A stretch of DNA of 64,000 nt from Candidatus Giovannonibacteria bacterium (GTDB lineage Bacteria; Patescibacteriota; Minisyncoccia; UBA11713; 2-01-FULL-45-33): contig JACOXN010000005.1 in assembly GCA_016176295.1 (NCBI GenBank), forward strand, positions 2,156 through 66,155, read 5' to 3'. Shown here piece after piece: positions 1 through 64,000 of the stretch. Made by a program: the position numbers and the translations under genes. Under the pieces are notes generated by a model that was given only the letters and a program-made list of their open reading frames with translations, did not search any database and had not been told where the DNA came from. How positions within the stretch are numbered: position 1 is the stretch's first letter; every line of letters starts with the position of its first letter.

Positions 1-2132
1 TGAAAGGCGCTGATGCCATCGCGGGAACGATTCGTTCGGGAGGTAAAACCCGGCGCGCGGCCAAGATGGTAATTTTGAACGCTGACCATCCGGACGTGGA
101 GAGCTTTATCGCGAGCAAGTGGAAAGAAGAAGAAAAAGCGAAATCCTTGATCGAGCTGGGGTATGACGACGCTATCGACGGCGAAGTTTACAGCAATATT
201 TTTTTCCAGAACGCCAATAATTCCGTTCGCGCTACTGATGAGTTCATGCGCGCCGTGGAGAGCGGCAAAGATTGGGATTTGAAAGCGGTAACCACCGGAA
301 AAACCGTAAAGACCGTGAAAGCGAAGGAACTTATGAAAAGCATCGCAGAAGCCGCCTGGCGCTGTGCCGACCCGGGGATGCAATTCGATTCCATCATCAA
401 CAAATGGCACACCTGCCCGGAATCCGGGCGCATCAATGGTTCCAATCCGTGTTCGGAATACATGCATTTGGATAATTCCGCGTGCAATCTGGCATCGCTC
501 AATCTTTTGATGTTTTTAAAACCCACGGGGGAGTTCGATACGGAGTCTTACTACAAAGCCATACGCATTTTTATCATTGCCCAGGATATGGTGGTGGACC
601 ATTCTTCTTATCCCACCGCCAAAATCGAAGAAAACGCGCACGCTTTCCGTGAACTGGGGTTTGGGTACACAAACCTCGGCGCGCTGCTTATGCGCTGGGG
701 TTATCCTTACGATTCCGACGAGGCGCGTGCTAATGCCGGGGCTTTAACTTCCATACTTTCCGGCGCCGCGTACGAAACTTCGGTTGAAATAGCCAAAGCG
801 CTGGGACCATTTTCCGGATATGAAAAGAACCGGGACCCGATGCTGCAGGTGATAAAAATGCACGGAGAAGAGTCGCGCAAAATTAACAGGAATCTGGTGA
901 AGCCGGAATTATGGAATTTGTCGCAAACTGCGTGGCTCAAAGCTTACCAGGACGGGATCATTTACGGAGTGCGCAATTCCCAGGTCACGGTTTTAGCGCC
1001 CACGGGAACCATATCTTTCATGATGGACGCGGATACGACCGGTATCGAGCCGTCATTTTCACTTGTGGCCTACAAAAAAATGGTGGGCGGAGGATTTCTA
1101 AAGATAGTGAACAAGAGTGTGGAAGCGGCGCTTAGGAATTTGGGGTACGCCGAAAGTGAAATTAAGGAAATAGCGGATTATGTTTTGTCGAATGATACCA
1201 TTGAAGGCGCGCCACATCTTAAAGCGGGGGACCTCGCGGTTTTCGATTGCGCCACGGACACGGGTAAAGGTTCGCGCTCGATCCATTATTTGGGGCATAT
1301 CCGTATGATGGCCGCAGCGCAGCCTTTTATTTCCGGAGCCATTTCAAAGACCGTTAACCTTCCGGAATCGGTTACGGAAGAAGATATAATGAACACCTAC
1401 ATGGAGGCTTGGAGGCTCGGTTTAAAAGCTATCGCGGTCTACCGCAACAATTCCAAAGGAGCCCAGCCTTTGAACACGACAAAAGCCAAAGCTTCGAAAA
1501 GCGCGGCGGATCTCAACAAAGAGGGCCTTTACCAAAGAAAAAAACTTCCTTCGGACGTAAAATCTATCCGGCACAAGTTCGCTGTGGCCGGGCACGAGGG
1601 GTATATTCATTGCGGGATTTACGAGGATGGAACTTTGGGAGAGGTGTTCATCAGAATGTCCAAAGAAGGGTCAACCATAGCCGGGCTTTTGGAATCCATC
1701 GGCGTGCTGATGTCCATATCCCTCCAATCGGGAGTACCGGTGGAAACCATCGTGAGGAAATTCGTTCACTGGAGATTTGAGCCATCCGGTTATACGGAAA
1801 ACGGGGATATTTTGATAGCAAAATCGCTTTTGGATTATATCGCGCGCTATCTCGCCATTCAATTTTTATCGCCTGAAGCCAGGATGGAATTCGGCATATA
1901 TATTCCTTCCGATACTGATGCGAAAGAAACTGCGCATGCAAATCCGCCAGCTGGCGGAGCCGATGTGCCCGTGGCAGCTCCCAAGCTTTCGGAGGGACCA
2001 GCCTCTGGCTGGAAAGTTGTGACCGCTTCGTTCCAGGATGCTCCGGCCTGCCGCTGTGGCGCTATCATGATACGCACCGGCTCCTGCTACACCTGTTCCG
2101 CTTGCGGAAACAACATCGGCGGTTGTTCGTAA
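1..2132 (+). CDS. nrdJ: Class II (adenosylcobalamin-dependent) ribonucleotide reductase, N-terminus cut by window edge
   Basis: The frame is open from nt 3 (KGADAIAGTIRSGGKTRRAAKMVILNADHPD). Active-site block NPCSEYMHLDNSACNLASLNL is present. Cys-rich C-terminal tail CRCG...CYTCSACG. The ORF track lists 66..2132. Confidence 0.9.
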   Translation, partial: KGADAIAGTIRSGGKTRRAAKMVILNADHPDVESFIASKWKEEEKAKSLIELGYDDAIDGEVYSNIFFQNANNSVRATDEFMRAVESGKDWDLKAVTTGKTVKTVKAKELMKSIAEAAWRCADPGMQFDSIINKWHTCPESGRINGSNPCSEYMHLDNSACNLASLNLLMFLKPTGEFDTESYYKAIRIFIIAQDMVVDHSSYPTAKIEENAHAFRELGFGYTNLGALLMRWGYPYDSDEARANAGALTSILSGAAYETSVEIAKALGPFSGYEKNRDPMLQVIKMHGEESRKINRNLVKPELWNLSQTAWLKAYQDGIIYGVRNSQVTVLAPTGTISFMMDADTTGIEPSFSLVAYKKMVGGGFLKIVNKSVEAALRNLGYAESEIKEIADYVLSNDTIEGAPHLKAGDLAVFDCATDTGKGSRSIHYLGHIRMMAAAQPFISGAISKTVNLPESVTEEDIMNTYMEAWRLGLKAIAVYRNNSKGAQPLNTTKAKASKSAADLNKEGLYQRKKLPSDVKSIRHKFAVAGHEGYIHCGIYEDGTLGEVFIRMSKEGSTIAGLLESIGVLMSISLQSGVPVETIVRKFVHWRFEPSGYTENGDILIAKSLLDYIARYLAIQFLSPEARMEFGIYIPSDTDAKETAHANPPAGGADVPVAAPKLSEGPASGWKVVTASFQDAPACRCGAIMIRTGSCYTCSACGNNIGGCS

Positions 2133-2140
2133 TACCCATC

Positions 2141-2307
2141 AAAAAACATTAAGATCCGTTCCACGCGCTTCAGTTTAGGAAAATTATAGTCGCCTCGTTT
2201 GACGAAAAATATTAAATTCGCCTGTAGGCTCAAACAGAAATATTTTTCTGCTCATCTCCTTAATTTTCACTAAACTTACGCAAAAGTCACGGATTTTAAT
2301 GTTTTTT
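2141..2307. repeat. Long imperfect inverted repeat (arms about 70 nt) in the nrdJ/pepN convergent spacer; MITE-like element or long hairpin
   Basis: AAAAAACATTAAGATCCGT (2141-2159) matches the reverse complement of ACGGATTTTAATGTTTTTT (2289-2307) with 1 mismatch. Inner blocks AGTTTAG, AAAATTA and GAAAAATATT are also mirrored. Confidence 0.6.
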
Positions 2308-2328
2308 AAAAGTTGAAGGTTTCTTTCC

Positions 2329-2387
2329 AAAAATAAAAAAATCAGGATTCTTGATTCAAATTATTCTTGAATCTCGATTCCTGATTT
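2329..2387 (-). terminator. Rho-independent terminator of pepN
   Basis: On the minus strand, an imperfect hairpin AAATCAGGAATCGAGATTCAAG / loop / TTGAATCAAGAATCCTGATTT sits directly after the pepN stop (2388-2390). It is followed by a T-run (plus-strand A-run 2329-2340). Confidence 0.7.
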
Positions 2388-4976
2388 CTAATTCTTTTTG
2401 TTGTTTTTTAGCCACCGACCGAGGTTTTCCCGGTCGCGTTCCAGCCATCGGGCATTTATCCTTATCTTTTCTAGGGCCTGCCTTATGCTGCGCTCGGCTT
2501 CCGGAGCGGGGTTTACTTCAAAGAAAGTTCTTACATCCCGCTCATGCTCAAAAGTGGCAAGGAAGCTCGCGGAAGCCAGAATGACATATCTGATGAGCTT
2601 TCCTTTTTCGTACATCTTTCGGAACGCCTGCCAGTTCTCCTTTACGAAGAGCCAGGTAAGCTCGCCTCCCTCCGGATTTGAGCCGAATACGCTGAGACTC
2701 GTGTAAACGTCCTGCGAGCGGACTTTCCCGGAGATGAGGAATTCCAAAGACTTTTTCAGGAGTTCTTTTTCAGAAAAATCTCCCATCGCGCCCAAAAGCC
2801 GGTTCTGTTCCTCCTGGAGCGATGTCTTGCTGTAGAGCTCGATGAAAGTTTCGTGGTCTTTGTCGTTCCCGTGCGCCGCGATTATTCCGTGGACAGCCCG
2901 GCGGATGTTGGGGTGCAGCGTTTCCGGGTCTTTCAAGTACTCTGCAAATTTTTCTCTCGCGCGTTTTACTGTTGCTTCGTCGCCGCGCGTCCCCAAAGTA
3001 TGGAGCAATGTTCCTCTGAGAAGCTTATGTTGGTGTATTTCACCTTCTTTCTCTTCCCAGCCTAAATTTCGGGCCGTCGGAGCGATAAGCTCGCGGATGA
3101 ATCGATTGAATTCATTGGCGTAGCTCTCGCCGGCGAAAAGTCTTTGCGCCGCGTGGAGCCTGCCAAGCAGAGTGTTCCAGACGTTGTAGTCGGTCTCGTC
3201 CCGAAAGCTTGCGGCTATTTCCAGAAAAAGGTTCGTCGTATAATGGCCGGCTTGGGTTAATGCAAAAACGTCATCCAGTATTTCGATGCGGTTGGCAACA
3301 GACAGTTTCCGTTTTTCAATGGGTGCTTTGAATTTCAACAGGTCTTTGGGTTCATAATGGACCCGGAAAAGTCCGGTGAATTCGGTGTTCAGTTTGAACC
3401 ACTTTTTGCCGAGCGGTCCGGGTAATTCTATTCTGTCTTCCTTTTTTTCCATAAGCACCGACGTAATTTCCTTTTTGCCTTCCATAATGGCGCTTATCGG
3501 AATGCTCCAGAGAGTGCCGTCGGGTTCGTTCGTGGGTTCAAGTAAAAAACGTTCCTGGGAAAGCTTTAAAACTGCGGGTTTGCCTTTTCCTCCGCCGGTT
3601 TTCTTGACGCTGACCAAAGGATATCCAATCTGTTTTACCCAGTTGTCCAGCATATACCGCACCGGTTTCATGGAGGACTCTTCCAGAGCGTTCCACAGGT
3701 CTTCCGGTTCCGCGTTTCCATAGCTATGTTTCTTTAAGTAGGAAGAAACGCCTTGTCGGAACACTTCGAAACCCAGAAAATGCTGGAACATGCGGAGAAC
3801 CGAAGCGCCCTTGTCGTAAGTGATGGCGTCGAACGCTTCGTTGATCTGGTCGGGATGCGTTATTTCCGTGTGAATGGGACGGGAAGAACGGAGAGCATCG
3901 GCGGTAAGCGCGTTCAGCATGTCGCCCGACACAAATTGATCGTCGGGGTTCCATTCCGGATGCAGCTTGGAAGCGGCGATCAGTTCCATGAATGAGGCGA
4001 ACGATTCGTTCTGCCAGAGGCCGTTCCACGTGGCCATCGTGACGAGATCCCCGAACCACATATGCGCGGATTCGTGCGCCACGATTACGAAAACTCTTTC
4101 TTTCGTAGCGGCGGAGGAATTTTTTGGGTCAATCAAAAGCGAAGCTTCGCGGGAGGTGATAGCGCCCCAGTTTTCCATGGCGCCGGCAGCAAAATCGGGA
4201 ATGGCGATGAAGTCGAGCTTCTTTGCCGGGTAGGGAACACCGTAATAATCCGAGAGGTATTCGAGGACTTTTACTGCTTCCTCCAGAGCGAAATGGCCCA
4301 GTTCTTTCTTTCCGGGAGTGGTGTTAACCCCGATGAGAACTCCGTGTTTTGTCGTCTTTTCCACGCGCTCGAATTCTCCTACCTGCAGGTTGAACAAATA
4401 CGCCGACATTGGGGGAGTTTCTTCGAAGCGGATGCTTTTGGCTCCTGCTCTCGAAGATTCCGTCGATTTTACCGGCATGTTTGAGATTGCCGATAAATTT
4501 TCAGGAATGGTTATGTGCAGTTCCATGGGCGCTTTTACGCCAGGTTCGTCCCAGCAGGGGAAGATGCGGCGTGCGTCAATTGCTTCGCATTGGGTTGTTG
4601 CCATACTGCGTTTTTGCCCATCGGGCAGCTCATACTTCGCCTCGTAAAGGCCGCAAAGCTGGTCGTTTATCTTTCCCCGGAAATCCAGGCTTAGATAAAT
4701 ATGCCCTTTTTGCAACTTTACGGGAGAAATTAATTCCAGGGTTTCTTCTTTTTCATCCTGTTTTATATCCAAGGTGAATTGCTCCACATGCAAAGATGCG
4801 CGGTAAACGAGTAGGTCAGCGGCATGCATTTTGACTGAACTTACCGGCTCCAGGATGTCGAGCTCGATCATTTCGTGCCCGGAAAATGTTTTGTTTTCAA
4901 GGTCGGGTTCCAGCGAAATATAGTACTTTACCGGCTTTACGTTCGCCGGCAGCAGATAAGCGGGTCTTTTATTCAT
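2388..4976 (-). CDS. pepN: M1-family aminopeptidase N
   Basis: GAMENWG exopeptidase motif and HESAHMWFGD zinc motif (HExxH). The ORF track gives 2388..5009. The ATG at 4976 (MNKRPAYLL) is preferred because AAGGAG lies about 7 nt upstream. Confidence 0.92.
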   Translation of the reverse strand: MNKRPAYLLPANVKPVKYYISLEPDLENKTFSGHEMIELDILEPVSSVKMHAADLLVYRASLHVEQFTLDIKQDEKEETLELISPVKLQKGHIYLSLDFRGKINDQLCGLYEAKYELPDGQKRSMATTQCEAIDARRIFPCWDEPGVKAPMELHITIPENLSAISNMPVKSTESSRAGAKSIRFEETPPMSAYLFNLQVGEFERVEKTTKHGVLIGVNTTPGKKELGHFALEEAVKVLEYLSDYYGVPYPAKKLDFIAIPDFAAGAMENWGAITSREASLLIDPKNSSAATKERVFVIVAHESAHMWFGDLVTMATWNGLWQNESFASFMELIAASKLHPEWNPDDQFVSGDMLNALTADALRSSRPIHTEITHPDQINEAFDAITYDKGASVLRMFQHFLGFEVFRQGVSSYLKKHSYGNAEPEDLWNALEESSMKPVRYMLDNWVKQIGYPLVSVKKTGGGKGKPAVLKLSQERFLLEPTNEPDGTLWSIPISAIMEGKKEITSVLMEKKEDRIELPGPLGKKWFKLNTEFTGLFRVHYEPKDLLKFKAPIEKRKLSVANRIEILDDVFALTQAGHYTTNLFLEIAASFRDETDYNVWNTLLGRLHAAQRLFAGESYANEFNRFIRELIAPTARNLGWEEKEGEIHQHKLLRGTLLHTLGTRGDEATVKRAREKFAEYLKDPETLHPNIRRAVHGIIAAHGNDKDHETFIELYSKTSLQEEQNRLLGAMGDFSEKELLKKSLEFLISGKVRSQDVYTSLSVFGSNPEGGELTWLFVKENWQAFRKMYEKGKLIRYVILASASFLATFEHERDVRTFFEVNPAPEAERSIRQALEKIRINARWLERDRENLGRWLKNNKKN

Positions 4977-5092
4977 TTCTTTCTCCTTTTTCATTTTTTG
5001 TTTTCGCATAGGATACTGGAATTAAACTTAACAATTAAGCGCTTTTGTGTCAAAAAGATTGACAATTAAACTTTTTCAGTTATAATGATTAT

Positions 5093-5633
5093 GTTCTTTG
5101 CCGGATAGCTGCTCCGACGTTCGATTAACCTCGGCAGTCGGAGAGGAAAGTCCGAACACCGCCAATTTTGCTTGCAATTTTGGCAGAGACAGTGGCTAAC
5201 GGCCACGCTTTTCCGGAGAAATCCGGAAGGGACGGAAACTCCGACGTAAAAGTCGGAGCTCCGACTTCACTATTAAATTTTGATAGTGCGTCGGAGGTGC
5301 AACAGAAAATATACAGCCGCTTCACCCCTAAAGGGCAAAGAGGCAATGGTGAAATCGTGCGGTAAGAGCGCACGTCTTATGTACGCGAGTACATAAGGTT
5401 GAAAACACCTGTCCGGTGCAACCCTGTGATTCGCTTAGGCGGATAAAGGGGCTCGAGTCTGAGAGCAATCGAAGACCTAGACAGATGGCTATCGCCGCCA
5501 ATGCTTCGCATTGGCCGCAGATGGATGCGGATTAGAAAATATCTGCGCAGATCAGCGCTGATAAAATCTGCGTATATCTGCGAACCACTGCGGAGCAGTG
5601 GTGTGTACAGAATTCGGCTTATAGGCAGAGAAC
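5093..5633 (+). ncRNA. rnpB: RNase P RNA (bacterial type-A-like), unusually long (541 nt)
   Basis: Universal blocks GAGGAAAGTCCGAACAC (P4 5' strand), GGTGAAATCGTGCGGTAAGAGCGCAC and ACAGAATTCGGCTTATAGG (P4 3' strand) are present. The 5' GTTCTTTGCC (5093-5102) pairs fully with the 3' GGCAGAGAAC (5624-5633) as P1. GATAGC and GCTATC form P2. Confidence 0.93.
5611..5633 (+). repeat. Direct repeat copy 1 (AATTCGGCTTATAGGCAGAGAAC), the authentic 3' end of rnpB
   Basis: Exact 23-mer, repeated at 6311-6333. Confidence 0.95.
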
Positions 5634-5637
5634 GACA

Positions 5638-5672
5638 ACGGCCCCGACTTTAAATGTCGCGGGCCGTTTGGT
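5638..5672 (+). terminator. Hairpin terminator immediately after rnpB copy-1 3' end
   Basis: ACGGCCC(C)GAC-loop-GTCGCGGGCCGT followed by TTTGGTTT. Confidence 0.6.
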
Positions 5673-5805
5673 TTACCCCTCTAAATCTCCCCTTATAAAG
5701 GGGAGAAAAATAAATTTTTTCCCCCTTTAATAAAGAGGGGAGGTTAATTTCCCAAAACTTTGATAACCAGCTTTTTGGCGGGTTTCCCGACGCCCATTTT
5801 TTCAC

Positions 5806-5833
5806 TTGATTTTTATGAGTTTGAGAGTATAAT
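5806..5833 (+). promoter_or_regulatory. Putative sigma70-type promoter of hicB (leaderless layout)
   Basis: TTGATT (5806-5811), 16-nt spacer, TATAAT (5828-5833). The ATG at 5840 lies only 6 nt after the -10 box, and there is no SD sequence. Confidence 0.55.
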
Positions 5834-5839
5834 TAAGCC

Positions 5840-6073
5840 ATGAAAAAGCGCAAAGAAAATATATTGCAATATGAAGTTATTTTGGAGCCGAATGGAGCGG
5901 GCTATACTGTTACTGTGCCAAAATTGCCCGGCTTGATTACGGAAGGCAACAACATTAAAGAAGCCCGTGAAATGGCTAAGGATGCGATCAAATGTTATCT
6001 GGAGGCGCTGCTTAAAGACGGGCTGTCCGTGTTTGGTTCGGCCCGGCGCGAAAAAATTACTGTTGGCGGGTAG
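5840..6073 (+). CDS. hicB: HicB-family antitoxin (UPF0150-like)
   Basis: 77 aa. YEVILEPNGAGYTVTVPKLPGLITEGNNIKEAREMAKDAIKCYLEAL is the typical HicB N-terminal fold signature. It sits directly upstream of hicA. Confidence 0.8.
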   Translation: MKKRKENILQYEVILEPNGAGYTVTVPKLPGLITEGNNIKEAREMAKDAIKCYLEALLKDGLSVFGSARREKITVGG

Positions 6074-6079
6074 TTCAAT

Positions 6080-6307
6080 TTGCCCAAATTACCGCGTATA
6101 CCTTCTGCATTGGTTATAAAGGCTCTCAAACGAGCCGGTTTTTATGAATATCATCAAAGCGGCAGCCATATCCAGCTTCGTCATTCCGCTAAACAGCAAT
6201 TAAGAGTTACAATTCCTTTTCATCGAAAAGAACTTACGCCAAAAACTTTAAAATCCATCATAAAACAGGCAGGTTTAGCGGTGTACGAATTTATAAAATT
6301 GATTTAG
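6080..6307 (+). CDS. hicA: HicA-family mRNA interferase toxin
   Basis: 75 aa, TTG start. LKRAGFYEYHQSGSHIQLRH matches the HicA/YcfA GSH motif. It lies 6 nt after hicB. Confidence 0.8.
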   Translation: MPKLPRIPSALVIKALKRAGFYEYHQSGSHIQLRHSAKQQLRVTIPFHRKELTPKTLKSIIKQAGLAVYEFIKLI

Positions 6308-6310
6308 TAA

Positions 6311-6333
6311 AATTCGGCTTATAGGCAGAGAAC
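6311..6333 (+). repeat. Direct repeat copy 2 of the rnpB 3' end (orphan)
   Basis: Exact copy of 5611-5633. Upstream identity stops at the base before AATTC, and downstream identity stops after GAAC. Confidence 0.95.
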
Positions 6334-6334
6334 C

Positions 6335-6369
6335 ACAAAACCTGTCGCCATCTGGCGGATAGGTTTTGT
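6335..6369 (+). terminator. Strong hairpin after repeat copy 2 (probable original rnpB terminator)
   Basis: ACAAAACCT (6335-6343) pairs with AGGTTTTGT (6361-6369). An inner CGCC/GGCG stem is also present. Confidence 0.55.
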
Positions 6370-6391
6370 TAGGTTATGATATAGTATTGAA

Positions 6392-7714
6392 ATGTCGGAA
6401 AAACCCAAATTTGAGTATTCACAAAGCAAAAGCCCAGAAAATCGAGAAAAAACATATGGAGATTTGCAATCGAGAATGGAAGAATTTGTCGATCCGAAAA
6501 AAGCAGAATTAAAAGATATTACTGAAACGCACTGGTATATCCCAAGAAAGATTGATATTGAAAGATTGTGCAAAATAGCCGAACTATCTCAAAAAAATAG
6601 TGATGGCAACAATAAGCAGATTAAAATTCTTGATTTGGGAGGCGGAAAGGGTTTCTTATCAAAATTGATGGCAGACAGCATAAGCGAAAAAAACAGAGAA
6701 GGGATGGTTGTCGACCTTGATTTGGACCAAGAAACACTTCAAAATGCCGCAAAATTTTATAAAAAAACGCAAAACTTACATTTTGTAGCAAGTAATTCAG
6801 AATATGAGGCGGTTAATGTTTTTAATAAAAAATTTGATCTAATAATTAATTCATGGTCATATCCCAAAGAAGAGTATGGCGGACCTGATTATTCTTCGAC
6901 GATCAAAAAACTTAAACCGGCATATTTTGTAAATATTAGCGAAGAACGCCAGGATGATACGGCAGCATTTGATGCCGGCGAAGATTACATCAAAATCGGA
7001 GAATGGTCGGGACTGGATACGATGGAGGTTGTAACCGGCAATTTAGCACACATAGATAGTTATTATTCAGACAAAAGAAGGAAATTATTAAAACAAAACG
7101 GCAGTAATCTTTTTGAAATTTATGTAAGAAAAGACATCGGTGGTGATGAGCAGGATAAATTGCGGAAAGAGCTAGGCAGCGTACAAGTGAAGAAGAAATA
7201 CAAATGGGAAAGAACGCTTGAGAAGCTCTATCCCAATATTTCACCCGTTAATTTCGATAAAGAATCTTTTTTGCAAGAAGGACAACCAGAGGAAGACATA
7301 ATCAAAAAGATCGGCAGGCGGGTCGAAACTTCCAGAATCGGGAACACACTCATAGACGTCGAGGCTTTGAACAAATTTGCTGAAAATTTGCCGATTGAAA
7401 CTGTGTCGGTTGATTCACTTAAAGATTATGTGAGCGAAGGTAATACTTATTGGGCCGCTGAGGACAGTAGTAAATTAGGGCCTTACCAAATTTTACAAGA
7501 TTGGGAAGCTGCACAAAAAAATCCGCTTTGGGCAAAACATATAGAGAGCATAAAAAATGCCAATCTTGATAATCCAATCTGGATCTCACCCGACGGAATT
7601 GTTTTCGACGGCATGCACCGTCTTACCCGCGCGTTCATTGACGGTGCCAAAGAAATAAAAGTTCGCCGATTTAAAGAAATCCCCAAAGAGGCGATTATTG
7701 AGGAAGCTAAGTAG
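6392..7714 (+). CDS. Fusion protein: class I SAM-dependent methyltransferase (N-terminal) plus ParB/sulfiredoxin-like domain (C-terminal)
   Basis: Motif I is ILDLGGGKGF, with an acidic beta-2 end VVDLD and motif IV-like DLIINSW. The C-terminus PIETVSVDSL...HIESIKNANLDNPIWISPDGIVFDGMHRLTRAFIDGAKEIKVRRF carries the ParB-N-like DGxHR signature. Confidence 0.7.
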   Translation: MSEKPKFEYSQSKSPENREKTYGDLQSRMEEFVDPKKAELKDITETHWYIPRKIDIERLCKIAELSQKNSDGNNKQIKILDLGGGKGFLSKLMADSISEKNREGMVVDLDLDQETLQNAAKFYKKTQNLHFVASNSEYEAVNVFNKKFDLIINSWSYPKEEYGGPDYSSTIKKLKPAYFVNISEERQDDTAAFDAGEDYIKIGEWSGLDTMEVVTGNLAHIDSYYSDKRRKLLKQNGSNLFEIYVRKDIGGDEQDKLRKELGSVQVKKKYKWERTLEKLYPNISPVNFDKESFLQEGQPEEDIIKKIGRRVETSRIGNTLIDVEALNKFAENLPIETVSVDSLKDYVSEGNTYWAAEDSSKLGPYQILQDWEAAQKNPLWAKHIESIKNANLDNPIWISPDGIVFDGMHRLTRAFIDGAKEIKVRRFKEIPKEAIIEEAK

Positions 7715-7743
7715 CTCAACTTAGCGACCAGGTCGCCAAGTGG

Positions 7744-7962
7744 TCAATCCTCCAAAACTTTTACAATAAGTTTTTTTGTCGGTTTGGGCTGACCCATTTT
7801 TTTCATAAGGACTCCCACTTGTTCCAAAGTATATATTCTATAATTATTTATCGGATGGCGGGACGCGGCGAATTTCCCTGTTTTATCCCAGTTTCGGAGC
7901 GTTAGTTCCGTTACTCCTATCAATTCGGCTGCCTGGCTTATTGTGAGATATTGTTTGCTCAT
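7744..7962 (-). CDS. Small MerR/excisionase-type HTH DNA-binding protein
   Basis: 72 aa. LTISQAAELIGVTELTLRNWDKTGKFAASRHPINNYRIYTLEQV matches the MerR-type HTH pattern. It is convergent with the MTase-ParB gene. Confidence 0.7.
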   Translation of the reverse strand: MSKQYLTISQAAELIGVTELTLRNWDKTGKFAASRHPINNYRIYTLEQVGVLMKKMGQPKPTKKLIVKVLED

Positions 7963-8013
7963 TTTCTACAATAATATAGCATAGTTCAAAAGGTTAGGCT
8001 ATTATGAACTTAC

Positions 8014-8607
8014 ATGAATATCAGGAAATACGGCGCAATTTTAGGAGTGGCAGCGGCGCTTCTTTTGGTTTCCGGAGTCTGGTTTTTTGCCGGCAAAAAA
8101 GGTGAAAATTTCTCTCCGCGCCTTAATCTGGCTTCTTTCTTCTCATCAATAGTAGACTCGGGTGAGGATAGCGTGTCCGTTGAATCGCCGATAAAAGAGG
8201 AAGGCAGCCATTTCTCATACACCCATCCCGTTTACAAATATTCTTTTTTTTACCCCAAAGGTTTTATCGCCTCGCCCATGAAATATTCTGAAGATTCGGA
8301 AACGCTGGTGGTGGAAAAAGGCGATAGGCAGGGATTCCAGATATTCGCGGCGCCTTTTGAGGAAGAAAACGCCCTCACGGCGGAGAGGATAGCCCAAGAC
8401 CTCCCTGACCTTGTCATGAAAAATGCCGTAAAGGTTACTTTCGGCGGGAATAATATCCAGGGTGTGGCTTTTTCGAGCCATGATGAAGAAGTTGGGGACA
8501 CTTACGAAGTGTGGTTTACCTACGGAGGGAATTTGTACCAGGTGATGGCGTACAAGGAATTTGAAAAAGGATTGCAGGATATTTTGGCAACGTTTAAATT
8601 TGAATGA
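8014..8607 (+). CDS. Hypothetical membrane-anchored/secreted protein
   Basis: 197 aa with an N-terminal TM/signal segment (AILGVAAALLLVSGVWFFAG). No recognisable motif. Its last codons overlap a remnant of a NYN-gene 3' tail (see findings). Confidence 0.6.
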   Translation: MNIRKYGAILGVAAALLLVSGVWFFAGKKGENFSPRLNLASFFSSIVDSGEDSVSVESPIKEEGSHFSYTHPVYKYSFFYPKGFIASPMKYSEDSETLVVEKGDRQGFQIFAAPFEEENALTAERIAQDLPDLVMKNAVKVTFGGNNIQGVAFSSHDEEVGDTYEVWFTYGGNLYQVMAYKEFEKGLQDILATFKFE

Positions 8608-8651
8608 CCAAAAAGGTTATTTTACAAAAAAAAAAGAAAAAGCCCAATAAA

Positions 8652-8662
8652 CATGTCAAGTC
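8652..8662 (+). repeat. CATGTCAAGTC junction 11-mer, copy 1
   Basis: The same 11-mer occurs at 9200-9210 and 9960-9970, each time upstream of a LamG-gene 5' region. Confidence 0.8.
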
Positions 8663-8688
8663 GGGCCTAGTGGTTTTTTGGAGCTTCA

Positions 8689-9120
8689 ATGGAAAGAATA
8701 TGGCATAATGGAAATATGGAAAAAGATTTTCAAAATTGGCATAATAAAAAGTCTAATATTGATAAAATTGAGAAACGGCCGTTTTTTCACGAGCGGGAAA
8801 TTTGGTTTTGCTACCTGGGAGCAAATATCGGGTTTGAACAGGACGGAAGCGGAGAGGAGTTTTTAAGGCCGGTATTAATTGTCCGCAAGTTTAATAATGA
8901 GATTTTTTGGGGGATACCGCTTACTAAAGCCCATAAAAAACTTGCTAAAAAAGCGGAAAAATATTACTTTTCATTTTCGTTTATTTCTGATATAAAAAGT
9001 GCCGCAATTTTATCACAAATTAGATTGATAGACGCAAGGAGACTGAGTCGTCATATAGGTATTATGCCGGATGCCGAATTTATCAAGTTAATAGAAAAGC
9101 TCAAGGCGTTATTGCCGTGA
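8689..9120 (+). CDS. PemK/MazF-like toxin-fold protein
   Basis: EREIWFCYLGANIGFEQDGSGEEFLRPVLIVRKF fits the MazF/PemK N-terminal pattern (Iw..dlg...G.Eq.G..RPvlv). The alternative start ATG at 8716 is preceded by CATAAT plus 6 nt. Confidence 0.7.
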   Translation: MERIWHNGNMEKDFQNWHNKKSNIDKIEKRPFFHEREIWFCYLGANIGFEQDGSGEEFLRPVLIVRKFNNEIFWGIPLTKAHKKLAKKAEKYYFSFSFISDIKSAAILSQIRLIDARRLSRHIGIMPDAEFIKLIEKLKALLP

Positions 9121-9199
9121 GCTTTTCTCGTTTTTCCCCTGCCTTGCGGCAGAGTCGGGCCGAAGCCATTTGTCACTCCATTATAGCAAAACCACAAAC

Positions 9200-9210
9200 C
9201 ATGTCAAGTC
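9200..9210 (+). repeat. CATGTCAAGTC junction 11-mer, copy 2
   Basis: It is embedded in an approximately 45-bp block shared with 9940-9990 (TTATA.CA...AAACCATGTCAAGTC.AATTGTGAATAACA). Confidence 0.8.
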
Positions 9211-9215
9211 AAATT

Positions 9216-9362
9216 GTGAATAACAGATTAAGCCAAAATTTAATGCTCAAAATTTCACATTTTGCGTTGGCATTTTCTATTTTGATTTTTGTATTTTCCA
9301 TTTTTCCCGCAAAATCGGTCCATATCGGCTATTGGAGTTTTGATTGGAAAAATGCGGTATAA
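9216..9362 (+). pseudogene. Truncated 5' copy of a LamG-domain gene (start, signal peptide and GYWSFD motif only)
   Basis: VNNRLSQNLMLKISHFALAFSILIFVFSIFPAKSVHIGYWSFDWKNAV* parallels the N-terminus of the intact gene (MNNKLIQLPLFSLVFFVILF...GLVGYWSFDGSDMAV). It forms part of track ORF 9117..9362. Confidence 0.75.
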
Positions 9363-9385
9363 TAAGCATAAGGCATAATAAAGGA

Positions 9386-9928
9386 ATGAAAAATAAATCA
9401 AATAACTTTGTTTATATTGACGGCGCCAACTTGTACAAAGGCTTGGAAAGCTCAGGCTGGGCGATGGATTACGGGAGATTTAGGGTGTGGTTAACTGAAA
9501 AATACGGAATTAAGCATGCATATATTTTTATCGGGCTCATACCAAAATACAAAGATCTTTACAAATATTTACAGGAATCGGGTTTTACTTTGGTTTTCAA
9601 AGAAGTAATTTACGATGGAAACGGAAAACCAAAAGGAAATTGCGACGCCGATCTGGTTCTACAGGCTGCGTGCGATGCGTATGAAAATAAATTTGAAAAA
9701 GCGATTGTAGTTTCAAGCGATGGGGACTATGCTGGTTTGATAAAATTTCTTAGCGAACGCGGAAAATTGGAAATAATTTTATCGCCACACGCAAAAAATC
9801 TCTGCTCGATTCTTCTCAAAAGAACTGGCGCGCCGATCGCTTACTTGAATGATCAAAAGATTATTTTACAAAGCCAAAAAGAAAAAGCCCCCGGTGCGGA
9901 CGGAACCGCACAAGGGTCTTTCTCGTAA
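9386..9928 (+). CDS. NYN-domain (LabA-like) putative RNase
   Basis: NFVYIDGANLY, CDADLVLQA and IVVSSDGDYAGLIKFL match the NYN/LabA acidic motifs. The ATG at 9386 (MKNKSNNF) is preferred over the track start at 9344. Confidence 0.8.
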   Translation: MKNKSNNFVYIDGANLYKGLESSGWAMDYGRFRVWLTEKYGIKHAYIFIGLIPKYKDLYKYLQESGFTLVFKEVIYDGNGKPKGNCDADLVLQAACDAYENKFEKAIVVSSDGDYAGLIKFLSERGKLEIILSPHAKNLCSILLKRTGAPIAYLNDQKIILQSQKEKAPGADGTAQGSFS

Positions 9929-9959
9929 GTATTGCCTTTATTATACACCCCCCAAAAAC

Positions 9960-9970
9960 CATGTCAAGTC
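9960..9970 (+). repeat. CATGTCAAGTC junction 11-mer, copy 3
   Basis: It lies upstream of the intact LamG gene. It is followed by a 19-bp tandem duplication, TCGAATTGTGAATAACAAA x2 (9969-9987 and 9988-10006), that duplicates the GTG start. Confidence 0.85.
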
Positions 9971-9994
9971 GAATTGTGAATAACAAATCGAATT

Positions 9995-12031
9995 GTGAAT
10001 AACAAATTAATCCAGCTTCCGCTTTTTTCTTTGGTATTTTTTGTAATTCTTTTTCTAAATCCGCAAAAAGCGGAAGCCGACATAATTTTCAAAGTTCCCC
10101 CCAGCCTCGGCCTTATCTCCGGCCTCGTCGGCTATTGGTCTTTCGATGGCTCCGACATGGCCGTAAACACCGCCTTCGATCGCTCGGGGCAGGGAAACAA
10201 CGGCACCCTCACCGGAGGTCCTTCCCGCATCGAAGGCAAACTCGGTCAGGCGCTCTCTTTTGATGGGGTGGATGATTATGTGAGTTTTGGTGGCGGGGCA
10301 GGGACAGTTGCTTATGTTCAATCAAAAGATGCCAGAAACGCAGCTCAAGCAACTACCATAGCTGTAACATTCACTAGCGCCACAGTTTCGGGCAATGCTA
10401 TAGTCGGAGCCGTAACATGGGGTTGCGCTTTCGCCGATTTAACTTCGGTTACAGACAATAAAGGAAATTCATACACTCTAAAAACCAGGGCTGAAGACGC
10501 AGGCAACACACAATCAATTCAAGCTTTTTATGCAAAAAATATTACCGGCGGTGCTACTCATACCATCACCGCCAATATTAACGGAAGCTGCTCTTTTAGA
10601 GCCATTGCAGTTCATGAAGTAAGCGGGGTTGACACAACCGCTCCGGATGATGGCAGCAATCAGCAATTTCAAAGCGCTCCGGGGACAGGCACTAACGCGC
10701 TGACATCAGGTTCATTTACGACCAGCGCCAACGGCGATTATATTTTTAGCGCCACACAAGATACTAGTGCCAACACCGCATCCCATACCGCCGGTACAAC
10801 CATTAGCTATACGCGCGTTACAAATGGTTCATCGGCAGATGTGGATTTTGCTTCAGAATGGGGGACTCAAACAACAGCCGGCTCTGTGGCGGGGACTTGG
10901 ACAAGCAATGAGAATAACGGTCATGTAACTGCGGCGATAGGATTGAAACCCGCGGCGGGCGCCGGCCCCAGTTTAAGCACAAACAGTATTTCCTTCTGGA
11001 TGAAAGCTGCGACCAGCACGACGCAAAGCATAATTGATTTGAACGGCACCGCCACCATCACGGAATCGAGCGGCACCCTCTCCGCAAATAACTTCACAAG
11101 CCCGACTATTTATGTGGACGGAGTGTCGGGCGGGACGGCAAATGACACGAATTGGCATCATGTTGTGGTAACGACGAATTCGGCTATAACGGCGAATGCG
11201 ATTACTATCGGCAAAGCCAGCGGAAGTGTTTTCGGAGGCCGCATCGACGATATCCGCATCTACAACCGCGCCCTCTCTTCCGACGAAATCAAACGCCTCT
11301 ACCGCGTCGGGGCGACTTTGCATGTGAATACAAAAATAAATAATGATTCGCTTGCAAAAGGCCTTGTGGGCTGGTGGAGTTTCGACGGGCCCGACATGGC
11401 GATTAACACCGCTCTCGACCGCTCCGGCCAAGGAAACAACGGCACCCTCACCAACGGCCCCACTCGCACCATCGGCAAACTCGGCCAGGCTTTGAGTTTT
11501 GATGGGACATCATCGGGTGGAGGGAATGATGTTGTAGACCTTGGTGCGACAGCGATTTTAACGGGAAGAGAAAGCGCTTGGGCCATCTGCAGCTGGGTAA
11601 AGATCGATTCTATTCCGCCAACCAGTGGGTCATATATGATTTATAACAGGCGAACGGACAGCGGCGGAGGAGGAAATTTCTCTTTTTATGTGGGAGACTG
11701 GACACTAAGTGATCGACGATGGGCGGTAAGCACAAACAATGGCGCATGGACCGATATGTTCGCTTCATCGCTGATGCCTATTGGAGAGTGGACCTATTTG
11801 TGCGCAACTAGTAATGGTTCTAATATATTTTTTTACTTCAATGGGAGTCCGGACGGGTCTCAAACATATGTGTTGCCGTCAAATGTGGCCAATCTAAGGC
11901 AAACCCTCGGTGCTTTTTGGAACAGTGGCGTGCCAGATGATGTGTTGGACGGCATCATCGACGATGTCCGCGTCTACAACAGGGCGCTTTCCGCAGACGA
12001 AATCAAAAGGCTATATAATTTGGGGAGGTAG
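9995..12031 (+). CDS. Secreted LamG/concanavalin-A-like lectin-fold protein with two LamG modules
   Basis: GTG start with an N-terminal signal/TM segment. Two homologous modules are present: GLVGYWSFDGSDMAVNTAFDRSGQGNNGTLTGGPSRIEGKLGQALSFDG...IDDIRIYNRALSSDEIKRLYRVG and GLVGWWSFDGPDMAINTALDRSGQGNNGTLTNGPTRTIGKLGQALSFDG...IDDVRVYNRALSADEIKRLYNLGR. Confidence 0.85.
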   Translation: MNNKLIQLPLFSLVFFVILFLNPQKAEADIIFKVPPSLGLISGLVGYWSFDGSDMAVNTAFDRSGQGNNGTLTGGPSRIEGKLGQALSFDGVDDYVSFGGGAGTVAYVQSKDARNAAQATTIAVTFTSATVSGNAIVGAVTWGCAFADLTSVTDNKGNSYTLKTRAEDAGNTQSIQAFYAKNITGGATHTITANINGSCSFRAIAVHEVSGVDTTAPDDGSNQQFQSAPGTGTNALTSGSFTTSANGDYIFSATQDTSANTASHTAGTTISYTRVTNGSSADVDFASEWGTQTTAGSVAGTWTSNENNGHVTAAIGLKPAAGAGPSLSTNSISFWMKAATSTTQSIIDLNGTATITESSGTLSANNFTSPTIYVDGVSGGTANDTNWHHVVVTTNSAITANAITIGKASGSVFGGRIDDIRIYNRALSSDEIKRLYRVGATLHVNTKINNDSLAKGLVGWWSFDGPDMAINTALDRSGQGNNGTLTNGPTRTIGKLGQALSFDGTSSGGGNDVVDLGATAILTGRESAWAICSWVKIDSIPPTSGSYMIYNRRTDSGGGGNFSFYVGDWTLSDRRWAVSTNNGAWTDMFASSLMPIGEWTYLCATSNGSNIFFYFNGSPDGSQTYVLPSNVANLRQTLGAFWNSGVPDDVLDGIIDDVRVYNRALSADEIKRLYNLGR

Positions 12032-12063
12032 ATTTTTAGGACAAAATATGCTATAATTGGCGC

Positions 12064-12336
12064 ATGAACAAACCAACCGCGCCGATTAGAAAGCAAAAGT
12101 TACCCGTTTCGTTTAAACGGCTTTTGTGGTCGTACGATTTCAATGCTATTGATGCGGAGCAATATAAAAGAACTATAATAGTAAATGTAGTTAATTACGG
12201 CAATCTCTCGGAATGGCGTTGGATTAAAAAACATTACGGCCGCCTAGAAATAAAAAAAATATTACATGAAATAAAGCCTACGGAGATCAGGAACGGTGCC
12301 CGGAAATTAGCCTCTCTTATTTTAGCCGCAAATTAA
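12064..12336 (+). CDS. Small hypothetical protein, probable partner of the downstream AbiEii-like nucleotidyltransferase
   Basis: 90 aa. The LLWSYDFNAIDAEQYKRTIIVNVVNYGNLSEWRWIKKHYG pattern is one I have seen upstream of DUF1814-type genes. It ends 9 nt before the next gene. TATAAT (12052-12057) lies 6 nt before the ATG. Confidence 0.5.
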   Translation: MNKPTAPIRKQKLPVSFKRLLWSYDFNAIDAEQYKRTIIVNVVNYGNLSEWRWIKKHYGRLEIKKILHEIKPTEIRNGARKLASLILAAN

Positions 12337-12345
12337 GATTTATAT

Positions 12346-12963
12346 ATGCATTCAGAGGCACTTACCAAAGAAGGCGCGAAAGTTTTCAAGAAACTCAAAG
12401 CAATAAAGGGTTTTTATTTAGCCGGCGGTACAGCCCTGGCATTGCAAATCGGGCACCGGATATCCGTTGATTTTGATTTGTTCTCAAATAAAAAAATCAA
12501 AAAAACGCTTTTATCGCAAATAGAGAAATTACTTGCAGGCGATAAAATTGAAATCTCGGTTAATAACAGTGATGAACTCACTTTATTTATAAATGGCGTT
12601 AAGGTTACTTTTTTGCATTATCCGTTTCCTGTGCTTAAACCTTTTATCAAACACGACTCATTTCCTTTACTCAGCGTCGAGGAAATTGCCGCAACCAAGG
12701 CATATACTATCGGCCGGCGCGGATCCTACAAAGATTATGTAGACATTTTTTTTGTTTTAAGCGGCAAATATACGAATTTAGAAGATGTGTTAAGTTTTGC
12801 CAATCGTAAATACGGCGATGCGTTTAATGGGCGGCTTTTTTTGGAACAATTGGCGTATTGGGGCGATATTAAAGACGAAAAAATAGTGTTTTTGGGCAAA
12901 GAGACAGGCCTTCAAGCGGTAAAACAATTTTTTGAAAAAACAATAAAAACCATTAAACTGTAA
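12346..12963 (+). CDS. Nucleotidyltransferase AbiEii/AbiGii toxin family (DUF1814-like), short form
   Basis: FYLAGGTALALQIGHRISVDFDLF is the characteristic N-terminal NTase motif of this family. Confidence 0.75.
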   Translation: MHSEALTKEGAKVFKKLKAIKGFYLAGGTALALQIGHRISVDFDLFSNKKIKKTLLSQIEKLLAGDKIEISVNNSDELTLFINGVKVTFLHYPFPVLKPFIKHDSFPLLSVEEIAATKAYTIGRRGSYKDYVDIFFVLSGKYTNLEDVLSFANRKYGDAFNGRLFLEQLAYWGDIKDEKIVFLGKETGLQAVKQFFEKTIKTIKL

Positions 12964-13081
12964 AATCATCGCTGATGTCGAGGGATTAAAAGGCTTTACA
13001 ATTAGTACAGGTAGATTTGACTTTGTTGCCGATTCATATAAAATAAGGAGTATATTCCTATTATTTAATTTTTATTAAAAT

Positions 13082-13643
13082 ATGCTTATTATAAAGCGTT
13101 ATTTGGGAGAAAAGATTTCAAAAAATCTTGGAAAGAAGAAAATCCTGATCATTTATGGGGCAAGGCAAGTGGGTAAGACCACACTGGTCAAAGATTTCTT
13201 ATATGAGCTATTTGGATATTTTGGAAAAACTTTGTATTATTTTCCCCTTAAAGCCATTTTTTTCAAATAAAAGAAAATCAATTTCTAAGCTGAGGAAGTA
13301 TTATTTTTATGATCTTGGCGTAAGGAATGCCGTCGTTGACGACTTTACTCCCATAGAAAGCCGAAAGGACTCCGGGGCTTTGTGGGAGAATTTTTGTATT
13401 GTGGAAAGAATGAAGCGCAACGATACTGCCGGCCGCTTAGCCAATTATTATTTTTGGCGTTCTTACCAGAGGGAGGAAATTGATATGATTGAGGTTGAAA
13501 ATGAAAACATATACGGTTTTGAGTTTAAGCGGGAAATGCAATCGTTAGATAAAAAAATAAAAGAAATTTATACGCAAGATTTGGCAGGGAAGGGTGATTT
13601 GGAAGTGATTTCCTCTGAAAATTTTCGTAACTTTGTAACATGA
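13082..13643 (+). pseudogene. Decayed AAA+ ATPase (AAA_14/DUF4143 type): internally deleted and frameshifted
   Basis: The N-terminal fragment carries Walker A (ILIIYGARQVGKTTLVKDFL; ORF 13082..13270). The C-terminal DUF4143-like fragment (KYYFYDLGVRNAVV...YYFWRSYQREEIDMI; ORF 13155..13643) is in another frame. The ATPase core between them is missing. Confidence 0.75.
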
Positions 13644-13688
13644 TTTTCGGCGGCGGAAATCAAACGGCTTTACAATTTGGGACGCTAA
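13644..13688 (+). pseudogene. Orphan 3' stub of a LamG-domain gene
   Basis: TTTTCGGCGGCGGAAATCAAACGGCTTTACAATTTGGGACGCTAA translates to FSAAEIKRLYNLGR*. The intact gene ends LSADEIKRLYNLGR*. Confidence 0.8.
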
Positions 13689-13744
13689 TATGTTGCGCTC
13701 TTCGTATCAATATGATACGATAAACCTATCTAAATGATACGAAT

Positions 13745-14800
13745 ATGCTTAAGATAAACCAAAAGGAACAAAGAATTATCGAGCTTTTCCTTAAAAAAGG
13801 CAAAATGTCGTCGTCCACGGCGTATAGTGAATTGGCCGGTTTAGGAGAAGAAATTTCCCTTGTAACAGTCAAGCGAATTTTATCCAAAATGGCGGTGAAA
13901 AGCCTTCTGAAGGTGCATGGGTCGGGGCGGGCGACTTCATACGACATCTCGACGCTGGGAAGAATGTTTGCAGATATCGTAGCCCGGGATTATTGCGCCA
14001 CAGAACCAGACAGGAGGTATGGCATGAGCAGTTTTAATTTTGAGTTTTTCCCCACATTGCCCGGAGAGATATTTGCGGATAAAGATTTAAAAACTTTGAA
14101 CAGCGCAACCCTGGAATACAAAAGAAAAACCACGAATTTGCCCAGGACCATCCAAAAAAAAGAATTGGAACGACTTATCATTGAACTCTCATGGAAGTCA
14201 TCGAAAATTGAAGGCAACACCTATACTCTTTTGGATACGGAAAAATTGATCTTAGAAAACAAAGAGGCTCCGGGCCACGATAAAAAAGAGGCTATTATGA
14301 TCTTGAACCATAAAGATGCGTTTAATTTTATTCATAAGAATAAAGCATTATTTAAAACGTTCAACCGCGCCAATCTGGAAAAATTGCACGCAATTTTAGT
14401 TAAAAATTTAAGCGTAGGTTTGGGTTTTCGGAAAAGGCTTGTCGGCGTTGTCGGGTCAAAATACAGGCCACTTGATAATATCCATCAAATTGAGGAAGCG
14501 GCTAGCCAGCTTTTCCTGGCGGTGGCGCGCGTAGAATCGATTTACGCCAAAGCGCTAATCGCTCTATTGGGTATTAGCTATATCCAGCCTTTTGAAGACG
14601 GCAATAAGCGTACATCAAGGTTGATGGCTAATGCCTTGCTTTTTGCGCATGGATTGGCTCCGCTTTCTTACAGAAGCGTGGAAGAAAAAGAATATCGCGA
14701 AGCAACTTTGGTATTTTATGAATTAAACTCAATCGTGCCGTTAAGAAATATTTTCGTGGATCAATATAATTTTGCAGCGAATAACTATGTTGTAAAGTAA
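13745..14800 (+). CDS. Fic/DOC-family protein with N-terminal wHTH, alpha-inh motif and a degenerate active-site motif
   Basis: Inhibitory-helix motif SSKIEGN ((S/T)xxxE(G/N)). The Fic-motif position reads QPFEDGNKRTSR (14585-14620) instead of HxFx(D/E)GNGRxxR. Confidence 0.8.
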   Translation: MLKINQKEQRIIELFLKKGKMSSSTAYSELAGLGEEISLVTVKRILSKMAVKSLLKVHGSGRATSYDISTLGRMFADIVARDYCATEPDRRYGMSSFNFEFFPTLPGEIFADKDLKTLNSATLEYKRKTTNLPRTIQKKELERLIIELSWKSSKIEGNTYTLLDTEKLILENKEAPGHDKKEAIMILNHKDAFNFIHKNKALFKTFNRANLEKLHAILVKNLSVGLGFRKRLVGVVGSKYRPLDNIHQIEEAASQLFLAVARVESIYAKALIALLGISYIQPFEDGNKRTSRLMANALLFAHGLAPLSYRSVEEKEYREATLVFYELNSIVPLRNIFVDQYNFAANNYVVK

Positions 14801-14822
14801 TACTGTCTATTCAAATAATTTT

Positions 14823-15002
14823 TATATCGGAGCATGGGATAATGGCACCGGTGTGGTAAACGGCACAATTGACGAGGCTAGAATCTACCCTCCTACGCCA
14901 AGCCTGCCTGTCGCCTGCCTGCCGGTAGGCAGGGCTACGGAAGGGCAAGCACCCGCGCGCTGTCGGTGGGATGAAATTAAGAGGCTATATAGTTTGGGGC
15001 GC
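14823..15002 (+). pseudogene. Orphan 3' portion of a LamG-domain gene, interrupted by a 62-bp palindromic insertion
   Basis: YIGAWDNGTGVVNGTIDEARIY[insert]DEIKRLYSLGR aligns to LGAFWNSGVPDDVLDGIIDDVRVYNRALSADEIKRLYNLGR of the intact gene. The stop codon is lost, so the track ORF 14853..17468 reads through it. Confidence 0.8.
14889..14950. repeat. Small palindromic insertion element (core CCTGCCTGCCGGTAGGCAGG, 14914-14933)
   Basis: It interrupts the conserved ...RIY | NRALS.DEIKRLY coding stub. The core recurs, reverse-complemented with 1 mismatch, at 62715-62734. Confidence 0.65.
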
Positions 15003-15050
15003 TGCTGTGTTACAATATCTCTATTAACTTATCAGCGTAATTTATCACAA

Positions 15051-17468
15051 ATGTTTATTTTTAATATTTTAAAAGGATTAGCAGGAAGTTTGTCTTGGAG
15101 GATGGAAGCCTCGGTTTTTTCCGAAGATGATGCGGTTTCTGATGAACCAACCGTCTTTTATAAACTTTCCCAATGGTGCATTCTCGCCGTGGCGTTTCTC
15201 TTGCCGGTGTGGTTCCTGCCACTCACCATTTCGCCTCTGATGTTCAACAAGGCGCTTCTCGTCTCGGTGCTGGTGATCCTTGCGTTTTTACTTTTTATCG
15301 TCCACGCGGTAATGCGCGGCGGAATAAAAACCGGAAAACATTGGATATTTTGGGCGGGTTTCGCAGTTGTGTTACTTTGGCTTGCCTCGGCTTTGACGAC
15401 CTCACAGAGCGGCTTCAGTATTTGGGGTTTGGGCGCGGAAACTTCCACGCTTTTTTCGCTGATTATCTTTTTGGTTTTGGCTTGGCTCGTGTCCGCGCTT
15501 TTTGCGGAGCCTGCGGCTTTGGGGCGACTGCTTATGTTTTCCGCTACCGGTTTGGGAATTTTTGTAGTGCTCTCGCTGCTTTCGGTTTTGGGAGCCTTGC
15601 AGTGGCTGGGCGGGCCGCTTACTCAGCGAACTTTCAGCACCATGGGTTCCTGGAACGGAGCGGGAATTGCCGCCGGTCTTTTTGCGGTGATGCTTTATCC
15701 TTTTATTCTGGCTGCTTCCGGTTTTTGGCGCTGGGTCGTGTACGCGTTGTTCGGGCTTTCGATGCTTTTAATGTTGATGGTGAATTTTTCACTTGCCTGG
15801 CTGATCCTCGGGCTTTTCGCTCTGCTTATACTTTGCTATGGGGTTTGGAGCGGCACTTTGCGGGGCGCTGCGATGGTGACGGTGGTTTTGTTGCTCGCTT
15901 TTTCTCTTTTGGGTTATTTCTTTGAAAAACCAATAGCGAACACCGTCGAAGCTTTGGGCGTAGTTCCGCCTTTGGAAGTTGGTGTTAACCATCCGACGAC
16001 TTTCGGCATAATAAAAAGCACTCTTTCCAAAGACATGTTTTTGGGCAACGGTCCGGCAACTTTCGGCTATCTTTGGGACCAGGAAAAGCCGGTCGCTGTT
16101 AACCAAACGCCTTTTTGGGGCGTGCGGTTCGCATCCGGTTCGTCTTATTTCCTGACATTACTGGCCGAGCTTGGGGTTCTCGGTTGGCTCGTTTTTATGA
16201 CGTTCGTTTTGGGGCTTTGGTATCTTAGTTTGCGCGCAGTCACTTCGCACGCGGCCTCGGAGTATGGGCTCTTGGTGCTGGCGCCGTTCCTGCTTCTTTC
16301 CTATACCGTATTTATGTGGGCTCTTTATCCGATCAATTTTGCATTGGCGGCCTTAGGATTTTTGTTCCTGGGGATCGCTCTCGCGGCGCTTCGCGCCTCC
16401 GGGCTGATGAAGTCCAGGAGCTTTACGCTCTTTAGCGAGGGGACCCGTGGGTTCGTTTCGGCAATATTCATCGTGATATTCGTGATAGCGAGCTTGGGTG
16501 GTCTGTACGTTACCGTTACCCGTTACATGGGCCAGCTTGCGTATTCGAAGGGAATCGAGATATTCAACGAGTCCGGAGATTTGAATGCCACGGAACAGAA
16601 ATTGCTTTCGGCCGTCAAATTTGATTCACAAAACGACCTTTATTACAGAACTCTTTCAGATGTTTATCTTTTAAGAGCGAGGCTTCTTCTGCAAAACCAG
16701 CAGACGACGGCGGACCTTCTGGCATCGCAATTCAAGGATGTTTTGGATGCTTCCCTGGCGGCGGCTCAAAACGCGGAGAAAGTTTCACCAATGGACTTCC
16801 TGAATTTCGAGTCGATGGGCAAGATCTACGAATTCCTGGTGCCTTTAGGGACGGAGGGAGCGGCCGAAGCGGCGCTGGCCCAGTATGACCTCGCGATAAA
16901 ATTGGCGCCGGTAAATCCAGCGCTTCTGCGCGACAAAGCCCTGGTTTATTTCGGACGCTACGGCATTTCTCAAAAGAAGGACGACTTGAAACAGGCCGAA
17001 GCGCTGCTGGTCAAATCCACGGAGCTTAAGCCGGATTATGCGGCGGCCCATTATCTTCTGGCACAGGTATTGGTGGCTGAAGGCAATGAAAAGGATGCTA
17101 TCGCGAGAAGTGAAGCGGCGGCGTTACTTGCCCCCAACGATATAGGCGCGCTCTTCCAGCTTGGTCTTCTTTACTACCGCAATCAAAGATATGCCGATTC
17201 GGAAGCGGTCTTCACCCGCGCGGTCACACTGAACGATAATTATGCGAATGCCCGCTACTTCCTTGGATTAATCTATGATAAAAACGGCAACAAGCAGCGC
17301 GCCATCGAAGAATTCAAGAAAGTGGCGGCTTTGAACCCCTCTAACGAAGAAGTGAAAAAGATCCTTGTGAACCTGCAGGGCGGCAAAAGCGCTCTCGCCG
17401 GCATATCTCCCCCTTCGCAGCTTCCGGAAAAGAGAATAGAACCACCGGTAAAGGAACAGGGAAACTGA
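15051..17468 (+). CDS. Polytopic membrane protein (O-antigen ligase/Wzy-like) with C-terminal TPR repeats
   Basis: More than 10 hydrophobic segments are followed by TPR-like repeats (AHYLLAQVLVAEGNEKDAI..., ARYFLGLIYDKNGNKQRAIEEFKKVAALNP). The start at 15051 (MFIFNILKG) was chosen because upstream codons are LamG-stub sequence. A TACAAT box lies upstream. Confidence 0.7.
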   Translation: MFIFNILKGLAGSLSWRMEASVFSEDDAVSDEPTVFYKLSQWCILAVAFLLPVWFLPLTISPLMFNKALLVSVLVILAFLLFIVHAVMRGGIKTGKHWIFWAGFAVVLLWLASALTTSQSGFSIWGLGAETSTLFSLIIFLVLAWLVSALFAEPAALGRLLMFSATGLGIFVVLSLLSVLGALQWLGGPLTQRTFSTMGSWNGAGIAAGLFAVMLYPFILAASGFWRWVVYALFGLSMLLMLMVNFSLAWLILGLFALLILCYGVWSGTLRGAAMVTVVLLLAFSLLGYFFEKPIANTVEALGVVPPLEVGVNHPTTFGIIKSTLSKDMFLGNGPATFGYLWDQEKPVAVNQTPFWGVRFASGSSYFLTLLAELGVLGWLVFMTFVLGLWYLSLRAVTSHAASEYGLLVLAPFLLLSYTVFMWALYPINFALAALGFLFLGIALAALRASGLMKSRSFTLFSEGTRGFVSAIFIVIFVIASLGGLYVTVTRYMGQLAYSKGIEIFNESGDLNATEQKLLSAVKFDSQNDLYYRTLSDVYLLRARLLLQNQQTTADLLASQFKDVLDASLAAAQNAEKVSPMDFLNFESMGKIYEFLVPLGTEGAAEAALAQYDLAIKLAPVNPALLRDKALVYFGRYGISQKKDDLKQAEALLVKSTELKPDYAAAHYLLAQVLVAEGNEKDAIARSEAAALLAPNDIGALFQLGLLYYRNQRYADSEAVFTRAVTLNDNYANARYFLGLIYDKNGNKQRAIEEFKKVAALNPSNEEVKKILVNLQGGKSALAGISPPSQLPEKRIEPPVKEQGN

Positions 17469-17470
17469 GG

Positions 17471-19168
17471 ATGCGACTATTTCCGGTGAGGCTCCCCAAA
17501 ATATTTCATGTGGATATTTCCAACGTCCACCACGCCGCTTTTTGGCTGTCCATTTTCGCCCTTATTTCGGGGATATTGGGACTTTTCCGAGACCGGCTGT
17601 TGGCGGGGATGTTTGGAGCTTCGAGGTCGCTTGACCTTTACTATGCCGCGTTCCGAGTGCCTGATTTTGTTTACACAATGATGCTTTTTTTTGCCGCTTC
17701 CACGGCAATCATCCCGATCTTTTTGTCCGTAAAAAAAGATTCGGGAGAGGATGGAAAAAGCGGAGACCTTCTTGGTTCATTGATATTATTTTTCGGGCTT
17801 TTGGTTTCGCTCTCAAGCTTGCTCGTTTTTTTCCTTATGCCGAAATTTGCTTCGTTCCTTTTCCCCGGGTTTACCCCCGACGAGCAGGGGACGGTTATAC
17901 TGCTTTCCCGGGTTCTCCTGCTGTCGCCGATATTTTTGGGGCTTTCAAATATATTATCCAGCGTTACCCAGACCTTCGGCAGGTTTTTTGTATACGCTTT
18001 AAGCCCCGTAGTTTATAATCTGGGGATAATCATAGGCGTATTATTTTTATATCCTTTGATGGGGTTTCAAGGATTGGGCTGGGGGGTAGTATTGGGAACT
18101 TTTTTGCATATGGCGGTACAGGTGCCTTCGGTGATAAAGATAGGCGTGAGGCCAAGTTTTAAAAATTTGTGGAGCCGCGAGCTTAAAAAGGTAATTGCCT
18201 TGTCGGTACCGCGGACCCTGGGCCTTGCCACTACGCAGATTTCTCTTACGGTTTTTACTTCCATCGCATCGGTTTTCGCGCAAGGCTCGATATCCGTTTT
18301 CAATTTCGCGACCAATCTGGAGTATCTTCCAGTGACTTTAATAGGACTTTCCTACAGCGTGGCCGTATTTCCGCGCCTCGCCGCGCTCTCCATATCTAAA
18401 GCGAAAGACGGTTTTAAAGAAAATTTTTCCGTGGCTTTCCGGCATATTGTTTTTTGGGCGCTTCCCAGCGCCGTCCTCATTTTGGTTCTGCGCGCGCAGA
18501 TAGTGCGCGTCATCCTTGGAAGCGGGAAGTTCAGCTGGGCGGATACGCGGCTTACGGCAGCGGTTCTTTCTTTGCTGGCTTTTGCGGTGGTACTGCAAAG
18601 TCTTTTTATGCTTCTGGTGCGTGCTTTTTACGCTGAAGGAGAAACCTATAAGCCGCTTATCGTAAATATTATTTCCGCCTTTCTTTCCGCCGGAAGCGCT
18701 TTTTGGCTTTCAAAAATAATTTTACCGGGAAGCGCGCCCGCGGATTTTTTGGGGAGTTTGCTTCGGATATCGGATATTTCGGATATCCGGGTCATAGCGC
18801 TTCCTTTGGGAGTATTGATAGGAAATATTTTTAATCTCGTTTTTCTTTTTCTTTTATTTAAAAAAGTTTTCGGTTGGTATCCGGATGACGGGTCAAGGCC
18901 GTCTTTTTTACAGGTTCTTTCCGCGTCGCTTATTTCCGGGGTTACCGCATACGCGTCCCTCGCCTTTTTTACGAATTTTTTCGACCTTGATACGTTTCCG
19001 GGTATTTTCATGCAGGGTCTTTTTTCGGGTCTGCTGGGTCTCGTCGCCTTGATATTCGCTTTGTGGGCCTTGGGCAACCGCGAGCTGTTTGAACTGCATG
19101 CGAGCCTTGTCAGCAAATTCTCCCGGAAGGAGCAAGTACCTGCCCCGGAGCCGGAAAAACTTCCTTAA
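17471..19168 (+). CDS. murJ: Lipid II flippase MurJ/MviN
   Basis: RDRLLAGMFGASRSLDLYYAAFRVPDFVYTMML is the conserved MurJ N-terminus. About 14 TM segments. Confidence 0.88.
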   Translation: MRLFPVRLPKIFHVDISNVHHAAFWLSIFALISGILGLFRDRLLAGMFGASRSLDLYYAAFRVPDFVYTMMLFFAASTAIIPIFLSVKKDSGEDGKSGDLLGSLILFFGLLVSLSSLLVFFLMPKFASFLFPGFTPDEQGTVILLSRVLLLSPIFLGLSNILSSVTQTFGRFFVYALSPVVYNLGIIIGVLFLYPLMGFQGLGWGVVLGTFLHMAVQVPSVIKIGVRPSFKNLWSRELKKVIALSVPRTLGLATTQISLTVFTSIASVFAQGSISVFNFATNLEYLPVTLIGLSYSVAVFPRLAALSISKAKDGFKENFSVAFRHIVFWALPSAVLILVLRAQIVRVILGSGKFSWADTRLTAAVLSLLAFAVVLQSLFMLLVRAFYAEGETYKPLIVNIISAFLSAGSAFWLSKIILPGSAPADFLGSLLRISDISDIRVIALPLGVLIGNIFNLVFLFLLFKKVFGWYPDDGSRPSFLQVLSASLISGVTAYASLAFFTNFFDLDTFPGIFMQGLFSGLLGLVALIFALWALGNRELFELHASLVSKFSRKEQVPAPEPEKLP

Positions 19169-19175
19169 AAAGAAA

Positions 19176-19205
19176 AAACCCTTTTTGCCATATGGCGAAG
19201 GGTTT
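19176..19205. terminator. Bidirectional hairpin between convergent murJ and lipoprotein genes
   Basis: AAACCCTT (19176-19183) pairs with AAGGGTTT (19198-19205). The inner palindrome is GCCATATGGC. A-run and T-run flanks are present. Confidence 0.65.
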
Positions 19206-19208
19206 GGG

Positions 19209-19787
19209 CTATTTGATGCGTTTGATGCCTTGGGACATTCCGCCTGTGAGAGCCCCGGAAAGCATGTCGGAAATATAGAATGTTTCTTTTTCTTTTTTCT
19301 GGAAGTTCTCCGGTTTAGCAACCCGCAACAGTTTGCCTTGGTAAAAAATGAGATAGCCCACGAATTCGGGGCCTTCCTGTGTTACCGATGCGCTCCAAGG
19401 AAGTACGTTCGCGAGTTTTTTCGCTTTTTCAGTAAAAATGATCTCGATGACGTCTTGGTCTTCCAGAAGTTTTCTGAAGTCTTCGATATCCTTTACTGTT
19501 GCCATCTGAGGCACGATGTTGCCGTAAATGGCTTTCTGCTTTTCTTCCGGATTGACGATGTCTCTGACCCCTGAAGTCTTGGCTTTAATTCCCAGAGTTT
19601 TGCGCACTTCCTCGATGTCCGTTCCTTTCTGCAGCTGTTCCAATTTCTTTATGAGTTTTTCGGGAGTGTTGGCGATGCTCTCGGGAATGATGGTTTTACT
19701 GGCGAGTGGCATTCCTCCGCAGCCGGCGGCGAAAATGAGCAGCGAGATCCCCGCAACAAAACTATATAGTTTCAAGGTATCCTCCAA
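19209..19787 (-). CDS. Hypothetical lipoprotein
   Basis: Signal peptide with a lipobox-like LLIFAAGCGG. No other motif was recognised. Confidence 0.65.
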   Translation of the reverse strand: MEDTLKLYSFVAGISLLIFAAGCGGMPLASKTIIPESIANTPEKLIKKLEQLQKGTDIEEVRKTLGIKAKTSGVRDIVNPEEKQKAIYGNIVPQMATVKDIEDFRKLLEDQDVIEIIFTEKAKKLANVLPWSASVTQEGPEFVGYLIFYQGKLLRVAKPENFQKKEKETFYISDMLSGALTGGMSQGIKRIK

Positions 19788-19847
19788 AGTATCAACAAAA
19801 ACAAGGTACTGGTTTTAAGCGTATCATACGGGTATGATATTACAATA

Positions 19848-21656
19848 ATGTATAAACAGGGGTTTCCCACAGAAAATATAAGAAATTTCTGCATTATTGC
19901 CCACATTGACCACGGCAAATCCACGCTTGCCGACCGCATGCTGGAAGTGACAGGGACGGTGGAAAAGCGGCGCATGCGCGAGCAATTTTTAGACATGCAT
20001 CCTTTGGAGCGGGAGCGGGGCATTACAATCAAGATGCAACCCGTCAGAATGGCCTACAGGCCAAAATTTCCAATTTCCAATTCAGAATATATTTTGAATT
20101 TAATAGATACTCCGGGCCACATAGATTTTAATTACGAAGTTTCCCGGGCGCTGGCCGCGGTTGAAGGAGCTATTTTGCTGGTGGACGCGACCCAGGGCGT
20201 GGAGGCGCAAACGATATCCAATGTCGAGATAGCGAAATCTTTGAAGCTCGTCATCGTTCCGGTGGTGAACAAAATCGACCTGCCGCATGCCCGCGTTCCC
20301 GAAACAAAAAAAGAGATCATGAGCCTTTTAAATTGCCGCGAAGAAGATATTCTGGAAGTTTCGGCCCGCACGGGCGAGGGGGTGGAGAAGCTTATTGTGG
20401 AAACGGTAAAAAAAGTGCCTCCTCCCAAGCCGGGGTCCGGAGAACCGCGAGCTCTTATTTTTGATTTTGAATTTTCCCAGCATCGCGGCATAATCGCGCA
20501 CATCAGATTGTTTGAAGGCGGAATAAAAAAAGGCGATCAGTTGAAGCTTTTCGAGGCGCGCAGGAATTTTATTGTTGGCGGAACCGGTATTTTCATTCCG
20601 GAACTTAAGGAAGCGGAATCTTTGGGCACGGGAGAGATAGGCTATGTGATCACAAACATAAAAGAAGCTAAAGTGGTGCGTGTCGGGGACACTATTTTAA
20701 AAAATAATTCCGCGCTTCCTCCTCTTGAAGGGTACAAGGAAATCAAACCGGTCGTTTTTTCAAGTATTTTTCCGGATAGTCAAGATCAGTTCGAGGACCT
20801 GGAAAAGGCTTTCGGACGCATAAAATTGATAGATAGCGCATTCTTTTACGAAGAGGAATCCAGCGGGGTTTTGGGGCGGGGTTTTAGATGCGGATTTTTG
20901 GGAATGCTCCATTTGGAGATAGTGGCGGAAAGATTGGAGAGGGATTTTGGGATCGGCGTGGTCGTGGCAACGCCGACGGTTAAGTATCATATCAAGACCA
21001 AAAAGGGCATTGAGGAAGTTTACACTCCTTCAAAATTTCCCGAAGACAGTGAAATTCTGGAAATTTCCGAGCCGTATCTCAAGCTAGAAATATTAACTCA
21101 CCACGACCGACTTTCGTCCGTCGTGAAATTGCTTCAGGAACACAGGGCCGAGATAGGCGAAACGGAACAATTTTCCCAGACCCGGGTAAAATTGAAAGCC
21201 GGCCTCCCGCTCCGGGAACTGATGAAAGATTTTTTCGATGAATTAAAAAGCGTTTCGTCCGGCTACGCTTCTTTAAATTACGAATTTTCCGAGATGCGCG
21301 CGGCTGACCTGGTGCGGCTTGATATTTTGGTGAATGACGAACCGGTTCCGGCGTTTGCAAGAATAATTCCGAGGGATGCCGCAGGCAGGGAAGCGGAAGC
21401 CACAGTGGAAAAGCTTCATAAGTTCCTGCCGCCCGCTCTCTTTACCATCAAGATACAGGGGAAAGCTTTGGGAAGAATTTTGGCTTCGAGATCGCTTAAG
21501 CCGTCGTCCAAAGACGTCACCCAGCATATGTATGGGGGCGACCGCACCCGAAAAATGAAACTTTGGAAAAAACAGAAAGAAGGAAAAAAGCGCCTGAAAG
21601 CCCACGGCGAAGTGGAAATACCCCCGGACGTCTACCTCAAGATGATAAAGAAATAA
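19848..21656 (+). CDS. lepA: Elongation factor 4 (LepA)
   Basis: NFCIIAHIDHGKSTLADR G1 motif, DTPGHIDF and NKIDL. The LepA-specific C-terminus is present. Confidence 0.95.
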   Translation: MYKQGFPTENIRNFCIIAHIDHGKSTLADRMLEVTGTVEKRRMREQFLDMHPLERERGITIKMQPVRMAYRPKFPISNSEYILNLIDTPGHIDFNYEVSRALAAVEGAILLVDATQGVEAQTISNVEIAKSLKLVIVPVVNKIDLPHARVPETKKEIMSLLNCREEDILEVSARTGEGVEKLIVETVKKVPPPKPGSGEPRALIFDFEFSQHRGIIAHIRLFEGGIKKGDQLKLFEARRNFIVGGTGIFIPELKEAESLGTGEIGYVITNIKEAKVVRVGDTILKNNSALPPLEGYKEIKPVVFSSIFPDSQDQFEDLEKAFGRIKLIDSAFFYEEESSGVLGRGFRCGFLGMLHLEIVAERLERDFGIGVVVATPTVKYHIKTKKGIEEVYTPSKFPEDSEILEISEPYLKLEILTHHDRLSSVVKLLQEHRAEIGETEQFSQTRVKLKAGLPLRELMKDFFDELKSVSSGYASLNYEFSEMRAADLVRLDILVNDEPVPAFARIIPRDAAGREAEATVEKLHKFLPPALFTIKIQGKALGRILASRSLKPSSKDVTQHMYGGDRTRKMKLWKKQKEGKKRLKAHGEVEIPPDVYLKMIKK

Positions 21657-21657
21657 T

Positions 21658-21759
21658 CTAGAAGAGATAGGGCACTATCGAAAAAAGCACCATGCTTACA
21701 ACCACTATTACGGATATCACGGTCCAGACTATTTGGATTTTTTTCGATTTGGATTTCAT
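21658..21759 (-). CDS. Possible 33-aa single-TM micro-protein
   Basis: MKSKSKKIQIVWTVISVIVVVSMVLFSIVPYLF*, read by hand from the minus strand. It is below the ORF-track cutoff and has no other support. Confidence 0.25.
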   Translation of the reverse strand: MKSKSKKIQIVWTVISVIVVVSMVLFSIVPYLF

Positions 21760-21776
21760 GTTATAAGTATTATAAG

Positions 21777-22172
21777 ATGGCGATGCGTGATTTTCAAGAA
21801 AAGAAGCGGATAGAGCGCATTATGTCTTCGGGGCCGGTGTTATTTTGCCTCTTAATAATACTGCTGGCGGCCCTTTGGGGAACCGGCAAAATGTGGAGAA
21901 TAAGGCTCGGCATTGGCAATGAAATATCGGGTCTTGAAGCGAAATTAGCAAAGACACACTCGGAACGGATGGAATTCGAAAAAAAGTTCCGCGCTTTAAG
22001 CTCGCCCGAGGGTCTTGAAAAAGAGAGCAGAGAGAGGTTTAATTTCAGAAAGCCGGGAGAGAAGGTTGTGGTGTTCCTGGACGACGAATCGCAGGCTTCC
22101 GCGTCAGGAAAAGCGGGTCCCAATTTTTTTATCAGTTTTTTTAATAAAATTATTAAATATTTCGACGAGTAA
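21777..22172 (+). CDS. FtsB/DivIC-like septum formation initiator
   Basis: N-terminal TM segment and a coiled coil, then the conserved tail LEKESRERFNFRKPGEKVVVF. Confidence 0.65.
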   Translation: MAMRDFQEKKRIERIMSSGPVLFCLLIILLAALWGTGKMWRIRLGIGNEISGLEAKLAKTHSERMEFEKKFRALSSPEGLEKESRERFNFRKPGEKVVVFLDDESQASASGKAGPNFFISFFNKIIKYFDE

Positions 22173-22176
22173 TCCT

Positions 22177-22734
22177 ATGAAAAAAATTCAAAAAATATTA
22201 AAAGGAAAATATCTGGCCGTTGGCGCCGTTGTAGTTATCTTGGTGGCGGTATTTTTTTCCTGGGGTTATCTTCCGGTCATGAAAGTGAACGGGGAAATGG
22301 TGAGCTACCGTACGTTTTCAAAAATTTTGGACGCGATGAATACTTACGATAAAGCTGCGGGGAAGGCTCCGCTTGCGGAGGCGGAAATGAAAAGAAAAGT
22401 TTTTTCGGACCTCGTGGAGCAGAAATTTCTGGATGAAACTATAGCAAAAACCGATCCGGCCATGGAGAAAGAAGCCGAAGCGCTGGTGGAGCAGGCCATC
22501 AAGGATACTCCGGGGCTCAACACTAAGGACGCTTCCCGCTTGCTTTTTTCCCTTTCCGAAAAAGATTTCAAACATCTGGTCCTGCTTCCTCAGGCCAAGA
22601 GAGACGTTGTCATGAAGCGTTTTGAAACCAATCCGGATTTTCCGAACATGTGGAGTGAGCTCTACAAAAACGCACAGGTCTCGGTTTACTATCCGGGATT
22701 TTACTGGGAAGAGGGGGAGATAAAGTCAAAGTAA
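22177..22734 (+). CDS. Membrane-anchored hypothetical protein (SurA/PpiD N-terminal chaperone-like?)
   Basis: Start MKKIQKILKGKYLAVGAVVVILV at 22177 (the track ORF starts at 22015, inside the previous gene). The helical region resembles SurA_N-type domains, but the assignment is weak. Confidence 0.6.
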   Translation: MKKIQKILKGKYLAVGAVVVILVAVFFSWGYLPVMKVNGEMVSYRTFSKILDAMNTYDKAAGKAPLAEAEMKRKVFSDLVEQKFLDETIAKTDPAMEKEAEALVEQAIKDTPGLNTKDASRLLFSLSEKDFKHLVLLPQAKRDVVMKRFETNPDFPNMWSELYKNAQVSVYYPGFYWEEGEIKSK

Positions 22735-22744
22735 TCACGCGCGG

Positions 22745-22778
22745 GCGGGATTAGTTTAGTGGCAGAATGGCTGCTTCC
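22745..22778 (+). pseudogene. Orphan 5' half of tRNA-Gly (acceptor, D-arm, anticodon stem up to the anticodon)
   Basis: Exact 34-nt copy of 23121-23154 (GCGGGATTAGTTTAGTGGCAGAATGGCTGCTTCC). It diverges inside the anticodon. Confidence 0.9.
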
Positions 22779-22857
22779 TCCGCCAAAAGTCGCCTGGGGC
22801 GACATTTAGGCGGACCCGTCAAAATGGCCTTCGGCCTTTTGTCGGGCAAGCAAAAAA

Positions 22858-23130
22858 ATGTTTTACACTTACGTATTATTATGCATTGATAAGCAGCGGT
22901 CGCGAAGTAAATTTTATATTGGTTCAACTGAAGATTTGCGTGAAAGGTTGAGGCAGCATAAGAGTGGAAGTGTGGATACTACAAAAAGTTTTGATGAGGT
23001 CTTGTTAATTTATTTTGAAGCTTGTCTAAATAAAACAGACGCAAGAAAAAGAGAGTTGCAATTAAAAACAAGTTTTGGCAGAGGCTATTTAAAAAAGAGA
23101 TTAGAAGGTTATTTCGATAAGCGGGATTAG
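22858..23130 (+). CDS. Small GIY-YIG nuclease-superfamily protein (YhbQ/UPF0213-like)
   Basis: FYTYVLLC...KFYIGSTEDLRERLRQH...RELQLK provides the GIY, YIG, Arg and Glu motifs. The stop TAG (23128-23130) lies inside the first 10 nt of tRNA-Gly. Confidence 0.85.
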   Translation: MFYTYVLLCIDKQRSRSKFYIGSTEDLRERLRQHKSGSVDTTKSFDEVLLIYFEACLNKTDARKRELQLKTSFGRGYLKKRLEGYFDKRD

Positions 23131-23191
23131 TTTAGTGGCAGAATGGCTGCTTCCCAAGCAGCAGGTACGAGTTCGATTCTCGTATCCCGCA
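23121..23191 (+). tRNA. tRNA-Gly (anticodon CCC)
   Basis: Cloverleaf folded by hand. Acceptor GCGGGAT/ATCCCGC, anticodon stem GCTGC/GCAGC with loop TTCCCAA, T-arm ACGAG-TTCGATT-CTCGT. CCA is not encoded. Confidence 0.9.
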
Positions 23192-23211
23192 CAGAAGCTT
23201 CAAATTTAATT

Positions 23212-23236
23212 AAAAAACGGCTCATATAAATGAGCC
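23212..23236 (-). terminator. Terminator of the minus-strand hypothetical gene
   Basis: GGCTCAT-ATAA-ATGAGCC hairpin followed on the minus strand by TTTTTT. Confidence 0.7.
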
Positions 23237-23237
23237 A

Positions 23238-23768
23238 TTAAGAATCTTCCTCGTCATACTCGCTTTGTTGTTTTAAGATGCTTTCTTGAATGCTGCCGGG
23301 TTTATCAATTGCCCAGTATTTCCAGTGCGGCTTAACCCACCAAGAATGAAATTTTAGATTTATTCTCCCTTTGAAAAAAATTTCCATTAGGTGATGATCT
23401 AAAACTGTTGTTAAGAAGGACATTCTTGGCTCCGGAAGACCGGGGTCATAAGGATCAGTTCCGTGGCTTAGCATCACCAATCTTCCAATGCCGTCATCTG
23501 TCGGCCTAATTCTTTCATACCCAAGTGAAAAACCTTTTTGATAATCTTTCAGGAGAAAGTGAAATACCTCTTTTTCATCAATAATCATGTATAGGCCGGA
23601 TTTGTTTTTTTTGAAGTCAAGTATTCGGCCTTTTAATTTTTCATTTATTTTTACAGTGCCTCCCATTGAACCAACCAATCTAATGTACAGGAAATCTGCG
23701 GAATAACTATCTAGGCACAACCTTAAATTCTTAAAATCCAATTTCTTGGGCATCCAATATTGTTCCAT
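23238..23768 (-). CDS. Hypothetical protein (no recognisable domain)
   Basis: 176-aa ORF with AAGGAG upstream of the ATG and its own terminator. The sequence is visibly AT-rich. Confidence 0.65.
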   Translation of the reverse strand: MEQYWMPKKLDFKNLRLCLDSYSADFLYIRLVGSMGGTVKINEKLKGRILDFKKNKSGLYMIIDEKEVFHFLLKDYQKGFSLGYERIRPTDDGIGRLVMLSHGTDPYDPGLPEPRMSFLTTVLDHHLMEIFFKGRINLKFHSWWVKPHWKYWAIDKPGSIQESILKQQSEYDEEDS

Positions 23769-24048
23769 TGCGGGGGGCTCCTTAGGTTGTTAAACAACTA
23801 AGCTATCCTCACCTTAACAATATCGGTTATTTTTGCAATGTAAAAAGCGGCATTATAAATTAGATTTATAAAAAATTTAGCGCCAAAAATATTAAGGCAG
23901 CGCCTGGTTATCGAGGGGATTGCCCATAAAAAAATAACGGCTCTTAGTCTATAAAAGCGTTTGAAGTGGTATTTTTTTACCTTGTTTTGCAAATATTTAT
24001 TAATCCGATATCCTCAAGTAAGATGAACTTGCTTGAAAAAGGTGATAT

Positions 24049-25038
24049 GTGAAGAAAATTATCGCTCTGTTCCTGTTTTTCGGTTTTCTCTGTTTTGAGG
24101 CGGCAGCTTATCCGGCAACACCCGTGCCGAGCGCAAGAAAAATGCAACCGGCCAAAAAAACGGTTCCGGCAAAAAAAGTGGCGGTTAAAAAAAAGGCGCT
24201 GGCTAAGTCCAAACCTTCTGCTAAGGCCGTGAACCCGAAAGCGGAATTAAAGAAACTTCTCATATCCAAACTTTCCCGCAGTTTCTCCAAAAAAAACGTG
24301 GAAGAAATTTTCAGCGACAAAAGGATCTTTTTAGACAGAAGCATTTTTACCACTATAGATCCCATGTGCGAGCTGCCGGACGGTACCAAGCGTAAGTATC
24401 AGGGGTACTTTGATCCGGAATGTGGAACTTTCACTCGTAAATCTTTAGACCGCGGGAGGAGTTTTTTGAAGAATTATGCCGCAGATTTTGATGCGGTAGA
24501 AAATAAATATGGTGTAGACAGAGAAATAATCGCAGCCGTGCTCCGGGTGGAAACTAACTTCGGCGCTTACCTCGGCAGTCGTTCCGCGTTCAATACTCTC
24601 TATACGCTTTATGCGCTTCCGCCTGTTCCCAGTTGGCGAGATCTGGCGCTTGAACATCTGGAATATTTATTACGTTTGAAAGATTCCAATCAGTGGGCGG
24701 ACATTTTGGAAGTAAAGGGCTCGTCGCGCGGCGCGATAGGAATGCCTCAATTTATGCCGTTTTCCTACTGGCATTATGCGGTGGACGGGGACGGTGACGG
24801 TAAAAGGGATCTTTTTGTGCCTGTAGACTCCATTCACAGTGTAGGAAATTATCTTCTTGAGCACAGTTGGTCGGACGATTCGGCAGATCGCAAAAAAGCT
24901 CTTTTGAGTTACAACTTCGATTGCATGTACGTACAGGCGATAATGCTCTATGCCCGGGAAATCAAAAACTCTCCGGAAACTGTTTCCAATTACGACGTTT
25001 TGAAACAGGAAGCCGTAAAAAATTGTTCAAAACGTTGA
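24049..25038 (+). CDS. Lytic murein transglycosylase (MltB/SLT_2-like)
   Basis: GTG start, signal peptide and a Lys/Ala-rich linker. Catalytic region RVETNFG, GAIGMPQFMPFSY and DGDGDGKRD. Confidence 0.8.
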   Translation: MKKIIALFLFFGFLCFEAAAYPATPVPSARKMQPAKKTVPAKKVAVKKKALAKSKPSAKAVNPKAELKKLLISKLSRSFSKKNVEEIFSDKRIFLDRSIFTTIDPMCELPDGTKRKYQGYFDPECGTFTRKSLDRGRSFLKNYAADFDAVENKYGVDREIIAAVLRVETNFGAYLGSRSAFNTLYTLYALPPVPSWRDLALEHLEYLLRLKDSNQWADILEVKGSSRGAIGMPQFMPFSYWHYAVDGDGDGKRDLFVPVDSIHSVGNYLLEHSWSDDSADRKKALLSYNFDCMYVQAIMLYAREIKNSPETVSNYDVLKQEAVKNCSKR

Positions 25039-25056
25039 TGAAAAAAAGTATTCATG

Positions 25057-25087
25057 CCCGCCAAACCAATAGGCGGGATTTTTATTT
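25057..25087 (+). terminator. Rho-independent terminator
   Basis: CCCGCC-AAACCAATA-GGCGGG followed by ATTTTTATTT. Confidence 0.75.
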
Positions 25088-25109
25088 GTGATAAACTATA
25101 GTTAATAAA

Positions 25110-25763
25110 ATGATTAACAGAGAAAAACCAGGCGAACATCTTGGCACCGGCGCAGAGAAAGAGGTTTATACCGATCCCAATAACAGGGATCGGGTCGTGG
25201 CATATTTTAGAGAGCACGTGGATGAAACTCCAAATCAAATCAAAGCCAGATTTTACCTAACAAAGATCCTTCACCTTTTGATGCCTAAGAATATTCCTGA
25301 CATGCATTGGGCAGGGAGCGACCCGCATGCTTATCAGACGGATAAAATTGAAGTGGATGAAAATCATAAAATTATGCAGGAATATGTCGACCTTGCCCGT
25401 GAAGCTCACCATAAAAAATATAAAATTAATGAAGAATTATCTGACAAAATTTTTGAAATAGGAGATAAAGTATTCTCCGATAATGACGTAATCGCTTTTA
25501 AAGATCGGGTAAAGGAGATCGGTGTAAACAGTCTAGATCATGCTTCGATAAATTTCAGTAAGAACAGCGAAGGTAATGTCCAATATTTGGACAGTTTTTA
25601 TGCCTGGAAATTCAGGAACGACGGGTCTCCTAAACTGTTTTTTGATTTTGACATATTGGAAGCCGCAATTAAAGAATTGCCGGAAAAAGACCAAAAATCC
25701 GCATCAAATTTTCTGAGGCGCCTTAAGGAACTTTACGAGGAAGAAAAGAAACAAGTATTTTGA
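25110..25763 (+). CDS. Hypothetical protein
   Basis: 217-aa ORF. TATAGT (25097-25102) lies 7 nt before the ATG. No firm motif. Confidence 0.6.
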   Translation: MINREKPGEHLGTGAEKEVYTDPNNRDRVVAYFREHVDETPNQIKARFYLTKILHLLMPKNIPDMHWAGSDPHAYQTDKIEVDENHKIMQEYVDLAREAHHKKYKINEELSDKIFEIGDKVFSDNDVIAFKDRVKEIGVNSLDHASINFSKNSEGNVQYLDSFYAWKFRNDGSPKLFFDFDILEAAIKELPEKDQKSASNFLRRLKELYEEEKKQVF

Positions 25764-25835
25764 GCCGCCTCCGAGATTCGAACTCGGGACCCCAGCTTTA
25801 CGAAAGCTGTGCTCTACCAACTGAGCTAAGGCGGC
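25763..25835 (-). tRNA. tRNA-Thr (anticodon CGT)
   Basis: The reverse complement is GCCGCCTTAGCTCAGTTGGTAGAGCACAGCTTTCGTAAAGCTGGGGTCCCGAGTTCGAATCTCGGAGGCGGCT. All four stems are canonical. Confidence 0.93.
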
Positions 25836-26018
25836 GCTTATATTTTTGTAGCATAAATACAGCTTTCAGACAAAACTGCTTGAGATTTGCTATTTCGAAA
25901 AATTCAGCATTACAACAGATCATACAGAAGCATTTTATCGAAAATTTGTGATTTTCATCCAGACCTTTGGATAACCAGAGGTCTTTTTATTTTTTGCGTT
26001 TTTTGCTATCATTACAAA

Positions 26019-27096
26019 ATGGAACCCAGGGACAGGGCTGCCATATCCGAGTTAGTAGATAAGATCCGCCGTACGGCGGACCGTCTTTGACTTGCGCCAA
26101 AAGAAAGAAGATCTTTTGAAATTAGAATACCTGACCGAATCTCCGGATTTTTGGAATAATAATCTGGAAGCTCAGAAGATAACAAGCCGCATATCTTCGT
26201 TGAAATCGGAGATAAACTCCTGGGAGGAGCTGACGGCGGATGCCGGCAGTTTGTTGGATCTGTCGCAGGGCGACTTCAAGGAAAGCGCTGAACTTCTGGA
26301 GGAGGCGCGGCAGTTGGAAAATAAATTCGCGAAACTGGAGAAATTGGCCCTTTTTACCGGGAAATACGACCGCGGAAACGCCGTGCTGGCGCTTTACTCG
26401 GGAGCGGGAGGGGACGATGCGGAAGACTGGGCGAAAATATTATTTTCGATGTACGAGAAATTTGCGGCTTCCAAAGGCTGGAAATTCAGCGTCGTGCACA
26501 CGCACCCCAATGAGTTCGGCGGGCTGAAGAACGCTTCGGCTGTTATTGAAGGGGAGTTCGCATATGGTTATTTAAAAAAAGAATTCGGAGTGCACAGGCT
26601 GGTCCGCATTTCGCCTTATGACGCGAATAAAAGAAGACACACTTCCTTCGCACTGGTGGAGGTGCTGCCCGAAATAACCGATCCGGTGGACGCGGAATTA
26701 AACCCCGACGACCTGGAAATAACTTTCGCGCGTTCGGGAGGAGCGGGCGGTCAGAATGTGAACAAGCGTGAAACGGCGGTGAGGATACTTCACAAGCCCA
26801 CGGGTATTTCAGTCCATGCGTCCGCACAAAGGACCCAGCAGGCGAACCGGCAGGCCGCGCTTTCCATATTGAGAGCTAAGATTTACGAACTTGAGATAAA
26901 AAAGACCGCCGCAGAAAAAAAAGAAGCCCGGGGTGGAACTTTGCCCCAGGCGGAATGGGGGCATCAGATAAGGTCTTACGTTTTTCACCCTTATCACTTG
27001 GTAAAAGACCACAGAACTAATTACGAAACTGCGAATGTGGAAAAAGTACTAGACGGCGACCTGGATAAATTTATAGATGCGGAACTATCCATTTAA
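26019..27096 (+). CDS. prfB: Peptide chain release factor 2, requires programmed +1 frameshift (26019..26087 joined to 26089..27096)
   Basis: Frame 0 gives [23 protein letters not shown] and then CTT TGA C. Frame +1 continues [10 protein letters not shown]... and includes GGQ ([11 protein letters not shown]) and the tripeptide region [15 protein letters not shown]. Confidence 0.92.
26075..26091 (+). promoter_or_regulatory. prfB +1 frameshift site
   Basis: GGCGGA (SD-like), then CCGT, then CTT TGA C at 26085-26091. Confidence 0.85.
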
Positions 27097-27101
27097 TTTT
27101 T

Positions 27102-27782
27102 ATGATCTATTTCGACAACGTTTCAAAAGTATATTCTCCGACTTCCATCGCTTTGGAGGATGTTTCTTTTTCGATAGCGCCCAAAGAATTCGTTTCCATC
27201 GTGGGGCGCTCTGGAGCCGGGAAATCCACTTTGCTTAAACTTTTATTGGCGGAAGAGAGTCCTTCTTCCGGCTCCGTTTTTTTTGAGTCTCATAATATCC
27301 ATAAATTATCCCGGAAAGAGCTGCCGTTTCTTCGGAGAAAAATGGGCGTGGTTTTCCAGGATTACCGCTTGTTGCCGCACAGGACCGCTTACGAAAATGT
27401 GGCTTTCGCTTTGGAAGCCGCCGGAAAATCCGAGGATGATATCGCGCATGACGTCCAGCAGGTTCTGGAACTTGTGGGCTTGATGGACAAAGCCTGGCAT
27501 TTTCCGCACGAGCTTTCGGGAGGGGAAAAGCAAAGGGCGGCCATCGCCCGCGCTTTGGTGGTGGCTCCGGAAGTCGTTATTGCGGACGAGCCCACCGGCA
27601 ATCTGGATCCGATGAATACTTGGGAAATAGTGCGTCTTTTGGAAAAAATAAACGACTTGGGAACTACCGTTATCCTCGCGACCCATGACAAAGAAATAAT
27701 CAATTATCTCAAGCGCCGGGTTCTCACTATTGAAAAAGGAAAACTGGTCCGCGACGAAGCCGAGGGAAGGTACGTCCTGTAG
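27102..27782 (+). CDS. ftsE: Cell-division ABC ATPase FtsE
   Basis: Walker A GRSGAGKST, signature LSGGEKQR and Walker B VVIADEPTGNLD. Confidence 0.9.
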   Translation: MIYFDNVSKVYSPTSIALEDVSFSIAPKEFVSIVGRSGAGKSTLLKLLLAEESPSSGSVFFESHNIHKLSRKELPFLRRKMGVVFQDYRLLPHRTAYENVAFALEAAGKSEDDIAHDVQQVLELVGLMDKAWHFPHELSGGEKQRAAIARALVVAPEVVIADEPTGNLDPMNTWEIVRLLEKINDLGTTVILATHDKEIINYLKRRVLTIEKGKLVRDEAEGRYVL

Positions 27783-27853
27783 CGCTTGACTTTTTTTCTA
27801 AAAAAGTTATATTATTGCCAGATTAAATTGGCTTTTTTGTATGGAGGAAAGCG

Positions 27854-28627
27854 ATGTCAAAAATACCTGAAGCTTCGGAATTGAAGCGCGGACAAACCGT
27901 CATGATGGAGATAGCGTATTTCAAAGGGTCTCCTTCTCCTAAGCCTGATTTTATTGAAAAGGACCTGGAAGTTAAGAAGGATGCTCATATGGTGGACAAG
28001 GAATGGTGCAATCACCGCCATGCCTCGGCCAGATTTTATTTCATTTCCTGGATTAAAGCCTGGGACGGACAGAAAAAAATGTGGGCCGGCGAAGCCATCC
28101 GGGCTGATGTCGCAGCCTGGCATTTCGGGCGGAAAAAAACTGTCGATGGGCGAGTCATGCTCTATGTGAACTTGGTAAACCCGAGGCGAGCCTACAGTTG
28201 GGAACGCGAAGAAGATTGGGAAGAGAACATCAGAGACCCGAAAGCGCCGGTTTATCTGCTTATCTCTTTGAAATGCGGGGGCAGATTACTTCGGCAAAAG
28301 CGTTTTCCGCTGGTTCTTCAAAAGGGCGACTTCCGTTGCGGAGCTAAAGTGTATGATGGCGCACAAGTGCTCCGGTTAGCCGACGGCTCCATTTTGAACG
28401 TGCGTCGCTGCAGGGCATATACCGGCAATTACGCTCAAATGAAAAGGGCGGAACTGAAAGGGTTGGCGTCGGTGGAAAGCGTAATCAGAATGGTAAAAAA
28501 TTTGCCTGAAATTGCCGACATCAATTTCGACCGCTGTGAGCGCAGAAAGGCGCACGTGCGCGCCGCGAATCACAGGTCCAATAAACGTTTGCTGGACCAG
28601 TACAAAAAAGAGAGGGTTCAAAGTTGA
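27854..28627 (+). CDS. Orphan basic, Trp/Arg-rich hypothetical protein inserted between ftsE and ftsX
   Basis: 257-aa ORF with a GGAGGA SD, its own TTGACT-type promoter region and a weak hairpin plus T-run after the stop. No motif recognised. Confidence 0.65.
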   Translation: MSKIPEASELKRGQTVMMEIAYFKGSPSPKPDFIEKDLEVKKDAHMVDKEWCNHRHASARFYFISWIKAWDGQKKMWAGEAIRADVAAWHFGRKKTVDGRVMLYVNLVNPRRAYSWEREEDWEENIRDPKAPVYLLISLKCGGRLLRQKRFPLVLQKGDFRCGAKVYDGAQVLRLADGSILNVRRCRAYTGNYAQMKRAELKGLASVESVIRMVKNLPEIADINFDRCERRKAHVRAANHRSNKRLLDQYKKERVQS

Positions 28628-28677
28628 CCCTTTTTTATTTTGCCTAAAGGCAGTTTTTCTGCTAATATTTTTTATAA

Positions 28678-29610
28678 ATGGATAGAGTCACTTTTGGCAG
28701 GATAATAAAGGGCGGATTCGTTAATTTTTTCAGGAACGGCGTTGTCAGCCTGGCCACTGTTTTGGTCATTTCGCTTACTATGTTTATGTTGGGCAGCGTG
28801 CTGGTGGGCGGTATTTTTCTAAACGGGGTGATTTCAAATTTGGAAGAAAAGGTGGATATAACCGCTTATTTCAAACTGGATACGGATGAAAGGGACATTT
28901 TGGAGGTTAAATCGAACCTCGAAAAGCTTCCGGACGTAAAAGGGGTGGTATTTGTTTCGCGCGACGAAGCTCTCAATAAATTTTTAGAGCGCCACAAGGG
29001 CGACGAGTTATATATGAAGACCATAGAAATAGTGGGGGATAATCCGTTTCCCGCGAGTTTGGAGATACAGGCGGTGGACCCGTCGCGTTTTGAAGCGATA
29101 AGCGTATTTCTTGAGTCCGGACGTTTCCAAAACCTAATTGATGAAAAAAGCCCGGGTATTAAAAACATCTCATACCGCCTGAATCAATCGGTGATCGACC
29201 GGCTTTCGGTCATATTGCGCACCATAAAATTGGTCGGCTTCGGGATAAGCTTGATACTGGCTTTGATAGCGCTGATGGTGGCCTATAATACTGTGCGCCT
29301 GGCAATCTACAGTTCCAAAGACGAAATTTCCGTCATGCAGCTTGTCGGAGCTTCACGTTCTTTTATTCGCGGCCCGTTCCTGGTGGAAGGAGTGATACAC
29401 GGCGTAATTTCGGCATTATTTACAATAGTCGCTTTCTACCCGCTTCTTTTGTGGGCCGGAAAAAGGACAGCCGGGATTTTTGGCGGCATAGATATTTACG
29501 GGTACTACGTGTCTTACATTTGGCAGATATCCTTCATTTTGCTTCTGGTGGGAATCGCTATCGGAGTTCTCTCTTCCGCTCTTGCGATGAGAAGATATCT
29601 AAAAGTCTAA
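28678..29610 (+). CDS. ftsX: Cell-division permease-like protein FtsX
   Basis: FtsX topology: one TM segment, a periplasmic domain and three C-terminal TM segments. The conserved MQLVGASRSFIRGPF block is present. Confidence 0.88.
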   Translation: MDRVTFGRIIKGGFVNFFRNGVVSLATVLVISLTMFMLGSVLVGGIFLNGVISNLEEKVDITAYFKLDTDERDILEVKSNLEKLPDVKGVVFVSRDEALNKFLERHKGDELYMKTIEIVGDNPFPASLEIQAVDPSRFEAISVFLESGRFQNLIDEKSPGIKNISYRLNQSVIDRLSVILRTIKLVGFGISLILALIALMVAYNTVRLAIYSSKDEISVMQLVGASRSFIRGPFLVEGVIHGVISALFTIVAFYPLLLWAGKRTAGIFGGIDIYGYYVSYIWQISFILLLVGIAIGVLSSALAMRRYLKV

Positions 29611-30248
29611 ATATCGGCCGATTGTTTAAGCGTGTATGCGGCGGCCGCTATAATAGCGAGCCCGGCGATGCTTAAAGTTGCGACTATTTGCCAACTGTTG
29701 GAAACCAGGGCTCCGCTCGTATATATAATGAACATGGCGAATGGTAGTTCTGCTGGAACGGCTATCGCGAGAAATTTAAAAAAATTGTAGCGCAGCATCC
29801 CAAAAACATAACTTACCTCGGAAGGAGCGGCGAGCCGGAAAAGGAATAATAGCTTGTAATCCGCTTTTTTGGAAAGGAAATCTATCCATTTATTGAGCTT
29901 GCTTTCGGGAGCTATGTTGCTTAATATCGGATGCCCGAGATAATAGCCGATTGCGTAAGAAGCGCTATTCCCAAGAAGCCAACCCGAAAAAAGGAGAGCT
30001 AAAGAAATATCCATGCCCCAGAGCGCCACGGCAAATGGCACAAGCGGCGCGCTGGTGAAAGGTCCGAGCATGACTGATGCCGCGGCCAGCGCCACGAACA
30101 TAAAAGCCGCGAGCAGAGGATGGCTGGAAGCGTAAAAATTTACGATGTCCACAGCTCTCAAAAAATACTCCTGCAGAAAAAAAGACGCGCCGAGCAGTAC
30201 GCCGACAAAAGCTGCTAAAAAAATAAGATAGTGATGTTCTTTCCACAT
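29607..30248 (-). CDS. VTT-domain membrane protein (DedA/TVP38-like)
   Basis: Multi-TM protein. The start MWKEHHYLIF at 30248 avoids overlap with the upstream gene (the track ORF extends to 30380). Family assignment is tentative. Confidence 0.6.
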   Translation of the reverse strand: MWKEHHYLIFLAAFVGVLLGASFFLQEYFLRAVDIVNFYASSHPLLAAFMFVALAAASVMLGPFTSAPLVPFAVALWGMDISLALLFSGWLLGNSASYAIGYYLGHPILSNIAPESKLNKWIDFLSKKADYKLLFLFRLAAPSEVSYVFGMLRYNFFKFLAIAVPAELPFAMFIIYTSGALVSNSWQIVATLSIAGLAIIAAAAYTLKQSADI

Positions 30249-30249
30249 A

Positions 30250-30696
30250 TTAAAACCCCGCTGCGTAAAATAATGATAGAACGGCCCCGGCTCCAAAAAG
30301 GCATCCAGCCATTTTTCCGATGGAGGACCCAAGAATCGTTCTCGTGTCCAAAGTTGAGCGTTCAGCCCAATAACCTTCAAAGATGCCGGCGATACCGTCC
30401 GTGATAGCGTTTCCCACTACTCCTCCGATGACCGCTCCCGCCACCCCCGCAACTTCCCCGCCGAATATTGCGAATGCCGCCAAAAAGCCATTGTCTATAA
30501 TTCCAAAAATAATATCAGGAGTTATTGAATGCTTTTGAGAAGAAAAAACTCTAAAAGACACAACCGATAAAATTGCGAGAATTATCAAAACAGGGCCGAT
30601 ATATGCGTCTGAATGAATAAAGCGCGCTGCAATAAAAAAAATAATCAGGGACAAAATCAATACATGTGCTATAGAATAGAAACGTCTTAATCTCAT
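30250..30696 (-). CDS. Gly-rich small integral membrane protein
   Basis: 148 aa with TM segments and the GGEVAGVAGAVIGGVVGNAITDGIAGIFEGYW region. Confidence 0.6.
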   Translation of the reverse strand: MRLRRFYSIAHVLILSLIIFFIAARFIHSDAYIGPVLIILAILSVVSFRVFSSQKHSITPDIIFGIIDNGFLAAFAIFGGEVAGVAGAVIGGVVGNAITDGIAGIFEGYWAERSTLDTRTILGSSIGKMAGCLFGAGAVLSLFYAAGF

Positions 30697-30779
30697 GTTT
30701 TTATTTTAGCACGAGAAATAATTTCAGGCCGTCCGGGTTTACAGGAAGACAATTTTTCAGTAAAGTGAATCTGAAACAT

Positions 30780-30850
30780 TCCGGGATCGTCTAGTGGTAG
30801 GACGCCGCGCTCTGGACGCGGAAACTGGGGTTCGAATCCCTGTCCCGGAG
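30780..30850 (+). tRNA. tRNA-Gln (anticodon CTG)
   Basis: Acceptor TCCGGGA/TCCCGGA, anticodon stem CCGCG/CGCGG with loop CTCTGGA, T-loop TTCGAAT. The T-stem has two G-U pairs. Confidence 0.85.
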
Positions 30851-30963
30851 CATTGATTATTGGCGGATTCGAATCACTGTCTTGAGGTCGCGCCATCGCT
30901 AAATTGTATTACGGCTTCACCCCATGTTCACCACTTGACCGATATCATATTTTCAAGTAAACT

Positions 30964-31710
30964 ATGCCCATAAAGCGGAGCCACATGGATAAAGCATACA
31001 CAAACCTGAAAGACATCAAAGAAAGAGCGCTAAAAATTACTGAGGCTCTTTATCGTACAACGGAACTTTTTTTTGACGGCGAACCGCTCAAATGGTCTCT
31101 CAGGCAAAACGCCCTGGAAATTTTAAATATCATATCCGCTACCCGGGAAGGCGCTTCCCACGAACAAACTCAGCAATTGAGAAAACTGGAAGGTTTGATC
31201 AACGATCTCTTTATAAAGTTGGAGTTGGCATCTTCCGGCTCGTTCATTTCCGGAAAGAATTTTGAGGTTCTTCATCGTGAATATTTGGCGTTGCACGACC
31301 GGGTTTCTGCTCATAGAAATGATAACGGACAATTGTTGCTATCGGACTTTATAACGGACAAAGCTATATCAGACAGCATAAAAAAAGAACTTGAGGCAAA
31401 AATTGAAATCCCGGAAGAGAGAGAAAAAAATGTAGAGAAAAAAATTGAGGCAAAGATCGAGGCTAAGTATATAAAACCAGTTCACGAAAATGGTGTGCCG
31501 GCTGATTTTGGCCAGCGAAACGTGGAGCGGCGGGGTACTATTTTAACCGCATTGAAGGCCAATGGGCCTTCCAGTGTAGGGGATTTGTCTAAGCTATTCC
31601 AGGGCGCAATTTCTGAGAAAACTGTCCAAAGGGAGCTAAACTCCATGGTTACGGGAAATATACTTAAAATGAGCGGCGAGAAACGCTGGAGGAGGTATTT
31701 TGTGGGTTAG
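30964..31710 (+). CDS. Hypothetical protein with C-terminal winged-helix DNA-binding-like domain
   Basis: C-terminus ILTALKANGPSSVGDLSKLFQGAISEKTVQRELNSMVTGNILKMSGEKRWRRY. Helical N-terminal half. Confidence 0.6.
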   Translation: MPIKRSHMDKAYTNLKDIKERALKITEALYRTTELFFDGEPLKWSLRQNALEILNIISATREGASHEQTQQLRKLEGLINDLFIKLELASSGSFISGKNFEVLHREYLALHDRVSAHRNDNGQLLLSDFITDKAISDSIKKELEAKIEIPEEREKNVEKKIEAKIEAKYIKPVHENGVPADFGQRNVERRGTILTALKANGPSSVGDLSKLFQGAISEKTVQRELNSMVTGNILKMSGEKRWRRYFVG

Positions 31711-32181
31711 CTGCCAAGCTTGCCAGGGGAGGCCTTTGCATTTTTTTTAGCTTTATTTTAAGCTAAAGTGTTATCCACAATAGCTTGCTTTCAATAAGCC
31801 TGCCTATTGTATAATATTATAGTAAGCTGATGACTGGGTTGAAGTAGATTGTGAAAGGGGATTAAGCCATTTTTTTGGCTTAGTTGTTGGCTTATGGCAA
31901 CCGCACCTCGCGGGAATCAAGAAAAAAGGGGTGGTTGCCAGAAGCGAATAGCTTCTGAGCTGAACGAACTTTGAAAAAAAAATATTAATTGTTGGACGGT
32001 TGATTATTGTTGCTGAAAAAATTAATTAGCAAAAAACGGAGTTTGATGCCCGGTCGACTATGGTTAGGGCTCATGCTCCTAGACGGAAAAAATTATTAGA
32101 ACAGTTTTGTAAAGAGCCGGCGAAAAATAATTTTGTCGAAAATATTTATCGCCGGAATTAAATTAACAGAAAAAATTAATC

Positions 32182-35100
32182 ATGAATAAACGACACAAAA
32201 TGGGAAGAAAAGTAACTTCTATTGTGTTGAGTTTGACAACCGGTCTTTGGTTGGTAGGCGGATCGCTTATGCCTTTCGTGGCACAAGCGCAGACTACGGC
32301 TGATCTTCAGGCGCAGATCACCGCTTTGCTTGCCCAGATCGCTGCACTTCAAGCTCAATTATCCGGTGGCGGAACAGTTTCATCAGCAGCTTGCACTTTC
32401 ACTCGCAACCTCACGGTAGGCTCAACGGGTGATGATGTGATGTGCTTGCAGAAATATTTGAACTCTGCCGGACATCAAGTTGCCGCAAGCGGAGCCGGTT
32501 CACCCGGCAGTGAGTCAAAATATTTTGGCTCTTTGACCAAAGCGGCAGTTGCGAAATGGCAGGCGGCCAACGGTGTTGCGCCGGCAGTCGGATATTTCGG
32601 CGCTATTTCACAAGCAAAATACGGTTCATTAGTGGCATCAGTTCCCGGAACTCCGGGCGTACCAGGCACACCAGCTCCGGTACCGGCTCCAGCCGGCACT
32701 TTGGCGGTAGCGGCGGGCACACAGCCTTCAGCTAGCTTGTTCCCGGGAAACGGAACTGCGACAGCCTCAAATGTTCCTTTCACAGTTTTGAGATTCACCG
32801 CTCCGGCCGCTTCGGACGTGACGGTCAACTCATTGGTTGTTGAAAGAACAGGTTTGTCCAGTGATGCGGCTTTCTCCAGCGTTGTTCTCTTGGACGAAAT
32901 GGGAGCACAGGTTGGAAACAGCAAAACTTTGAACTCGACTCACCAGGCAACTCTTACCGAGCCATTCGTAGTAAAAGCGGGCACAACCCGCACGATGACT
33001 TTGGCAGGAAACGCCGCGGATGAATCCAACTACGCAGGACAGGTTGCGTTCCTCACTTTGGTGAGCGTGAACTCTTCCCTTCCGGTAACGGGTTCATTAC
33101 CGATAACTGGCGCGGGCCACACGGTCAACGCTTCAGTGACTATCGGTTCAGTAACCATGGGAAGAGGTCCTCTCGACCCGGGTGACGCGAGCCCTTCAAA
33201 GAAAGTAGGCGACACGGCATACATTTTCTCGTCAGTTAAAATCACTGCCGGTTCAGCCGAGAAAGTTTACTTGAAATCGATCAGATGGAACCAGACCGGT
33301 TCCGCTTCCGCTTCGGACTTGGCTAACATCAAGACCTACGTGGACGGAACGGCCTATGACGCCGTAGTAAGTTCAGACGGCAAATATTACACTTCAGTTT
33401 TCGGTGACAACGCCGGAAAGGGAATCCTTATCGACAAAGGTTACTCAAAAGAAGTGTACATAAAGGGTGATATTGCCGGAGGTTCCGGACGTACCATCGA
33501 CTTCGACCTTGCGAAAAGGAGAGACATTCAGGTCGTGGGTGAAACCTACGGATACGGAATTACTCCTCCGCAAACCGGACTCACCGACCCGACTGACGAC
33601 ACAGCGGCTTTCAGCTCGACAGAAGACCCCTGGTACGATGCCGATGAGGTATCAGTGACCGGTGGTTCGATAACAGTTGCGAACTCCAACACAGTTCCGG
33701 CTCAGAACATTTCATCCAACTTGGCTGACCAGCCGTTGGGTGCCATGTTGGTAACCGTAAAAGGTGAGCCTATCTCAGTAGGAAGAATTGGATTCAACGT
33801 ATCCATCTTAAACGGTACAGCGGATGGAACAACTGGAAATGCTGATGTTAACGACTTAACCAATGTTACTTTGGTTAACTCTTCGGGAGCAGTCGTAGCC
33901 GGACCGGTTGACGGTTCAGCTGCCGATAGCGCTAATACTACTAGTGCCGGGCATGGTTCCGTAGTGTTCAGCGATACTATTACTTTCCCGGTGGGAGAGA
34001 ATATTTACTACCTGAAATCGAAGTTTGGTACAGACATTCCAAACAACTACACAATCCAAGCTTCCACAACCCCGAGTGCTGACTGGGCAACCGTAACGGG
34101 TACCGTTACGGGAGTCACCAGGACTCCTTCACCGACATCCGCTATCACTCTTAACCTGATGACCTTAAAGACCGGCGCATTGACGGTGAGCGTATCCTCA
34201 AACCCGATCGCTCAGAACGTTGTAGCCGGAAACCAAGGATTTACGTTTGCCAACTACATCTTCGACACGACTGCTTCAGGAGAAGATGTGAGAATGACCA
34301 GCGTACCGTTGGTTAACGGAGTAGCGGTGGGTTCCGCGACAGATCTTACGAGTTGTGCCCTCTATGACGGTGCGTCCACTGTAACTTCTTCCAAAGACCC
34401 GTCTTCAGCAGCTTCCACAACTTTGTTTACATTCACTAGCGGTGGATACACCTTTGCAAAGGGAACTTCCAAGACGCTTGCTCTGAAATGTAACATCGCA
34501 AGCGGCGCTACCGGTAAATACCTCTGGGGTATCGATGCTGCCCAGAATGCCGACTTCACGGGCGCTACCGGCCTTACTAGCGGACAGACAATTACCGAAA
34601 CGTTCAATGACGCCAACGGTCAATTGATGACTGCCACGAGCGGTGGTTCACTGGCTGTAGTGATTGACGCCGGAAGCCCGACATACACCATAGTAGCTCC
34701 CGGTCAAACTGTTGAATTGGCGAGAATAAAATTCTCGGCAACCAATGAAGACATTGATCTGAAGCGCGTGGCGTTTGAATTGAACGGTGTTGCCTCAAAT
34801 ACACCTGATAACTTGGTTAATCGCCAGATCACCTTACACACGACTGATGGAACCCAGATTGGAACCGCGGTCTTCCCGACGGGAGACTACGCGACTTCCT
34901 CGCTCTTGTCTACTGGCGCATTTTCAGTGCCGAGAGACGGTTCCAAAGTGCTAGTCGTGAAAGGTGTTATCGGAGGAATCTCAGTATCCGGCCCAATTAC
35001 CCGTTCCGGAGAGTTCCTCAAGGTTGACTACGATGCCGATTCCGATGGTCTTACCGACGGAACATACGGATCCGGGCTTTCATCGGGAACCAACATTACT

Positions 35101-35787
35101 CCTACCGGTTCTGACACAGCTTCAGACGGAGTCAGGATAATGAAGGCTTACCCGACAATGGCCAGGCTCAACATGACTTCCAGCTTGGTTAACGGTATCA
35201 ATCAGGTAATGCGCTGGAGTGTGACGGCAAACAACGGTGACGTTTCAGTTGCCAGGTTTACTATCCGCATGTCCACTACTTCGGTTAACGCAGCATCTCT
35301 GAACGTTTATGCTTTCTCCGACTCAGGATTTGGAAACCCAATAACCGTGTCTGGAAGAGCTGACGGTAGGTTGATGGAGACTGATAAGGATTTGAACACG
35401 AATAATGAGCCTACGACAGGAGACTTGGTTGTTGAGCCTACCACTTCCGCTAATGCAACAACGACTTTGACAATCTCATCAGGTCAAACGTTGTACTTTG
35501 CGGCGCAGGTCAACTTGACTAACGTTGACGCGACAGGTGATGCTACTTCGTTCCAGTTGCAAGGTGATGCGGCTTTCCCGGTTGCACACCAGGCTTATTT
35601 GCCAGGTGGAGGCCAGGTTGGAGAAATGACCCGGTATGCCAGCTTGCGTGGAATAACGGATGATGACTTCCTATGGTCACCGCTTTCCACAACAACTGCT
35701 GACTTGCTGACGAATGACTGGACCAACGGATTCAGAGTGACAGGTCTACCGACCTCGAACATGACTCCTCAAGTCTTGAATAAATAA
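32182..35787 (+). CDS. Large cell-surface protein with N-terminal anchor, coiled segment and peptidoglycan-binding domain (S-layer-like candidate)
   Basis: Signal/TM segment, then LQAQITALLAQIAALQAQL. The PG_binding_1-like motif is GDDVMCLQKYLNSAGHQV...YFGSLTKAAVAKWQAANGV. This is followed by a PGTPGVPGTPAP linker and about 1000 aa of Thr/Ser/Gly/Ala/Val-rich beta-type sequence. Confidence 0.8.
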   Translation: MNKRHKMGRKVTSIVLSLTTGLWLVGGSLMPFVAQAQTTADLQAQITALLAQIAALQAQLSGGGTVSSAACTFTRNLTVGSTGDDVMCLQKYLNSAGHQVAASGAGSPGSESKYFGSLTKAAVAKWQAANGVAPAVGYFGAISQAKYGSLVASVPGTPGVPGTPAPVPAPAGTLAVAAGTQPSASLFPGNGTATASNVPFTVLRFTAPAASDVTVNSLVVERTGLSSDAAFSSVVLLDEMGAQVGNSKTLNSTHQATLTEPFVVKAGTTRTMTLAGNAADESNYAGQVAFLTLVSVNSSLPVTGSLPITGAGHTVNASVTIGSVTMGRGPLDPGDASPSKKVGDTAYIFSSVKITAGSAEKVYLKSIRWNQTGSASASDLANIKTYVDGTAYDAVVSSDGKYYTSVFGDNAGKGILIDKGYSKEVYIKGDIAGGSGRTIDFDLAKRRDIQVVGETYGYGITPPQTGLTDPTDDTAAFSSTEDPWYDADEVSVTGGSITVANSNTVPAQNISSNLADQPLGAMLVTVKGEPISVGRIGFNVSILNGTADGTTGNADVNDLTNVTLVNSSGAVVAGPVDGSAADSANTTSAGHGSVVFSDTITFPVGENIYYLKSKFGTDIPNNYTIQASTTPSADWATVTGTVTGVTRTPSPTSAITLNLMTLKTGALTVSVSSNPIAQNVVAGNQGFTFANYIFDTTASGEDVRMTSVPLVNGVAVGSATDLTSCALYDGASTVTSSKDPSSAASTTLFTFTSGGYTFAKGTSKTLALKCNIASGATGKYLWGIDAAQNADFTGATGLTSGQTITETFNDANGQLMTATSGGSLAVVIDAGSPTYTIVAPGQTVELARIKFSATNEDIDLKRVAFELNGVASNTPDNLVNRQITLHTTDGTQIGTAVFPTGDYATSSLLSTGAFSVPRDGSKVLVVKGVIGGISVSGPITRSGEFLKVDYDADSDGLTDGTYGSGLSSGTNITPTGSDTASDGVRIMKAYPTMARLNMTSSLVNGINQVMRWSVTANNGDVSVARFTIRMSTTSVNAASLNVYAFSDSGFGNPITVSGRADGRLMETDKDLNTNNEPTTGDLVVEPTTSANATTTLTISSGQTLYFAAQVNLTNVDATGDATSFQLQGDAAFPVAHQAYLPGGGQVGEMTRYASLRGITDDDFLWSPLSTTTADLLTNDWTNGFRVTGLPTSNMTPQVLNK

Positions 35788-35836
35788 CCCGCCTCAGGCG
35801 GACAGGTCTAGCTTGCTTGTGACTTGCTAGCTTGAA

Positions 35837-35870
35837 TCAAAAGCCCCCTTTAAAGGGGGCTTTTGATATT
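35837..35870 (+). terminator. Strong rho-independent terminator of the surface-protein gene
   Basis: Perfect 30-bp palindrome TCAAAAGCCCCCTTTAAAGGGGGCTTTTGA followed by T-rich sequence. Confidence 0.85.
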
Positions 35871-35906
35871 GTGTTTAAAAAAACTCCGGTTTATAATTCA
35901 TCTACT

Positions 35907-36686
35907 ATGGAAACTGAGAAAAAAGAAGAAATATTGATGCTGGTTTCGGCATTAATGATAAGTTTTTTGGCTTTTTCTGCCGGTTACTTCATTTGGGGCG
36001 GTGGCAGACTATATTCGCCGAAGAATGCTGAGAGAACCGCAGAGGAACAAGAATTAGTGGAGACAATAAACGAAAACGGAGAATTGATCCTGGAAGAGGT
36101 AGAAAAGGCCGATTTACCGGTTCCGGATTTGGATAGAAAAGTGACAATAACGGCAAATCTTCCGGAAGATCAGAAAATAAAGATGACAGACAAAATAAAA
36201 GAAATATCCGGTATTTTGAAAAAAGATCCAACTTTGGCGGATTCATGGATAGAATTGGGAGGTCTTTATCAAGTGGCAGGAGATTACGAAGGCGCAGCTT
36301 TGGTCTGGGAATACGCCGGCGCCATCAAGCCGAAAAATTACATCTCGTTCAATAATTTGGGGTTTCTTTACCGCTATTATCTGAAGAATCCGCAGTTGGC
36401 GGAGAAGAACTTTTTGCGGGCGAGCGCCAACAAGCCGGATCTGGTGGCTAGTTATCGCGAACTTAGCGACCTCTACAGATATGATTTCAAGGCAAAATCC
36501 GGAGAGGCCGATGATATATTGCTGGCGGGCCTGGAAAAGAATCCGAACAACCTTGATCTGCTCATTTATCTGGCAGGCTACTATAGAGACACTGGAAACA
36601 ACGCAAAAGCCAGGAAATACTACGAAAAAGCCTTGTCATTGGACCCTGGCAATAGCGCGATTGCTAGGGAACTCCAGGAGCTATAA
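35907..36686 (+). CDS. Membrane-anchored TPR-repeat protein
   Basis: The start METEKKEEIL at 35907 is used because the track start 35832 would include the terminator. One TM segment, then TPR repeats (WIELGGLYQVAGDYEGAALVWEYA..., ARKYYEKALSLDPGN). Confidence 0.75.
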   Translation: METEKKEEILMLVSALMISFLAFSAGYFIWGGGRLYSPKNAERTAEEQELVETINENGELILEEVEKADLPVPDLDRKVTITANLPEDQKIKMTDKIKEISGILKKDPTLADSWIELGGLYQVAGDYEGAALVWEYAGAIKPKNYISFNNLGFLYRYYLKNPQLAEKNFLRASANKPDLVASYRELSDLYRYDFKAKSGEADDILLAGLEKNPNNLDLLIYLAGYYRDTGNNAKARKYYEKALSLDPGNSAIARELQEL

Positions 36687-36744
36687 TGTCCTAAACTAAG
36701 TTTAGGACATTTGAAGGCTCGCATGGATAGAGTAAAATTAACGC

Positions 36745-36870
36745 ATGGGCTTATTGGGCAGACATTTTTGGAAATTCTTTGTCGGTTTGGTAGCTTTGAT
36801 AGCGGTGGGGCTTGCGGTAATTTACGCCACAGATTATTTAGGCGCGATTGATACCGTAACCGGTTTGTGA
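36745..36870 (+). CDS. Possible 41-aa single-TM micro-protein upstream of secF
   Basis: MGLLGRHFWKFFVGLVALIAVGLAVIYATDYLGAIDTVTGL*, read by hand. It is below the ORF-track cutoff. Confidence 0.3.
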   Translation: MGLLGRHFWKFFVGLVALIAVGLAVIYATDYLGAIDTVTGL

Positions 36871-36883
36871 TAATCTAATTTCG

Positions 36884-37789
36884 ATGACAATAATCGGTTC
36901 AAGAAAAATAAGTTACGCCGTTTCCGGTGCCCTGATAGCACTAAGTTTGGTAAGTCTTGCTCTCTGGGGCCTTAAGCTTGGGATTGATTTTACCGGGGGC
37001 TCCCTGATCGAAGCTGAGTTTGCCGCGGAACGCCCCGCCAATGAAGACATTATTTTGGCTCTTAAATCAAAAGGGCTTGAAAACATCGTGGCGCAGCCTA
37101 CTGGCGAAAAAGGCGTTATTTTGAAACTGAAAGATCTTAACGAGAACGAGCATCAGGAAGTTCTTTCGGGGCTTAAATCCTTGGGCGATGTAACCGAAAA
37201 AAGGTTCAGTTCGATAGGCCCGACTATAGGCTCCGAATTAAGAAAAAGGTCCATGTGGTCAGTAGCGCTTGTTATTTTAATGATAGTTATTTATCTTTCG
37301 TGGGCTTTTAGAAAAGTATCCCGCCCGATGGCTTCATGGAAGTACGGCATCGCGGCGATTGTCGCCTTAATTCACGACATCACCATCCCGATGGGGCTAT
37401 TTTCCGTTCTGGGGCATTTCTACGGCATTGAAGTAGATACGCTTTTTGTGACGGCGCTCCTTACCATTCTAGGTTTTTCAGTGCACGATACCATCGTCGT
37501 CTTTGATCGGATAAGGGAAACGTTGAACAGGTCGGGAGCGGGAAGCGCTGATTTTGAGAATGTTGTGGAAAAAAGCATCCGATCCACTATATTGCGTTCG
37601 ATTAATACCTCGTTTACAGTAGTCCTGGTCTTGGCATTCCTGTTCTTTCTGGGGGGAGAGTCGGTCAAATACTTCACATTGGCCATGCTGGTAGGAGTTT
37701 TCTTTGGTACATATTCCTCCATCTTCGTGGCGAGCGCGCTTTTAGTCAGCTGGTTTAATTTTGAGCGTAAACCGGCCCGGGCAGCCTAA
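36884..37789 (+). CDS. secF: Protein translocase subunit SecF
   Basis: GIDFTGGSLIE motif and a 6-TM layout with the conserved LIHDITIPMG / VHDTIVVFDRIRE blocks. Confidence 0.9.
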   Translation: MTIIGSRKISYAVSGALIALSLVSLALWGLKLGIDFTGGSLIEAEFAAERPANEDIILALKSKGLENIVAQPTGEKGVILKLKDLNENEHQEVLSGLKSLGDVTEKRFSSIGPTIGSELRKRSMWSVALVILMIVIYLSWAFRKVSRPMASWKYGIAAIVALIHDITIPMGLFSVLGHFYGIEVDTLFVTALLTILGFSVHDTIVVFDRIRETLNRSGAGSADFENVVEKSIRSTILRSINTSFTVVLVLAFLFFLGGESVKYFTLAMLVGVFFGTYSSIFVASALLVSWFNFERKPARAA

Positions 37790-37795
37790 AGCCTA

Positions 37796-37823
37796 TTGAC
37801 ATTATTAGCAGGGGTGCTACACT
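37796..37823 (+). promoter_or_regulatory. Putative sigma70-type promoter in the secF-rpoB spacer
   Basis: TTGACA (37796-37801), 16-nt spacer, TACACT (37818-37823). Confidence 0.45.
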
Positions 37824-38095
37824 TACCCCGCAGTGGATAACTGCCCCTTGTAAAAAGCATCGGGTGATGTAAAATAAAGCCCAACGCCTTGAATGCGAAA
37901 AAGCATTTAGCTATATAGATTTTTTGGATGGTTAAGCCCCAATTGTTTTGTTAAATTTTAGAGCAAAATAGGGGAGGGGTTCTTTTTTGTTACTTTTTCC
38001 AGTAAAAGCTGGTCAGCCTCGCGCTGAAAAAATTATTTATTAATTTTAATAATAAAAAAAGTTTTGCGATTCTCCAAGCAAAACTAACCCGCGCC

Positions 38096-41000
38096 ATGAT
38101 ACAAAAAAAATACTTCTCTAAGTATAGAGAACCCTCCGTACCTTTACCGGATCTCGTCAGGATGCAGACCGCGTCTTACGAATGGCTTTTGAAGACAGGT
38201 ATGAAGGAGATATTTGAAGAAATATCTCCAATTTCGGATTATACGGGAGCGGAACTTTCGCTTGATTTTTTGGATTTTTCTTTCGACGAACCAAGATACG
38301 ACGAAGAGCATGCCAGGGTCAACAATTTGTCCTATGAAGCTCCTCTTAGGGTAAAAGTTAGATTGAATTCAAAAAGCACCGGAGAAAAAAAAGAGCAGGA
38401 AATTTTTCTTGCCGACTTTCCGTTAATGACCCCGCGAGGGACTTTCATAATAAACGGCATTGAGCGGGTGGTGGTCTCGCAGCTTGCGCGTTCTTTCGGG
38501 GTTTATTTCATGCCCGGTTCTTCTTTCAGGACGAAGCGGAACTTCGGAGCAAAAATAATTCCCATGCGCGGTGTCTGGCTGGAATTTGATACCGAGCAGG
38601 ACGGCGCAATTTACGTCCGCATTGACCGGAAACGCAAAATAGCCGTTACGGCGCTTTTCCGGATATTCGACCTGGAAAAGAATGAAGATATTTTGGAGGC
38701 TTTCAAGAACGCCGATACCGGCGAAGTCAAATACATAAAGCAGACGTTGGAAAAAGATGCAACCAAAAACGCGGATGAAGCCTATGTTGAGATTTTCAAA
38801 AGAATAAGGCAGGGTGAGCTCGCTTCCATAGATAATGCTCGCGAGCTAGTCAGCTCCCTTTTTAAGCCCGAAAGGTATGATATTTCTCCGGTGGGGAGGT
38901 ATAAACTAGTCCAGCGCATTCCGCAGTTGGCGGATAAAAAAACAGGGAATCCCAGGCAGCTGGATACTGAGGACCTTATCGCCATCATTTCGGAAATAAT
39001 CAACCTTAACAACAATTCACACGCCCAGCCCGATGATATCGATCACTTAGGGAACCGCCGTATCCGTTCCGTCGGGGAAATGCTTCAGCAGAGGCTGAGG
39101 GTAGGGCTTACGCGCATGAAGAGAACGATTCAGGATCGAATGTCCACTCTGGACGTGACGACCCTTACTCCCGTTCAGCTTATCAACGCCAGGCCGTTTT
39201 CAGCGATACTTTCCGAGTTTTTCATGACGAACCAGCTCTCGCAGTTCATGGATCAGATAAACATCCTTTCGGAGCTCGAGCACAAAAGAAGGGTGTCCGC
39301 TTTGGGCCCCGGAGGCCTGACCCGCGAGCGCGCGGGGTTTGAGGTCAGAGATGTGCATCCTTCATATTACGGAAGGCTTTGCCCCATTATGACCCCTGAA
39401 GGTCCGAATATCGGGTTAATCAACCATTTGGCGGGGTATGCCACTATTAATGAATATGGAATTTTGGAAACCCCGTATATAAAAGTTGTAAACGGAAAAG
39501 CCACCAAAGAAATTCATAGTCTTACGGCTTTTGAAGAGGCGAGGCACAAGATAGCTCATGCCGGAATTGCCATAGATAAAGAAGGGAATATCTTAGATGA
39601 AGAAGTAGAAGGAAGATCAAAGGGGCAACCTTCCATCATTTCCCGGAACGAAGTGGACTATATGGATGTGTCTCCCCAGCAGGCCTTCAGTATTGCGACT
39701 TCACTCATCCCATTTTTGGAGCACGACGATGCGACCCGCGCCATGATGGGTTCCAACATGCAACGACAGGCGGTTCCCTGCATAAAACCGCAGGTTCCTT
39801 TGGTTGGGACGGGTTTTGAAGAGAAAGCGGCCCGGGATTCGGGAAGGCTGATAATTACGGAAGAAGACGGTGTGATAAGCGCGGTTGATGCGAGTTCAAT
39901 AACCGTAAAAAGCGGAAGAAAAGAAAAGACCTGGCCTTTGATCAATTTTGCGAGGTCCAACCAGACCACGGTTATTCACCAGCGCCCCATTGTGCAGCTC
40001 GGAGATAAAGTGAAAAAAGGCGACGTTCTGGCCGATACTTCTCTCACGGACAGGGGGCATCTTGCGCTTGGGCAAAATTTGCTTGTGGCGTTCCTTTCCT
40101 GGGGAGGCTCGAATTTTGAGGACGCGATCATCCTTTCGAACCGCCTCGTAAAAAATGATATTTTCACCTCGATCCACGCGGAAGATTTTACCGTGGAAGT
40201 AAGAGACACTAAACTCGGGCCGGAAATAACGACCCATGACATTCCGAACGTCGGCGAGGAAAAATTAAAAGATCTGGATGAGGACGGCATCGTTCGCATC
40301 GGCGCGGAAGTGAGAAGCGGCGACATCCTCGTCGGCAAAATCTCTCCCAAAGGAGAGTCTGATCTGACTCCTGAAGAAAGACTGCTGCGCGCCATCTTCG
40401 GGGAAAAAGCACGCGACGTAAAAGACACATCGCTCCGGATGCCTCACGGCAAGCGGGGCCGTGTGGTGGGGATAAAAGTATTTTCACGGGAAAAAGGCGA
40501 TAAATTGGAAACCGGCGTGATAAAACAGGTCCGGGTAGAAGTGGCCGAAATGAGGAAGATATCGGTGGGAGACAAACTGGCCGGAAGGCATGGAAATAAA
40601 GGCGTCATTTCCCGTATTTTGCCGGAGGAAGACATGCCTTTTCTCGAGGACGGCACTCCGGTTGATATAATTCTGAATCCGCTGGGGGTTGCTTCACGTA
40701 TGAATATCGGGCAGATCCTGGAAACCCATTTGGGCTGGGCCGCCGAGAAACTCGGATATCACGCCATAACTCCCGCGCTTTTGGGCGCCACCGAAACCGA
40801 AATAAAGGCGGAATTGGCCAAAGCCGGCATTCCTTCGAGCGGAAAGGTTAAGCTTTTTGACGGACGCACCGGAAAGGAATTCGAGCAGAAAGTTGCGGTT
40901 GGTCAAATTTACATGTTGAAACTTTCGCACATGGTGGAGGACAAGATTCACATGCGCTCCATTGGTCCGTACTCATTGATCACTCAGCAGCCTTTGGGAG

Positions 41001-41362
41001 GAAAAGCCCAGGGAGGGGGGCAGAGATTCGGAGAAATGGAAGTATGGGCGCTTGAAGGCTATGGAGCCGCCCATACTTTGCAGGAAATGTTGACCATAAA
41101 ATCAGATGATGTTCTGGGAAGAGCCGCTGCTTACGACGCCATCGTGCGCGGCGAGCCTTTCAGAGCTCCAAACGTGCCGGCGAGTTTTCACGTGCTTTTA
41201 AATGAGCTTAAGGGCTTGGCTATGGACATTGATCTTAAAGGCGTCGAGGCGCAGCCGGAAGATTTCGAAGATTTAGAAGAAGAGGATGTGAAGAAGAAAA
41301 AGAAATTGAAACAAAGAGAAAGACTTGTGGTCGAGGAATTTATTGAAGAGCCTACTGCTTAA
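38096..41362 (+). CDS. rpoB: DNA-directed RNA polymerase beta subunit
   Basis: GDKLAGRHGNKGVIS, NPLGVASRMNIGQILE and GEMEVWALEGYGAAHTLQE. Confidence 0.97.
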   Translation: MIQKKYFSKYREPSVPLPDLVRMQTASYEWLLKTGMKEIFEEISPISDYTGAELSLDFLDFSFDEPRYDEEHARVNNLSYEAPLRVKVRLNSKSTGEKKEQEIFLADFPLMTPRGTFIINGIERVVVSQLARSFGVYFMPGSSFRTKRNFGAKIIPMRGVWLEFDTEQDGAIYVRIDRKRKIAVTALFRIFDLEKNEDILEAFKNADTGEVKYIKQTLEKDATKNADEAYVEIFKRIRQGELASIDNARELVSSLFKPERYDISPVGRYKLVQRIPQLADKKTGNPRQLDTEDLIAIISEIINLNNNSHAQPDDIDHLGNRRIRSVGEMLQQRLRVGLTRMKRTIQDRMSTLDVTTLTPVQLINARPFSAILSEFFMTNQLSQFMDQINILSELEHKRRVSALGPGGLTRERAGFEVRDVHPSYYGRLCPIMTPEGPNIGLINHLAGYATINEYGILETPYIKVVNGKATKEIHSLTAFEEARHKIAHAGIAIDKEGNILDEEVEGRSKGQPSIISRNEVDYMDVSPQQAFSIATSLIPFLEHDDATRAMMGSNMQRQAVPCIKPQVPLVGTGFEEKAARDSGRLIITEEDGVISAVDASSITVKSGRKEKTWPLINFARSNQTTVIHQRPIVQLGDKVKKGDVLADTSLTDRGHLALGQNLLVAFLSWGGSNFEDAIILSNRLVKNDIFTSIHAEDFTVEVRDTKLGPEITTHDIPNVGEEKLKDLDEDGIVRIGAEVRSGDILVGKISPKGESDLTPEERLLRAIFGEKARDVKDTSLRMPHGKRGRVVGIKVFSREKGDKLETGVIKQVRVEVAEMRKISVGDKLAGRHGNKGVISRILPEEDMPFLEDGTPVDIILNPLGVASRMNIGQILETHLGWAAEKLGYHAITPALLGATETEIKAELAKAGIPSSGKVKLFDGRTGKEFEQKVAVGQIYMLKLSHMVEDKIHMRSIGPYSLITQQPLGGKAQGGGQRFGEMEVWALEGYGAAHTLQEMLTIKSDDVLGRAAAYDAIVRGEPFRAPNVPASFHVLLNELKGLAMDIDLKGVEAQPEDFEDLEEEDVKKKKKLKQRERLVVEEFIEEPTA

Positions 41363-41373
41363 AACAAAAAACA

Positions 41374-44300
41374 ATGGATCAAAACATAAAAGATTTTAAA
41401 GCGCTGGTGATCAAACTCGCTTCCCCCGAGCGAATCTTATCATGGTCCAGAGGCGAGGTTACGAAACCCGAAACCATTAATTACCGCACGCAAAGGCCCG
41501 AAAAGGACGGCCTCTTTTGCGAGCGCATTTTCGGTCCTCAAAAAGATTTCGAATGTTATTGCGGCAAGTATAAGCGCGTAAGGTACAAGGGTATTGTTTG
41601 CGACAAATGCGGAGTGGAAGTTACACGTTCGGTCGTCAGGCGAGAACGGATGGGGCATATAAGTCTAGCTTCGCCGGTTTCGCATATCTGGTTCTTAAGA
41701 GGCGTTCCTTCGAGGATAGGAATGATGCTGGATATCGCGGCACAGGACCTGGAACAGGTGATATATTTCGGAGGATACATAATAATTACTGTTGACGAAA
41801 AAGCTAAAGAAGCCGCGCTCAAGTCTTTGGATAAGGAATTCAAATTAAAATCCGCGTCGATAAAGGGCAGCAAGGACGCTTTGAAAACCGCACTGGAAAA
41901 TGCGAGAGGGGAGCTTAAAAATTTGGCCCCGCGGAAGATAATTTCAGAGCTTGAATACAGGAAGCTCAGCATGAAGTACGCTAACTTATTCGAAGCCGGT
42001 ATCGGCCCGGAAGCCTTAAGAAAGATTTGCGGTGAAGTAAATCTTTCCCTGCTTGCAGAAAAATTGAAGACGCAGCTCGGGGAAGAATTGGCTCCGCTTG
42101 TGAAGAAAAAAGTTATGACGCGCCTTCGTCTCGTGCAGTCTTTCATCCGGTCCGGTGTAAAACCGGAATGGATGTTTTTGACGGAAATACCCGTAATTCC
42201 TCCGGCGCTTCGCCCCATGGTGCAGCTTGAAGGCGGTCGGCATGCAACTTCTGACGTGAACGATCTCTATAGGCGCGTCATTAACCGCAATAACCGGCTC
42301 AAAAAATTATTGGAACTGCGCGCTCCGGAAGTCATCGTGAGGAACGAAAAAAGAATGCTTCAGGAAGCCGTTGATTCACTTTTGGATAATTCAATAAAAA
42401 GAAGCCAGGGGCCGGCCGCTACGTCCCAGGCACAAAAAAGGCCTTTGAGGTCTATAGCCGATATGCTCAAAGGAAAACAGGGCAGATTCCGCCAGAACCT
42501 CCTGGGTAAGCGCGTGGACTATTCAGGACGCTCCGCTATCGTCGTCGGTCCCGATCTCAAAATGCACCAGTGCGGTCTTCCGAAGCATATGGCTTTGGAG
42601 CTTTTTCGCCCGTTTGTCATACATAAATTGATGGCAAGGGAATTGGCCCACACCATAAAAGGAGCGGGAAGGCTCATTGACGACCTGATTCCGGAAGTTT
42701 GGGAATGTCTTGAAGAAGTTATTCAGCATAAATATGTGCTTCTAAACCGCGCCCCGACCTTGCACAGGCTGGGTATCCAGGCTTTCCAGCCGATACTGAT
42801 TGAAGGCAATGCCATACAATTGCATCCTTTGGTCTGCTCGGCCTTCAACGCTGACTTTGACGGAGACCAGATGGCTGTCCACGTGCCTCTCACCGAAGAA
42901 GCGCAGGGAGAAGCGCGCGACATTATTGCGTCGGTAAAGAATTTGCTGAAGCCCGGAAGCGGTACTCCGGTAGTCACTCACACGCAGGATATGGTTATGG
43001 GGATTTCTTACCTTACCCGGGTGCACGAAGGAGCCAAAGGGGAGGGAAAGTTTTTTGCGAGTCCCAATGAAGCAATTTTGGCTTTTGATTACGACCTGGT
43101 TAACTTGAACGCTCAAATATCGGTGAAAATAACCAAAACCCCGAAGTACCAGCTGGTGGCGAAAGACGCTCTTGAAACTACGGTCGGAAGGCTTATTTTC
43201 AACAGCGTTATCCCCAGCGATTATCCCTATCTAAACAAAGAAATAAAGAAGAAAGATATCGAACGGATAATCTCAGACCTTATCCAAAAATACGGCATTG
43301 ACGCCACTCCACCCATCCTGGATCACATCAAGAATTTGGGATTCAAATACGCCACATATTCGGGCATCAGCTGGGGTATGGATGACATTAAAACTCCCGC
43401 CGAAAAAACGGAAATAGTGGAGGAAGGGAAAAAAGCGGCTCACGTGGTTGAAGAGCAGTTCAATGACGGTCTTTTGACCGACCGTGAACGGTATGAAAAA
43501 ATCATTACGATCTGGACGAGCGTTAAAAAAGAGGTGGACGAAAAAACTCCGTCGGTTCTGGATAATTACGGGCCTATCCATTATATGGTGGGATCCGGGG
43601 CAAGAGGCAATTGGAACCAGATAAACCAGATAGCGAGCATGAAAGGACTCGTAGTGAACCCTTCCGGAAGAACCATCGAGCTTCCTATTCTCTCAAGTTT
43701 TAAAGAGGGTTTAAACGTACTTGAGTACTTTATTTCCACTCACGCCGCCCGTAAAGGTACGGCCGACACCGCTTTGAAAACAGCCGTTGCTGGGTATCTC
43801 ACCAGGCGTTTGGTTGATGTTTCCCAGGACATTATTATCACGGAGCCGGATTGCAAGGATGAAAAAGGGCTGATCGTGCTCCGGTCCGATTCTGAAAAAT
43901 TGGGTAAAAGTTTCGGTGACAGGATAGTCGGACGCGTTCTCGCGGAAGATGTAGTAGATGCTGTTGTTGAAAAGATTATTTTTAAGAAAAGGCATCTTCT
44001 CTCCTTTGCGGACGCGGAAGTTATTGCGGCCGCCAATGTTTCCAGTGTTGTGCTTCGTTCGCCGGTCTCGTGTAAATCTGCCCAGGGCATCTGCCAGCTT
44101 TGCTACGGTTACGACCTGGGGTCAAATACGCCGGTAAAACTCGGTGAGGCTGTGGGGGTAGTTGCTGCGCAGGCCATCGGGGAGCCGGGAACCCAGCTTA
44201 CCATGAGAACTTTCCATGTCGGAGGTATAGCGGGAGCCGCTGACATCACGATGGGTCTTCCCCGTGTGGAAGAAATCTTTGAAGCGCGTACGCCGAAAGT

Positions 44301-45003
44301 TCCAGCCGTGATTTCGACCGTTGCCGGAACAGTTTTGGATATAGTTGAGGCTGATGACGAAAGTCGCGACAAGATAGTTAAAGTGCTTCCGGATAAAGAA
44401 GGCGAGAAAACGGTTTCCGAATTCCTGATACCTTTCGGCAAAACTTTGCTAGTTGCCGTTGGAGAAAAAGTTGCAGCCGGAGCTTTGCTTACCGAAGGAG
44501 CGGCGGACGTAAAACCTTTGCTTGGAATAGCGGGAGTGAAAGCGGTGCAGAATTATATTTTGCTTGAAGTACAAAAATTGTACACTTTCCAGGGAGTTAC
44601 CATCAACGACAAACATATTGAAGTGGTTGTTCGTCAGATGTTCTCCAGAGTAAGGGTAAAAGACTCAGGCTCGACAAATCTAACCATGGGGGAAATAGTC
44701 GAAAAAGGAAGGCTTTTGGAAGAGAACGGCAAGGCGAGGAGAGAAGGAAAAACACCGGCTAAAGCGGTCCAGCTCATCATGGGCATCACTAATGTCGCTT
44801 TAACTTCCGATAGTTTTCTTTCGGCGGCATCTTTCATGCAGACCATGCGCGTGCTTACTTCCGCGGCCGTGGAAGGGAAAGAGGACAGGTTGCGCGGCCT
44901 TAAAGAGAATGTCATCATCGGGCGCTTGATACCGGCTGGCACTGGATACCGGAAAGAATATCTCAAAAAAATCGAAGCTCTTGCGGAGCCCGAAGAAGAA
45001 TAG
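41374..45003 (+). CDS. rpoC: DNA-directed RNA polymerase beta' subunit
   Basis: Zn motif [20 protein letters not shown], catalytic [12 protein letters not shown] and the trigger-loop region. Confidence 0.97.
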   Translation: [1209 protein letters not shown]

Positions 45004-45074
45004 CATAACTTATTTGACTTCATCTTTACCTCTGCTAGGCTGATAATAGAGCGTAACTTGATTTGAGGTAACAT

Positions 45075-46772
45075 ATGAAGTTGTCTAGTTTTGCTGTTTT
45101 TGCGGTTATGTTTTGTGTTCTTAGCTATACCGGAATCGCTTATTCGTCTGAAAAACCGGTCGAACTTTCGCTCGACATCGCAAAAGTGCAGTCGCGCCTT
45201 CCGGCTAAAGTTTTCGATGAGATATCCAAAATACCTTCCAAACCCCATTTTTTGCTGGGGCTGGAGCAGAAAACCGATGAATACGAGCAGATGCTTGAGC
45301 ATCGTAAGCTCTGGTCTACGGCTATGGAATTCTACGGCGATAATTACGCCGGAGTTATGGACAAGTCCGCTCCGGATTATCGGCTGGTTGGCAACAGGGC
45401 GCTACAGACCGTGCTTGAGGTTTCGGGAAAGAAAATTTCGATATTTTATACCCACCACATTTTTTCTGTCGACCAAATGTATACTTTTTGGTCGAGGCAA
45501 GGCGAGAAGAATTTGGCAGAATTTTCACCCTTTCACGATAAATTCAAAGCGCAGTGGGGAGTGGGCTCTTTGTCGGATTCCCAATGGGCCGATGTGAAAA
45601 GAGTGCTGGGTTGGGCTCAGTTCGAAGCGGTGAAGGAATACGTTAAATACACCATCGAAACCGCGGCCGCCAAAAACGTCCGAGACTACGCCAAAATTAA
45701 TCTTACTGAAGGCGTTTTACGCGCACGCGAAAAGCTTCTGGATGATCCCGATTACGGCAAAAAGCTCGACCAGCCACTGGCCGGTTCGGCGCAACTCAAA
45801 GTGAGCGATATTCTGCCCGTTCCTTACGCGCGTGCGAAAGATTTTTTGCCCGATGTTTTTATGGTGGGGCCCCACGGTTTCGGCGGAGGATTTGCCAACT
45901 GGAAAACTCCCGGAGCGGAGAGGTACGTGTCCGTGGATCTTTTGGGCATGATGTATGAGTACGTGGCCGGAGGAACATCAATTACTTCCCATGAATTTGT
46001 CCACACGAATCCCTATCTTCAGGGAACGCCCTTGGACATTTACTACGATCTTGAGATGTTCGCCAATTTGACCACAAGCGGTGTGCTAGGTTATCTTTTT
46101 CATCCGTACGATGCCGTGCTTCGTGACGAGGTTGATACATATTGGGGATACGATTTCAAAGAAGCCATCAGAAGAATGCGTCCCGGCGAATTTGGATTAA
46201 TTGATATCAGCCGCGCGGAATACCTGGCGCAGATCAAAACCGTTAAAGCAATAAAGGAAGAGCTCCTGCGATTCATAATGGACCCGAATGACGGATTTCT
46301 GATGCAATTCTATTCAGACCCGTATTTTTGGATCACGGTGAACACGAAATTTTGCGATACGTCCGCGGCTTTCAGAATAATGTTCGCTCTGCGCTATGAG
46401 CCTGCAGGTATTTTTGATCCGAACAAGAAGGATGAAAATGGCAACGTTATCTCTGCGTCTGTTCAGACAAAGCAGTGGCTGGACAAGGAAGAGGACGCGG
46501 GTCGCATTGCTCTTCTCGCCAAAAAAACTCTGGAAAAAACTGGAAGCCCTACAAAGTTTTTCAGTGATCTTTCAAAGGTGGAAGACATCGGCGGCATGTC
46601 CGTATGTCCGGTTAATTCGAGACTTTTCGAAATGAATGAAGCGGAACGGAAGCAATTTATCGCGACCGTGAATCCCGTCATCGAAAGTGCTAAAAGCGGA
46701 GATTGGGAAGCCAAGTTCACCCTGCTTCGAATATTCGGAAGTTCTCACGCGTTATTAAAGAGTGTGCATTGA
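45075..46772 (+). CDS. Secreted hypothetical protein with zincin-like HExxH...E motif
   Basis: Signal peptide MKLSSFAVFAVMFCVLSYTGIAYS. HEFVH at 45990-46004, followed about 20 aa later by DLEMFANL (a possible third ligand). Confidence 0.65.
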   Translation: MKLSSFAVFAVMFCVLSYTGIAYSSEKPVELSLDIAKVQSRLPAKVFDEISKIPSKPHFLLGLEQKTDEYEQMLEHRKLWSTAMEFYGDNYAGVMDKSAPDYRLVGNRALQTVLEVSGKKISIFYTHHIFSVDQMYTFWSRQGEKNLAEFSPFHDKFKAQWGVGSLSDSQWADVKRVLGWAQFEAVKEYVKYTIETAAAKNVRDYAKINLTEGVLRAREKLLDDPDYGKKLDQPLAGSAQLKVSDILPVPYARAKDFLPDVFMVGPHGFGGGFANWKTPGAERYVSVDLLGMMYEYVAGGTSITSHEFVHTNPYLQGTPLDIYYDLEMFANLTTSGVLGYLFHPYDAVLRDEVDTYWGYDFKEAIRRMRPGEFGLIDISRAEYLAQIKTVKAIKEELLRFIMDPNDGFLMQFYSDPYFWITVNTKFCDTSAAFRIMFALRYEPAGIFDPNKKDENGNVISASVQTKQWLDKEEDAGRIALLAKKTLEKTGSPTKFFSDLSKVEDIGGMSVCPVNSRLFEMNEAERKQFIATVNPVIESAKSGDWEAKFTLLRIFGSSHALLKSVH

Positions 46773-46832
46773 CACTCTTTTTTATATTCTTTAAGCTGGA
46801 TATAGGCACGAGTACTTTGAAAGGGCACATTT

Positions 46833-48395
46833 ATGTTTAAAGTATGGGCGTTTTTTTGGCTTGCTATTACTTTGGTTTTTGGCAGCTCCTGCGCGCTTCC
46901 ATTTGTCATCGCGGGGCGTGAGATTGCGACTGATCAGAAAGGCGAATTTAAATACACGAGGCGCCAGGCTAAAGTCGCGGTTGCGAGGGCACAACTTCAT
47001 ATAATCGGCAAATTCGACAAGGAAAAAGGTATGTGGACATTGCACCCCGAATCTATCGGAGTTGAGGATGCCAAAAAAGTGTTGGAAAACCAGGCAAAAT
47101 CGGCCGACGCTCTCCTTAGCTATCGGAATATGCAGGATTCTGATTTTATCGACTGGTTTAAAGGTTTCCGAGAGGGTCTGCTTAAGGAAGAGCAGATAGC
47201 CTTGTGGATCCTGCGGCGTCTCCAATATGTCAGTTCGTACAACCAGTTCGTGGATATGGTAGGCGAAATGCCGCCGGAAATGCGCGGCAAAGAATACGAA
47301 TATTTCTTTGCGTCCGGCAGGAAATCCTACTCGATTCGCATGATCTATCCTCTGGCAGACATCACCAAGATTCCGTTTTCCGCCGCGTATGTGGAAAACG
47401 CGAAACGTGACGGTACACTCAAACTGGTGGATTCATTCACTGTCACGAGCGATCGCAAATTCGGCAAGAAAGAGGTTAATATCCACGACCCGAACGATTT
47501 TTCGTGGAAAGAAGTGCAGAACGGATGGGTTATCAATTCTTACCGCATTCTTCCGGATAAAGAAAAACCACTCGAGAACAATGTGCATTATATTGAAGTG
47601 TTCAGAACTGACGGCAGCCGCGCGCTTGAACCAAAACCCGCTGTTAAAGGTTTTATGGCCTCCGGCGAGTCCAAGGTTTCTGTGTTTGTCATAGATTACG
47701 ACAGGTCAGGAAAGGACGGTTTTGGAAGTCCGGACGAGATTTATAAAATTTTTTCCGGAATTTCGACCGGGTCTGAGATCTACGACCTCACATTTTACCG
47801 TGGAAAAGTCTTGTTGTCTTTGTTTGACCCGCCCAATGCCAGTATGAAACCGGAGCGGCGCAAGCCTCCGGAACGTCCCGTTTACACGGAGATCGTGAAA
47901 ATGGGAGAACTCCAACTGGACATGTGGGAAAAAGGCTCCTGGGCACTGCCGGCTGTCGATTTCCGTTCCTTGAAGGAGAATGTTTCGCTTGTTTTTGACA
48001 AAGCCAAAACTCCCGCGGAAATGCAGCTTGAAAAAGAAGGCTTAAGCCGGGTGAAGAGCATCAAGCAGGAGTACAGCAAGGACAATCAGACGGTCGTCAT
48101 CAAGTACTGGCTCCCGAAGCAGGAGTATGCTGAAAGGAATATCACCTATAATAACAGCGCTTTTGGGGATACTATCCGCTTGCGTAGGCGAGGCGGTCAG
48201 GAGGAAACCGGCGAAGCGGGGTACTTCGGAAAACGAGTAACCGCCATTGATTATTTTTTTGCCGGACGATGGTTCAGGATAGTTGATGAGGACGGGGATG
48301 GCGTTTTCGAAAAGCGGAAGACCATTTCTTCTCCCGTCGAGGTTTCTTTCGAACCTGAGTCCGTCAAATTAAATTTTGACATGTACGATGAATAA
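46833..48395 (+). CDS. Secreted/lipoprotein-like hypothetical protein with DxDxDG-type loops
   Basis: Signal peptide ending LVFGSSC. Acidic loops DYDRSGKDGFGSPDE and DEDGDGVFEKRK. No other motif. Confidence 0.65.
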   Translation: MFKVWAFFWLAITLVFGSSCALPFVIAGREIATDQKGEFKYTRRQAKVAVARAQLHIIGKFDKEKGMWTLHPESIGVEDAKKVLENQAKSADALLSYRNMQDSDFIDWFKGFREGLLKEEQIALWILRRLQYVSSYNQFVDMVGEMPPEMRGKEYEYFFASGRKSYSIRMIYPLADITKIPFSAAYVENAKRDGTLKLVDSFTVTSDRKFGKKEVNIHDPNDFSWKEVQNGWVINSYRILPDKEKPLENNVHYIEVFRTDGSRALEPKPAVKGFMASGESKVSVFVIDYDRSGKDGFGSPDEIYKIFSGISTGSEIYDLTFYRGKVLLSLFDPPNASMKPERRKPPERPVYTEIVKMGELQLDMWEKGSWALPAVDFRSLKENVSLVFDKAKTPAEMQLEKEGLSRVKSIKQEYSKDNQTVVIKYWLPKQEYAERNITYNNSAFGDTIRLRRRGGQEETGEAGYFGKRVTAIDYFFAGRWFRIVDEDGDGVFEKRKTISSPVEVSFEPESVKLNFDMYDE

Positions 48396-48478
48396 AAAGG
48401 GAACACCAGTTCCCCTTTTTTATTTTTTCTCCCCCTGTGTTATGCTGATTTCAGCGTATTTTGAAATAGGGTTGCGTT

Positions 48479-49267
48479 ATGAAGCTTTTATTTTTGCTTC
48501 TTATAAGTGTTTTGTTGGCGGTTTTTGCCGCGCATGCGTTCGCAGGAAAGCGCGAAGACGGCATGAAGCAGGTCGACCGCGCCCTGGTAGAAGTGAAATC
48601 CACCTGCCTCTATACGGTAAAGTCGGTCGGCGAGGAAGGATCGGTTGTCCTCTATTCCGAAATAGCCACAAAATTAGGAATGGGATTTTTCACGGATTAT
48701 GCGATAAACGCCCCCGGTGAAGACAGCTATACCTTGTTTTCTTCCGCTCATATTTTTGTTTGTGACCGTGAATATTTTTCACAGATATTGTTGGAAAACC
48801 AATTTACCGAGGGGGCCATCCAGCTTGAAAATAAACTGGAAAAGGTCGAGATAAAATACGGCGCGGTCTGGTACGAAGCCGTTGTTAGTAAATTTGACTC
48901 TGAAAAAGAATTTGCCTGTCTTTCCATGGCTCTTCCCTCCGGCATCAAGCCTTATTCTCTGCCTCTTCTTCCTCAGAACAACGGATTATATGCCGTTGAC
49001 ACCGAAGTGAGGGCCAGAGGTAAAATGAGTTTCAAAGAAAACGGCTTGATGCGTCTTGTAAAAGGGCCCATCGAACATTTTCAGGATAATTTTTTCCGCT
49101 TTGCGGCCCCCGGTTACCACGGAATGTCGGGATCTCCGGTGGTTCTCTGGCGTAAAGACAAATATTATGTCATCGGTATCGTGGCCCGGAAATTCCAAAA
49201 AGATGATGAAACCATTAATACGACTCTTGTCACTGATCTGGATTTTTTAAATAAACTCCCAAAATAA
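48479..49267 (+). CDS. Secreted trypsin-like (S1/Trypsin_2-type) serine peptidase candidate
   Basis: Signal peptide MKLLFLLLISVLLAVFAAHAFA. His block FSSAHIFV. Ser block GYHGMSGSPVV (49121-49138). Confidence 0.65.
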   Translation: MKLLFLLLISVLLAVFAAHAFAGKREDGMKQVDRALVEVKSTCLYTVKSVGEEGSVVLYSEIATKLGMGFFTDYAINAPGEDSYTLFSSAHIFVCDREYFSQILLENQFTEGAIQLENKLEKVEIKYGAVWYEAVVSKFDSEKEFACLSMALPSGIKPYSLPLLPQNNGLYAVDTEVRARGKMSFKENGLMRLVKGPIEHFQDNFFRFAAPGYHGMSGSPVVLWRKDKYYVIGIVARKFQKDDETINTTLVTDLDFLNKLPK

Positions 49268-49339
49268 TCCCTTAACGGGGTTTTTTCTTTACACGCCTAA
49301 ATTTTGTGTAACCTGAAAATTATGATAAAATACGTTTAA

Positions 49340-51523
49340 ATGTCTCGAAAGAAAAAACAGAAAGAATCATGGTCGAGGGACCTCTCTGACGAAACCAAAC
49401 ACTCCATTTGGGCGATATTAGCTTTTGTGGTTTCTTTGATATTGGCACTGGCCTATTTCGGGAAAGCGGGTCTAGTGGGGGACTCAATTCAGCGAGCTCT
49501 TGAGTACGTTTTTGGCAAAGGTTTTTTTCTGGTTCCACTAATCTTTTTTTTGGGTGGGCTTTCTTTTTTGGTCTCTTCGGGGGCGCATCTTGTGGCCACC
49601 ACTATTTTCGGCGGCCTTTTTTTTCTTTTGGGGTCGCTCGGGTTCGTGGACGTGCTTTTCGGTTCGTACACCGCCGGACGGGCGGGTTTTTTGATGTCCT
49701 ACCCTTTTATGAAGCTTTTTGATTTTTGGCCCAGTGTCATCGTTTTTTCGGCCCTTATTGTAGTGTCGCTCCTGATAATGCTCAATGCTTCTCTTAAATT
49801 TAAACGGTCCGAAAAGGAAGAAAAACTTAAGATAAATGAAAAGCTTGGCGCGCAGTCGCCACGGGAAAATGAGGAGAATAAGGAAGAGGAAGATGAAGAG
49901 AACGAAGAAGAAAAAGATGATGAGGAAGAAAAACCGGAAAAGATGCCGGCGCTGATGCCTAAGCTGCCTTTCGGCTCGAAAAAACAAGCGCCGAAACTTC
50001 CCAAGCCGGTCTTTGCCAACTATACTCCGCCGCCTCTTGATCTTCTGGAAGACGACCGCGGCAAGCCCTCCTCCGGCGACATCAAAGCCAATGCTAATAT
50101 TATCAAGCGTACGCTCGGCAATTTCGGGATTGATGTCGAGATGGCCGAAGTGAATGTGGGGCCTTCCGTGACGCAGTATACTTTGCGGCCGGCTGAGGGC
50201 ATCAAGCTCTCAAGAATTCTCGCGCTGCAGAATGACCTTGCTCTCGCATTGGCGGCACATCCGTTGCGTATTGAAGCACCAATACCGGGGAAATCGTTGG
50301 TGGGTATCGAGATACCGAACCGGTCCATAGCGCTCGTGGGTTTGAGGTCGCTTTTATCTTCCGAGGACTTCGCGCATGCGCCTCCGCTCACCTTTACTTT
50401 AGGAAAGGACGTCGCCGGAAAGTCGGCTTTCACGGACCTTGCGAAAATGCCCCATCTTTTGATAGCTGGAGCCACGGGGTCCGGAAAATCTATCGCCATG
50501 CATGTTATCATTACGAGCTTTCTTTTTAAAAACTCTCCGGAGTTTTTAAGATTTCTGATAATAGACCCCAAACGCGTGGAGCTCACGGTTTATAACGACA
50601 TCCCGCATTTATTGACGCCGGTCATTATCGACGCGAAAAAGACCGTGCACGCATTGAACTGGGCCGTAAAAGAGATGGAAAGAAGATATATCAAACTTTC
50701 CGAGTTGGGGACGCGTGATATAGGCTCTTACAATACCGAGGTTGCAGAGCGCAAAGATGAGGAATTGAGCCCCTTGCCAAACATTGTGATCGTTATAGAC
50801 GAGCTGGCCGACCTTATTGCGTCGTACCCCAGGGAAATAGAAAGCTCGATAGTGAGACTTGCCCAGATGTCGCGCGCGGTCGGAATTCATTTAATCGTCG
50901 CTACGCAAAGGCCGTCGGTCGAGGTTATCACAGGTTTGATAAAAGCGAACATAACCGCAAGAATGGCTCTTCAAGTCGCATCACTGGTTGATTCACGCAC
51001 TATATTGGATATGTCGGGAGCGGAGAAACTTCTCGGCAACGGAGACATGCTTTATGTGGCCGGAGATACTTCGAAACCCAGGCGTGTGCAGGGCGCCTTT
51101 ATAACAGAAAAAGAAATAAAGAGAATAGTTTCTCATGTGTCGCACCAGGCGGAAGGCGTGACGCTCGAATCCATTGATCTTGCAGCCCAGAAGAATTCCG
51201 GCGGGGGAGACGACGGAGAGGAGGTTGATGATGACCTTTACGAAGAGGCCAAGGAATTGGTCATGGAGACGCAGAAAGCCTCGGCTTCTTATTTGCAGAG
51301 GCGTTTAAGAGTAGGATACGCGAGAGCCGCCAGGCTTCTGGACATTTTGGAAGAGAATGGAATTATCGGCCCGGGAAGTGGCGCAAAACCGCGCGAAGTT
51401 TATGCTCGGCCGGATCCCACCAAGGAGAAATTCGCCACAATCGCAAAAGAGAACGAGTTGAATAGCAATAACGATGACGACGAGGACGATGACACAAAAA
51501 CCCCTTACACCAATTTCGGTTAA
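49340..51523 (+). CDS. ftsK: DNA translocase FtsK/SpoIIIE
   Basis: N-terminal TM segments and an acidic/Lys-rich linker. Walker A IAGATGSGKS. Gamma-domain wHTH ASASYLQRRLRVGYARAARLLDILEENGIIG. Confidence 0.93.
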   Translation: MSRKKKQKESWSRDLSDETKHSIWAILAFVVSLILALAYFGKAGLVGDSIQRALEYVFGKGFFLVPLIFFLGGLSFLVSSGAHLVATTIFGGLFFLLGSLGFVDVLFGSYTAGRAGFLMSYPFMKLFDFWPSVIVFSALIVVSLLIMLNASLKFKRSEKEEKLKINEKLGAQSPRENEENKEEEDEENEEEKDDEEEKPEKMPALMPKLPFGSKKQAPKLPKPVFANYTPPPLDLLEDDRGKPSSGDIKANANIIKRTLGNFGIDVEMAEVNVGPSVTQYTLRPAEGIKLSRILALQNDLALALAAHPLRIEAPIPGKSLVGIEIPNRSIALVGLRSLLSSEDFAHAPPLTFTLGKDVAGKSAFTDLAKMPHLLIAGATGSGKSIAMHVIITSFLFKNSPEFLRFLIIDPKRVELTVYNDIPHLLTPVIIDAKKTVHALNWAVKEMERRYIKLSELGTRDIGSYNTEVAERKDEELSPLPNIVIVIDELADLIASYPREIESSIVRLAQMSRAVGIHLIVATQRPSVEVITGLIKANITARMALQVASLVDSRTILDMSGAEKLLGNGDMLYVAGDTSKPRRVQGAFITEKEIKRIVSHVSHQAEGVTLESIDLAAQKNSGGGDDGEEVDDDLYEEAKELVMETQKASASYLQRRLRVGYARAARLLDILEENGIIGPGSGAKPREVYARPDPTKEKFATIAKENELNSNNDDDEDDDTKTPYTNFG

Positions 51524-51527
51524 TTTT

Positions 51528-51878
51528 ATGATAAAACGTGTATCGGCAGTGACGCTTCGCAATTGGATATTTATCGGACTTTTTGTAATTGCTGCGGCGT
51601 ATTTCTCGTATCAAGCGGGAGATGTGCTTTTTTCTCCGGCTCTCGTCATATTTGAGCCGCAAAACGGCGTATTATTCAACAGGACCGAGATAGAAGTGGC
51701 GGGACGCACTGACCCCGGGCTTGAGGTACGGGTAATGGGCAAAGAAATGAAAGCGGATGAGAACGGCAATTTTAAAGTGATTGTATTTTTATCTCCAGGT
51801 TACAACGCCATCGGAGTCTCGGTTAAAGACCATTTTGATAACGAAACCAGGAAAGTGCTGAAAGTGGTAGTGAAATGA
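51528..51878 (+). CDS. Membrane-anchored hypothetical protein with Ig-like beta domain
   Basis: Start MIKRVSAVTL at 51528, just after the ftsK stop. One TM segment, then EIEVAGRTDPGLEVRVMGKEMKADENGNFKVIV. Confidence 0.6.
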   Translation: MIKRVSAVTLRNWIFIGLFVIAAAYFSYQAGDVLFSPALVIFEPQNGVLFNRTEIEVAGRTDPGLEVRVMGKEMKADENGNFKVIVFLSPGYNAIGVSVKDHFDNETRKVLKVVVK

Positions 51879-51931
51879 TTTTAATATGTGTCAAGCTTCC
51901 ATTTTAATAAATAAGGAATTAATATAAATTC

Positions 51932-52984
51932 ATGGCAAAACAAAAAGAAGTCAGCCCGAGGCTGACCAGCCCTGGGCTGGAAAAAATGACAAAAGAAAAT
52001 CGTTGGAAAGAAGTCGATGCGGCGGTAAAAGACATTCAGTCGCGTTTCGGCGAAGGTATTCTGATGAAAATGGGTGAGATGCCCAAAGTAGACGTGGATG
52101 TAATACCCACGGGTTCACTGGGTCTTAACATGGCGCTGGGCGTAGGCGGTGTTCCCCGCGGAAGAATAATCGAAATTTACGGTCCTGAATCTTCGGGAAA
52201 AACCACGTTGGCGCTCCACATTGTTTCCGAAGCGCAGAAGAAAGGCGGTATTTGCGCTTTCGTTGACGCGGAGCATGCGCTGGACCCGGAGTACGGCAGG
52301 CGCCTCGGAGTAAAGATCGATGATCTGTTGATCTCGCAGCCCGATACCGGAGAACAGGCATTGGATGTAGTGGAATCACTGGTGCGGTCCGGACGGATAG
52401 ATGTTATCGTTGTGGATTCGGTTGCGGCTCTCACCCCCAAAGCTGAAATAGAGGGCGATATGGGCCAGCAGCACATGGGGCTGCAAGCGCGCCTTATGTC
52501 CCACGCATTGCGGAAACTGACGGCCATAGTCGCCAAATCAAAAACAGTGGTCATATTCATAAACCAGGTGAGGATGCAGATCGGAATAATGTTCGGAAAC
52601 CCCGAGACGACCACAGGAGGAAAAGCGCTTAAATTTTATTCTTCCGTGAGGATAGAGGTGCGCCGCGCGGCACAGATAAAAAAAGGCGAAGAAATAATCG
52701 GGAATCGCGTAAAAGCCAAAGTGGTAAAAAATAAAGTTGCCCCGCCTTTCCGGGCGACAGAGTTCGATATTCTTTACAATCAGGGAATTTCCTACGAAGG
52801 TGAACTTCTGGGGCTGGGAGAAAAGTACGAAGTAATCAAAAAATCAGGCGCCTCATATGCTTTTGGCAGCGTATCACTGGGGAGGGGTTATGACTCCGCG
52901 AGGGCCAAGCTTCAGGAAGACAAAAAATTAGCGCACGAATTGGAAGCTGCCATCAGAGAGGCGGCTAACAAAGCAACGGAGTAA
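51932..52984 (+). CDS. recA: Recombinase RecA
   Basis: [15 protein letters not shown] Walker [10 protein letters not shown] and the L2 region [21 protein letters not shown]. Confidence 0.97.
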
Positions 52985-52989
52985 ATAAC

Positions 52990-53199
52990 TTATCTCGTGG
53001 TGTAAGGGGCGAGACCCAGAAACCGGGCGCGTTTTATCGCTTCCGCGAGTTTTCTTTGGTGCAAAGCGCAAACGCCCGAGCGGCGTTTTTTCACAATCTG
53101 CGCCTGGGGTGTCATGAACTTGCGGATAACTTCCTGCGATTTGTAATCTATCGCCTTAATGTTAGCCGCGCAAAAGTAGCATTGTTTTGATAGTTCCAT
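52990..53199 (-). CDS. rpsR: 30S ribosomal protein S18
   Basis: CYFCAANIKAIDYKSQEVIRKFMTPQAQIVKKRRSGVCALHQRKLAEAIKRARFLGL. Confidence 0.93.
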   Translation of the reverse strand: MELSKQCYFCAANIKAIDYKSQEVIRKFMTPQAQIVKKRRSGVCALHQRKLAEAIKRARFLGLAPYTTR

Positions 53200-53204
53200 A
53201 TGTT

Positions 53205-53657
53205 TTAAAAAGGTATATCTTCTGGTTTAATTTCGTCTTCGGGGTATTCGACCGTAGCTATTTCCTCCTCCGCCTGGCTGCCAGCGGTGCTCCCGGCGTG
53301 TTCGGGCGGTTTGTAATTTCCGGCGCCTGAGTTTCTGGGGCCCATCTGCATTTTTTCTCCAACTATTTCAGTTTTATATTTCTTGACCCCATCTTGCCCC
53401 TGCCATGAACGGGTTTGTATCCTTCCCTCAACCATTACGAGAGAACCTTTTTGCAGGTATTGTTTGGTGATTTCCGCCAATTTTCCGAACATTACTACAT
53501 TGTGAAATTCCGTTTGTTTTTGCTGCGAGCCGTCGTTTCCTTTCCACATGCGGTTCGTTGCCATCCCAAAATTAACTACCGGCTGGCCCGAGGGGAGGGA
53601 ACGCAGCTCCGGGTCGCGTGTCATGTTGCCGATAAGGATAACTTTATTCAGATTCAT
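53205..53657 (-). CDS. ssb: Single-stranded DNA-binding protein
   Basis: MNLNKVILIGNMTRDPELR OB-fold start and an acidic C-terminal tip EDIPF. Confidence 0.93.
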   Translation of the reverse strand: MNLNKVILIGNMTRDPELRSLPSGQPVVNFGMATNRMWKGNDGSQQKQTEFHNVVMFGKLAEITKQYLQKGSLVMVEGRIQTRSWQGQDGVKKYKTEIVGEKMQMGPRNSGAGNYKPPEHAGSTAGSQAEEEIATVEYPEDEIKPEDIPF

Positions 53658-53658
53658 G

Positions 53659-54180
53659 TTATTTACCTAGTATTTCTTCTAATTTTTTATCAATTTCGGC
53701 CATATCCGCATTTGAAGTTTCCGTCTGTTTTTCGGCTTTGGTTTCCGTTTCAGGTTCGACGTCCGAAAGCGGAGTTTCAGCTTTTATTGTTCTAGTCCGC
53801 AAATTTTTGGGGGGCGTGCGCTTGGTTTCCACAATAAGCGAACGAAGCACTTTTTGTTCAGCTTCTATTTTTGTTCTGAATTCAGCTATCTTTTCTGGGT
53901 TCAGAGCAAATTTAAAATGAGCAAGATAAGCTTCCCTTACTTTCTTTATTTCGAAGCTCAGGCGGCGTTTGAAAAGGCCGCCTTCTTCTTCAATAAGACT
54001 GCCTAATTCCTGAGCCATATTTTTTACGGTTTGCTGGACGTTCTGAGCCTCCTCCAAAGACAAAATCGGACTTATTAAATAGGCCACTTCATAAATTTTA
54101 TTTTGTCCCAGGTTTTGCCGGGATGTTTCTGCCGTTGGTTCCATTGGGCTCATGGTAGCATAAGCCCTTTTCGGCTTCAA
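53659..54180 (-). CDS. rpsF: 30S ribosomal protein S6 with C-terminal extension
   Basis: YEVAYLISPILSLEEAQNVQQTV core. The exact start is uncertain, with candidate Met residues at 54180, 54153 and 54144. Confidence 0.85.
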   Translation of the reverse strand: MKPKRAYATMSPMEPTAETSRQNLGQNKIYEVAYLISPILSLEEAQNVQQTVKNMAQELGSLIEEEGGLFKRRLSFEIKKVREAYLAHFKFALNPEKIAEFRTKIEAEQKVLRSLIVETKRTPPKNLRTRTIKAETPLSDVEPETETKAEKQTETSNADMAEIDKKLEEILGK

Positions 54181-54188
54181 GAGCCCAT

Positions 54189-55223
54189 TTATATCTTAAA
54201 TTCAATAACATCCCCATCTTTCACAATATACTCTTTGCCTTCCGAGCGGAGCCAGCCAAGATCGCGGGCCTTGGACCAGGAACCCGCTTCTAAAAGTTTT
54301 TCCCAAAAAATAATATCGGCACGGATGAATTTATCCTCGAAATCACTGTGAATGGCGCGGCCGGCTCTTTTTGCGGTGGATCCTTGCGGGATGGTCCAGG
54401 CGCGAGATTCGTCTTCGCCCGTCGTAAAAAAAGTCATTAGTCCCAGAAGTTTGTAAGCCGCTTTGATAAGCTGGGGGAGTTCCGAAACGAGTCCCAGTTC
54501 TTTTTTTTCCTCCTCCGACATTGAGGCAATGTCGTTTTCCTGCCCGATATCAATAGGCAAGGAATTGGGGATGTCGGGGAGCGGAAGATTGTCTTTGCTT
54601 GAAATATTAAAAACCGTAAGCGAAGGCTTGAATGAAAGAAGCTGGAGACTGTTTGCTGTTTTTGTTATTTCCTCGGAAACTTCGGAAAAGGTTCCGAGCT
54701 TTTCCGGGTCCTGAAGCAATTTTTCTATTTCTTCCAAATATTGCACCAGCTGGGTAGCTTCCTTTTTACCGCTTTTGGCATCCCGATGTGCGTTTTCCCG
54801 CGCCTTGGCCACCGTTTCCAGATCTTTTAAGGCAAGCTCGGTTTTGATGGTCTCAAGATCGGAAAGCGGGTTTGGTTTTCCGGAAACATGAACGATATTT
54901 TCATTCTCAAAAGCGCGCACAATGTGGCAGACGGTATTCACCTCGCGGATATGGGTGAGAAATTTGTTCCCCAGCCCTTCTCCAGCGGCGGCTCCTTTAA
55001 CTAATCCCGCAATGTCCACGAATTCAACAATGGCCGGGACTATTTTTTTTGACTTGGAAAGTTCCGTTAATTTATACAAACGTTCGTCGGGTACGCTGAC
55101 CACGCCCACATTTGGATCGATGGTAGCAAAAGGATAGTTTGACGTATCCACCTGTTTTTTGGTGAGCGCCTGGAAGAGGGTTGATTTACCCACATTCGGC
55201 AGCCCGACGATTCCTATTTTCAT
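54189..55223 (-). CDS. ychF: Ribosome-binding ATPase YchF (Obg family)
   Basis: MKIGIVGLPNVGKSTLFQALT, with the TGS-like C-terminus DGDVIEFKI. Confidence 0.93.
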   Translation of the reverse strand: MKIGIVGLPNVGKSTLFQALTKKQVDTSNYPFATIDPNVGVVSVPDERLYKLTELSKSKKIVPAIVEFVDIAGLVKGAAAGEGLGNKFLTHIREVNTVCHIVRAFENENIVHVSGKPNPLSDLETIKTELALKDLETVAKARENAHRDAKSGKKEATQLVQYLEEIEKLLQDPEKLGTFSEVSEEITKTANSLQLLSFKPSLTVFNISSKDNLPLPDIPNSLPIDIGQENDIASMSEEEKKELGLVSELPQLIKAAYKLLGLMTFFTTGEDESRAWTIPQGSTAKRAGRAIHSDFEDKFIRADIIFWEKLLEAGSWSKARDLGWLRSEGKEYIVKDGDVIEFKI

Positions 55224-55289
55224 AAAGTAATATTTTAGCTGGTTTGCTAAATAATCAAATTTATCAGCTATAGCGGATAAATTGTACCA

Positions 55290-55889
55290 TTATAATAAGT
55301 CGAAATATTGCTTAAGATGTAATTCATTATCAATTGTATCGGCAACGATGTAACGCACATACGGTCGCAATGAAAAGAATTCTATCACAAAATCAACCTC
55401 ATCTCTACATTCGAATGGATGCACAAAAACACTTTTTTGAAATTTATAACAGCCCATGTTTTTAAGCAGTTTGGCTATCGCATCGCGTGCCTTTTTGTGT
55501 TTTTCAGGAATATCAAAAAGTATTATGCGCCACTTTTTATCCCAATTTTCCATTTTTTTGATTCTTATGTTTTCAAGATCGTAAGTCAAAGCTTTATTTT
55601 TACCATTGCTTGTAAGAATAATGGTGACTGTTCCGTCTTTGTTGTTCTTAATGTCCAACAACCTGTTTTCGTATAAATTTCTGATGCAATTGTACAAAAT
55701 CCGCCGGTTTATTTTTTCCCACTCTTTTGGCAGATCTTTAAGCACACGCAGTTTCTTTTTGGGGGAGTAAGCTAGAGTTAGTGAAGCGCCAGCCAGAAGC
55801 AGTAGTAAAATTTTTTGAGACGTGGTGCCCAATGAACCAAAATTTCTCATAATTATTAAAAATGTAACTCTATACTTTAAATTAGTCAA
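55290..55889 (-). CDS. PaaX-like regulator candidate (N-terminal wHTH-like region plus Cas2-like ferredoxin-fold domain)
   Basis: WDKKWRIILFDIPEKHKKARDAIAKLLKNMGCYKFQKSVFVHPF matches the PaaX_C/Cas2-like W..W.lv.fDIPe...R..lr..L...Gf..lq.Svw..P pattern. Confidence 0.55.
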   Translation of the reverse strand: MTNLKYRVTFLIIMRNFGSLGTTSQKILLLLLAGASLTLAYSPKKKLRVLKDLPKEWEKINRRILYNCIRNLYENRLLDIKNNKDGTVTIILTSNGKNKALTYDLENIRIKKMENWDKKWRIILFDIPEKHKKARDAIAKLLKNMGCYKFQKSVFVHPFECRDEVDFVIEFFSLRPYVRYIVADTIDNELHLKQYFDLL

Positions 55890-55921
55890 ATTAAACAGCT
55901 ATAGCTGTTTAATTTGACTAA
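55882..55921. repeat. 40-bp perfect palindrome at the 5' boundary of the IS30 remnant
   Basis: TTAGTCAAATTAAACAGCTA|TAGCTGTTTAATTTGACTAA, exact. Confidence 0.95.
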
Positions 55922-56832
55922 AAATTAGAAAGCGAGAATGTGAAATGGGAATGAATCGGTCGAGCATTTCAAGAGAAATTAACCAAAACAAAGATTCTGA
56001 CGGAATTTACCGGGGCGGCCATGCGCATAAACGGGCAATGGAGAGGAGAAAACAAGGAAAGGCGGCTTTCAAAAAGATCGGGAAAGATCCTAAACTTCGC
56101 AAGTATATTATCCGCAAACTCAAAAAGTATTGGTCTCCGGAACAGATTGCCGGCAGGCTAAAACGGAAATATAAAACAACCGTGGTATGCCAGGAAACAA
56201 TATACCAATTCATCTACGAAGAGCATCCGGATTTGGTGAAGTATTTGAGGCGTCAGAAAAATAAATATAGGAGAAAAAGAGGCACTAAAGCTCGTATGCA
56301 ATGGAGTAAGGCCTTGAAAATCAGAAGAATTGGGGAAAGACCGGGGGTTGTTGAGACAAGAAAACGCATTGGAGACTGGGAGGGCGATACCGTTGTCGGA
56401 AAAGAAAAGAAGCAAAGGATACTCACATATGTAGAGAGGAAGAGCGGTTTTGGCATGGCAAACAAACTTGATGTGGTCACTGCGGAAATTGTGCAAGAAA
56501 AAACCGCAATGCGATTTAGGGCATTGCGGTCGAAGGCAAGACGAACATTGACGAGAGATAACGGTCCGGAATTTGGAGATTACGATCAAGATCTCGAAGA
56601 GCGTACCAAAATGAAAGTATACAGAGCAACCCCTTATCGATCATGCGAACGCGGCACGAATGAAAACTGGGATGGTCTGCTCAGGCAATTCTTTCCGAAG
56701 GGTATGGTGTTTGCTACTATTACTCAGTACCGTGTTGATCAAGTTGTCCGCTTGCTCAACAACCGGCCGAGGAAACGGCTGGACTATGCAACGCCGCGAG
56801 AGAGATTTAGAGAATGTTGCAATTCAGACTAG
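55902..56832 (+). mobile_element. IS30-family insertion sequence remnant (5'-truncated; no matching right inverted repeat found)
   Basis: It contains the transposase ORF below. The sequence downstream of 56832 shows no reverse-complement match to the left-end sequence. Confidence 0.6.
55945..56832 (+). CDS. IS30-family DDE transposase, lacking the first N-terminal HTH
   Basis: RSSISREINQN (HTH_38 remnant), DWEGDTVVGK, LTRDNGPEF and ERGTNENWDGLLRQFFPKG (DDE triad context). The in-frame upstream sequence runs only to a stop at 55915-55917, inside the palindrome. Confidence 0.85.
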   Translation: MGMNRSSISREINQNKDSDGIYRGGHAHKRAMERRKQGKAAFKKIGKDPKLRKYIIRKLKKYWSPEQIAGRLKRKYKTTVVCQETIYQFIYEEHPDLVKYLRRQKNKYRRKRGTKARMQWSKALKIRRIGERPGVVETRKRIGDWEGDTVVGKEKKQRILTYVERKSGFGMANKLDVVTAEIVQEKTAMRFRALRSKARRTLTRDNGPEFGDYDQDLEERTKMKVYRATPYRSCERGTNENWDGLLRQFFPKGMVFATITQYRVDQVVRLLNNRPRKRLDYATPRERFRECCNSD

Positions 56833-56870
56833 AACTCGCGAAAAAGTTTTAAAAATACTACAATTAATTA

Positions 56871-58283
56871 ATGCACAAAATTGCGGAAAAAAAGTGGAGC
56901 GAGAAGATTTTCAAGGCCTATGACATTAGGGGCGTTTATCTGGAGGAGATAAACGAGGACGCGGCCTACAAGATAGGGCGTGCCTATGCTGATTATATCC
57001 ATCTTTCAAAGAACGAGCCTCAAAAAATAACTATTCTGGTCAGCTTCGACGCAAGGAGTTCTTCTCCGTCATTGAAAGCGGCTTTCGTGAACGGACTTTT
57101 GGCTGAGGGAGCCGATGTCATAGATGCCGGCCTGACGACCACACCGATGCATTATTACGCGGTGAATGTATCGGGTGCGGACGGGGGAGCGATGATAACC
57201 GCTTCCCACAATCCCGCGAAATTCAACGGCATTAAACTTACGAGAAAAATGGCCGTGCCGATTGGCGAAGGGACCGGCATGGAGGAAATAAAGAATTCTG
57301 CTCTCCGGGGCATTTTTTCGGAAAAGGAAACCGGTGTATCGGTGAAAAAAGATTATTTAGATGAGTATTTGGATTTTTTTGCGGAAAAATTTTCCAGACT
57401 TAAACCTTTTAGTATGCGTCTTACCGCATGCGCGGCTAACGGCATGACATCCATTTTACTTAAAAAGCTATTCGACAAGTTCCCGCAAATGGAAGTTCAG
57501 TATCTGCATAATGAGCTGGATATGACATTTCCGAACCACGAAGCTAATCCTCTTAACTACGATAATCTGAAAGATGTCCAAGAAGAGGTCCGCAAGAACG
57601 ATTCTTCGCTTGGTATCTCTTTCGACGGAGACGGAGACAGAGTAGGTTTTGTGGATGAAAAAGGAAAAATTATACCCGGGGATATTATTACGGCGCTTTT
57701 GGTAAGATATTTTGCAGAAGGCCAAGCTGTCACAGATGGAAATCACAATGCAAATCCCGATAAGATAGTTTATGATCTGCGCTCAAGCCGGGTGATCAGA
57801 GAAGAAGCGGGAAAGTATGGCATGAGGCTGGTTGAGGGGCGCGTCGGGCATGTTTTTATGAAAGCGCTTATGAAAAAAGAGAACGCGGTCTTCGGCGGAG
57901 AAGTTTCCGGTCATTATTATTTCAGGGATTTTTTCTTTTGTGAATCTGGGGTATTTGCGGCGCTGGCAATTATAGATTTGTTGTGCGTAAAAAAAAGGCC
58001 TATAAGCGAGTTGATTGCGGGGCTTTCGAAATATTATAAAACAGAAGAAATAAATTTTGTCATAAAAAATAAAGACCTTGTTTTGGATAAAGTGGCATCG
58101 TGTTTTCCTGATGCCATGGTGTCATATTTGGACGGGATAAAGGTTGAGTACGACGACTGGTGGTTCAGCCTGCGCTTATCGAACACGGAGGATTTGGTGC
58201 GTCTCAATTTAGAGGCTTCAAGTTCTCGGCTTTTGGAGGAAAAAAATAAGCTCATTACTGAGCTTGTGACAAAATTTGGATAA
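56871..58283 (+). CDS. Phosphomannomutase/phosphoglucomutase (alpha-D-phosphohexomutase family)
   Basis: Active-site TASHNPAKFNGIK and the metal loop FDGDGDRVGFVD. Confidence 0.9.
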   Translation: MHKIAEKKWSEKIFKAYDIRGVYLEEINEDAAYKIGRAYADYIHLSKNEPQKITILVSFDARSSSPSLKAAFVNGLLAEGADVIDAGLTTTPMHYYAVNVSGADGGAMITASHNPAKFNGIKLTRKMAVPIGEGTGMEEIKNSALRGIFSEKETGVSVKKDYLDEYLDFFAEKFSRLKPFSMRLTACAANGMTSILLKKLFDKFPQMEVQYLHNELDMTFPNHEANPLNYDNLKDVQEEVRKNDSSLGISFDGDGDRVGFVDEKGKIIPGDIITALLVRYFAEGQAVTDGNHNANPDKIVYDLRSSRVIREEAGKYGMRLVEGRVGHVFMKALMKKENAVFGGEVSGHYYFRDFFFCESGVFAALAIIDLLCVKKRPISELIAGLSKYYKTEEINFVIKNKDLVLDKVASCFPDAMVSYLDGIKVEYDDWWFSLRLSNTEDLVRLNLEASSSRLLEEKNKLITELVTKFG

Positions 58284-58908
58284 GCGGGGCGGTCAGGTGC
58301 AGGGTGCTGTTTAAAAGAACGACTTTTAGTTTGCAGTTCTCTTCTTCAATCACGTTAAGGCAGGCATTATCTTGTCTAATGGTCCTTAAGTTCTCGGTAC
58401 ACTGCACATCAGCAAGGATGAAAGTGTTCGTGACGACATGGCCTATCACTATTATGTCGTCGTCTGTTTCCCGGAGCAGTTTTCTCCAGGCCATAATGGT
58501 GCGCTGCCTTGCTTCGATGGTGGATTCTCCGCCGGGGAATTTGACCTTGATGGGGTCTTCCATCCATAGGCGGTAAAGTTCCGGATAAAGCTCCGGCACT
58601 TTTTTGTGGGGGGTATTTTCCCATTCTCCGTGCCGCATTTCGTGAAGTTCCGGCATGCTGATAACCGGCCTGCGGTCATCGCCGAATATTTCGTATGACA
58701 AAATGCATGCAGTTTGAAGGGCCCGCGTATCCGACGAAGAATAAATCACAGAAGGCGGCGGATAAGCTTCTTTGAAAACTTTAAAAAAACGGGCTAGAAG
58801 CCGGCATTGCTCTTTGCCTTCTTCGGTGAGCAAATTTTTACGTCCCTGGTAGTAACCTTCTTTATTGCCGAGCGTTTTTCCGTGTCTTATTATATATACT
58901 CGTCTCAC
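58255..58908 (-). CDS. Histidine phosphatase (phosphoglycerate-mutase-like) family protein
   Basis: IIRHGKTLGN RHG motif, with the GHVVTN second-His region. Its 3' end overlaps the convergent PMM gene by 29 nt. Confidence 0.8.
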   Translation of the reverse strand: MRRVYIIRHGKTLGNKEGYYQGRKNLLTEEGKEQCRLLARFFKVFKEAYPPPSVIYSSSDTRALQTACILSYEIFGDDRRPVISMPELHEMRHGEWENTPHKKVPELYPELYRLWMEDPIKVKFPGGESTIEARQRTIMAWRKLLRETDDDIIVIGHVVTNTFILADVQCTENLRTIRQDNACLNVIEEENCKLKVVLLNSTLHLTAPLIQILSQAQ

Positions 58909-58920
58909 TTGGCACTCCTT

Positions 58921-59922
58921 TCAGTCTATGTTCATCAAAAGGCCGATCTTTTGGCGCACGATCTTCATCGTGGCTTCGCTTTTTCCCAGCGCTTTTTTGG
59001 CCCCTTTCTGCAGAATTTTTAGCACACTCTCAGGTTCATTGGCAAGCTCGTTGTATTTTTTACGGATAGGGGAGAGTTTTTGCACTAAAATATCAGCGAG
59101 CATGTTCTTAAATTCACCGTAGTTTTTGCCCGCAAATTTTTCTTCCAGATCTTTTAAGGGCTCGTTACTCATCTGGCTCATGATCACAAGCAGATTAGAG
59201 ACCGCGGGTTTAGTTGCGGGGTCGTATTTAATTTCTTTGCCGGAGTCGGTGACCGCTATTTTTATTTTTTGCCTGATTTCGTCTTCAGAATCGAGTATCC
59301 CTATGTAGTTATTTTTGCTGGCGGCCGATTTGGACATTTTTTTTGCGGGGTCGTCCAGACCCATTATTCTGGCTCCTTCCTTCTGAACCAAGTCTTTCGG
59401 TTCTTTGAAAGTTTCGCCGAAACGAGAATTGAATTTTCTGGCCAGGGTTCTCGTAAGTTCTATGTGTTGAATTTGGTCTTCTCCCACAGGCACGACGTCC
59501 GGACCATAAAGCAAAATATCGGCGGCCATTAAAGTCGGGTAATTGAAAAGACCTGCCAGACTTCCTTCTTTGTTCGATTTTTCCTTAAATTGAGTCATTC
59601 GCTCAAGTTCTCCCATGGGAGTTAGCGTATTCAAGATCCAGCCAAGCTCCGTATGGGTTGGAACGTGGGATTGCACGAATATTGTGGTTTTGGCGGAGTC
59701 CAAACCGCATGCCAAATAAAGATACACGGCGTCTAGTGTGTTCTTTCGAAGTTTATCGGGCTCTTGCGGGACAGTTATCGCGTGCAGATCCGCGACAAAA
59801 GCATACATATCGTACTGGTCTTGCAGTTCAACAAATTGCTTTATTGCCCCGATATAATTGCCGATATGCAGGTTGCCTGAAGCTTGGATTCCGCTTATCG
59901 CAATTTCTTTTTCTTTTGCCAT
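58921..59922 (-). CDS. trpS: Tryptophan--tRNA ligase
   Basis: GIQASGNLHIGNYIG (HIGH-type) and KMSKS. Confidence 0.95.
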   Translation of the reverse strand: MAKEKEIAISGIQASGNLHIGNYIGAIKQFVELQDQYDMYAFVADLHAITVPQEPDKLRKNTLDAVYLYLACGLDSAKTTIFVQSHVPTHTELGWILNTLTPMGELERMTQFKEKSNKEGSLAGLFNYPTLMAADILLYGPDVVPVGEDQIQHIELTRTLARKFNSRFGETFKEPKDLVQKEGARIMGLDDPAKKMSKSAASKNNYIGILDSEDEIRQKIKIAVTDSGKEIKYDPATKPAVSNLLVIMSQMSNEPLKDLEEKFAGKNYGEFKNMLADILVQKLSPIRKKYNELANEPESVLKILQKGAKKALGKSEATMKIVRQKIGLLMNID

Positions 59923-60044
59923 TTCAATATTGTAAGCTTTTTAGGCCTGATTCTCAAGTCTGCCGTCAGGCTTGCCTGAGAGTCAGGGGACGTGCTAACA
60001 TTTGGCCAGGATTGAAAAATAAACGTGGAATTTAAGGAGAAATT

Positions 60045-61667
60045 ATGATCTCTTGGACTAAGTTTTGTGAAGGTTTTTTCAGCGAATATTTCCACATCTA
60101 TCCCGAGCAGGCGATAGAGTACGGAGTGCCGGGTTTTGACGACAAAGCTCAAGAATTCAGCGATGAAGCTTACCGGCGGGAAAAGTCTTTCTGGAAAAAA
60201 TCGCAGAAGCGCCTGCATAATGTGAATCGAAAAAATTTAACGGCCGATGAAGATATAGATTTTCAGCTGATGAAGGGTAAAATCATCATCGCCAATTACG
60301 AGTTTTCAAAATTTGATTACCGGTTTCGCGAACCGCATGTCTATCTTCCTTTTGCCCACATTCACGCTCTGACAGTAAAACCTACTAATGACGTTGCCGG
60401 GAATGTTCTTGGCCAACTGAAGCAGTTTCCGCGCACGGTTGCCGAGGCCATGGCCCTCTACAACACAAAGATCAAACATTATCCGCCGGCGGTTTGGACC
60501 GAGATGGCAATAGAGGAAGCAATGAGCGGTATTGCTTTTTTGGACACTCTGGCCGCAAATCCGCGTGTACGGAATTCCGTGAAAGACCGGCATGAGTTCA
60601 GCCGGGCCGTGTACTGGGCTAAACGCTCTTCCAGGATTTTCGCCGATTTTCTGCGGACTGAAATTTTGCCCAAAAGCGGGGATTCGTACGCAGTAGGCGA
60701 GGAACACTATCAGCTTTTGTTGGAGAACTTTCACTTTCTCAAAATGGATGCCGACGGCCTTTTGGCTCTGGGAGAAAAACTTTTTGCCAAGACCAAATAC
60801 GAGTTGGGGAAATTAGCGGATGAGTTAAGCCCGGGCCGGACTGTGCGCGAAGTGGCCGACCGGATATACGCAAATCATCCTTCCAATGGCGAACTGCTAG
60901 AGGCTTATAAAAATGTAATGTTGGCCGCCCGGGAGTTCGTAAAGGAAAAAAGGCTGGTCACGTTCCCTCCGGTGGAAGAGCTGGATGTCGTCTGGACGCC
61001 GGAATTTTTGCTCCATGAGATTCCCATCGCGGCCTATGAAAACCCGCCTTTATCCGATCCTAGGCAAACCGGTTTGTATTATGTGACTCCTACCGAAGAC
61101 GAAGAGTCACTAAAAGCACATAACTGGTCCGGGTTGCAAAACACTACCGTTCACGAGAGTTACCCGGGGCACCATTTGCAGTTCACGGTCGCAAATTCCA
61201 TTCCTGCCGCCTGCACTTTTCCCAGATTAATGTGCGTCACCACTGTGATGTACGAAGGCTGGGCGCTTTACTGCGAAGAGCTTATGATGGAACTGGGATT
61301 TTTGGGAACTAAAGAGCACCGCTTCGTGATGTTGAAAGACCGGCTCTGGAGAGCGCTCCGCATTATTATCGACGTGGAAACGCAACGAGGGCGGATGACT
61401 TACGAACAGGCCGCCGATCTTATGGAAAGGGAGCTTTTCTTTCCGCGACAGCAGGCTTACGCGGATCTCAATTGGTATAGCCAAGCGCCTTCCGAACCGA
61501 TGGGTTATGCTCTTGGCTGGCATATTATTAAAGATCTTCGACACCGCGAAATGGAAAAGCTTGGTCCGGAATTCAGCCTCCGAGAATTTCACGACAAATA
61601 CTTAAGCTGCGGGAGCATTGCTCCGCCCCTCATCATCAAAAGATGTTTTTCCCATCAGGCCTCCTAA
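60045..61667 (+). CDS. DUF885-family protein (metallopeptidase-like)
   Basis: HESYPGHHLQF block and overall length and layout typical of DUF885. The assignment is from memory of the family signature. Confidence 0.7.
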   Translation: MISWTKFCEGFFSEYFHIYPEQAIEYGVPGFDDKAQEFSDEAYRREKSFWKKSQKRLHNVNRKNLTADEDIDFQLMKGKIIIANYEFSKFDYRFREPHVYLPFAHIHALTVKPTNDVAGNVLGQLKQFPRTVAEAMALYNTKIKHYPPAVWTEMAIEEAMSGIAFLDTLAANPRVRNSVKDRHEFSRAVYWAKRSSRIFADFLRTEILPKSGDSYAVGEEHYQLLLENFHFLKMDADGLLALGEKLFAKTKYELGKLADELSPGRTVREVADRIYANHPSNGELLEAYKNVMLAAREFVKEKRLVTFPPVEELDVVWTPEFLLHEIPIAAYENPPLSDPRQTGLYYVTPTEDEESLKAHNWSGLQNTTVHESYPGHHLQFTVANSIPAACTFPRLMCVTTVMYEGWALYCEELMMELGFLGTKEHRFVMLKDRLWRALRIIIDVETQRGRMTYEQAADLMERELFFPRQQAYADLNWYSQAPSEPMGYALGWHIIKDLRHREMEKLGPEFSLREFHDKYLSCGSIAPPLIIKRCFSHQAS

Positions 61668-61698
61668 AAAGGGGTTTTTTTGCTCTCAGTTTTTTTCA

Positions 61699-62424
61699 TT
61701 ATTTTTTACTTGCGAAGACCTGCGTTTTCGTTGCCGCGGTTTTTTCTTCGCTCATTAAGAAATCAACGAAGATCATAATGTAAAGCATCAAAAATCCGAA
61801 AGCCATGGTTATGTAAGACGCAAGCAGCGGCATGAAACCATGCGCCCAGATTACGCCGATTCCGCCCGTCAAGCCTCCAATTACGAATGTTACTGAGAAT
61901 AGGGTTTTTTTAACAACTGCTTTTTGACTTTCCGTTTTGGATATGAAAAGAAAAATTCCGGTGATGACGGCCAGGGGCGTTATAAGCAGCGAAAAGAATA
62001 AATTGAACGGAAATAAAATATTCCAATTTATTACTCCGTATTGCAGAATATCGGGCATGGGCAAATACATGAGTTGCGCCGTTACATAGAAGATAGTCAG
62101 AGCGGGCATCAAGTAAAAAATTACCCTCTCAGCTCGCATCGCGCCCCATGCCCTCAAGGCTACCCTTGATGATTGAACCAATCCCCACACAGTGAATACT
62201 ATGCCAACTACCACAGAAAATCCTAAAACAGAGCTCTTTGTTGTTATGAGCACAGGCACGCCATCCCATAAGAAACCAAGTCCAGCCCCAAATCCAACAT
62301 GCACAAACATAAGGCTGTATTCATTGCCTGTTTTTTTATAACTTTTGAGTGCCCGAAAACCGAACCATATGCATGCTATGGCATTAAAAACGTATAGCGC
62401 TGAAGATACCGGAATATAGCCCAT
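61699..62424 (-). CDS. Polytopic integral membrane protein, function unknown
   Basis: About 7 TM segments. The start MGYIPVSS at 62424 is preferred over the track start 62493, because a TTGAGA-18-TATAAT promoter lies on the minus strand with the -10 box 6 nt before this ATG. Confidence 0.65.
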   Translation of the reverse strand: MGYIPVSSALYVFNAIACIWFGFRALKSYKKTGNEYSLMFVHVGFGAGLGFLWDGVPVLITTKSSVLGFSVVVGIVFTVWGLVQSSRVALRAWGAMRAERVIFYLMPALTIFYVTAQLMYLPMPDILQYGVINWNILFPFNLFFSLLITPLAVITGIFLFISKTESQKAVVKKTLFSVTFVIGGLTGGIGVIWAHGFMPLLASYITMAFGFLMLYIMIFVDFLMSEEKTAATKTQVFASKK

Positions 62425-62430
62425 AAAACT

Positions 62431-62460
62431 ATTATACCTCAATTTAAAAAAAACTCTCAA
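62431..62460 (-). promoter_or_regulatory. Putative promoter (leaderless layout) of the membrane-protein gene
   Basis: Minus strand: TTGAGA (62460-62455), 18 nt, TATAAT (62436-62431), 6 nt, ATG (62424). Confidence 0.5.
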
Positions 62461-62701
62461 CGCGACTTTGGTCTTAATTATTATGAATGGCAAAAGCGCG
62501 GACGGAACTAACTACCGAATTCTATAGATAAAAATAGACAACCCACCCCGAGCAATCGGGGGTTTTGTTTTTACCCGAATAAGTCACTTGGCGGCTAAGC
62601 CGCCAAGTGCTGTAAATATGCAAATAAATACTATGTGCTATAAATCGCGAACATAACGGCTAAAATTCAACCCTGAAGCGCATCACTCGCCTTTGAACTA
62701 A

Positions 62702-62778
62702 ACATACCCGCAGGCCTGTCTACCGGCAGGCAGGTACGCTAGGAATATTAACAGCCTAGATTACCAAAACGGGTATGT
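62702..62778. repeat. Structured palindromic element (outer 9-bp stem enclosing two hairpins)
   Basis: ACATACCCG (62702-62710) pairs with CGGGTATGT (62770-62778). The inner stems are GCCTG...CAGGC and CTAGG...CCTAG. The core 62715-62734 is related to 14914-14933. Confidence 0.6.
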
Positions 62779-62805
62779 ACCACCACATTACACGCAGAAG
62801 GGAAA

Positions 62806-62985
62806 ATGGAGATTACCCTTAGAGATGGAGTATTGTATATCTTTGCTCAAGCAACTGATATGAATACGCACGAAGATCACAATGCACTAATGAAAATCAT
62901 CAGAGAAATAAAAGGGCGATCATATCAAGTAGAAGTAGGAGTGTTATCTGATTTTGCGCTAATATTGACCAGTAAAAATTCTTAA
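62806..62985 (+). CDS. Possible 59-aa hypothetical protein
   Basis: MEITLRDGVLYIFAQATDMNTHEDHNALMKIIREIKGRSYQVEVGVLSDFALILTSKNS*, read by hand. GAAGGG lies upstream, and a hairpin plus T-run follows the stop. Confidence 0.35.
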   Translation: MEITLRDGVLYIFAQATDMNTHEDHNALMKIIREIKGRSYQVEVGVLSDFALILTSKNS

Positions 62986-63301
62986 TCGTTATACAAGCGG
63001 CCCTAAAACGCCCGCTTTTTTATTTACTTCGGTAATTCCACGGTCGTCTGAGATACTGTAGTAGATTTTTTCGGCAAATTTGACATAAGCATATGGCCAT
63101 GCAAAAACAATCGTGCATGAGGCCGAAAAGGTCTTATTGGGGAAATTCCGTAAACATTTGGGAAAAAATGATTTCTTGAAAATTATTGCCAATTTGTCGC
63201 CGGGCTCGCTGGAGTCCCGATTTTTTTATATCTCAATAATCACGGGCAGCGCCACCCAGTAAAGCGCAGACGCCACGGGGCAAGTCGGTTGGGCATTCGG
63301 A

Positions 63302-64000
63302 TTACTTATCAGATGTAACTTTATCGTATAAGTCTTCGTCTTTTTCTTCACTTAAAATGCCTTTTTTTACAAAGAATTCAAATTTATTCGTAGCTTCCTG
63401 TATCATAGATTTGCTATATTCTTTCTCATGGCCCAGCCAACTATAATCTGTATGATCTTGACCATGCGGTCCTCTTGCCGCTTTTTTCAGCAGAACATCT
63501 ATATAATCACGTGCTACTTGTCTTAAATAATCTAAATGAGCATCGTCGATCGGGAAATAATTATATTTTTTCAGATAGTATAAAATTGATATTGATTCTT
63601 CAAACACTCGGCGATCTGATTCCGATGTGCGGCTATAATCTTTTAACATTGCGTCCAAAATTTCCGGCGGCGAGCCGATTCTATATCGATCGTAGAGTTC
63701 TAAGTTGTGTTTTAAATGCCTGGTGCGCAAAATATAATCTTTCGATTCAAGATTTTCTTTATATTTATTTTTGAGATTCGTTAAAATTTGTTTTAACGCT
63801 TCCGGATTCACTTTGAATTCTCGCGGGTAAGATTTCATATCCATTTCTATATCATCTATTTTTATACCAGTATCTATTTCGAAATTATCTCGCAGATTGC
63901 CGTGCGCGCGAGTTGATTTCACAAATTGCTCAATCTTTACTAAAGATTCTTGGTCTTGTTCTTCCGGAGATTTTAACTTATTATCTATTTCTGATTTCAG
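63302..64000 (-). CDS. Hypothetical protein, N-terminus beyond window end
   Basis: The track gives 63302..63922 from a GTG, but the frame stays open on the minus strand to nt 64000 (LKSEIDNKLKSPEEQDQESLVKIEQF-VKSTRAHG...). AT-rich, with no motif recognised. Confidence 0.6.
   Translation of the reverse strand: MKSEIDNKLKSPEEQDQESLVKIEQFVKSTRAHGNLRDNFEIDTGIKIDDIEMDMKSYPREFKVNPEALKQILTNLKNKYKENLESKDYILRTRHLKHNLELYDRYRIGSPPEILDAMLKDYSRTSESDRRVFEESISILYYLKKYNYFPIDDAHLDYLRQVARDYIDVLLKKAARGPHGQDHTDYSWLGHEKEYSKSMIQEATNKFEFFVKKGILSEEKDEDLYDKVTSDK

What the first reader, a model, noticed from the sequence alone, without database searches (positions are those of the whole stretch)
5611..6369. The 3' end of RNase P RNA is duplicated around a 677-bp hicBA cassette, so rnpB appears to have served as an integration site
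The 23-mer AATTCGGCTTATAGGCAGAGAAC occurs exactly twice. The first copy (5611-5633) is the genuine P4/P1 3' strand of rnpB and pairs with 5093-5102. The second copy lies at 6311-6333. Between the copies is a self-contained unit: a new hairpin terminator (5638-5672), two GGGGAG/CTCCCC-type hairpins, a promoter, hicB and hicA. The second copy is followed by a strong hairpin (6335-6369) that looks like the original rnpB terminator. This is the attL/attR signature normally seen at tRNA or tmRNA 3' ends. I am not aware of rnpB being a commonly described target. No integrase or transposase is present, so this is either a remnant or a cassette mobilised in trans.
Basis: partly seen in the sequence, partly recalled or inferred. 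Interest (0 to 1): 0.72.

Follow-up and report, generated by a model that had tools for sequence, protein, structure and literature searches.

The report
Toxin-antitoxin cassette inserted behind RNase P RNA
A small hicBA toxin-antitoxin cassette sits just behind the RNase P RNA gene of a Giovannonibacteria (CPR) genome and is bracketed by two copies of that gene's last 23 bases; no integrase is present, and several other small accessory genes in this and related genomes are bracketed by leftover gene ends in the same way, so this looks like a general way of acquiring genes that does not depend on rnpB.

Summary
rnpB (5093-5637) ends in a 23-mer that recurs exactly at 6311-6333, and the repeat runs to 27 of 28 bases. 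A promoter-to-stop hicB-hicA cassette lies between the copies, and each copy is followed by a strong hairpin.

Relatives show the uninterrupted order pepN-rnpB-terminator-MerR, so the cassette is an insertion.

The attL/attR reading is only partly supported, for these reasons:
- No integrase or transposase was found in the 64 kb.
- The duplicated target also includes a remnant of the convergent MerR gene's 3' tail. In a second lineage (MAG MFHL01) it includes the terminator.
- In MFHL01 the same cassette and rnpB fragment lie away from rnpB.
- Close homologues of this cassette elsewhere are flanked by duplications of unrelated local sequences.
- The window itself holds further cases: a NYN gene, an array of LamG-tail remnants, and an orphan tRNA-Gly 5' half next to a GIY-YIG nuclease gene.

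Displaced coding tails differ mostly at synonymous sites, so they diverged while still functional.

Best model: host homologous recombination anchored in invariant gene ends, leaving a displaced rnpB 3' end. This resembles rhs C-terminal displacement. RecA is encoded in the window. The mechanism is inferred, not shown.

The parts
5059..5086 (+). rnpB promoter (TTGACA-16-TATAAT, 12 of 12 matches)
5093..5637 (+). rnpB, bacterial class A RNase P RNA. It is unusually long (545 nt, against 384-409 nt in most of the relatives retrieved; L007 has 543 nt and L013 506 nt).
   Evidence: Rfam RF00010, 135.9 bits, full model 1-367.
5611..5638 (+). Repeat copy 1: the functional P4/P1 3' strand of rnpB (23 nt exact) plus 5 more nt, 4 of which match copy 2
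5637..5668 (+). Hairpin that now follows rnpB (term1). It resembles none of the rnpB terminators retrieved from relatives, so it may have arrived with the insert.
   Evidence: Fold -21.6 kcal/mol, z -4.55. No similarity to relatives' terminators.
5684..5745 (+). Pair of GGGGAG/CTCCCC hairpins of unknown role. No other copy exists in the window.
   Evidence: Fold -32.4 kcal/mol. Self-BLAST found no other copy.
5744..5802 (-). Remnant of the 3' coding tail of a MerR-like gene (reverse strand reads ...KMGVGKPAKKLVIKVLGN*). It ends 3 nt before the hicB -35 box (5806-5811).
   Evidence: 88% identical over 59 nt to the L003 MerR 3' end. Translation. 87% identical to the MFHL01-type tail against 72% to the window's own MerR tail.
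5806..5833 (+). hicBA promoter (TTGATT-16-TATAAT). The mRNA is leaderless or nearly so. The promoter is homologous in other cassettes of this family.
   Evidence: 32 of 37 positions identical to L003. Promoter alignment by eye.
5840..6073 (+). hicB antitoxin (77 aa). Only the N-terminal HicB-like fold matches; no DNA-binding domain was detected.
   Evidence: PF15919, E 5.5e-10, 39.9 bits, profile positions 3-55 of 123
6080..6307 (+). hicA toxin (75 aa)
   Evidence: PF07927, E 1.2e-20, 73.8 bits. 312 homologues with E<=1e-10; the named ones are Parcubacteria/Patescibacteria.
6311..6338 (+). Repeat copy 2: a displaced (orphan) rnpB 3' end that starts 3 nt after the hicA stop codon
   Evidence: Same junction in L003.
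6335..6369 (+). Hairpin after copy 2 (term2). It probably terminates hicBA. It resembles native rnpB terminators of L012 and L005 only weakly.
   Evidence: Fold -20.7 kcal/mol, z -5.58. Score 13 against background 8-10.
6392..7714 (+). Context: a 440-aa methyltransferase-domain gene inserted between term2 and MerR. It is absent from relatives; MFHL01 has a different (unidentified) gene at this position.
7744..7962 (-). Context: the intact MerR-like gene (72 aa), a conserved neighbour of rnpB in this clade

Best explanation
A minimal hicB-hicA toxin-antitoxin cassette, running from its -35 box to the hicA stop codon, was recombined into the junction between rnpB and the convergent MerR-like gene. 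The 23-mer at 6311-6333, probably together with the hairpin after it, is a displaced 3' end of an rnpB gene. It is not the core of a site-specific att site.

The most likely mechanism is host homologous recombination anchored in the invariant 3' strand of rnpB. The incoming DNA could be a circle carrying [rnpB 3' end - terminator - MerR tail - hicBA] that integrates by a single crossover. It could also be a linear fragment taken up from a relative that already carried the insert, with one crossover in the rnpB body and the other in the 23-mer. Either route leaves rnpB intact and followed by foreign downstream sequence (term1 and the MerR-tail remnant). The old or partner 3' end is pushed downstream of the cargo. 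Recombination between the two copies can remove the cassette again without a scar.

Shown: the duplication; the insertion relative to relatives; the cassette boundaries; the MerR-tail remnant and its greater similarity to a foreign MerR; the same architecture at other loci and for other cargo; the absence of an integrase; the presence of recA.

Inferred: that RecA-type recombination is the agent; the direction of the event; any circular intermediate.
For: - Insertion against the empty arrangement: L005, L008, L010 and L012 read pepN-rnpB-terminator-MerR-TPR-MurJ. The window has hicBA at exactly the rnpB/MerR junction.
- The upstream copy of the duplicated target ends 0-9 nt before the hicB -35 box, and the downstream copy starts 0-5 nt after the hicA stop. 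This holds in the window, L003, L018 and L036; in L019 only the downstream boundary does.
- The duplicated target exceeds the 23-mer. There is a MerR-tail remnant in the window and in L003. In MAG MFHL01, 53 nt of terminator and spacer after the fragment (L003) match the sequence after the real rnpB (L011), with score 32 against background 8-10.
- The window's MerR remnant is 87% identical to the MFHL01-type MerR tail but only 72% to the window's own. The two halves of the duplication therefore have different histories.
- Displaced coding tails keep the reading frame and differ mainly at synonymous sites. The LamG tail at 13645-13681 reads AEIKRLYNLGR* like the resident tail, and 6 of 7 changed codons are silent (counted by hand). 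This means they diverged while functional and were then brought together.
- The pattern is general. Flanking duplications are significant for hicBA in L018 (16 against shuffle maximum 12), L019 (18 against 13) and L036 (23.5 against 14). They involve unrelated sequences.
- In the window, every short-range direct repeat that is not intragenic brackets a small accessory gene.
- No integrase was found in 64 kb. RecA (51932-52984) and SSB are present.
- Jackson et al. 2009 (PMC2935791) proposed the same scheme for rhs tips: homologous recombination in a conserved block, possibly through a circle.
Against: - A 23-28 nt stretch of identity is at the lower limit for efficient RecA-dependent recombination. 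That limit is from my own knowledge, not tested here.
- The model explains spread between genomes that share the anchor. It does not explain how a new target first acquired a duplication.
- No isogenic empty site or circular junction was found. The empty loci come from relatives whose rnpB is only about 77% identical.
- Only two lineages carry the rnpB version, and the second was found by searching for the exact 19-mer, which is an ascertainment bias.
- hicBA synonymous sites between the two lineages are nearly saturated (pS 0.66-0.70). The event or events are therefore old, or the true donors are unsampled.
- The rearranged state in MFHL01 needs an extra, unexplained step. It also relies on correct binning of that MAG.
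- Four of about nine independent hicBA contexts show no flanking repeat.
Confidence: 0.55

Rival explanations
1. Classical site-specific integration. The rnpB 3' end is the attB of a small integrative element, the two 23-mers are attL and attR, and the integrase is encoded elsewhere (acting in trans) or has been lost.
For: - A direct repeat made of the 3' end of a stable RNA gene, with the gene restored at one junction, is the pattern of tRNA and tmRNA islands.
- Relatives have single-copy, uninterrupted sites.
- Contig L016 ends exactly at the last base of the 23-mer. An assembly graph that branches at this junction would produce that.
Against: - No integrase or transposase in 64 kb, nor in the ORFs immediately downstream of rnpB in L011 and L013.
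- The insert is only a promoter-to-stop gene pair.
- The duplication includes a MerR tail and, in MFHL01, the terminator.
- Close homologues of the cassette are flanked by unrelated duplicated sequences with no common core.
- The 19-mer was not found in 2.9 million viral contigs.
Confidence: 0.12
2. In situ duplication at the time of insertion. This would be either a transposition-like event with widely staggered cuts or replication template switching (fork stalling and return upstream of the departure point). In this reading both copies derive from the resident rnpB 3' region.
For: - Variable-length duplications of arbitrary local sequence (cores of 21-37 nt; extended similarity up to about 70-190 nt) flank the same cassette at several loci.
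- Cassette edges are precise.
- In MFHL01 the fragment's terminator resembles that genome's own rnpB terminator.
Against: - Identity is two-tiered: a core of 90-100% and flanks of 60-70%.
- Displaced coding tails differ mostly by synonymous changes. That is not what neutral decay of a fresh duplicate gives.
- The window's MerR remnant is closer to another lineage's MerR than to its own.
- No terminal inverted repeats or transposase were seen.
Confidence: 0.15
3. Copy 2 is kept by selection because it works as RNA. As the 3' untranslated end of the hicBA transcript it would mimic the 3' end of RNase P RNA, for example as a processing or stability signal, or as a partner for the rnpB 5' strand.
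For: The 23-mer after hicA is 23 of 23 identical in the window and in MFHL01. Third-codon positions of hicBA are only 53% identical and pS is 0.66-0.70. The sequence right after the 23-mer is not conserved between the two lineages.
Against: - The second lineage was found by searching for the exact sequence.
- Conservation is also expected if the copy is repeatedly renewed by recombination with the invariant resident rnpB.
- Other cassettes of the same family carry unrelated sequences at this position.
- No covariation test is possible because P1 does not vary in the set.
Confidence: 0.08
4. The repeat is a chance match or an assembly artefact.
For: None.
Against: None of 100 shuffles gave even one match. 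An independent assembly is identical. The same junction occurs in a second lineage.
Confidence: 0.01

Closest known systems
Genomic islands and prophages integrated at the 3' ends of tRNA and tmRNA genes (tyrosine-integrase att sites)
   Same: A stable RNA gene is the target. The insert is bracketed by a direct repeat of the gene's 3' end. The gene stays intact at one junction and a displaced 3' fragment lies at the other. Excision between the repeats would leave no scar. The region downstream of the RNA gene is a variable, accessory-gene-rich hot spot (5.6-14.8 kb here).
   Different: The target is rnpB, and my literature searches found no description of that. There is no integrase. The cargo is a 0.5-kb gene pair. 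The duplication extends into the neighbouring gene's tail. The same cargo uses unrelated targets elsewhere.
C-terminal displacement and orphan tips at rhs (and CDI) loci (Jackson et al. 2009, PMC2935791)
   Same: An intact gene is followed by cargo and then by displaced copies of its own 3' end. The copies begin at a conserved sequence block. Displaced ends are evolutionarily conserved, not randomly decayed. The proposed agent is homologous recombination in the conserved block, possibly through a circular intermediate. Arrays build up (LamG-tail array at 11988-13681; L019).
   Different: Here the displaced piece is not a toxin domain with its immunity gene. It is the end of an RNA gene, or of a LamG-domain, MerR or DeoC gene. 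The cargo is an independent, self-promoted TA or defence gene. The organisms are CPR bacteria.
Homology-facilitated illegitimate recombination after DNA uptake (described in PMC3240628 and the work it cites)
   Same: Foreign DNA is integrated with a homologous anchor on one side only. No element-encoded enzyme is needed. This suits bacteria that take up DNA.
   Different: It does not by itself produce a duplication of the anchor. Nothing here shows DNA uptake or the junction microhomologies that define it.
Integron gene cassettes
   Same: Small, mostly single-function cassettes sit in arrays, separated by a recurring sequence. TA cassettes are common cargo.
   Different: There is no IntI integrase, no attC-like imperfect palindromes and no common promoter. 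Each cassette has its own promoter, and the recurring sequence is a copy of the local host gene end.

Membership tests
Bacterial RNase P RNA, class A (rnpB) | Covariance-model score above the curated threshold over the full model | tested here: met
   RF00010, 135.9 bits against a gathering score of 100, model positions 1-367
Bacterial RNase P RNA, class A (rnpB) | The P1 helix closes the 5' and 3' ends, with the P4 3' strand upstream of it, using copy 1 | tested here: met
   The model alignment pairs 5093-5110 with 5616-5633. Using copy 2 would need a 700-nt insertion.
HicAB type II toxin-antitoxin | HicA toxin domain | tested here: met
   PF07927, 73.8 bits against cut-off 27, profile positions 4-58 of 58. 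An SGSH motif is present by inspection; its catalytic role is taken from my own knowledge and was not tested.
HicAB type II toxin-antitoxin | HicB antitoxin encoded next to the toxin in the same operon | tested here: met
   PF15919, 39.9 bits against cut-off 27. The genes are 6 nt apart on the same strand. Only the N-terminal fold matches (3-55 of 123); no DNA-binding domain was detected.
HicAB type II toxin-antitoxin | The toxin arrests growth and the antitoxin neutralises it | not testable with these tools
   Needs expression experiments.
Integrase-mediated island at an RNA-gene att site | Direct repeat of the RNA gene's 3' end at both ends of the insert, with the gene intact | tested here: met
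Integrase-mediated island at an RNA-gene att site | Integrase (tyrosine or serine recombinase) gene within or next to the insert | tested here: not met
   No recombinase domain in any ORF scanned across the 64 kb. A few ORFs have no Pfam match.
Integrase-mediated island at an RNA-gene att site | Unoccupied site in related genomes | tested here: met
   L005, L008, L010 and L012 read rnpB-terminator-MerR with one 23-mer. These relatives are distant (rnpB about 77% identical); no isogenic empty site was found.
Integrase-mediated island at an RNA-gene att site | The same core site is used by related elements; related cargo is tied to that site | tested here: not met
   The closest HicA homologues (88%, 83%, 76%) sit at other loci with other flanking repeats. 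In MFHL01 the cassette is not next to rnpB.
C-terminal displacement arrays (rhs type) | Intact gene followed by cargo and displaced copies of its 3' end that start at a conserved block | tested here: met
   rnpB. LamG in the window. LamG in L019 and DeoC in L036.
C-terminal displacement arrays (rhs type) | Displaced ends diverged under constraint (conserved reading frame, synonymous differences) | tested here: met
   The LamG tail at 13645-13681 reads AEIKRLYNLGR*, with 6 of 7 changed codons silent (counted by hand). This feature does not apply to the non-coding rnpB fragment.
C-terminal displacement arrays (rhs type) | The displaced tip is a polymorphic toxin domain followed by its immunity gene | tested here: not met
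   The cargo consists of self-contained HicBA, AbiEii/DUF6922, DUF4143, NYN and Fic genes. So it works like this family but is not a member.
Integron cassette | IntI integrase and attC recombination sites | tested here: not met
   No integrase. The flanking repeats are copies of host gene ends with no shared motif.
Transposable element with target-site duplication | Transposase and terminal inverted repeats; duplication of fixed length | tested here: not met
   No transposase. No inverted repeats at the cassette ends in the repeat finder. Repeat cores are 21-37 nt, with weaker similarity beyond them.

The most novel reading that the evidence does not exclude
In Parcubacteria (CPR bacteria), the invariant ends of essential or highly conserved genes may serve as recombination anchors for a cassette system that needs no integrase. 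Examples are the rnpB 3' strand, the C-terminal motif of LamG-domain genes and tRNA halves. Small self-promoted toxin-antitoxin, defence and nuclease genes would be inserted, stacked into arrays and exchanged between lineages by host RecA alone. Each event would leave a displaced gene end. The perfectly conserved rnpB fragment after hicA would then be the cassette's portable homology arm, kept intact because only cassettes with an intact arm keep spreading.
Probability: 0.35. Interest if true: 0.65.

Novelty: new variant of a known kind. Interest (0 to 1): 0.5.

Why it matters
Candidate Phyla Radiation bacteria have tiny genomes, and from my own knowledge few recognisable mobile elements have been described in them. 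Yet their accessory gene content varies. This locus, together with the parallel cases found here, suggests that small selfish or defensive genes enter and leave these genomes by recombination at conserved gene ends, without element-encoded enzymes. The parallel cases are LamG-tail arrays in two unrelated genomes, a NYN gene, and a GIY-YIG gene behind an orphan tRNA half.

If the pattern is general, displaced gene-end fragments would be a simple computational marker for recent gene gain in these genomes. rnpB would also join tRNA and tmRNA genes as a hot spot for variable DNA. For annotation, it is a warning that a fragment of an RNA gene after a coding gene can be a recombination scar and need not be a regulatory RNA.

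Tried and rejected
1. I used pepN, which neighbours rnpB in this clade, as an anchor to sample rnpB 3' junctions in closer relatives. The closest pepN homologues (50-60% aa; P0122, P0126, P0128-P0130) either lack rnpB next to pepN or sit on contigs that stop short of it.
2. The viral contig collection holds neither the 19-mer nor a HicA relative.
3. Literature searches for rnpB as an integration or attachment site returned only papers that mention rnpB as a marker gene. This is a limited, open-access search.
4. I tested recent horizontal transfer of hicBA between the window lineage and MFHL01 with synonymous divergence. pS is 0.66-0.70, close to the 0.73-0.80 of core genes, so I rejected it. 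The high protein identity (86% and 91%) reflects purifying selection.
5. Whether hairpin 6335-6369 is the native rnpB terminator: the similarity to the L012/L005 terminators is only weak, so this stays undecided.
6. A tRNA-like 3' fragment seen by eye after the second hicA of L018 was not confirmed by ARAGORN or Rfam.
7. There are no paralogous hicBA genes and no further copies of any insert sequence in the window.
8. I considered a diversity-generating retroelement as the source of the LamG-tail repeats. I rejected it because the scanned ORFs include no reverse transcriptase and the differences are not adenine-specific.
9. A group I intron as the explanation for the tRNA-Gly half duplication is unlikely. 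Rfam found no intron, and an intact tRNA follows the ORF.
Full report
**The observation**

The window carries a class A RNase P RNA gene at 5093-5637 (Rfam RF00010, 135.9 bits, full-length model). It has a perfect sigma-70-type promoter at 5059-5086. The 23-mer AATTCGGCTTATAGGCAGAGAAC occurs at 5611-5633 and 6311-6333 and nowhere else, even with three mismatches. None of 100 shuffles produced a match. The repeat continues for five more bases with one mismatch.

In the model alignment, copy 1 supplies the P4 and P1 3' strands and pairs with the 5' end of the gene. The 677 bp between the copies hold:
- a strong hairpin (5637-5668);
- a pair of GGGGAG/CTCCCC hairpins (5684-5745);
- a promoter (5806-5833);
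- hicB (5840-6073);
- hicA (6080-6307).

Copy 2 is followed by another strong hairpin at 6335-6369. An independently assembled Logan contig is identical over 3.8 kb, including both copies.

The stretch 5744-5802, just upstream of the hicB -35 box, is 88% identical to the 3' end of a MerR-like gene of a related genome. On the reverse strand it reads ...KMGVGKPAKKLVIKVLGN*. So the sequence between copy 1 and the hicB promoter is itself a copy of what normally follows rnpB in this clade, as the next section shows.

**Relatives and the empty arrangement**

I scanned the metagenome and genome collections for the last 19 bases of the repeat. The hits were rnpB 3' ends of Candidatus Giovannonibacteria and allies. 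Each had a single copy, apart from three chance hits in a coding gene.

In L005, L010 and L012 the order is pepN(-), rnpB, terminator, MerR(-), a TPR membrane protein and, where the contig reaches that far, MurJ. L008 shows the same order as far as MerR, where its contig ends. In L005, L008, L010 and L012 the rnpB terminator directly abuts the MerR stop codon. The window keeps this core order but carries three insert blocks:
- hicBA at the rnpB/MerR junction;
- a methyltransferase gene between the second hairpin and MerR;
- a 6.8-kb block of PemK, NYN, LamG, DUF6922/AbiEii, DUF4143 and Fic genes between MerR and the TPR gene.

hicBA is therefore an insertion, and the region downstream of rnpB is a variable hot spot. 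These relatives are distant (rnpB about 77% identical, pepN 37-42% at protein level). I found no isogenic empty site.

**A second lineage with the same cassette, away from rnpB**

L003 and L015 (the same sequence; L015 is contig 20 of MAG MFHL01) carry an orthologous cassette. HicB is 86% and HicA 91% identical, and the DNA is 80% identical. The cassette has the same junction to a MerR-tail remnant on the left (CAC|TTGATTTTTATGAG). On the right, the same 23-mer starts at the hicA stop codon.

There is no rnpB within 2 kb upstream; a P-type ATPase gene is there instead. The MAG's rnpB lies on another contig (L011), next to pepN. To the right, L003/L015 continues into an unidentified gene, then MerR, TPR, MurJ and LepA. 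So the cassette sits at the orthologous place, but the rnpB side has been separated, assuming the bin is correct.

The 53 nt after the fragment in L003 are homologous to the 53 nt after the real rnpB in L011 (score 32 against background 8-10). In that genome the duplicated segment therefore covers at least about 80 nt, including the terminator.

Synonymous sites of hicBA between the two lineages are nearly saturated (pS 0.66-0.70, against 0.73-0.80 for core genes). Third-codon positions are 53% identical, yet the 23-mer is 23 of 23 identical. That is not neutral. I read it with caution, because L003 was found by searching for the exact sequence.

**The cassette elsewhere**

HicA has 312 close homologues, and the named ones are from Parcubacteria and other Patescibacteria. 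I fetched nine independent genomic contexts. Four of them, and L003 in part, show flanking duplications of local sequence:

| Locus | Repeat | Score against shuffle maximum |
|---|---|---|
| Window | 28 nt (rnpB 3' end) | 25.5 against 13 |
| L018 | 21-nt core, 38 nt with gaps | 16 against 12 |
| L019 | several remnants of the upstream LamG gene's C-terminal coding end | 18 against 13 |
| L036 | 26-nt core inside about 70 nt, including a remnant of the 3' tail of a convergent DeoC gene | 23.5 against 14 |

In the window, L003, L018 and L036 the upstream copy ends at or within 9 nt of the hicB -35 box. In all five the downstream copy starts 0-5 nt after the hicA stop. The duplicated sequences have nothing in common with one another. 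Four contexts show no repeat.

**The same architecture for other genes in the window**

A self-comparison of the whole 64 kb finds only seven direct repeats, and two of them are domain repeats inside the LamG gene. Together with the pairwise comparison of intergenic regions, the remaining repeats show this:
- The rnpB repeat brackets hicBA.
- A 47-nt repeat (8600-8645 / 9845-9890) brackets PemK.
- A 37-nt repeat (9192-9228 / 9952-9988) brackets the NYN gene.
- The LamG C-terminal coding tail (11988-12024) recurs after AbiEii (12985-13018) and after DUF4143 (13645-13681). These copies fall below the threshold of the whole-window search.
- A perfect 34-nt repeat (22745-22778 / 23121-23154) is the first 34 nt of tRNA-Gly(CCC), duplicated around a 90-aa GIY-YIG nuclease gene.

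The LamG remnant at 13645-13681 still reads AEIKRLYNLGR*. It differs from the resident tail at seven codons, six of them silent (counted by hand). Such a copy diverged while it was part of a working gene and was then placed next to the resident one. It is not a freshly made duplicate that decayed.

The window's MerR remnant tells the same story. It is 87% identical to the MFHL01-type MerR tail and 72% to the window's own.

**Mechanism**

No integrase or transposase is encoded in the window's scanned ORFs. None was seen in the ORFs immediately downstream of rnpB in L011 and L013. RecA and SSB are present.

Five facts bear on the mechanism:
- the target sequences are unrelated;
- identity is two-tiered, with a near-perfect core and diverged flanks;
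- displaced tails look foreign and constrained;
- cassettes stack into arrays;
- no dedicated enzyme is present.

Together these fit best with homologous recombination anchored in strongly conserved gene ends. That is the scheme Jackson et al. proposed for rhs genes as C-terminal displacement, possibly through a circular intermediate (PMC2935791). A one-sided anchor with an illegitimate second junction is a related possibility (PMC3240628).

For rnpB, the invariant 3' strand is the anchor. After the event, rnpB is followed by incoming sequence (term1 and the MerR remnant), and a displaced rnpB 3' end follows the cargo. The fragment after hicA would stay perfect for two reasons: it is renewed by each recombination with a functional rnpB, and only cassettes with an intact arm continue to spread.

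I hold this at about 0.55. The insertion and the displaced-end reading are well supported. The agent is inferred.

Weak points:
- the identity is short (23-28 nt);
- there is no account of how a new target first gains its duplication;
- no empty or circular junction was found in the same population;
- only two lineages carry the rnpB version;
- the extra rearrangement in MFHL01 is unexplained.

**Rivals**

- A trans-acting site-specific recombinase (0.12) would give the same picture at rnpB. It does not fit the many unrelated targets or the extended duplication.
- An in situ duplication by staggered cutting or template switching (0.15) fits the variable lengths. It does not fit the synonymous-type divergence of the tails or the foreign-looking MerR remnant.
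- An RNA function for copy 2 (0.08) would explain its perfect conservation. There is no independent support, and other cassettes carry unrelated sequences at that position.
- Chance or artefact is excluded.

**Comparison with the known, and verdict**

The locus behaves like a tRNA or tmRNA island in outline: a stable RNA gene as target, a 3'-end repeat, an intact gene and a variable downstream region. It fails the defining tests of an integrase and a dedicated core site. It works like rhs C-terminal displacement but is not a member, because neither the displaced piece nor the cargo is a toxin tip with an immunity gene. HicBA and rnpB themselves are ordinary members of their families.

I found no paper naming rnpB as an integration hot spot. 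That search covers open-access text only.

I rate this a new variant of a known kind, with interest 0.5. The single locus is modest. What deserves follow-up is the recurring, integrase-free, gene-end-bracketed cassette architecture in CPR genomes.

Noticed in passing
window 22745-23192: The first 34 nt of tRNA-Gly(CCC) (23121-23192), up to anticodon position 34, are duplicated perfectly at 22745-22778. Between the orphan half and the intact tRNA lie an 80-nt structured spacer and a 90-aa stand-alone GIY-YIG nuclease gene (22858-23130, PF01541, E 7.6e-14). Its stop codon overlaps the tRNA start. Rfam detected no group I intron.
   Followed up: partly
window 11988-13681: The C-terminal coding tail of the LamG-domain gene (9995-12031; ...SADEIKRLYNLGR*) recurs after the DUF6922/AbiEii pair (12985-13018, GIKRLYN*) and after the DUF4143 gene (13645-13681, AEIKRLYNLGR*, mostly synonymous differences). 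This forms an array: gene tail - cassette - tail - cassette - tail - Fic.
   Followed up: partly
window 9192-9228 and 9952-9988: A 37-nt direct repeat (34 of 37 identical) brackets the NYN-domain gene (9344-9928). The second copy lies just upstream of the LamG start codon.
   Followed up: partly
window 8600-8645 and 9845-9890: A 47-nt direct repeat (87% identical) starts at the 3' end of the 197-aa ORF (8014-8607). Its second copy lies inside the 3' end of the NYN ORF, beyond the NYN domain. The pair brackets the PemK/MazF-like toxin gene (8689-9120).
   Followed up: no
L019 4643-5900 (Ga0209343_10004316): In an unrelated Parcubacteria contig, hicBA and a 73-aa ORF are each followed by remnants of the upstream LamG gene's tail. 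There are four tail copies in all, one frameshifted. A remnant of the hicB-type promoter precedes the 73-aa ORF, and a 211-aa ORF with a weak Y1 transposase match lies 660 nt downstream.
   Followed up: partly
L016 5446-5464 (JAUSHV010000026.1): This MAG contig ends exactly at the last base of the rnpB 23-mer. An assembly graph that branches at the rnpB 3' junction, because strains differ downstream, would produce that.
   Followed up: no
window 5500-5605: The window's rnpB is 545 nt, against 384-409 nt in most of the relatives retrieved (L007 has 543 nt and L013 506 nt). About 100 extra nt of hairpins lie just before the P4 3' strand, plus an 81-nt insertion near 5210-5290 in the model alignment.
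   Followed up: no
window 5840-6073: This HicB is only 77 aa and matches only the N-terminal half of the HicB-like profile. No DNA-binding domain was detected, so autoregulation of the operon, if any, must work differently from canonical HicB. The gene order is antitoxin first.
   Followed up: no
window 6392-7714 and L013 6669-6995: The C-terminal third of the 440-aa methyltransferase-domain protein has a homologue (39% over 109 aa) encoded about 200 nt downstream of rnpB, on the opposite strand, in a distant relative (L013). So related cargo recurs near rnpB in different arrangements.
   Followed up: no
L011 downstream of rnpB (positions +1376 to +2029 after the 23-mer): By eye, a 217-aa ORF with LAGLIDADG-like motifs (LGFLAADG, YFDGDGS) lies about 1.4 kb downstream of rnpB in MAG MFHL01, near two tRNA genes. 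I did not scan it against Pfam.
   Followed up: no
L018 4012-6680 (CP066691, Candidatus Niyogibacteria): Two hicBA pairs of the same family lie 1 kb apart in opposite orientation. One is flanked by a 21-38 nt duplication. The other is followed by a sequence that looks by eye like a tRNA 3' half, but neither ARAGORN nor Rfam calls it.
   Followed up: partly

Follow-up and report, generated by a model that had tools for sequence, protein, structure and literature searches.

Partial copies of host genes that flank mobile DNA are known from several settings. Tandem accretion at gene 3′ ends and tRNA genes is typified by the streptococcal CIMEs and the Prochlorococcus tycheposons. A free-standing mobile ORF in the mitochondria of Allomyces, at atp6, reportedly carries a duplicate host-gene terminus, a case that Paquin et al. 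are said to have described in 1994. Toxins with a MazF fold or a NYN domain normally pair with protein antitoxins or with none. Single crossover of circles that carry part of a gene end produces locus duplications of 109–950 bp, found in 56 of 60 Escherichia coli clones (PMC3240628).

The window analysed here, a 64-kb stretch of a Giovannonibacteria genome, holds three copies of the 5′ region of a LamG gene: that of the intact gene (9952–10170) and two upstream stubs, stub1 and stub2, each with a toxin-like gene on its 3′ side, PemK/MazF-like after stub1 and NYN after stub2 (Table 1). Alignment and a six-frame search support the three copies far beyond chance, as the first-pass annotation had proposed, and Pfam agrees with its naming of the two cassette genes as MazF-like and NYN. 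We see about an even chance that what lies at the LamG 5′ end is an array of miniature addiction-type cassettes, lacking a recombinase, that has been grown and reshuffled by homology-driven insertion-duplication. Independent Logan contigs reproduce 5358–9168 and 9144–13197 at 100% identity; these share just 25 nt, within the multicopy PemK 3′ element, so that the evidence for the join of PemK to stub2 is the MAG assembly together with the synteny of two related loci, L017 and L097.

Table 1. Features of the window, with positions counted from its first nucleotide
Feature	Position	Strand	Support or remark
RNase P RNA parallel case	5611..6338	+	Rfam RF00010 at 5093-5637
Upstream anchor gene, 197 aa	8014..8607	+	no Pfam match; orthologues in L017 and L097
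NYN_a, older NYN cassette remnant	8600..8662	+	91% identity to 9845-9890; NYN C-terminal conservation
LamG 5′ stub1, GLVVFWSFNGKNMA and stop, junction box GGCATAAT at 8702-8709	8663..8715	+	
PemK/MazF-fold toxin gene, 134 aa	8716..9120	+	Pfam PF02452, E=2e-8
PemK 3′ element	9121..9228	-	promoter scan 12/12, promoter statistics, stem covariation, fold
LamG 5′ stub2	9192..9385	+	alignment to intact gene
NYN (LabA-like) nuclease-domain gene, 180 aa	9386..9928	+	Pfam PF01936, E=9e-15
NYN 3′ element	9860..10008	-	promoter scan, repeats, fold; same layout in L085, L098, L102
Intact LamG/concanavalin-like two-domain secreted protein, 678 aa	9995..12031	+	Pfam PF13385, E=5e-29
Mirror-image array at LamG 3′ end	12032..15003	+	
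O-antigen-ligase-like/TPR gene	14853..17468		
tRNA-Gly(CCC) parallel case	22745..23192	+	
recA	51932..52984		inside window

Stub2 aligns to the intact gene (9192–9344 against 9952–10147) with 79% identity over 145 ungapped columns, a score reached in 0 of 300 shuffles. Its repeat begins within the PemK 3′ element, and its ORF runs from the GTG at 9216 (MNNRLSQ..GYWSFDWKNAV) to a stop at 9362. Stub1, from which the signal-peptide part is deleted, has its coding sequence at 8664–8708. In six-frame translation of the whole window, matches of at least 8 of 14 residues to GLVGYWSFDGSDMA occur only in stub1 and at the LamG domain starts 10121 and 11360; shuffles gave zero such matches. Similarity of both stubs to the intact gene fades at the equivalent of ~10147–10172, a position resolved to ~5–10 nt owing to divergence, and the point in the intact gene that matches the stub ends is ~10163–10172. 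The common breakpoint described earlier stands at this resolution, as does the common junction motif: GGCATAAT at 8702–8709 and 9372–9379 is a real −10-type box exactly 6 nt before each cassette ATG (8716 and 9386). The stub2 junction additionally carries GGTATAAT (9355–9362).

The stubs had also been read as two independent, site-directed breaks. However, their tails (8667–8714 and 9329–9382) are 86% identical right up to the ATGs and resemble the intact gene less closely, and both have a GK(D/N) allele, as in L017, where the intact gene has GSD. The sequence upstream of stub1 (8600–8645) is the 3′ end of a NYN gene, the remnant of a third cassette. This remnant, NYN_a, keeps the last ~45 nt of the gene, a T-tract and the −35 box TTGACA (minus strand, 8659–8654) of a NYN-type antisense RNA gene, and is joined to the stop codon of the 197-aa gene at a common TTGAATGA. 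Because the tails are alike, the allele is common to both and a degraded NYN copy precedes stub1, the stubs would fit a single junction propagated inside a NYN–PemK–NYN array, not two cuts of LamG. Differences between repeat copies number 26, 16 and 53 at codon positions 1, 2 and 3, with 48 synonymous and 22 non-synonymous codons, in a test that pools few, short segments. By this comparison the stubs bear a signature of purifying selection, and the mainly synonymous differences point to displaced, once-functional gene ends.

The block AAACCATGTCAAGTC.AATTGTGAATAACA, previously taken for the promoter-proximal part of LamG, belongs to the conserved 3′ elements of the cassettes and is neither LamG promoter nor LamG coding sequence. 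It is the minus-strand −35 box of a 12/12 consensus sigma-70 promoter, adjoined by a DnaA-box-like TTATTCACA; the LamG start is a GTG within TTATTCACA, at 9995 in the intact gene and at 9216 in stub2. The minus-strand promoters at 9967–9940 and 9207–9180 are the only 12/12 sites within 8500–10300. As they sit in the cassette 3′ elements and aim back at the toxin gene, they probably drive antisense RNAs, which, predicted from promoters and folds, probably act as antitoxin. The PemK element has TTGACA (9207–9202), a 16-nt spacer and a TG-extended TATAAT (9185–9180) on the minus strand, with a DnaA-box-like TTATTCACA at 9215–9223; its predicted RNA starts with a GGC-UUCG-GCC hairpin (9157–9167), followed by a GCAA-loop hairpin (9139–9152). 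The NYN element has TTGACA (9967–9962) and TATAAT (9945–9940) on the minus strand and two DnaA-box-like TTATTCACA motifs (9975–9983 and 9994–10002), of which the second derives from a 19-nt tandem duplication (9971–9989/9990–10008). Its predicted RNA comprises a long hairpin and a T-tract terminator (9911–9880), overlapped by the conserved C-terminal tail of NYN, ..QKEKAPGADGTA.

Both toxin genes belong to large families, with 1,604 PemK homologues (nearly all 133–135 aa) and 3,321 NYN homologues (175–180 aa); with a family profile, the PemK toxin matches EndoA/MazF in the PDB (E=1e-4). The ~100-nt 3′ element is common to all 73 non-redundant PemK homologue loci, and no sequence 5′ of the PemK ATG is common to them. 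Of the 73, 55 have TTGACA or TTGACT as their minus-strand −35 box and 50 have a TG-extended −10 box (spacer, 16–17 nt); the hairpin stem covaries across loci. The cassettes are chromosomal: metagenome contigs hold at least 585 PemK loci, and 2.9 million viral contigs hold one PemK locus and one NYN locus.

In the syntenic loci L017 and L097, orthologues of the 197-aa gene lie directly 5′ of a PemK cassette that is itself directly upstream of a single intact LamG. Elsewhere, direct repeats of the end of the target gene (23–130 nt) flank PemK and NYN cassettes at unrelated genes. When the 350 nt upstream of PemK were compared with the downstream sequence, a same-strand match above 33 bits was found at 14 of 65 loci (1 of 65 in reversed-sequence controls). 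The upstream copy usually stops 0–5 nt before the PemK ATG and the downstream copy begins just past the 3′ element; the left border falls at or within a few nucleotides of the start codon in at least five independent loci. Targets of PemK cassettes include rpiB, atpG (twice, at different codons), radC, a gene for a 412-aa protein and LamG 3′ ends, and NYN cassettes behave in the same way. These cassettes are insertions with duplication of the target end. Neither syntenic relative shows LamG paralogues emptied of their bodies. Locus L005 is 99.7% identical over LamG, and the final 48 nt have nine differences, all synonymous; 6 nt past the stop codon lies a different cassette (RhuM/Fic-like). 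L005 is a strain variant that shows homologous exchange at exactly the LamG 3′ boundary, with the LamG terminus co-varying with the cassette. Exact matches between LamG genes of distant lineages reach only 13–26 nt, so exchange must be between fairly close relatives.

Within the window, the LamG 3′ end carries an array of its own, which consists, in order, of DUF6922 and AbiEii genes (12064–12963), 3′ stub A (12975–13014), a broken DUF4143 ATPase gene (13082–13643), 3′ stub B (13645–13688; AEIKRLYNLGR and stop), a Fic gene (13745–14800) and 3′ stub C (~14840–15003). RNA genes are also targets. The last 28 nt of the RNase P RNA (5611–5638) recur at 6311–6338 with 96% identity, with a HicB/HicA pair between the copies. 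At 22745–22778 lies a 100% identical copy of the 5′ half of tRNA-Gly(CCC), 34 nt that reach to the anticodon loop; this half is followed by a GIY-YIG ORF (22858–23130) and then by the intact tRNA (23121–23192). The layout of stub, cassette and intact gene therefore extends to single-copy and RNA genes (rpiB, atpG, radC, tRNA-Gly and RNase P RNA), and the pairing of gene-end stubs with toxin-like cassettes is recurrent and patterned rather than random decay, as the first-pass annotation had argued.

In our reading, every cassette forms a minimal toxin unit in which a gene for a PemK/MazF-fold or NYN-domain protein faces a convergent small-RNA gene; the latter has a consensus sigma-70 promoter and an adjoining DnaA-box-like motif, and its product would probably be an antisense antitoxin. 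Neighbouring cassettes are separated by a LamG start that has been displaced. The array would most likely have grown and been reshuffled by homologous recombination, presumably dependent on RecA. A unit of target-gene end copy plus cassette may enter by a single (Campbell-type) crossover of a circular intermediate, or by a one-sided homology-anchored event, within a conserved LamG end motif (5′ end, GLVGYWSFDG..DMA; 3′ end, DEIKRLYNLGR and stop). Entry would turn the formerly functional gene end into a stub while restoring an intact gene, and unequal crossover between stubs could then duplicate, delete or swap cassettes. The window may have passed from an L017-like PemK–LamG order to NYN–stub–PemK–stub–NYN–LamG, with later decay of the upstream NYN copy. 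The presence of recA in the window counts in favour of homologous recombination; that no circular junction or empty-site allele was seen counts against it. Homologous recombination would also cover the spread of existing repeat-flanked cassettes but not the first gain of the end of a new target, although the unrelated targets in use are many. A left border of such precision points either to a defined step of cutting or joining or to strong selection.

Two repeats at RNA genes also weigh against homologous recombination: that of tRNA-Gly stops within the anticodon loop and that of RNase P is the 3′ end of the RNA, both classical tyrosine-integrase att positions. They would suit non-autonomous integrative elements mobilized in trans by a site-specific (tyrosine) recombinase whose gene lies elsewhere; the stubs would then be attL/attR duplications, and the arrays would arise, like those of cis-mobilizable elements, as elements accrete in tandem at one att site. 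Direct repeats that restore the target gene as att sites do, one end position for both LamG stubs and precise cassette borders are consistent with this alternative, which we nevertheless regard as unlikely. A Pfam scan of 30 window ORFs gave no match to a tyrosine- or serine-recombinase family, and an unsystematic look at related loci noticed no recombinase adjoining the arrays. The targets are many and unrelated, repeat lengths vary from 23 to more than 170 nt, boundaries have no common core and atpG was struck at two different codons; HicBA and MNT-HepT cassettes stop exactly at their own stop codons with no site beyond, and the only conserved sequence in the PemK and NYN 3′ elements is accounted for by promoter and RNA. 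Transposition, in which the repeats would be long, variable target-site duplications (from widely staggered cuts or target-primed copying) and the stubs would then decay neutrally, is improbable. The many unrelated targets and precise borders agree with it, as do some nearly identical repeats (93% at L086, 95% at L091 and 100% at tRNA-Gly), but no known transposase fits repeats of ~23–300 nt, and the third-position and synonymous bias exceeds that predicted for one neutrally decaying copy. Moreover, the stub allele GK[D/N] differs from the GSD of the intact gene, the LamG terminus of L005 co-varies with its cassette, and the cassette contains the antisense promoter, so that it was not copied from one transcript or the other. 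We saw neither a transposase nor a reverse transcriptase in the window, and IS200/RAYT-like ORFs occur in only 3 of ~76 loci.

Several LamG genes are common in CPR genomes, and the stubs keep their reading frames as well as their shared end position, as would three tandem paralogues of which two had lost their bodies to cassettes at a specific site. We consider this earlier reading very improbable: each cassette is followed by the next LamG 5′ copy with no LamG 3′ remnant found in between, what lies upstream of each supposed paralogue start is the 3′ element of the preceding cassette, L017 and L097 have a single LamG, the architecture is identical at single-copy and RNA genes, and the stub tails are copies of each other. 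What remains of it is the recurrent, patterned association and the −10-type box, without body replacement or two independent breaks. That the array is artefactual, the product of chimeric assembly across multicopy sequence, has almost no likelihood in our view. Logan unitigs do break at 9144–9168, within the conserved PemK 3′ element, and L005 begins at 9878, within the NYN-type terminator; yet each half is present at 100% identity in three independent samples, single contigs span the stub2–NYN–LamG and stub1–PemK junctions, L017 and L097 back the gene order by synteny, and an analogous array, that of L007, recurs in the 10 loci compared (L007–L016), from several independent samples.

The recurrence of gene-end-flanked mini-cassettes across related bacteria suggests selfish toxin modules that spread by borrowing host gene ends. 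The mechanism had been noted as unfamiliar; single-crossover insertion-duplication and att-site tandem accretion are both described, whereas we found no published description of this cassette family and its behaviour. Orphan toxin/immunity modules downstream of rhs, cdiA or maf genes resemble the array in that alternative toxin cassettes follow a short piece of homology to the conserved portion of a gene for a large secreted protein, which allows recombinational switching. There the stub continues in frame into a new toxic C terminus, whereas here each stub closes with a stop codon and the cassettes contribute cytoplasmic toxins from separate genes with no relation to LamG. Type I toxin–antitoxin loci share a toxin gene that faces a strongly promoted small-RNA gene overlapping its 3′ end (the RNA is predicted here), a likeness that in NYN includes a predicted terminator within the last codons of the toxin gene; type I toxins, however, are small membrane peptides, in contrast to the MazF-fold and NYN-domain proteins of this array.

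Integron arrays are similar in their co-oriented, single-gene and often promoterless cassettes, frequently toxin–antitoxin modules, in a structured element at the cassette 3′ end and in the addition of new cassettes next to a fixed junction with a promoter. Here IntI, attI and attC are all absent, the 3′ element consists of a promoter with RNA hairpins instead of an R″-L″/L′-R′ palindrome, copies of host-gene ends separate the cassettes, and the site is provided by many different host genes. CIMEs and tycheposons likewise have partial target-end copies between cargo-only segments that lack their own integrase, but they need a defined att core and a cognate integrase, whereas targets and repeat lengths vary here and no integrase was found. 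As in Campbell-type insertion-duplication, the direct repeat is the homologous segment that flanks the insert and one intact gene is left; the insert here is a natural minimal toxin cassette, and the circles are hypothetical. The mobile ORFs of fungal mitochondria are like our proposal in that a selfish ORF brings a foreign gene end that becomes functional, leaving the resident end as a pseudogene stub. The fungal ORFs encode DNA endonucleases, which set off homing through repair, whereas PemK, NYN, HicA, HEPN and Fic are, to our knowledge, not DNA-cutting homing enzymes; the closest parallel to the fungal ORFs in the window is the GIY-YIG ORF adjoining the tRNA-Gly half.

The window is part of the chromosome of a Candidatus Giovannonibacteria (CPR/Parcubacteria) MAG. 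The region lies among core genes (ribonucleotide reductase, RNase P RNA, MurJ, LepA, RF-1, FtsX, SecF and RecA), where a truncated 5′ copy of the LamG gene precedes both the PemK/MazF-like gene and the NYN gene. The first-pass annotation had described three LamG 5′ copies, two of them truncated and each followed by a different toxin-like gene, and this description holds. Stub 2, before the NYN gene, is 79% identical over 9192–9344 to 9952–10147 of the intact gene, a score reached by 0 of 300 shuffles. Stub 1, before the PemK gene, encodes GLVVFWSFNGKNMA followed by a stop; in a six-frame translation of the whole window, only this stub and the two LamG domain starts have at least 8 of 14 matches to GLVGYWSFDGSDMA. 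Also as first described, a GGCATAAT box sits exactly 6 nt 5′ of both cassette ATGs, a cassette being a minimal toxin unit; the stubs are closed by stop codons, and each cassette gene begins at an ATG of its own. LamG starts with a GTG inside a DnaA-like box, giving MNNK... when the gene is intact and MNNR... in stub 2. This GTG, at 9995, was left as the start because a 19-nt tandem duplication at 9971–10008 (TCGAATTGTGAATAACAAA twice), which doubles the DnaA-box-like motif, frameshifted an upstream ATG (9961). The signal-peptide regions of stub 2, intact LamG and the syntenic relative L017, compared in order to look for complementary hybrid copies, are too diverged for reliable alignment. Short ORFs of the ‘hypothetical’ kind, 9117..9362 for example, are gene starts that have been displaced.

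Features of the window and arrangements of repeated gene ends at related loci
Locus	Feature or order	Coordinates or extent	Remarks
Window	RNase P RNA	5093–5637	Rfam RF00010; repeat at 6311–6338
Window	Stub 1	8663–8715	Stop codon 8706–8708
Window	PemK/MazF-like gene	8716..9120	PF02452, E = 2e-8; upstream of LamG
Window	Stub 2	9192–9385	Stop codon 9360–9362
Window	NYN gene	9386..9928	PF01936, E = 9e-15; upstream of LamG
Window	LamG gene	9995..12031	678 aa; Laminin_G_3, E = 5e-29
Window	LamG 3′ array	11990–15003	Stubs A, B and C at 12975–13014, 13645–13688 and ~14840–15003
Window	tRNA-Gly(CCC) copies	22745–23192	
L086	rpiB stub, PemK, intact rpiB	rpiB −12..+43	TGA of stub ORF overlaps PemK ATG
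L029, L063	atpG stubs	End at codon 26 (L029), codon 17 (L063)	
L053	radC promoter region duplicated	Through ATG	
L065	Repeat, PemK, IS200-like ORF, HicBA, repeat		
L085	Repeat, PemK, NYN, repeat		
L036	Repeat, PemK, GIY-YIG, repeat		
L007–L016	Stub, PemK, stub, MNT-HepT, intact 412-aa gene		Several independent samples
L091, L035, L039	3′-end versions		L039: LamG 3′ end and three stubs

Resemblance to intact LamG fades in both stubs around the equivalent of 10147–10172, in agreement with the shared end point noticed earlier. The two independent, site-directed breaks proposed there are not supported, as the stub tails are 86% identical to each other (8667–8714 and 9329–9382, as far as the ATGs of the cassettes; a score reached by 0 of 300 shuffles), and the match of either tail to intact LamG spans only 20–29 columns. 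Both stubs carry the L017-like GK(D/N) allele, and intact LamG carries GSD. Immediately 5′ of stub 1, positions 8600–8645 are 91% identical to 9845–9890, the conserved C-terminal tail of NYN; therefore, a third, older NYN cassette once stood before stub 1. Nearly all of it was apparently deleted, across an 8-nt TTGAATGA common to the end of the adjacent 197-aa gene, an end that is native because the orthologue in L097, the other syntenic relative, likewise ends in ...KFE and a stop. The likeness of the stub tails, their shared allele and the NYN remnant indicate an array of NYN–stub–PemK–stub–NYN–LamG. They further indicate that a single stub junction was probably propagated, for instance when stubs crossed over unequally, rather than two cuts having been made at one nucleotide. 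Junction positions vary in other arrays (L007; atpG in L029 versus L063). The join of PemK to stub 2 is spanned by no single independent contig.

The replacement of LamG gene bodies by cassettes, proposed by the first-pass annotation, finds no counterpart in this region or its relatives: the stretch from either cassette to the following 5′ copy holds no LamG 3′ motif, and the same pattern occurs at single-copy housekeeping genes and RNA genes. L017 and L097 carry one LamG each, not tandem LamG paralogues. L017, which is syntenic and the closest PemK relative (80% amino-acid identity), has the order 197-aa orthologue, zinc-ribbon ORF, PemK with its 3′ element and intact LamG (...GLVGYWSFDGKDMAGNTAY...); gene order in L097 is the same, with a divergent PemK. 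Most simply, the window is an L017-like PemK–LamG arrangement with added NYN units, in which LamG is duplicated from about −45 to the point matching the stub ends (~10163–10172). A protein search returned no LamG orthologue above 45% identity, which precluded a strain-wide LamG-centred comparison, and a scan of genome contigs for LamG gave one locus, L006, at 30% identity. Exact-protein matches (197-aa gene, 194-aa form of NYN, LamG and Fic) were confined to Logan contigs that are short and come from the same strain, among which L005 is the sole informative variant. Breaks of Logan contigs at 9144–9168 and 9878 were considered as signs of strain rearrangement and set aside, because they sit in multicopy conserved cassette sequence.

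What had been presumed to lie upstream of the truncated LamG genes is in each case the 3′ element of the preceding cassette. The block AAACCATGTCAAGTC.AATTGTGAATAACA, previously taken for a promoter-proximal block of LamG, belongs neither to the promoter nor to the coding sequence of LamG; its minus-strand reading gives the −35 hexamer of a TTGACA-16-TATAAT promoter that fits the consensus perfectly. The sole 12/12 promoter matches in 8500–10300, at 9207–9180 and 9967–9940, both aim back into the preceding toxin gene. A DnaA-box-like TTATTCACA flanks both, and three of the four TTATNCACA matches of the 64-kb window fall at these promoters. The RNA predicted from 9207–9180 opens with a GGC-UUCG-GCC hairpin followed by a GCAA-loop hairpin, and a long hairpin and then a T-tract lie downstream of 9967–9940 (9911–9880, minus strand).

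A metagenome scan yielded at least 80 PemK loci. The same element of ~100 nt follows the PemK stop codon in 73 of the 73 non-redundant loci examined, and no conserved sequence was found upstream of the ATG in these loci. In order, the element comprises a T-rich run, a hairpin with a covarying stem, TCGGGCCGAAGCCATTTGT, TATAGCAAA, (A)TGTCAAG and a TTATCCACA/TGTGGATAA box. Its minus-strand −35 is TTGACA or TTGACT in 55 of the 73 loci, the −10 is TG-extended in 50 and the spacer measures 16–17 nt in 61; 25 of 73 loci have a DnaA-type box (no more than one mismatch) in the 28 nt upstream of the −35, versus 0 of 73 in a control segment. The second hairpin shows compensatory changes (pair 24/39, UA 28 and CG 19; pair 26/37, CG 31 and UA 17). 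As in the window, a −10-type box stands 4–9 nt before the PemK ATG in 17 of 73 loci, versus 5–7 in control windows. NYN genes have the same post-stop layout in L085, L098 and L102, and the antisense terminator of NYN lies within the conserved ...KEKAPDADGTA tail. Neither 3′ element matched an Rfam family at the gathering threshold. We infer from these signals that the small RNAs predicted from the convergent promoters act as antitoxins.

Modules of the NYN-type antisense RNA (..GAAAGACCCUUGUGC.G-loop-C.GCACCGGGGGCUUUUU) also occur without an NYN gene, after the PemK cassette in L063 (~1390–1500) and as a remnant at 8600–8662 of the window, which fits an antitoxin outliving its lost toxin. L039 has an orphan PemK-type 3′ element (TATAGCAAA...GTCAAG...TGTGGATAG) without a toxin gene at ~2480–2660, adjoining a minus-strand tRNA-like sequence within the array of LamG 3′ stubs.

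The PemK homologues found by protein search (n = 1,604) nearly all come from CPR bacteria and measure 133–135 aa; those of NYN (n = 3,321) measure 175–180 aa and, among the best matches listed, are 75–86% identical to the query. The PemK of the window matches PF02452 at 34.7 bits (cutoff 23.1), and the family profile matches EndoA/MazF PDB chains (E = 1e-4). No adjacent gene for a protein antitoxin was apparent, as no ORF is conserved up- or downstream of PemK in the 73 loci. The PemK-like (~1,600) and NYN (~3,300) families of CPR toxins are both very large, and their conserved partner seems to be not a protein but a small RNA in convergent orientation. Only L017 among the relatives has a 65-aa zinc-ribbon-like ORF (1066–1263) with a stop that overlaps the PemK start (ATGA), and this could be an alternative protein antitoxin. 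The cassettes are chromosomal, not phage-borne; phage carriage was considered, and IMG/VR holds just one PemK and one NYN locus. Two database proteins, P0097 and P0187, are GIY-YIG–PemK (233 aa) and LamG–GIY-YIG (760 aa) fusions, which suggests read-through elsewhere between neighbouring cassettes or between cassette and target, the target being the gene whose end is repeated.

Repeats of target ends also flank cassettes at other genes. We compared the 350 nt upstream of the PemK ATG with the 3 kb downstream and found a best same-strand match above 33 bits in 14 of 65 PemK loci, versus 1 of 65 reversed-sequence controls; two of the 14 differ in kind (L037 contains two copies of PemK, each with a leader of its own, and the sequence of L095 is of low complexity). 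In the other repeats, the upstream copy stops 0–5 nt (sometimes 20–25 nt) before the PemK ATG, and the downstream copy opens just past the 3′ element or past further cassettes. The NYN cassettes of L098 and L102 are flanked by repeats of the start of the downstream gene. HicBA and MNT-HepT cassettes, which have protein antitoxins, carry no 3′ element and no extra sequence.

The window itself holds parallel cases. The LamG 3′ end is present four times, intact once and as a stub three times, and these copies separate DUF6922–AbiEii, DUF4143 and Fic cassettes, each of which begins directly behind a LamG stop codon, current or former. The last 28 nt of RNase P RNA recur with 96% identity; between the repeats lies a HicB/HicA cassette of 700 bp, which extends 4 nt past the HicA stop. 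The first 34 nt of tRNA-Gly(CCC), to the anticodon loop, have a 100% identical copy 376 nt upstream; between the copies is a 90-aa GIY-YIG ORF, the end of which overlaps the intact tRNA by 10 nt. The stub–cassette–gene architecture is therefore a general one, and LamG is only one of its targets.

Two details of the LamG 3′ array deserve mention. Stub C contains a GC-rich palindromic insert of ~85 nt (..CCTGCCTGCCGGTAGGCAGGG..) at 14880–14965 and has lost its stop codon, as a result of which it is fused to an O-antigen-ligase-like/TPR gene in the ORF list (14853..17468). The DUF4143 (AAA-ATPase-associated) gene at 13082–13643 is split into overlapping ORFs (13082..13270 and 13155..13643) and is probably a decaying pseudogene.

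In nine coding comparisons of short segments, the repeat copies differ at 26, 16 and 53 sites in codon positions 1, 2 and 3, respectively. Codon differences are synonymous in 48 cases and non-synonymous in 22 (40 and 22 without L005, left out of this second count as both its ends are functional). By our estimate, ~43% of differences would be synonymous had the two copies started out identical, with constraint on one and neutral decay of the other; the observed synonymous share is above this value and the stubs therefore diverged largely while they were functional gene ends. The pattern marks them as displaced termini or imported alleles, not fresh decaying duplications. In L005 (2100–3083, SRR12113383), one strain variant, LamG is 99.7% identical and its protein is identical. 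The last 48 nt of this LamG have nine differences, all synonymous, its end is 95% identical to stub B, and a different, RhuM and Fic/DOC-like, cassette begins 6 nt past the stop codon. L005 is direct evidence for exchange at this boundary, with the terminal segment of LamG travelling together with the adjoining cassette.

We consider homology-driven insertion–duplication to be the best-supported explanation, and our confidence in it is evenly balanced. The unit would comprise a cassette and a copy of the end of its target gene, and would recombine within that gene end, entering by a single crossover of a circle or by a one-sided, homology-anchored event. Recombination would give back an intact gene and displace the former end as a stub, and stubs would provide internal homology for the duplication, deletion and exchange of cassettes. 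This explanation is favoured because recA is present in the window, none of 30 window ORFs scanned against Pfam matched a recombinase family and the cassettes are chromosomal, and because cassettes with protein antitoxins lack extra sequence and the 3′ elements are explained by transcription signals. Single crossovers of circles have been shown experimentally to produce 109–950-bp duplications of the homologous locus (PMC3240628). Conserved LamG domain-boundary motifs, acting as anchors, may explain the repeated use of LamG ends (window, L039 and L065). Homology-driven insertion leaves unexplained the first linkage of cassette and target, the precise left borders and the att-like repeats of RNA genes, and for this reason we retain two rivals. 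Cassettes could be moved by a recombinase acting in trans, as direct repeats of a target end that restore the gene resemble attL/attR, and the RNA-gene repeats resemble classical integrase att sites. No integrase was found within the 64-kb window, and no motif is evidently shared by the boundaries in rpiB, atpG (at two positions), radC, LamG and other targets; we regard this rival as unlikely. In-situ duplication of a long target would also place a gene end on either side of a cassette, and seems to us improbable: the repeats, at 23 to >170 nt, are not of the fixed length of a transposon’s target-site duplication, and no terminal inverted repeats were noticed.

Other candidates were rejected. 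IS200/RAYT transposases acting on the conserved hairpin have homologues at just 3 of ~76 loci. Retro-cassettes derived from mRNA, an idea prompted by left borders that fall at leaderless-type starts, do not account for the inclusion of the antisense promoter and DnaA-like box beyond any sense terminator. A DGR (TR/VR) origin of the LamG 3′ repeats was set aside on sequence grounds only, as these span ~40 nt and differ mainly synonymously and without adenine specificity; no reverse transcriptase is among the annotated ORFs. Microhomology at junctions amounts to an unconvincing A-rich resemblance to the PemK start. IS200/RAYT-like (Y1 HUH) ORFs do lie near three arrays (L017 8–397, L018 and L065 4549–5220), with a perfect palindrome after the one in L017, but are too rare among the loci sampled to be implicated.

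A broader proposal, which we offer tentatively and with more doubt than conviction, is that these cassettes are a new class of autonomous, recombinase-less mini-mobile elements in CPR bacteria (Patescibacteria), each consisting of a toxin gene and a convergent antisense RNA antitoxin under DnaA-box control. They would spread by attaching a copy of the start or end of a host gene, capturing its expression signals while restoring the gene, and would build integron-like arrays through host recombination and surface-protein end motifs; a dedicated extra step would make the start-codon junctions and the first target copy.

How toxin–antitoxin systems integrate into chromosomes is still unclear according to a 2026 survey (PMC13617665). 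The locus and its relatives offer a concrete and testable picture of toxin–antitoxin and defence modules that enter and move in chromosomes without their own recombinases, with stubs keeping a record of earlier functional alleles, and the conserved termini of hypervariable surface-protein genes may serve as portable homology arms. If the RNA partners are real, antisense-RNA control would extend to toxins with a MazF fold or an NYN domain. What looks like the 5′ region of a gene can, for the purposes of annotation, turn out to be a promoter of the neighbouring cassette.

Our literature search found no account of these cassettes or their target-end duplications. In outline the arrays are similar to integrons, but they use host gene ends as spacers and have no IntI, attI or attC. 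Among the 30 window ORFs compared with Pfam there is no tyrosine-recombinase match to suggest IntI, and the array is flanked by the 197-aa protein (no Pfam hit) and LamG. No attC cores (RYYYAAC...GTTRRRY) were seen by eye in the conserved 3′ element, which consists of a TTGACA-N16-TATAAT promoter, two short hairpins and a TTATCCACA-like box. The arrays are also similar to elements that lack an integrase and accrete in tandem at att sites, and to mitochondrial mobile ORFs, which bring a replacement gene terminus. They recall the orphan toxin modules of rhs/cdiA, but the stubs have no in-frame fusion to the toxin. The layout of toxin and predicted convergent RNA resembles that of type I toxin–antitoxin systems; however, type I toxins are small hydrophobic peptides, whereas those here are soluble-domain proteins of MazF fold (134 aa) and NYN type (175–180 aa). 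PemK shares its fold with type II PemK/MazF systems, in contrast to which an adjacent protein-antitoxin gene was not found here. As expected for Campbell-type insertion–duplication, the repeat copies look like donor and recipient alleles of a functional gene end, to judge from the synonymous bias, the co-variation of the L005 terminus with its cassette and the difference between the stub alleles and the intact one.

Follow-up and report, generated by a model that had tools for sequence, protein, structure and literature searches.

The stretch of DNA analysed in this work (64 kb, hereafter the window) carries a gene for a LamG surface protein, together with fragments of LamG gene starts and ends and a set of small accessory genes. 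The host of the locus is an ultra-small groundwater bacterium. The features are listed below; related loci are designated by L numbers, and profile positions refer to a nucleotide profile of LamG gene ends.

8600-8645, +: relic duplicate of the NYN gene's 3' end (cf. 9845-9890), immediately before 5' stub 1 (direct repeat D5, ~74-87% identity)
8658-8708, +: LamG 5' stub 1, GLVVFWSFNGKNMA and stop / KSGLVVFWSFNGKNMA and stop; LamG domain-start motif, without signal peptide
8689-9120, +: cargo, PemK/MazF-like toxin gene without an adjacent antitoxin gene (Pfam PF02452, 2.6e-8)
9192-9362, +: LamG 5' stub 2 (repeat D3), with start region, signal-peptide-like segment, GYWSFD and ..VHIGYWSFDWKNAV followed by two stops
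9386-9928, +: cargo, NYN-domain gene (Pfam PF01936, 1.1e-14; gene call from L001)
9995-12031, +: intact LamG surface-protein gene with two LamG repeats (HYT01_01190, Candidatus Giovannonibacteria; Laminin_G_3 in Pfam, 5e-29)
11941-12031, +: conserved terminal block of LamG, ..IIDDVRVYNRALSADEIKRLYNLGR and stop, the recombination site by comparison with strain L003
12064-12963, +: cargo of cassette 1, DUF6922 (12064-12336) and AbiEii nucleotidyltransferase toxin (12346-12963) (Pfam)
13082-13643, +: decayed AAA_14/DUF4143 ATPase in two frames (Pfam)
13644-13688, +: orphan LamG 3' stub 1, FSAAEIKRLYNLGR and stop, 14 codons (profile positions 76-120)
13745-14800, +: cargo of cassette 2, HTH-Fic gene (Pfam PF02661)
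14826-14888, +: orphan 3' stub 2, left part (..GTIDEARIY; ..YIGAWDNGTGVVNGTIDEARIY), ending exactly at the Y/N codon junction (profile positions 4-66)
14889-14950, +: small 62-nt repeat element at the Y/N junction, CCTCCTACGCC..GGGCAAGCA, with a nested GC hairpin (from the sequence)
14951-15003, +: orphan 3' stub 2, right part, RALSV, a +1 frameshift and DEIKRLYSLGR (profile positions 67-118)
15051-17468 and 17471-19168, +: right-hand conserved frame, an O-antigen-ligase-like/TPR membrane protein and then MurJ (Pfam)

The intact LamG ORF ends in ...IDDVRVYNRALSADEIKRLYNLGR and a stop codon. In a six-frame motif scan, LamG start and end motifs were confined to this locus within the 64 kb and were all found on the + strand, and the LamG pieces have a nested layout (5', 5', gene, 3', 3'). 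The cargo is AT-rich (GC content 0.37-0.42), compared with 0.47-0.52 in LamG and the flanks. The broken ATPase consists of an N-terminal AAA_14 fragment (13082-13270) and a DUF4143 piece (13155-13643). When the main ORFs between 5.8 and 19.8 kb of the window were scanned with Pfam, the families detected were HicAB, methyltransferase, MerR, PemK, NYN, LamG, DUF6922, AbiEii, AAA/DUF4143, Fic, the TPR protein and MurJ; no recombinase was among the matches. The HicBA cassette of the window is bounded by a 28-nt repeat of the 3' end of RNase P RNA (rnpB).

This anatomy, which can be read directly from the DNA, agrees with the original prediction in the end of the intact gene at 12031, the cargo at 12064-13643, the short stub at 13644-13688 and the Fic gene at 13745-14800. 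The small protein, AbiEii-like nucleotidyltransferase and decayed ATPase that it proposed as cargo were identified as DUF6922, AbiEii and AAA_14/DUF4143, and the LamG 5' stubs that it placed upstream are real. Its longer 3' stub also exists but is not contiguous, as the 62-nt element is inserted in it.

A search for LamG / Laminin_G_3 proteins gave 1,865 homologues, and motifs were examined in an alignment of 12 of them. According to Pfam and to this alignment, the protein is made of a signal peptide and repeats that open with GLVGYWSFDG and close with IDDVRIYNRALSxDEIKRLY. The last ~50-95 nt of the gene (..FxGxIDDVRIYNRALSxDEIKRLYNLGR and stop) are conserved across the huge LamG family of the CPR.

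Stub 1 differs from the LamG gene end of the window at 12 of 45 nt, and nine of the differences are synonymous. Because the changes are mostly synonymous, the stub is derived from another functional LamG end that has diverged, and a low-complexity match is excluded. Its identity to the LamG end of strain L003 is 95%. Stub 2 has lost its stop codon, so that its frame continues into the next gene. Its 62-nt element, whose overall fold is unexceptional (z = +0.43), is also found at the Y/N junction in L013 (three times) and in L088.

Upstream of the intact gene, PemK and NYN are framed by two LamG 5' relics. The start region of 5' stub 2 is 92% identical to 9952-9988, and a motif similar to 5' stub 1 lies ~50 nt upstream of the PemK gene of L049. 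The PemK/MazF-like gene of the window shows 70% nucleotide identity to L028 933-1410.

Seventy-nine related genome loci and the window (80 sources) were scanned by HMM, and 25 orphan LamG 3' ends were detected in 12 sources. All 25 lie on the strand of the gene and downstream of an intact gene end, and 13 of 83 LamG genes (~16%) are followed by one or more of them. Arrays of LamG 3' ends are thus general, while 5' stubs are nearly unique to the window. The orphans are all 3'-terminal and ~120 nt or shorter, and several stubs are visibly decayed. The in-frame length upstream of terminal motifs is bimodal: less than 60 aa in 24 cases, 60-150 aa in none, and 500 aa or more in 89. None of the 25 listed intervals from gene end to stub or from stub to stub exceeds ~1.6 kb. 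Cargo genes are of standard toxin-antitoxin or abortive-infection families and start at codons of their own; at least four arrays include Y1_Tnp genes among their cargo, and no integrase was found among the array cargo genes scanned with Pfam. The array of the metagenome contig L088 is large: it packs 10 stubs into 6.5 kb and has one cassette in triplicate. 'Empty' units (stop, 7-10 nt, VRIY, hairpin, stub) with identical boundaries were detected at four loci of three genomes (among them L015, L036 and L049), and may represent a primordial state. Altogether, integron-like arrays without an integrase occur in several CPR lineages, and they appear to be so far undescribed.

Comparison of close relatives shows a recent exchange at the strain level. 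Sister strain L003 shows 0 mismatches to the window over 2,114 nt, up to window position 11991. Beyond that point, nine synonymous changes fall within the final 40 nt of LamG, and the cargo that follows is unrelated (RhuM-Fic/DOC). The first differences are seen at 11992, and the exchange boundary is placed at this position or further upstream; a sharp tract of recombination terminates within the final 55 nt of LamG. In L086, the RhuM-Fic/DOC cargo of L003 is followed by a new stub. Restoration of the target gene by an element-borne end, with the displaced end kept on the far side, is found in L003 and L086 compared with the window, and in L008 compared with L013.

Cassettes are also shared and re-ordered between genomes: units of 0.3-1.6 kb recur in several of them, in different orders and positions. 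The LamG end, spacer and gene start of cassette 1 are shared with L021 12987-13103 (79%), and the DUF6922/AbiEii cassette lies at the gene end in the window and at an orphan stub in L021. The stub, spacer and Fic gene of the window are 85% identical to L088 1378-2531, and homology stops at the Fic stop codon. A VapBC cassette is found in both L007 and L013 (83%), HicB is common to L008 and L013, and an IS200-like gene is present in L008 and L013 (86%), with a left LamG segment that is the end of the live gene in L008 but orphaned in L013. What is shared besides the cargo varies. In L003, Fic and the 23S_rRNA_IVP copies the terminal segment is linked to the downstream cargo; in the HicBA cassette of L007/L013 it is the downstream stub that is shared; and in the IS200-like cassette homology begins only after the stop codon. 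The order in L029 (Sungbacteria) is LamG, HicAB, stub, PemK, stub, O-antigen-ligase-like gene and MurJ. Window 15051-17468 and L029 3376-5904 are 31% identical over the full length (E = 3e-92), and the L029 gene also follows a LamG stub array.

These comparisons bear out the original prediction on several counts: the aligned 3' ends are diverged LamG termini with mostly synonymous changes, the same frame holds different cargo in relatives (sister strain L003/L086 and Sungbacteria L029), and the anticipated recombination tract was found. Neither of the outcomes that would have refuted it (stubs as chance matches, or full paralogs at these positions in relatives) was seen. Its reading of the locus as a cassette array is therefore supported.

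Breakpoints are clustered. One cluster lies at profile positions 65-69 (at least 16 of ~37 stubs) and another at positions 48-55 (at least 10 stubs). In at least 16 stubs from many genomes the break is within ±2 nt of the Y/N junction (VRIY/NRAL), and two such breakpoints, L007 13123 and L008 6512, have no hairpin. In L088, copies 2 and 3 of the 23S_rRNA_IVP cassette become homologous exactly at this junction. Left boundaries at profile positions 4-37, 48-55, 76 and 90 or beyond are also common. Hairpins at the Y/N junction belong to at least three sequence families, always in the same orientation. Hairpin arms are ~20-fold enriched in arrays, also with fixed orientation; the hairpin motif GGGCAAGC is not enriched in the window (3 matches vs 2.45 expected).

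Full-length relatives of the array hairpin repeats carry small GIY-YIG genes. A single-domain GIY-YIG protein of ~85-100 aa is encoded at L049 12360-12620 (PF01541, 1.2e-16), and the window has its own gene at 22858-23130 (PF01541, 7.6e-14), with a hairpin only upstream; six further candidates of 84-95 aa were picked by motif, without assignment to subfamily cd10448. GIY-YIG genes flanked by hairpins on both sides, along with dispersed copies lacking the ORF, are found in L032, L049, L040, L083 and L043, and the arms in L043 are the dRS3/NTS core ATTCCC..GGGAAT. Arms of GIY-YIG genes match hairpins inside stubs of L007, L015, L029, L049 and L086. IS200-like genes are each flanked by different hairpins of their own. 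Cleavage of single-stranded DNA beside hairpins of this type, and modulation of transformation, are known for Ssn-type GIY-YIG nucleases (PMC11893778), and Saccharibacteria, which are CPR members, are naturally competent (PMC10187176). The D/V and Y/N breakpoint junctions hold hairpin repeats related to those of small GIY-YIG (Ssn-type) nuclease genes; the enzyme responsible and its cleavage activity are inferred.

The explanation that we favor, with a probability of roughly 0.6, is that the stubs are displaced LamG gene ends, scars left by repeated insertion or exchange of small selfish-gene cassettes at the LamG 3' terminus. The conserved terminal block would act as portable homology: an incoming cassette (toxin-antitoxin, abortive-infection, Fic) would carry its own copy of the block, and a crossover inside it, probably after natural transformation and either as a single Campbell ('ends-in') event or as unequal exchange between arrays, would rebuild an intact LamG frame and push the old end downstream as an orphan. 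Repetition would yield the array (gene end, cargo, stub, cargo, stub), and later recombination from stub to stub might reshuffle, duplicate or delete cassettes. Because of selection for an intact LamG, only frame-restoring events would survive. RecA-type homologous recombination as the engine is an inference, and so is the idea that breaks at the two codon junctions (D/V and Y/N) seed the events. Several considerations weigh against this explanation: neither a recombination intermediate nor an enzyme activity has been observed, and the origin of the first stub is not explained by cassette exchange. Furthermore, sequence identity between the repeats of a single array is often no more than 73-85%, and uninterrupted matches extend over 9-33 nt; such repeats would be poor substrates for RecA unless the events are older or the partners were then closer.

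Breakpoints as tightly clustered as these are better accounted for by a site-specific process than by plain homologous recombination. One cannot discard, as a possibility of lesser weight, a dedicated cassette system that is functionally like an integron, with a trans-acting nuclease or recombinase that cuts at hairpins situated at the VRIY/NRAL junction. The candidates are an Ssn-like GIY-YIG single-strand nuclease and an IS200-like Y1 (REP-associated, RAYT-type) transposase; the unit would extend between successive Y/N junctions, comprising a LamG end, the cargo and the left part of the following end, and would insert at the same junction of any LamG terminus. Breaks at the junction even without a hairpin, three or more hairpin families placed exactly there in constant orientation, the uniform 'empty' units, the Y1_Tnp cargo and the 23S_rRNA_IVP copies of L088 all agree with such a system. 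It is weakened by the lack of a recombinase consistently adjacent to arrays (none in window 5.8-19 kb), by the many stubs whose left boundary lies elsewhere, and by the differing hairpins of the IS200-like genes. In addition, the repeat is not conserved at synonymous positions and hence has no fixed core sequence, and strand-transferase activity is not known for Ssn enzymes, which have been described only as nucleases. More speculative, and somewhat more doubtful, is an unrecognized integron-like cassette platform of the CPR: a hairpin-guided single-strand nuclease or Y1 transposase would cut LamG at VRIY/NRAL, junction-to-junction cassettes would be captured by any LamG gene and would always rebuild it, and a coding end would serve defence and toxin-antitoxin genes as a co-opted, universal attachment site.

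Tandem LamG genes interspersed with NYN and PemK genes in L049, the 5' relics of the window and the decay of several stubs might suggest that the stubs remain from full-length tandem paralogs, mostly deleted, with cargo merely filling the gaps. This is improbable given the bimodal remnant sizes and the exclusively 3'-terminal orphans; given also a nested layout in the window instead of the alternating one that tandem genes would leave, an L003 exchange confined to the last 40 nt of an otherwise identical gene, and cassettes that recur elsewhere with their adjoining stub in a different order. Neither full LamG genes at stub positions in close relatives nor a graded truncation series was found. 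We give slightly less credit to the view that larger elements with an integrase once targeted the LamG 3' end and reconstituted the gene via attP, as tRNA-targeting islands do, and that the stubs are what remains of them after the loss of all but addictive toxin-antitoxin genes and att scars. The gene-end-restoring logic is identical, the rnpB-end repeat around HicBA is a classical island target, and toxin-antitoxin genes resist loss; yet no listed interval exceeds ~1.6 kb, Pfam-scanned cargo never includes an integrase, the same 0.3-1.6 kb cassette units are found in several genomes, and the repeats lack an identical core. Chimeric assembly at a repeated LamG end is hardly tenable. The LamG end is admittedly a dispersed repeat, most data come from metagenome-assembled genomes, and L088 and L090 take different paths through a repeated cassette. 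However, a chimeric join through one shared repeat cannot yield short orphans without a gene body, and array-bearing assemblies come from many studies and assemblers. In addition, window 5358-9168, 9144-13197 and 13385-16557 were recovered at 99.9-100% identity in independent Logan assemblies of three other samples.

CPR/Patescibacteria have tiny genomes, in which classical mobile elements and defence systems are thought to be scarce. LamG arrays provide them with a simple and widespread route, with no integrase seen, for acquiring and shuffling accessory genes, and toxin-antitoxin, abortive-infection and Fic genes accumulate and turn over beside a variable surface-protein gene. Should a conserved gene end be a portable recombination site, it would be a hot spot of a new type, open to computational searches. 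Cutting of the LamG end by a hairpin-guided nuclease, if it occurs, would give the Ssn family a concrete biological role and the engineering of CPR bacteria a natural landing pad; some of these bacteria (Saccharibacteria) are naturally competent and genetically tractable.

Several known systems resemble these arrays in part. Orphans of polymorphic toxins (CDI, Rhs, Maf) code for alternative toxic C-termini, accompanied by immunity genes, and can take the place of the tip of the main gene. They have in common with LamG stubs that they are pieces of the main gene, lie downstream of it on its strand and share a short homology block with it. The likeness drawn in the original prediction is nevertheless superficial: LamG stubs contain the conserved terminal 14-30 codons and no alternative functional module such as a C-terminal toxin domain with cognate immunity, and the cargo is made of unrelated, stand-alone genes with their own starts. 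A second parallel is found in tandem integrative elements at the 3' ends of tRNA, tmRNA, rnpB and protein genes, where attP reconstitutes the gene and displaced end fragments are attR. Here too the element supplies a replacement end, the old end remains downstream and serial events produce arrays of gene-end fragments; the rnpB-end repeat around HicBA is analogous. In contrast, LamG arrays show no integrase among the genes scanned with Pfam and no identical att core: cassettes are 0.3-1.6 kb, and repeats are variable in length and 73-95% identical, with short identical runs. The target belongs to a multi-copy paralogous family, so that every LamG gene is a possible site.

In integrons, attC is an imperfect palindrome (R''/L''..L'/R') at the end of every cassette. 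No such site was seen in LamG arrays (without use of a dedicated attC model): the repeat is the 3'-terminal coding block of a protein gene, aligns to the coding end, is not palindromic, varies at synonymous sites and is conserved at the protein level without a nucleotide core. The platform is a live gene end, rebuilt at every event, and no IntI-type tyrosine recombinase was found by Pfam next to LamG arrays (window 5.8-19.8 kb and scanned array cargo). The resemblance, above all to sedentary chromosomal integrons rich in toxin-antitoxin genes, lies in co-oriented tandem arrays of small cassettes, mostly with one or two genes, on a fixed platform with a repeated site per cassette, in a content and order that vary between relatives, and in toxin-antitoxin-rich cargo.

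The intergenic mosaic and the minimal mobile elements of Neisseria are also relevant comparisons. LamG-array hairpins differ from the Neisseria repeats in lying inside orphan coding-end fragments, at defined codon junctions; the cassette flanks are copies of gene ends instead of whole conserved genes, and nuclease activity in the CPR is only inferred. Even so, the dRS3/NTS repeats and SsnA of Neisseria (Chenal et al. 2025, PMC11893778) share with LamG arrays the small single-domain GIY-YIG genes flanked by their own hairpin repeats, the miniature repeat copies clustered next to surface-protein genes, and the tie to natural transformation, with exchange of cassettes between conserved flanks.

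The LamG locus examined here lies on a contig of Candidatus Giovannonibacteria (CPR/Parcubacteria), and its gene order can be summarized as follows:

Gene order around LamG in the window, from left to right (strand given where it is minus)
Leftmost, minus strand: M1 aminopeptidase gene
5093-5637: RNase P RNA
5840-6307: HicB/HicA, after the RNase P RNA
Between HicB/HicA and the MerR-like gene: methyltransferase gene
After the methyltransferase gene, minus strand: MerR-like gene
Between the MerR-like gene and LamG 5' relic 1: gene for a 197-aa protein
8658-8708: LamG 5' relic 1
8689-9120: PemK
9192-9362: LamG 5' relic 2
9386-9928: NYN
9995-12031: intact two-repeat LamG gene
12064-13643: DUF6922, AbiEii and a broken AAA_14/DUF4143 ATPase
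13644-13688: LamG 3' stub 1
13745-14800: Fic
14826-15003: LamG 3' stub 2
15051-17468: O-antigen-ligase-like/TPR gene, followed by MurJ and LepA

The LamG start and end motifs are found at this locus only and nowhere else in the 64 kb, and the cargo genes have a GC content of 0.37-0.42 versus 0.47-0.52 in LamG and the flanks. The original prediction held that orphan LamG ends bound the AbiEii/AAA and Fic genes, and its coordinates and translations were right on re-reading of the sequence. Stub 2 is real but interrupted: a 62-nt insert lies exactly between the ..RIY and (N)RAL codons, with a +1 frameshift and loss of the stop codon. Independent assemblies from three other samples reproduced the window structure at 99.9-100%, thus ruling out a chimeric contig. 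Database look-ups returned no record for the O-antigen-ligase-like protein, and nothing beyond window-identical contigs for MurJ, the 197-aa protein and Fic. At the LamG start, a 19-nt tandem duplication (GAATTGTGAATAACAAATC, two copies; 9952-10007) closes the reading frame that began at the ancestral ATG (MSSRIVNNK..) with a stop codon, so that the intact gene must now start at GTG 9995.

Exchange of the array behind LamG was observed in a sister strain, represented by two contigs (L003 and L086). In L003, a contig from a different sample within the same study, the LamG protein is exactly that of the window (678 aa), and identity is complete over 2,114 nt. The last 40 nt of the gene carry nine synonymous differences from the window and match its stub 1 at 95% identity. 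Past the LamG stop codon the two sequences are unrelated, and a RhuM-Fic/DOC gene begins 7 nt downstream in L003. The far side is found in L086, where the RhuM-Fic stop codon is directly followed by a new stub that consists of (D)VRVY, a perfect hairpin of 27 nt (fold z = -4.4) and NRALSGDEIKRLYNLGR with a stop codon. Hence, within a single population, one LamG gene is followed by either of two wholly distinct arrays, and the exchange boundary is within the terminal conserved LamG block.

A LamG alignment, used to survey one representative genome for each species, yielded 79 loci. Orphan ends were sought with a profile of the C-terminal 24 LamG residues on all stop-to-stop segments of 80 sources, and the search returned 99 gene ends plus 25 strong orphans, the latter in 12 of the 80 sources. 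All 25 lie on the LamG strand, downstream of an intact gene end; among gene ends with enough downstream sequence, 13 of 83 are followed by at least one orphan. Genes between stubs include HicAB, VapBC/PIN, PemK, DUF6922-AbiEii, RhuM(-Fic) and 23S_rRNA_IVP four-helix-bundle genes, together with IS200-like Y1 transposase genes and one small GIY-YIG gene. The outer frame of the window (LamG, array, O-antigen-ligase-like gene, MurJ) is also present in a Sungbacteria locus (L029), whose ligase-like protein is 31% identical to that of the window over its full length (E = 3e-92) and whose array contains HicAB and PemK.

Various origins of the stubs other than insertion at the gene end were considered. 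The LamG family terminus is almost invariably IDDVRIYNRALSxDEIKRLYNLGR followed by the stop codon. Stub 1 and the live LamG end differ at 12 of 45 nt; of these changes, nine are synonymous and spread over eight codons, and the amino acid is altered in just two codons. Because its changes are mostly synonymous, stub 1 must have diverged within a LamG gene that was still functional. This signature of purifying selection and the identity of only 73% discard target-site duplication or recent duplication in situ in the window. Chance or low-complexity matches, already deemed unlikely in the original prediction, are likewise excluded by the mostly synonymous differences and by the restriction of the motifs to this locus. 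If stubs were the remains of decayed tandem LamG paralogs, random erosion would not give the bimodal lengths found: the in-frame stretch upstream of the terminal motif is below 60 aa in 24 cases, 60-150 aa in none, and at least 500 aa in 89. It was also considered whether ribosomes might read through the in-frame TGA that ends the DUF4143 gene and so translate stub 1, but no support was found. A different case is L051 (12080-12620), where two near-identical tandem LamG-end copies without cargo between them lie behind a live gene end, each with a 90-190-nt spacer carrying the hairpin CTCTCTAGGGGACCCCTAGAGAG; unlike the diverged stubs elsewhere, these are an in-situ duplication.

Another possibility is that the stub is part of a mobile unit formed by the cargo itself. 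When metagenomes were scanned with Fic of the window, 73 loci were returned, and only the closest homologues (L088-L091, 85-87% identical) and L122 adjoin LamG ends. As most Fic loci lack LamG ends, the association with LamG belongs to the arrays and not to Fic. HicAB, in turn, lies by rnpB in the window and by LamG stubs in L007, without common flanks. On both grounds, the idea of a stub as part of the cargo's mobile unit was rejected.

Cassettes are shared between arrays. A VapBC cassette of L007 (13146-13822) is also found in L013 (11615-12291; 83%), and the cassettes of these two loci are in different order. L008 and L013 have in common a HicB cassette and an IS200-like cassette (86%), the latter behind a live gene end in L008 and an orphan in L013. 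In L021, an orphan-led cassette matches the window from the LamG end through the spacer to the DUF6922 start, and counterparts of the window PemK and HicAB are found in L028 and L007, respectively. In the metagenome contig L088 (1-6528; Ga0209518_1005713), ten LamG stubs in 6.5 kb separate HicBA, three near-identical copies of 23S_rRNA_IVP (Avd-like four-helix-bundle), Fic, VapBC and RelE-like pairs. Its positions 1378-2531 are 85% identical to window 13647-14800, in a match that starts within the stub and stops at the Fic stop codon. The blocks of L088 appear in another order in L090, joined through the repeated 23S_rRNA_IVP cassette; the difference is either a structural variant or one of assembly path.

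When stubs were aligned to a nucleotide profile of 80 LamG gene ends (stop codon at positions 118-120), discontinuities clustered at two places: positions 65-69, between the VRIY and NRAL codons (the Y|N junction; at least 16 of about 37 stubs), and positions 48-55 (the D|V junction; at least 10 stubs). Uninterrupted, long stubs start at positions 4-37, where family conservation sets in. Most Y|N cases have a small GC-rich hairpin at the junction; in two (L007 13123 and L008 6512) the stub begins there without one. Four "empty" units (one each in L015 and L036, two in L049) share this anatomy but have no cargo; they consist of the LamG stop, 7-10 nt, GTCCGCATCTAC, a hairpin and the remainder of the end.

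The arms of the stub hairpins are the terminal inverted repeats found, in the same genome set, around small GIY-YIG genes (85-95 aa), and are enriched about 20-fold within arrays. Thus, GCTTGCCCCGTTAGAAA..TTTCTAACGGGGTGA flank the gene at L032 8232-8489 and ACCCTGTGAAA..TTTCACAGGGTAG that at L049 12360-12620. Elements of this kind (L032 8232-8489, L049 12327-12620, L040 2490-2744, L083 15218-15478 and L043 279-566) have a right arm that overlaps the last codons (..FLTG and stop). The hairpins within LamG stubs are ORF-less miniatures of the GIY-YIG elements. The tail GGGCAAGC occurs in arrays nine times in LamG sense orientation and never in the opposite one; enrichment of GGGCAAGC across the window itself was checked and is absent. 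The insert in stub 2 is a member of a second family of small repeats, CCTCCTTCGCC..GGGCAAGCA, which L013 and L088 also have at the Y|N junction. The window copy has a nested GC hairpin inside; as a whole, the insert is not a strong hairpin, as it folds no better than shuffled sequence (z = +0.43).

IS200-like Y1 genes carried as array cargo have their own perfect hairpins on either side, with a sequence that differs per genome (L049 15470-15510 and 16225-16262; L061 6972-7015 and 7785-7830; L013 9500-9530 and 10245-10270). REP-associated tyrosine transposases (RAYTs) are known to be flanked in this manner.

The arms in L043 are the Neisseria dRS3/NTS core ATTCCCGCGAAGGCGGGAAT, and the architecture of GIY-YIG gene plus hairpins is that of the Ssn family, although cleavage activity is only inferred. 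Ssn proteins are single-domain GIY-YIG nucleases with their own flanking hairpin repeats; they cut single-stranded DNA beside the repeat, cluster around surface-protein genes and, in Neisseria, modulate natural transformation (PMC11893778).

On the 5' side, the two window relics mirror the logic of the 3' stubs. Comparable relics are rare elsewhere: one was found in L049, also just upstream of a PemK gene. In relatives, PemK and NYN genes commonly lie just upstream of LamG genes. In L049, PemK genes are found twice 70-215 nt upstream, and in L061 (3664-5781) a PemK-like N-terminus (MEKDFDKWNEKKK..) is fused with a LamG gene in one 705-aa ORF. The minus strand of the window has two sigma-70 promoters that match the consensus perfectly (TTGACA, 16 nt, TATAAT; 9180-9207 and 9940-9967). 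They lie within a repeated segment behind PemK and NYN, point antisense into both and overlap the LamG start region; L028 has this promoter-like sequence behind PemK and NYN as well. Transcription from it might yield an antisense RNA that regulates toxin genes lacking an antitoxin gene.

Layouts that suggest restoration of gene parts were also seen away from LamG. The 28-nt end of rnpB (5611-5638) is repeated right after HicA (6311-6338; 27/28 identical), so that the HicBA cassette (5840-6307) has a live gene end on one side and an orphan copy of that end on the other, as at LamG but with rnpB as the gene. A HicBA pair in the LamG-stub array of L007 (14737-15169) is 76% identical to that of the window. 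Window 22745-22778 duplicates exactly 34 nt from the 5' half of tRNA-Gly(CCC), without mismatch and ending inside the anticodon, and the real gene lies downstream (23121-23192). Between them are a hairpin ending in GGGCAAGC (about 22815-22851) and a gene for a 90-aa GIY-YIG protein (22858-23130), the 3' end of which runs into the real tRNA gene. The whole segment (22745-23192) resembles an insertion in a tRNA gene that restored part of that gene.

Altogether, the LamG terminus is a hot spot of cassette insertion and exchange: the LamG frame is rebuilt at each event, the old end is left as a scar, and cassettes move between arrays and genomes. As to mechanism, we infer that the conserved terminal block acts as portable homology for incoming DNA that already has a LamG end. 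Integration would then occur by single crossover ("ends-in") or by unequal exchange between arrays, with outcomes filtered by selection for intact LamG. Such DNA could plausibly enter by natural transformation, a process documented for Saccharibacteria (PMC10187176). Breaks made by Ssn-type nucleases beside hairpins, or hairpin-dependent processes, may concentrate junctions at the two codon boundaries. The main weaknesses of this homology model are that many repeats have low identity, that the travelling side of the stub is unresolved and that the origin of the first stub is unexplained. A site-specific, integron-like mechanism is a serious rival, albeit one we consider less likely; an attC-like or dif-like conserved core was looked for in the stubs and not found.

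No description of arrays delimited by LamG ends was found in the literature searched. We rate them as a cassette array or recombination hot spot, both known kinds, in a new form; that they are a dedicated new cassette platform seems improbable. Polymorphic-toxin orphan arrays are only superficially alike. Integron cassette arrays work in a similar way, but the LamG arrays lack IntI and attC, which are the defining tests. With islands at gene 3' ends they share the gene-restoring logic, but neither an integrase nor an identical core was found in LamG arrays. With the Neisseria NTS/Ssn system, they have in common both the hairpins and the small GIY-YIG genes.
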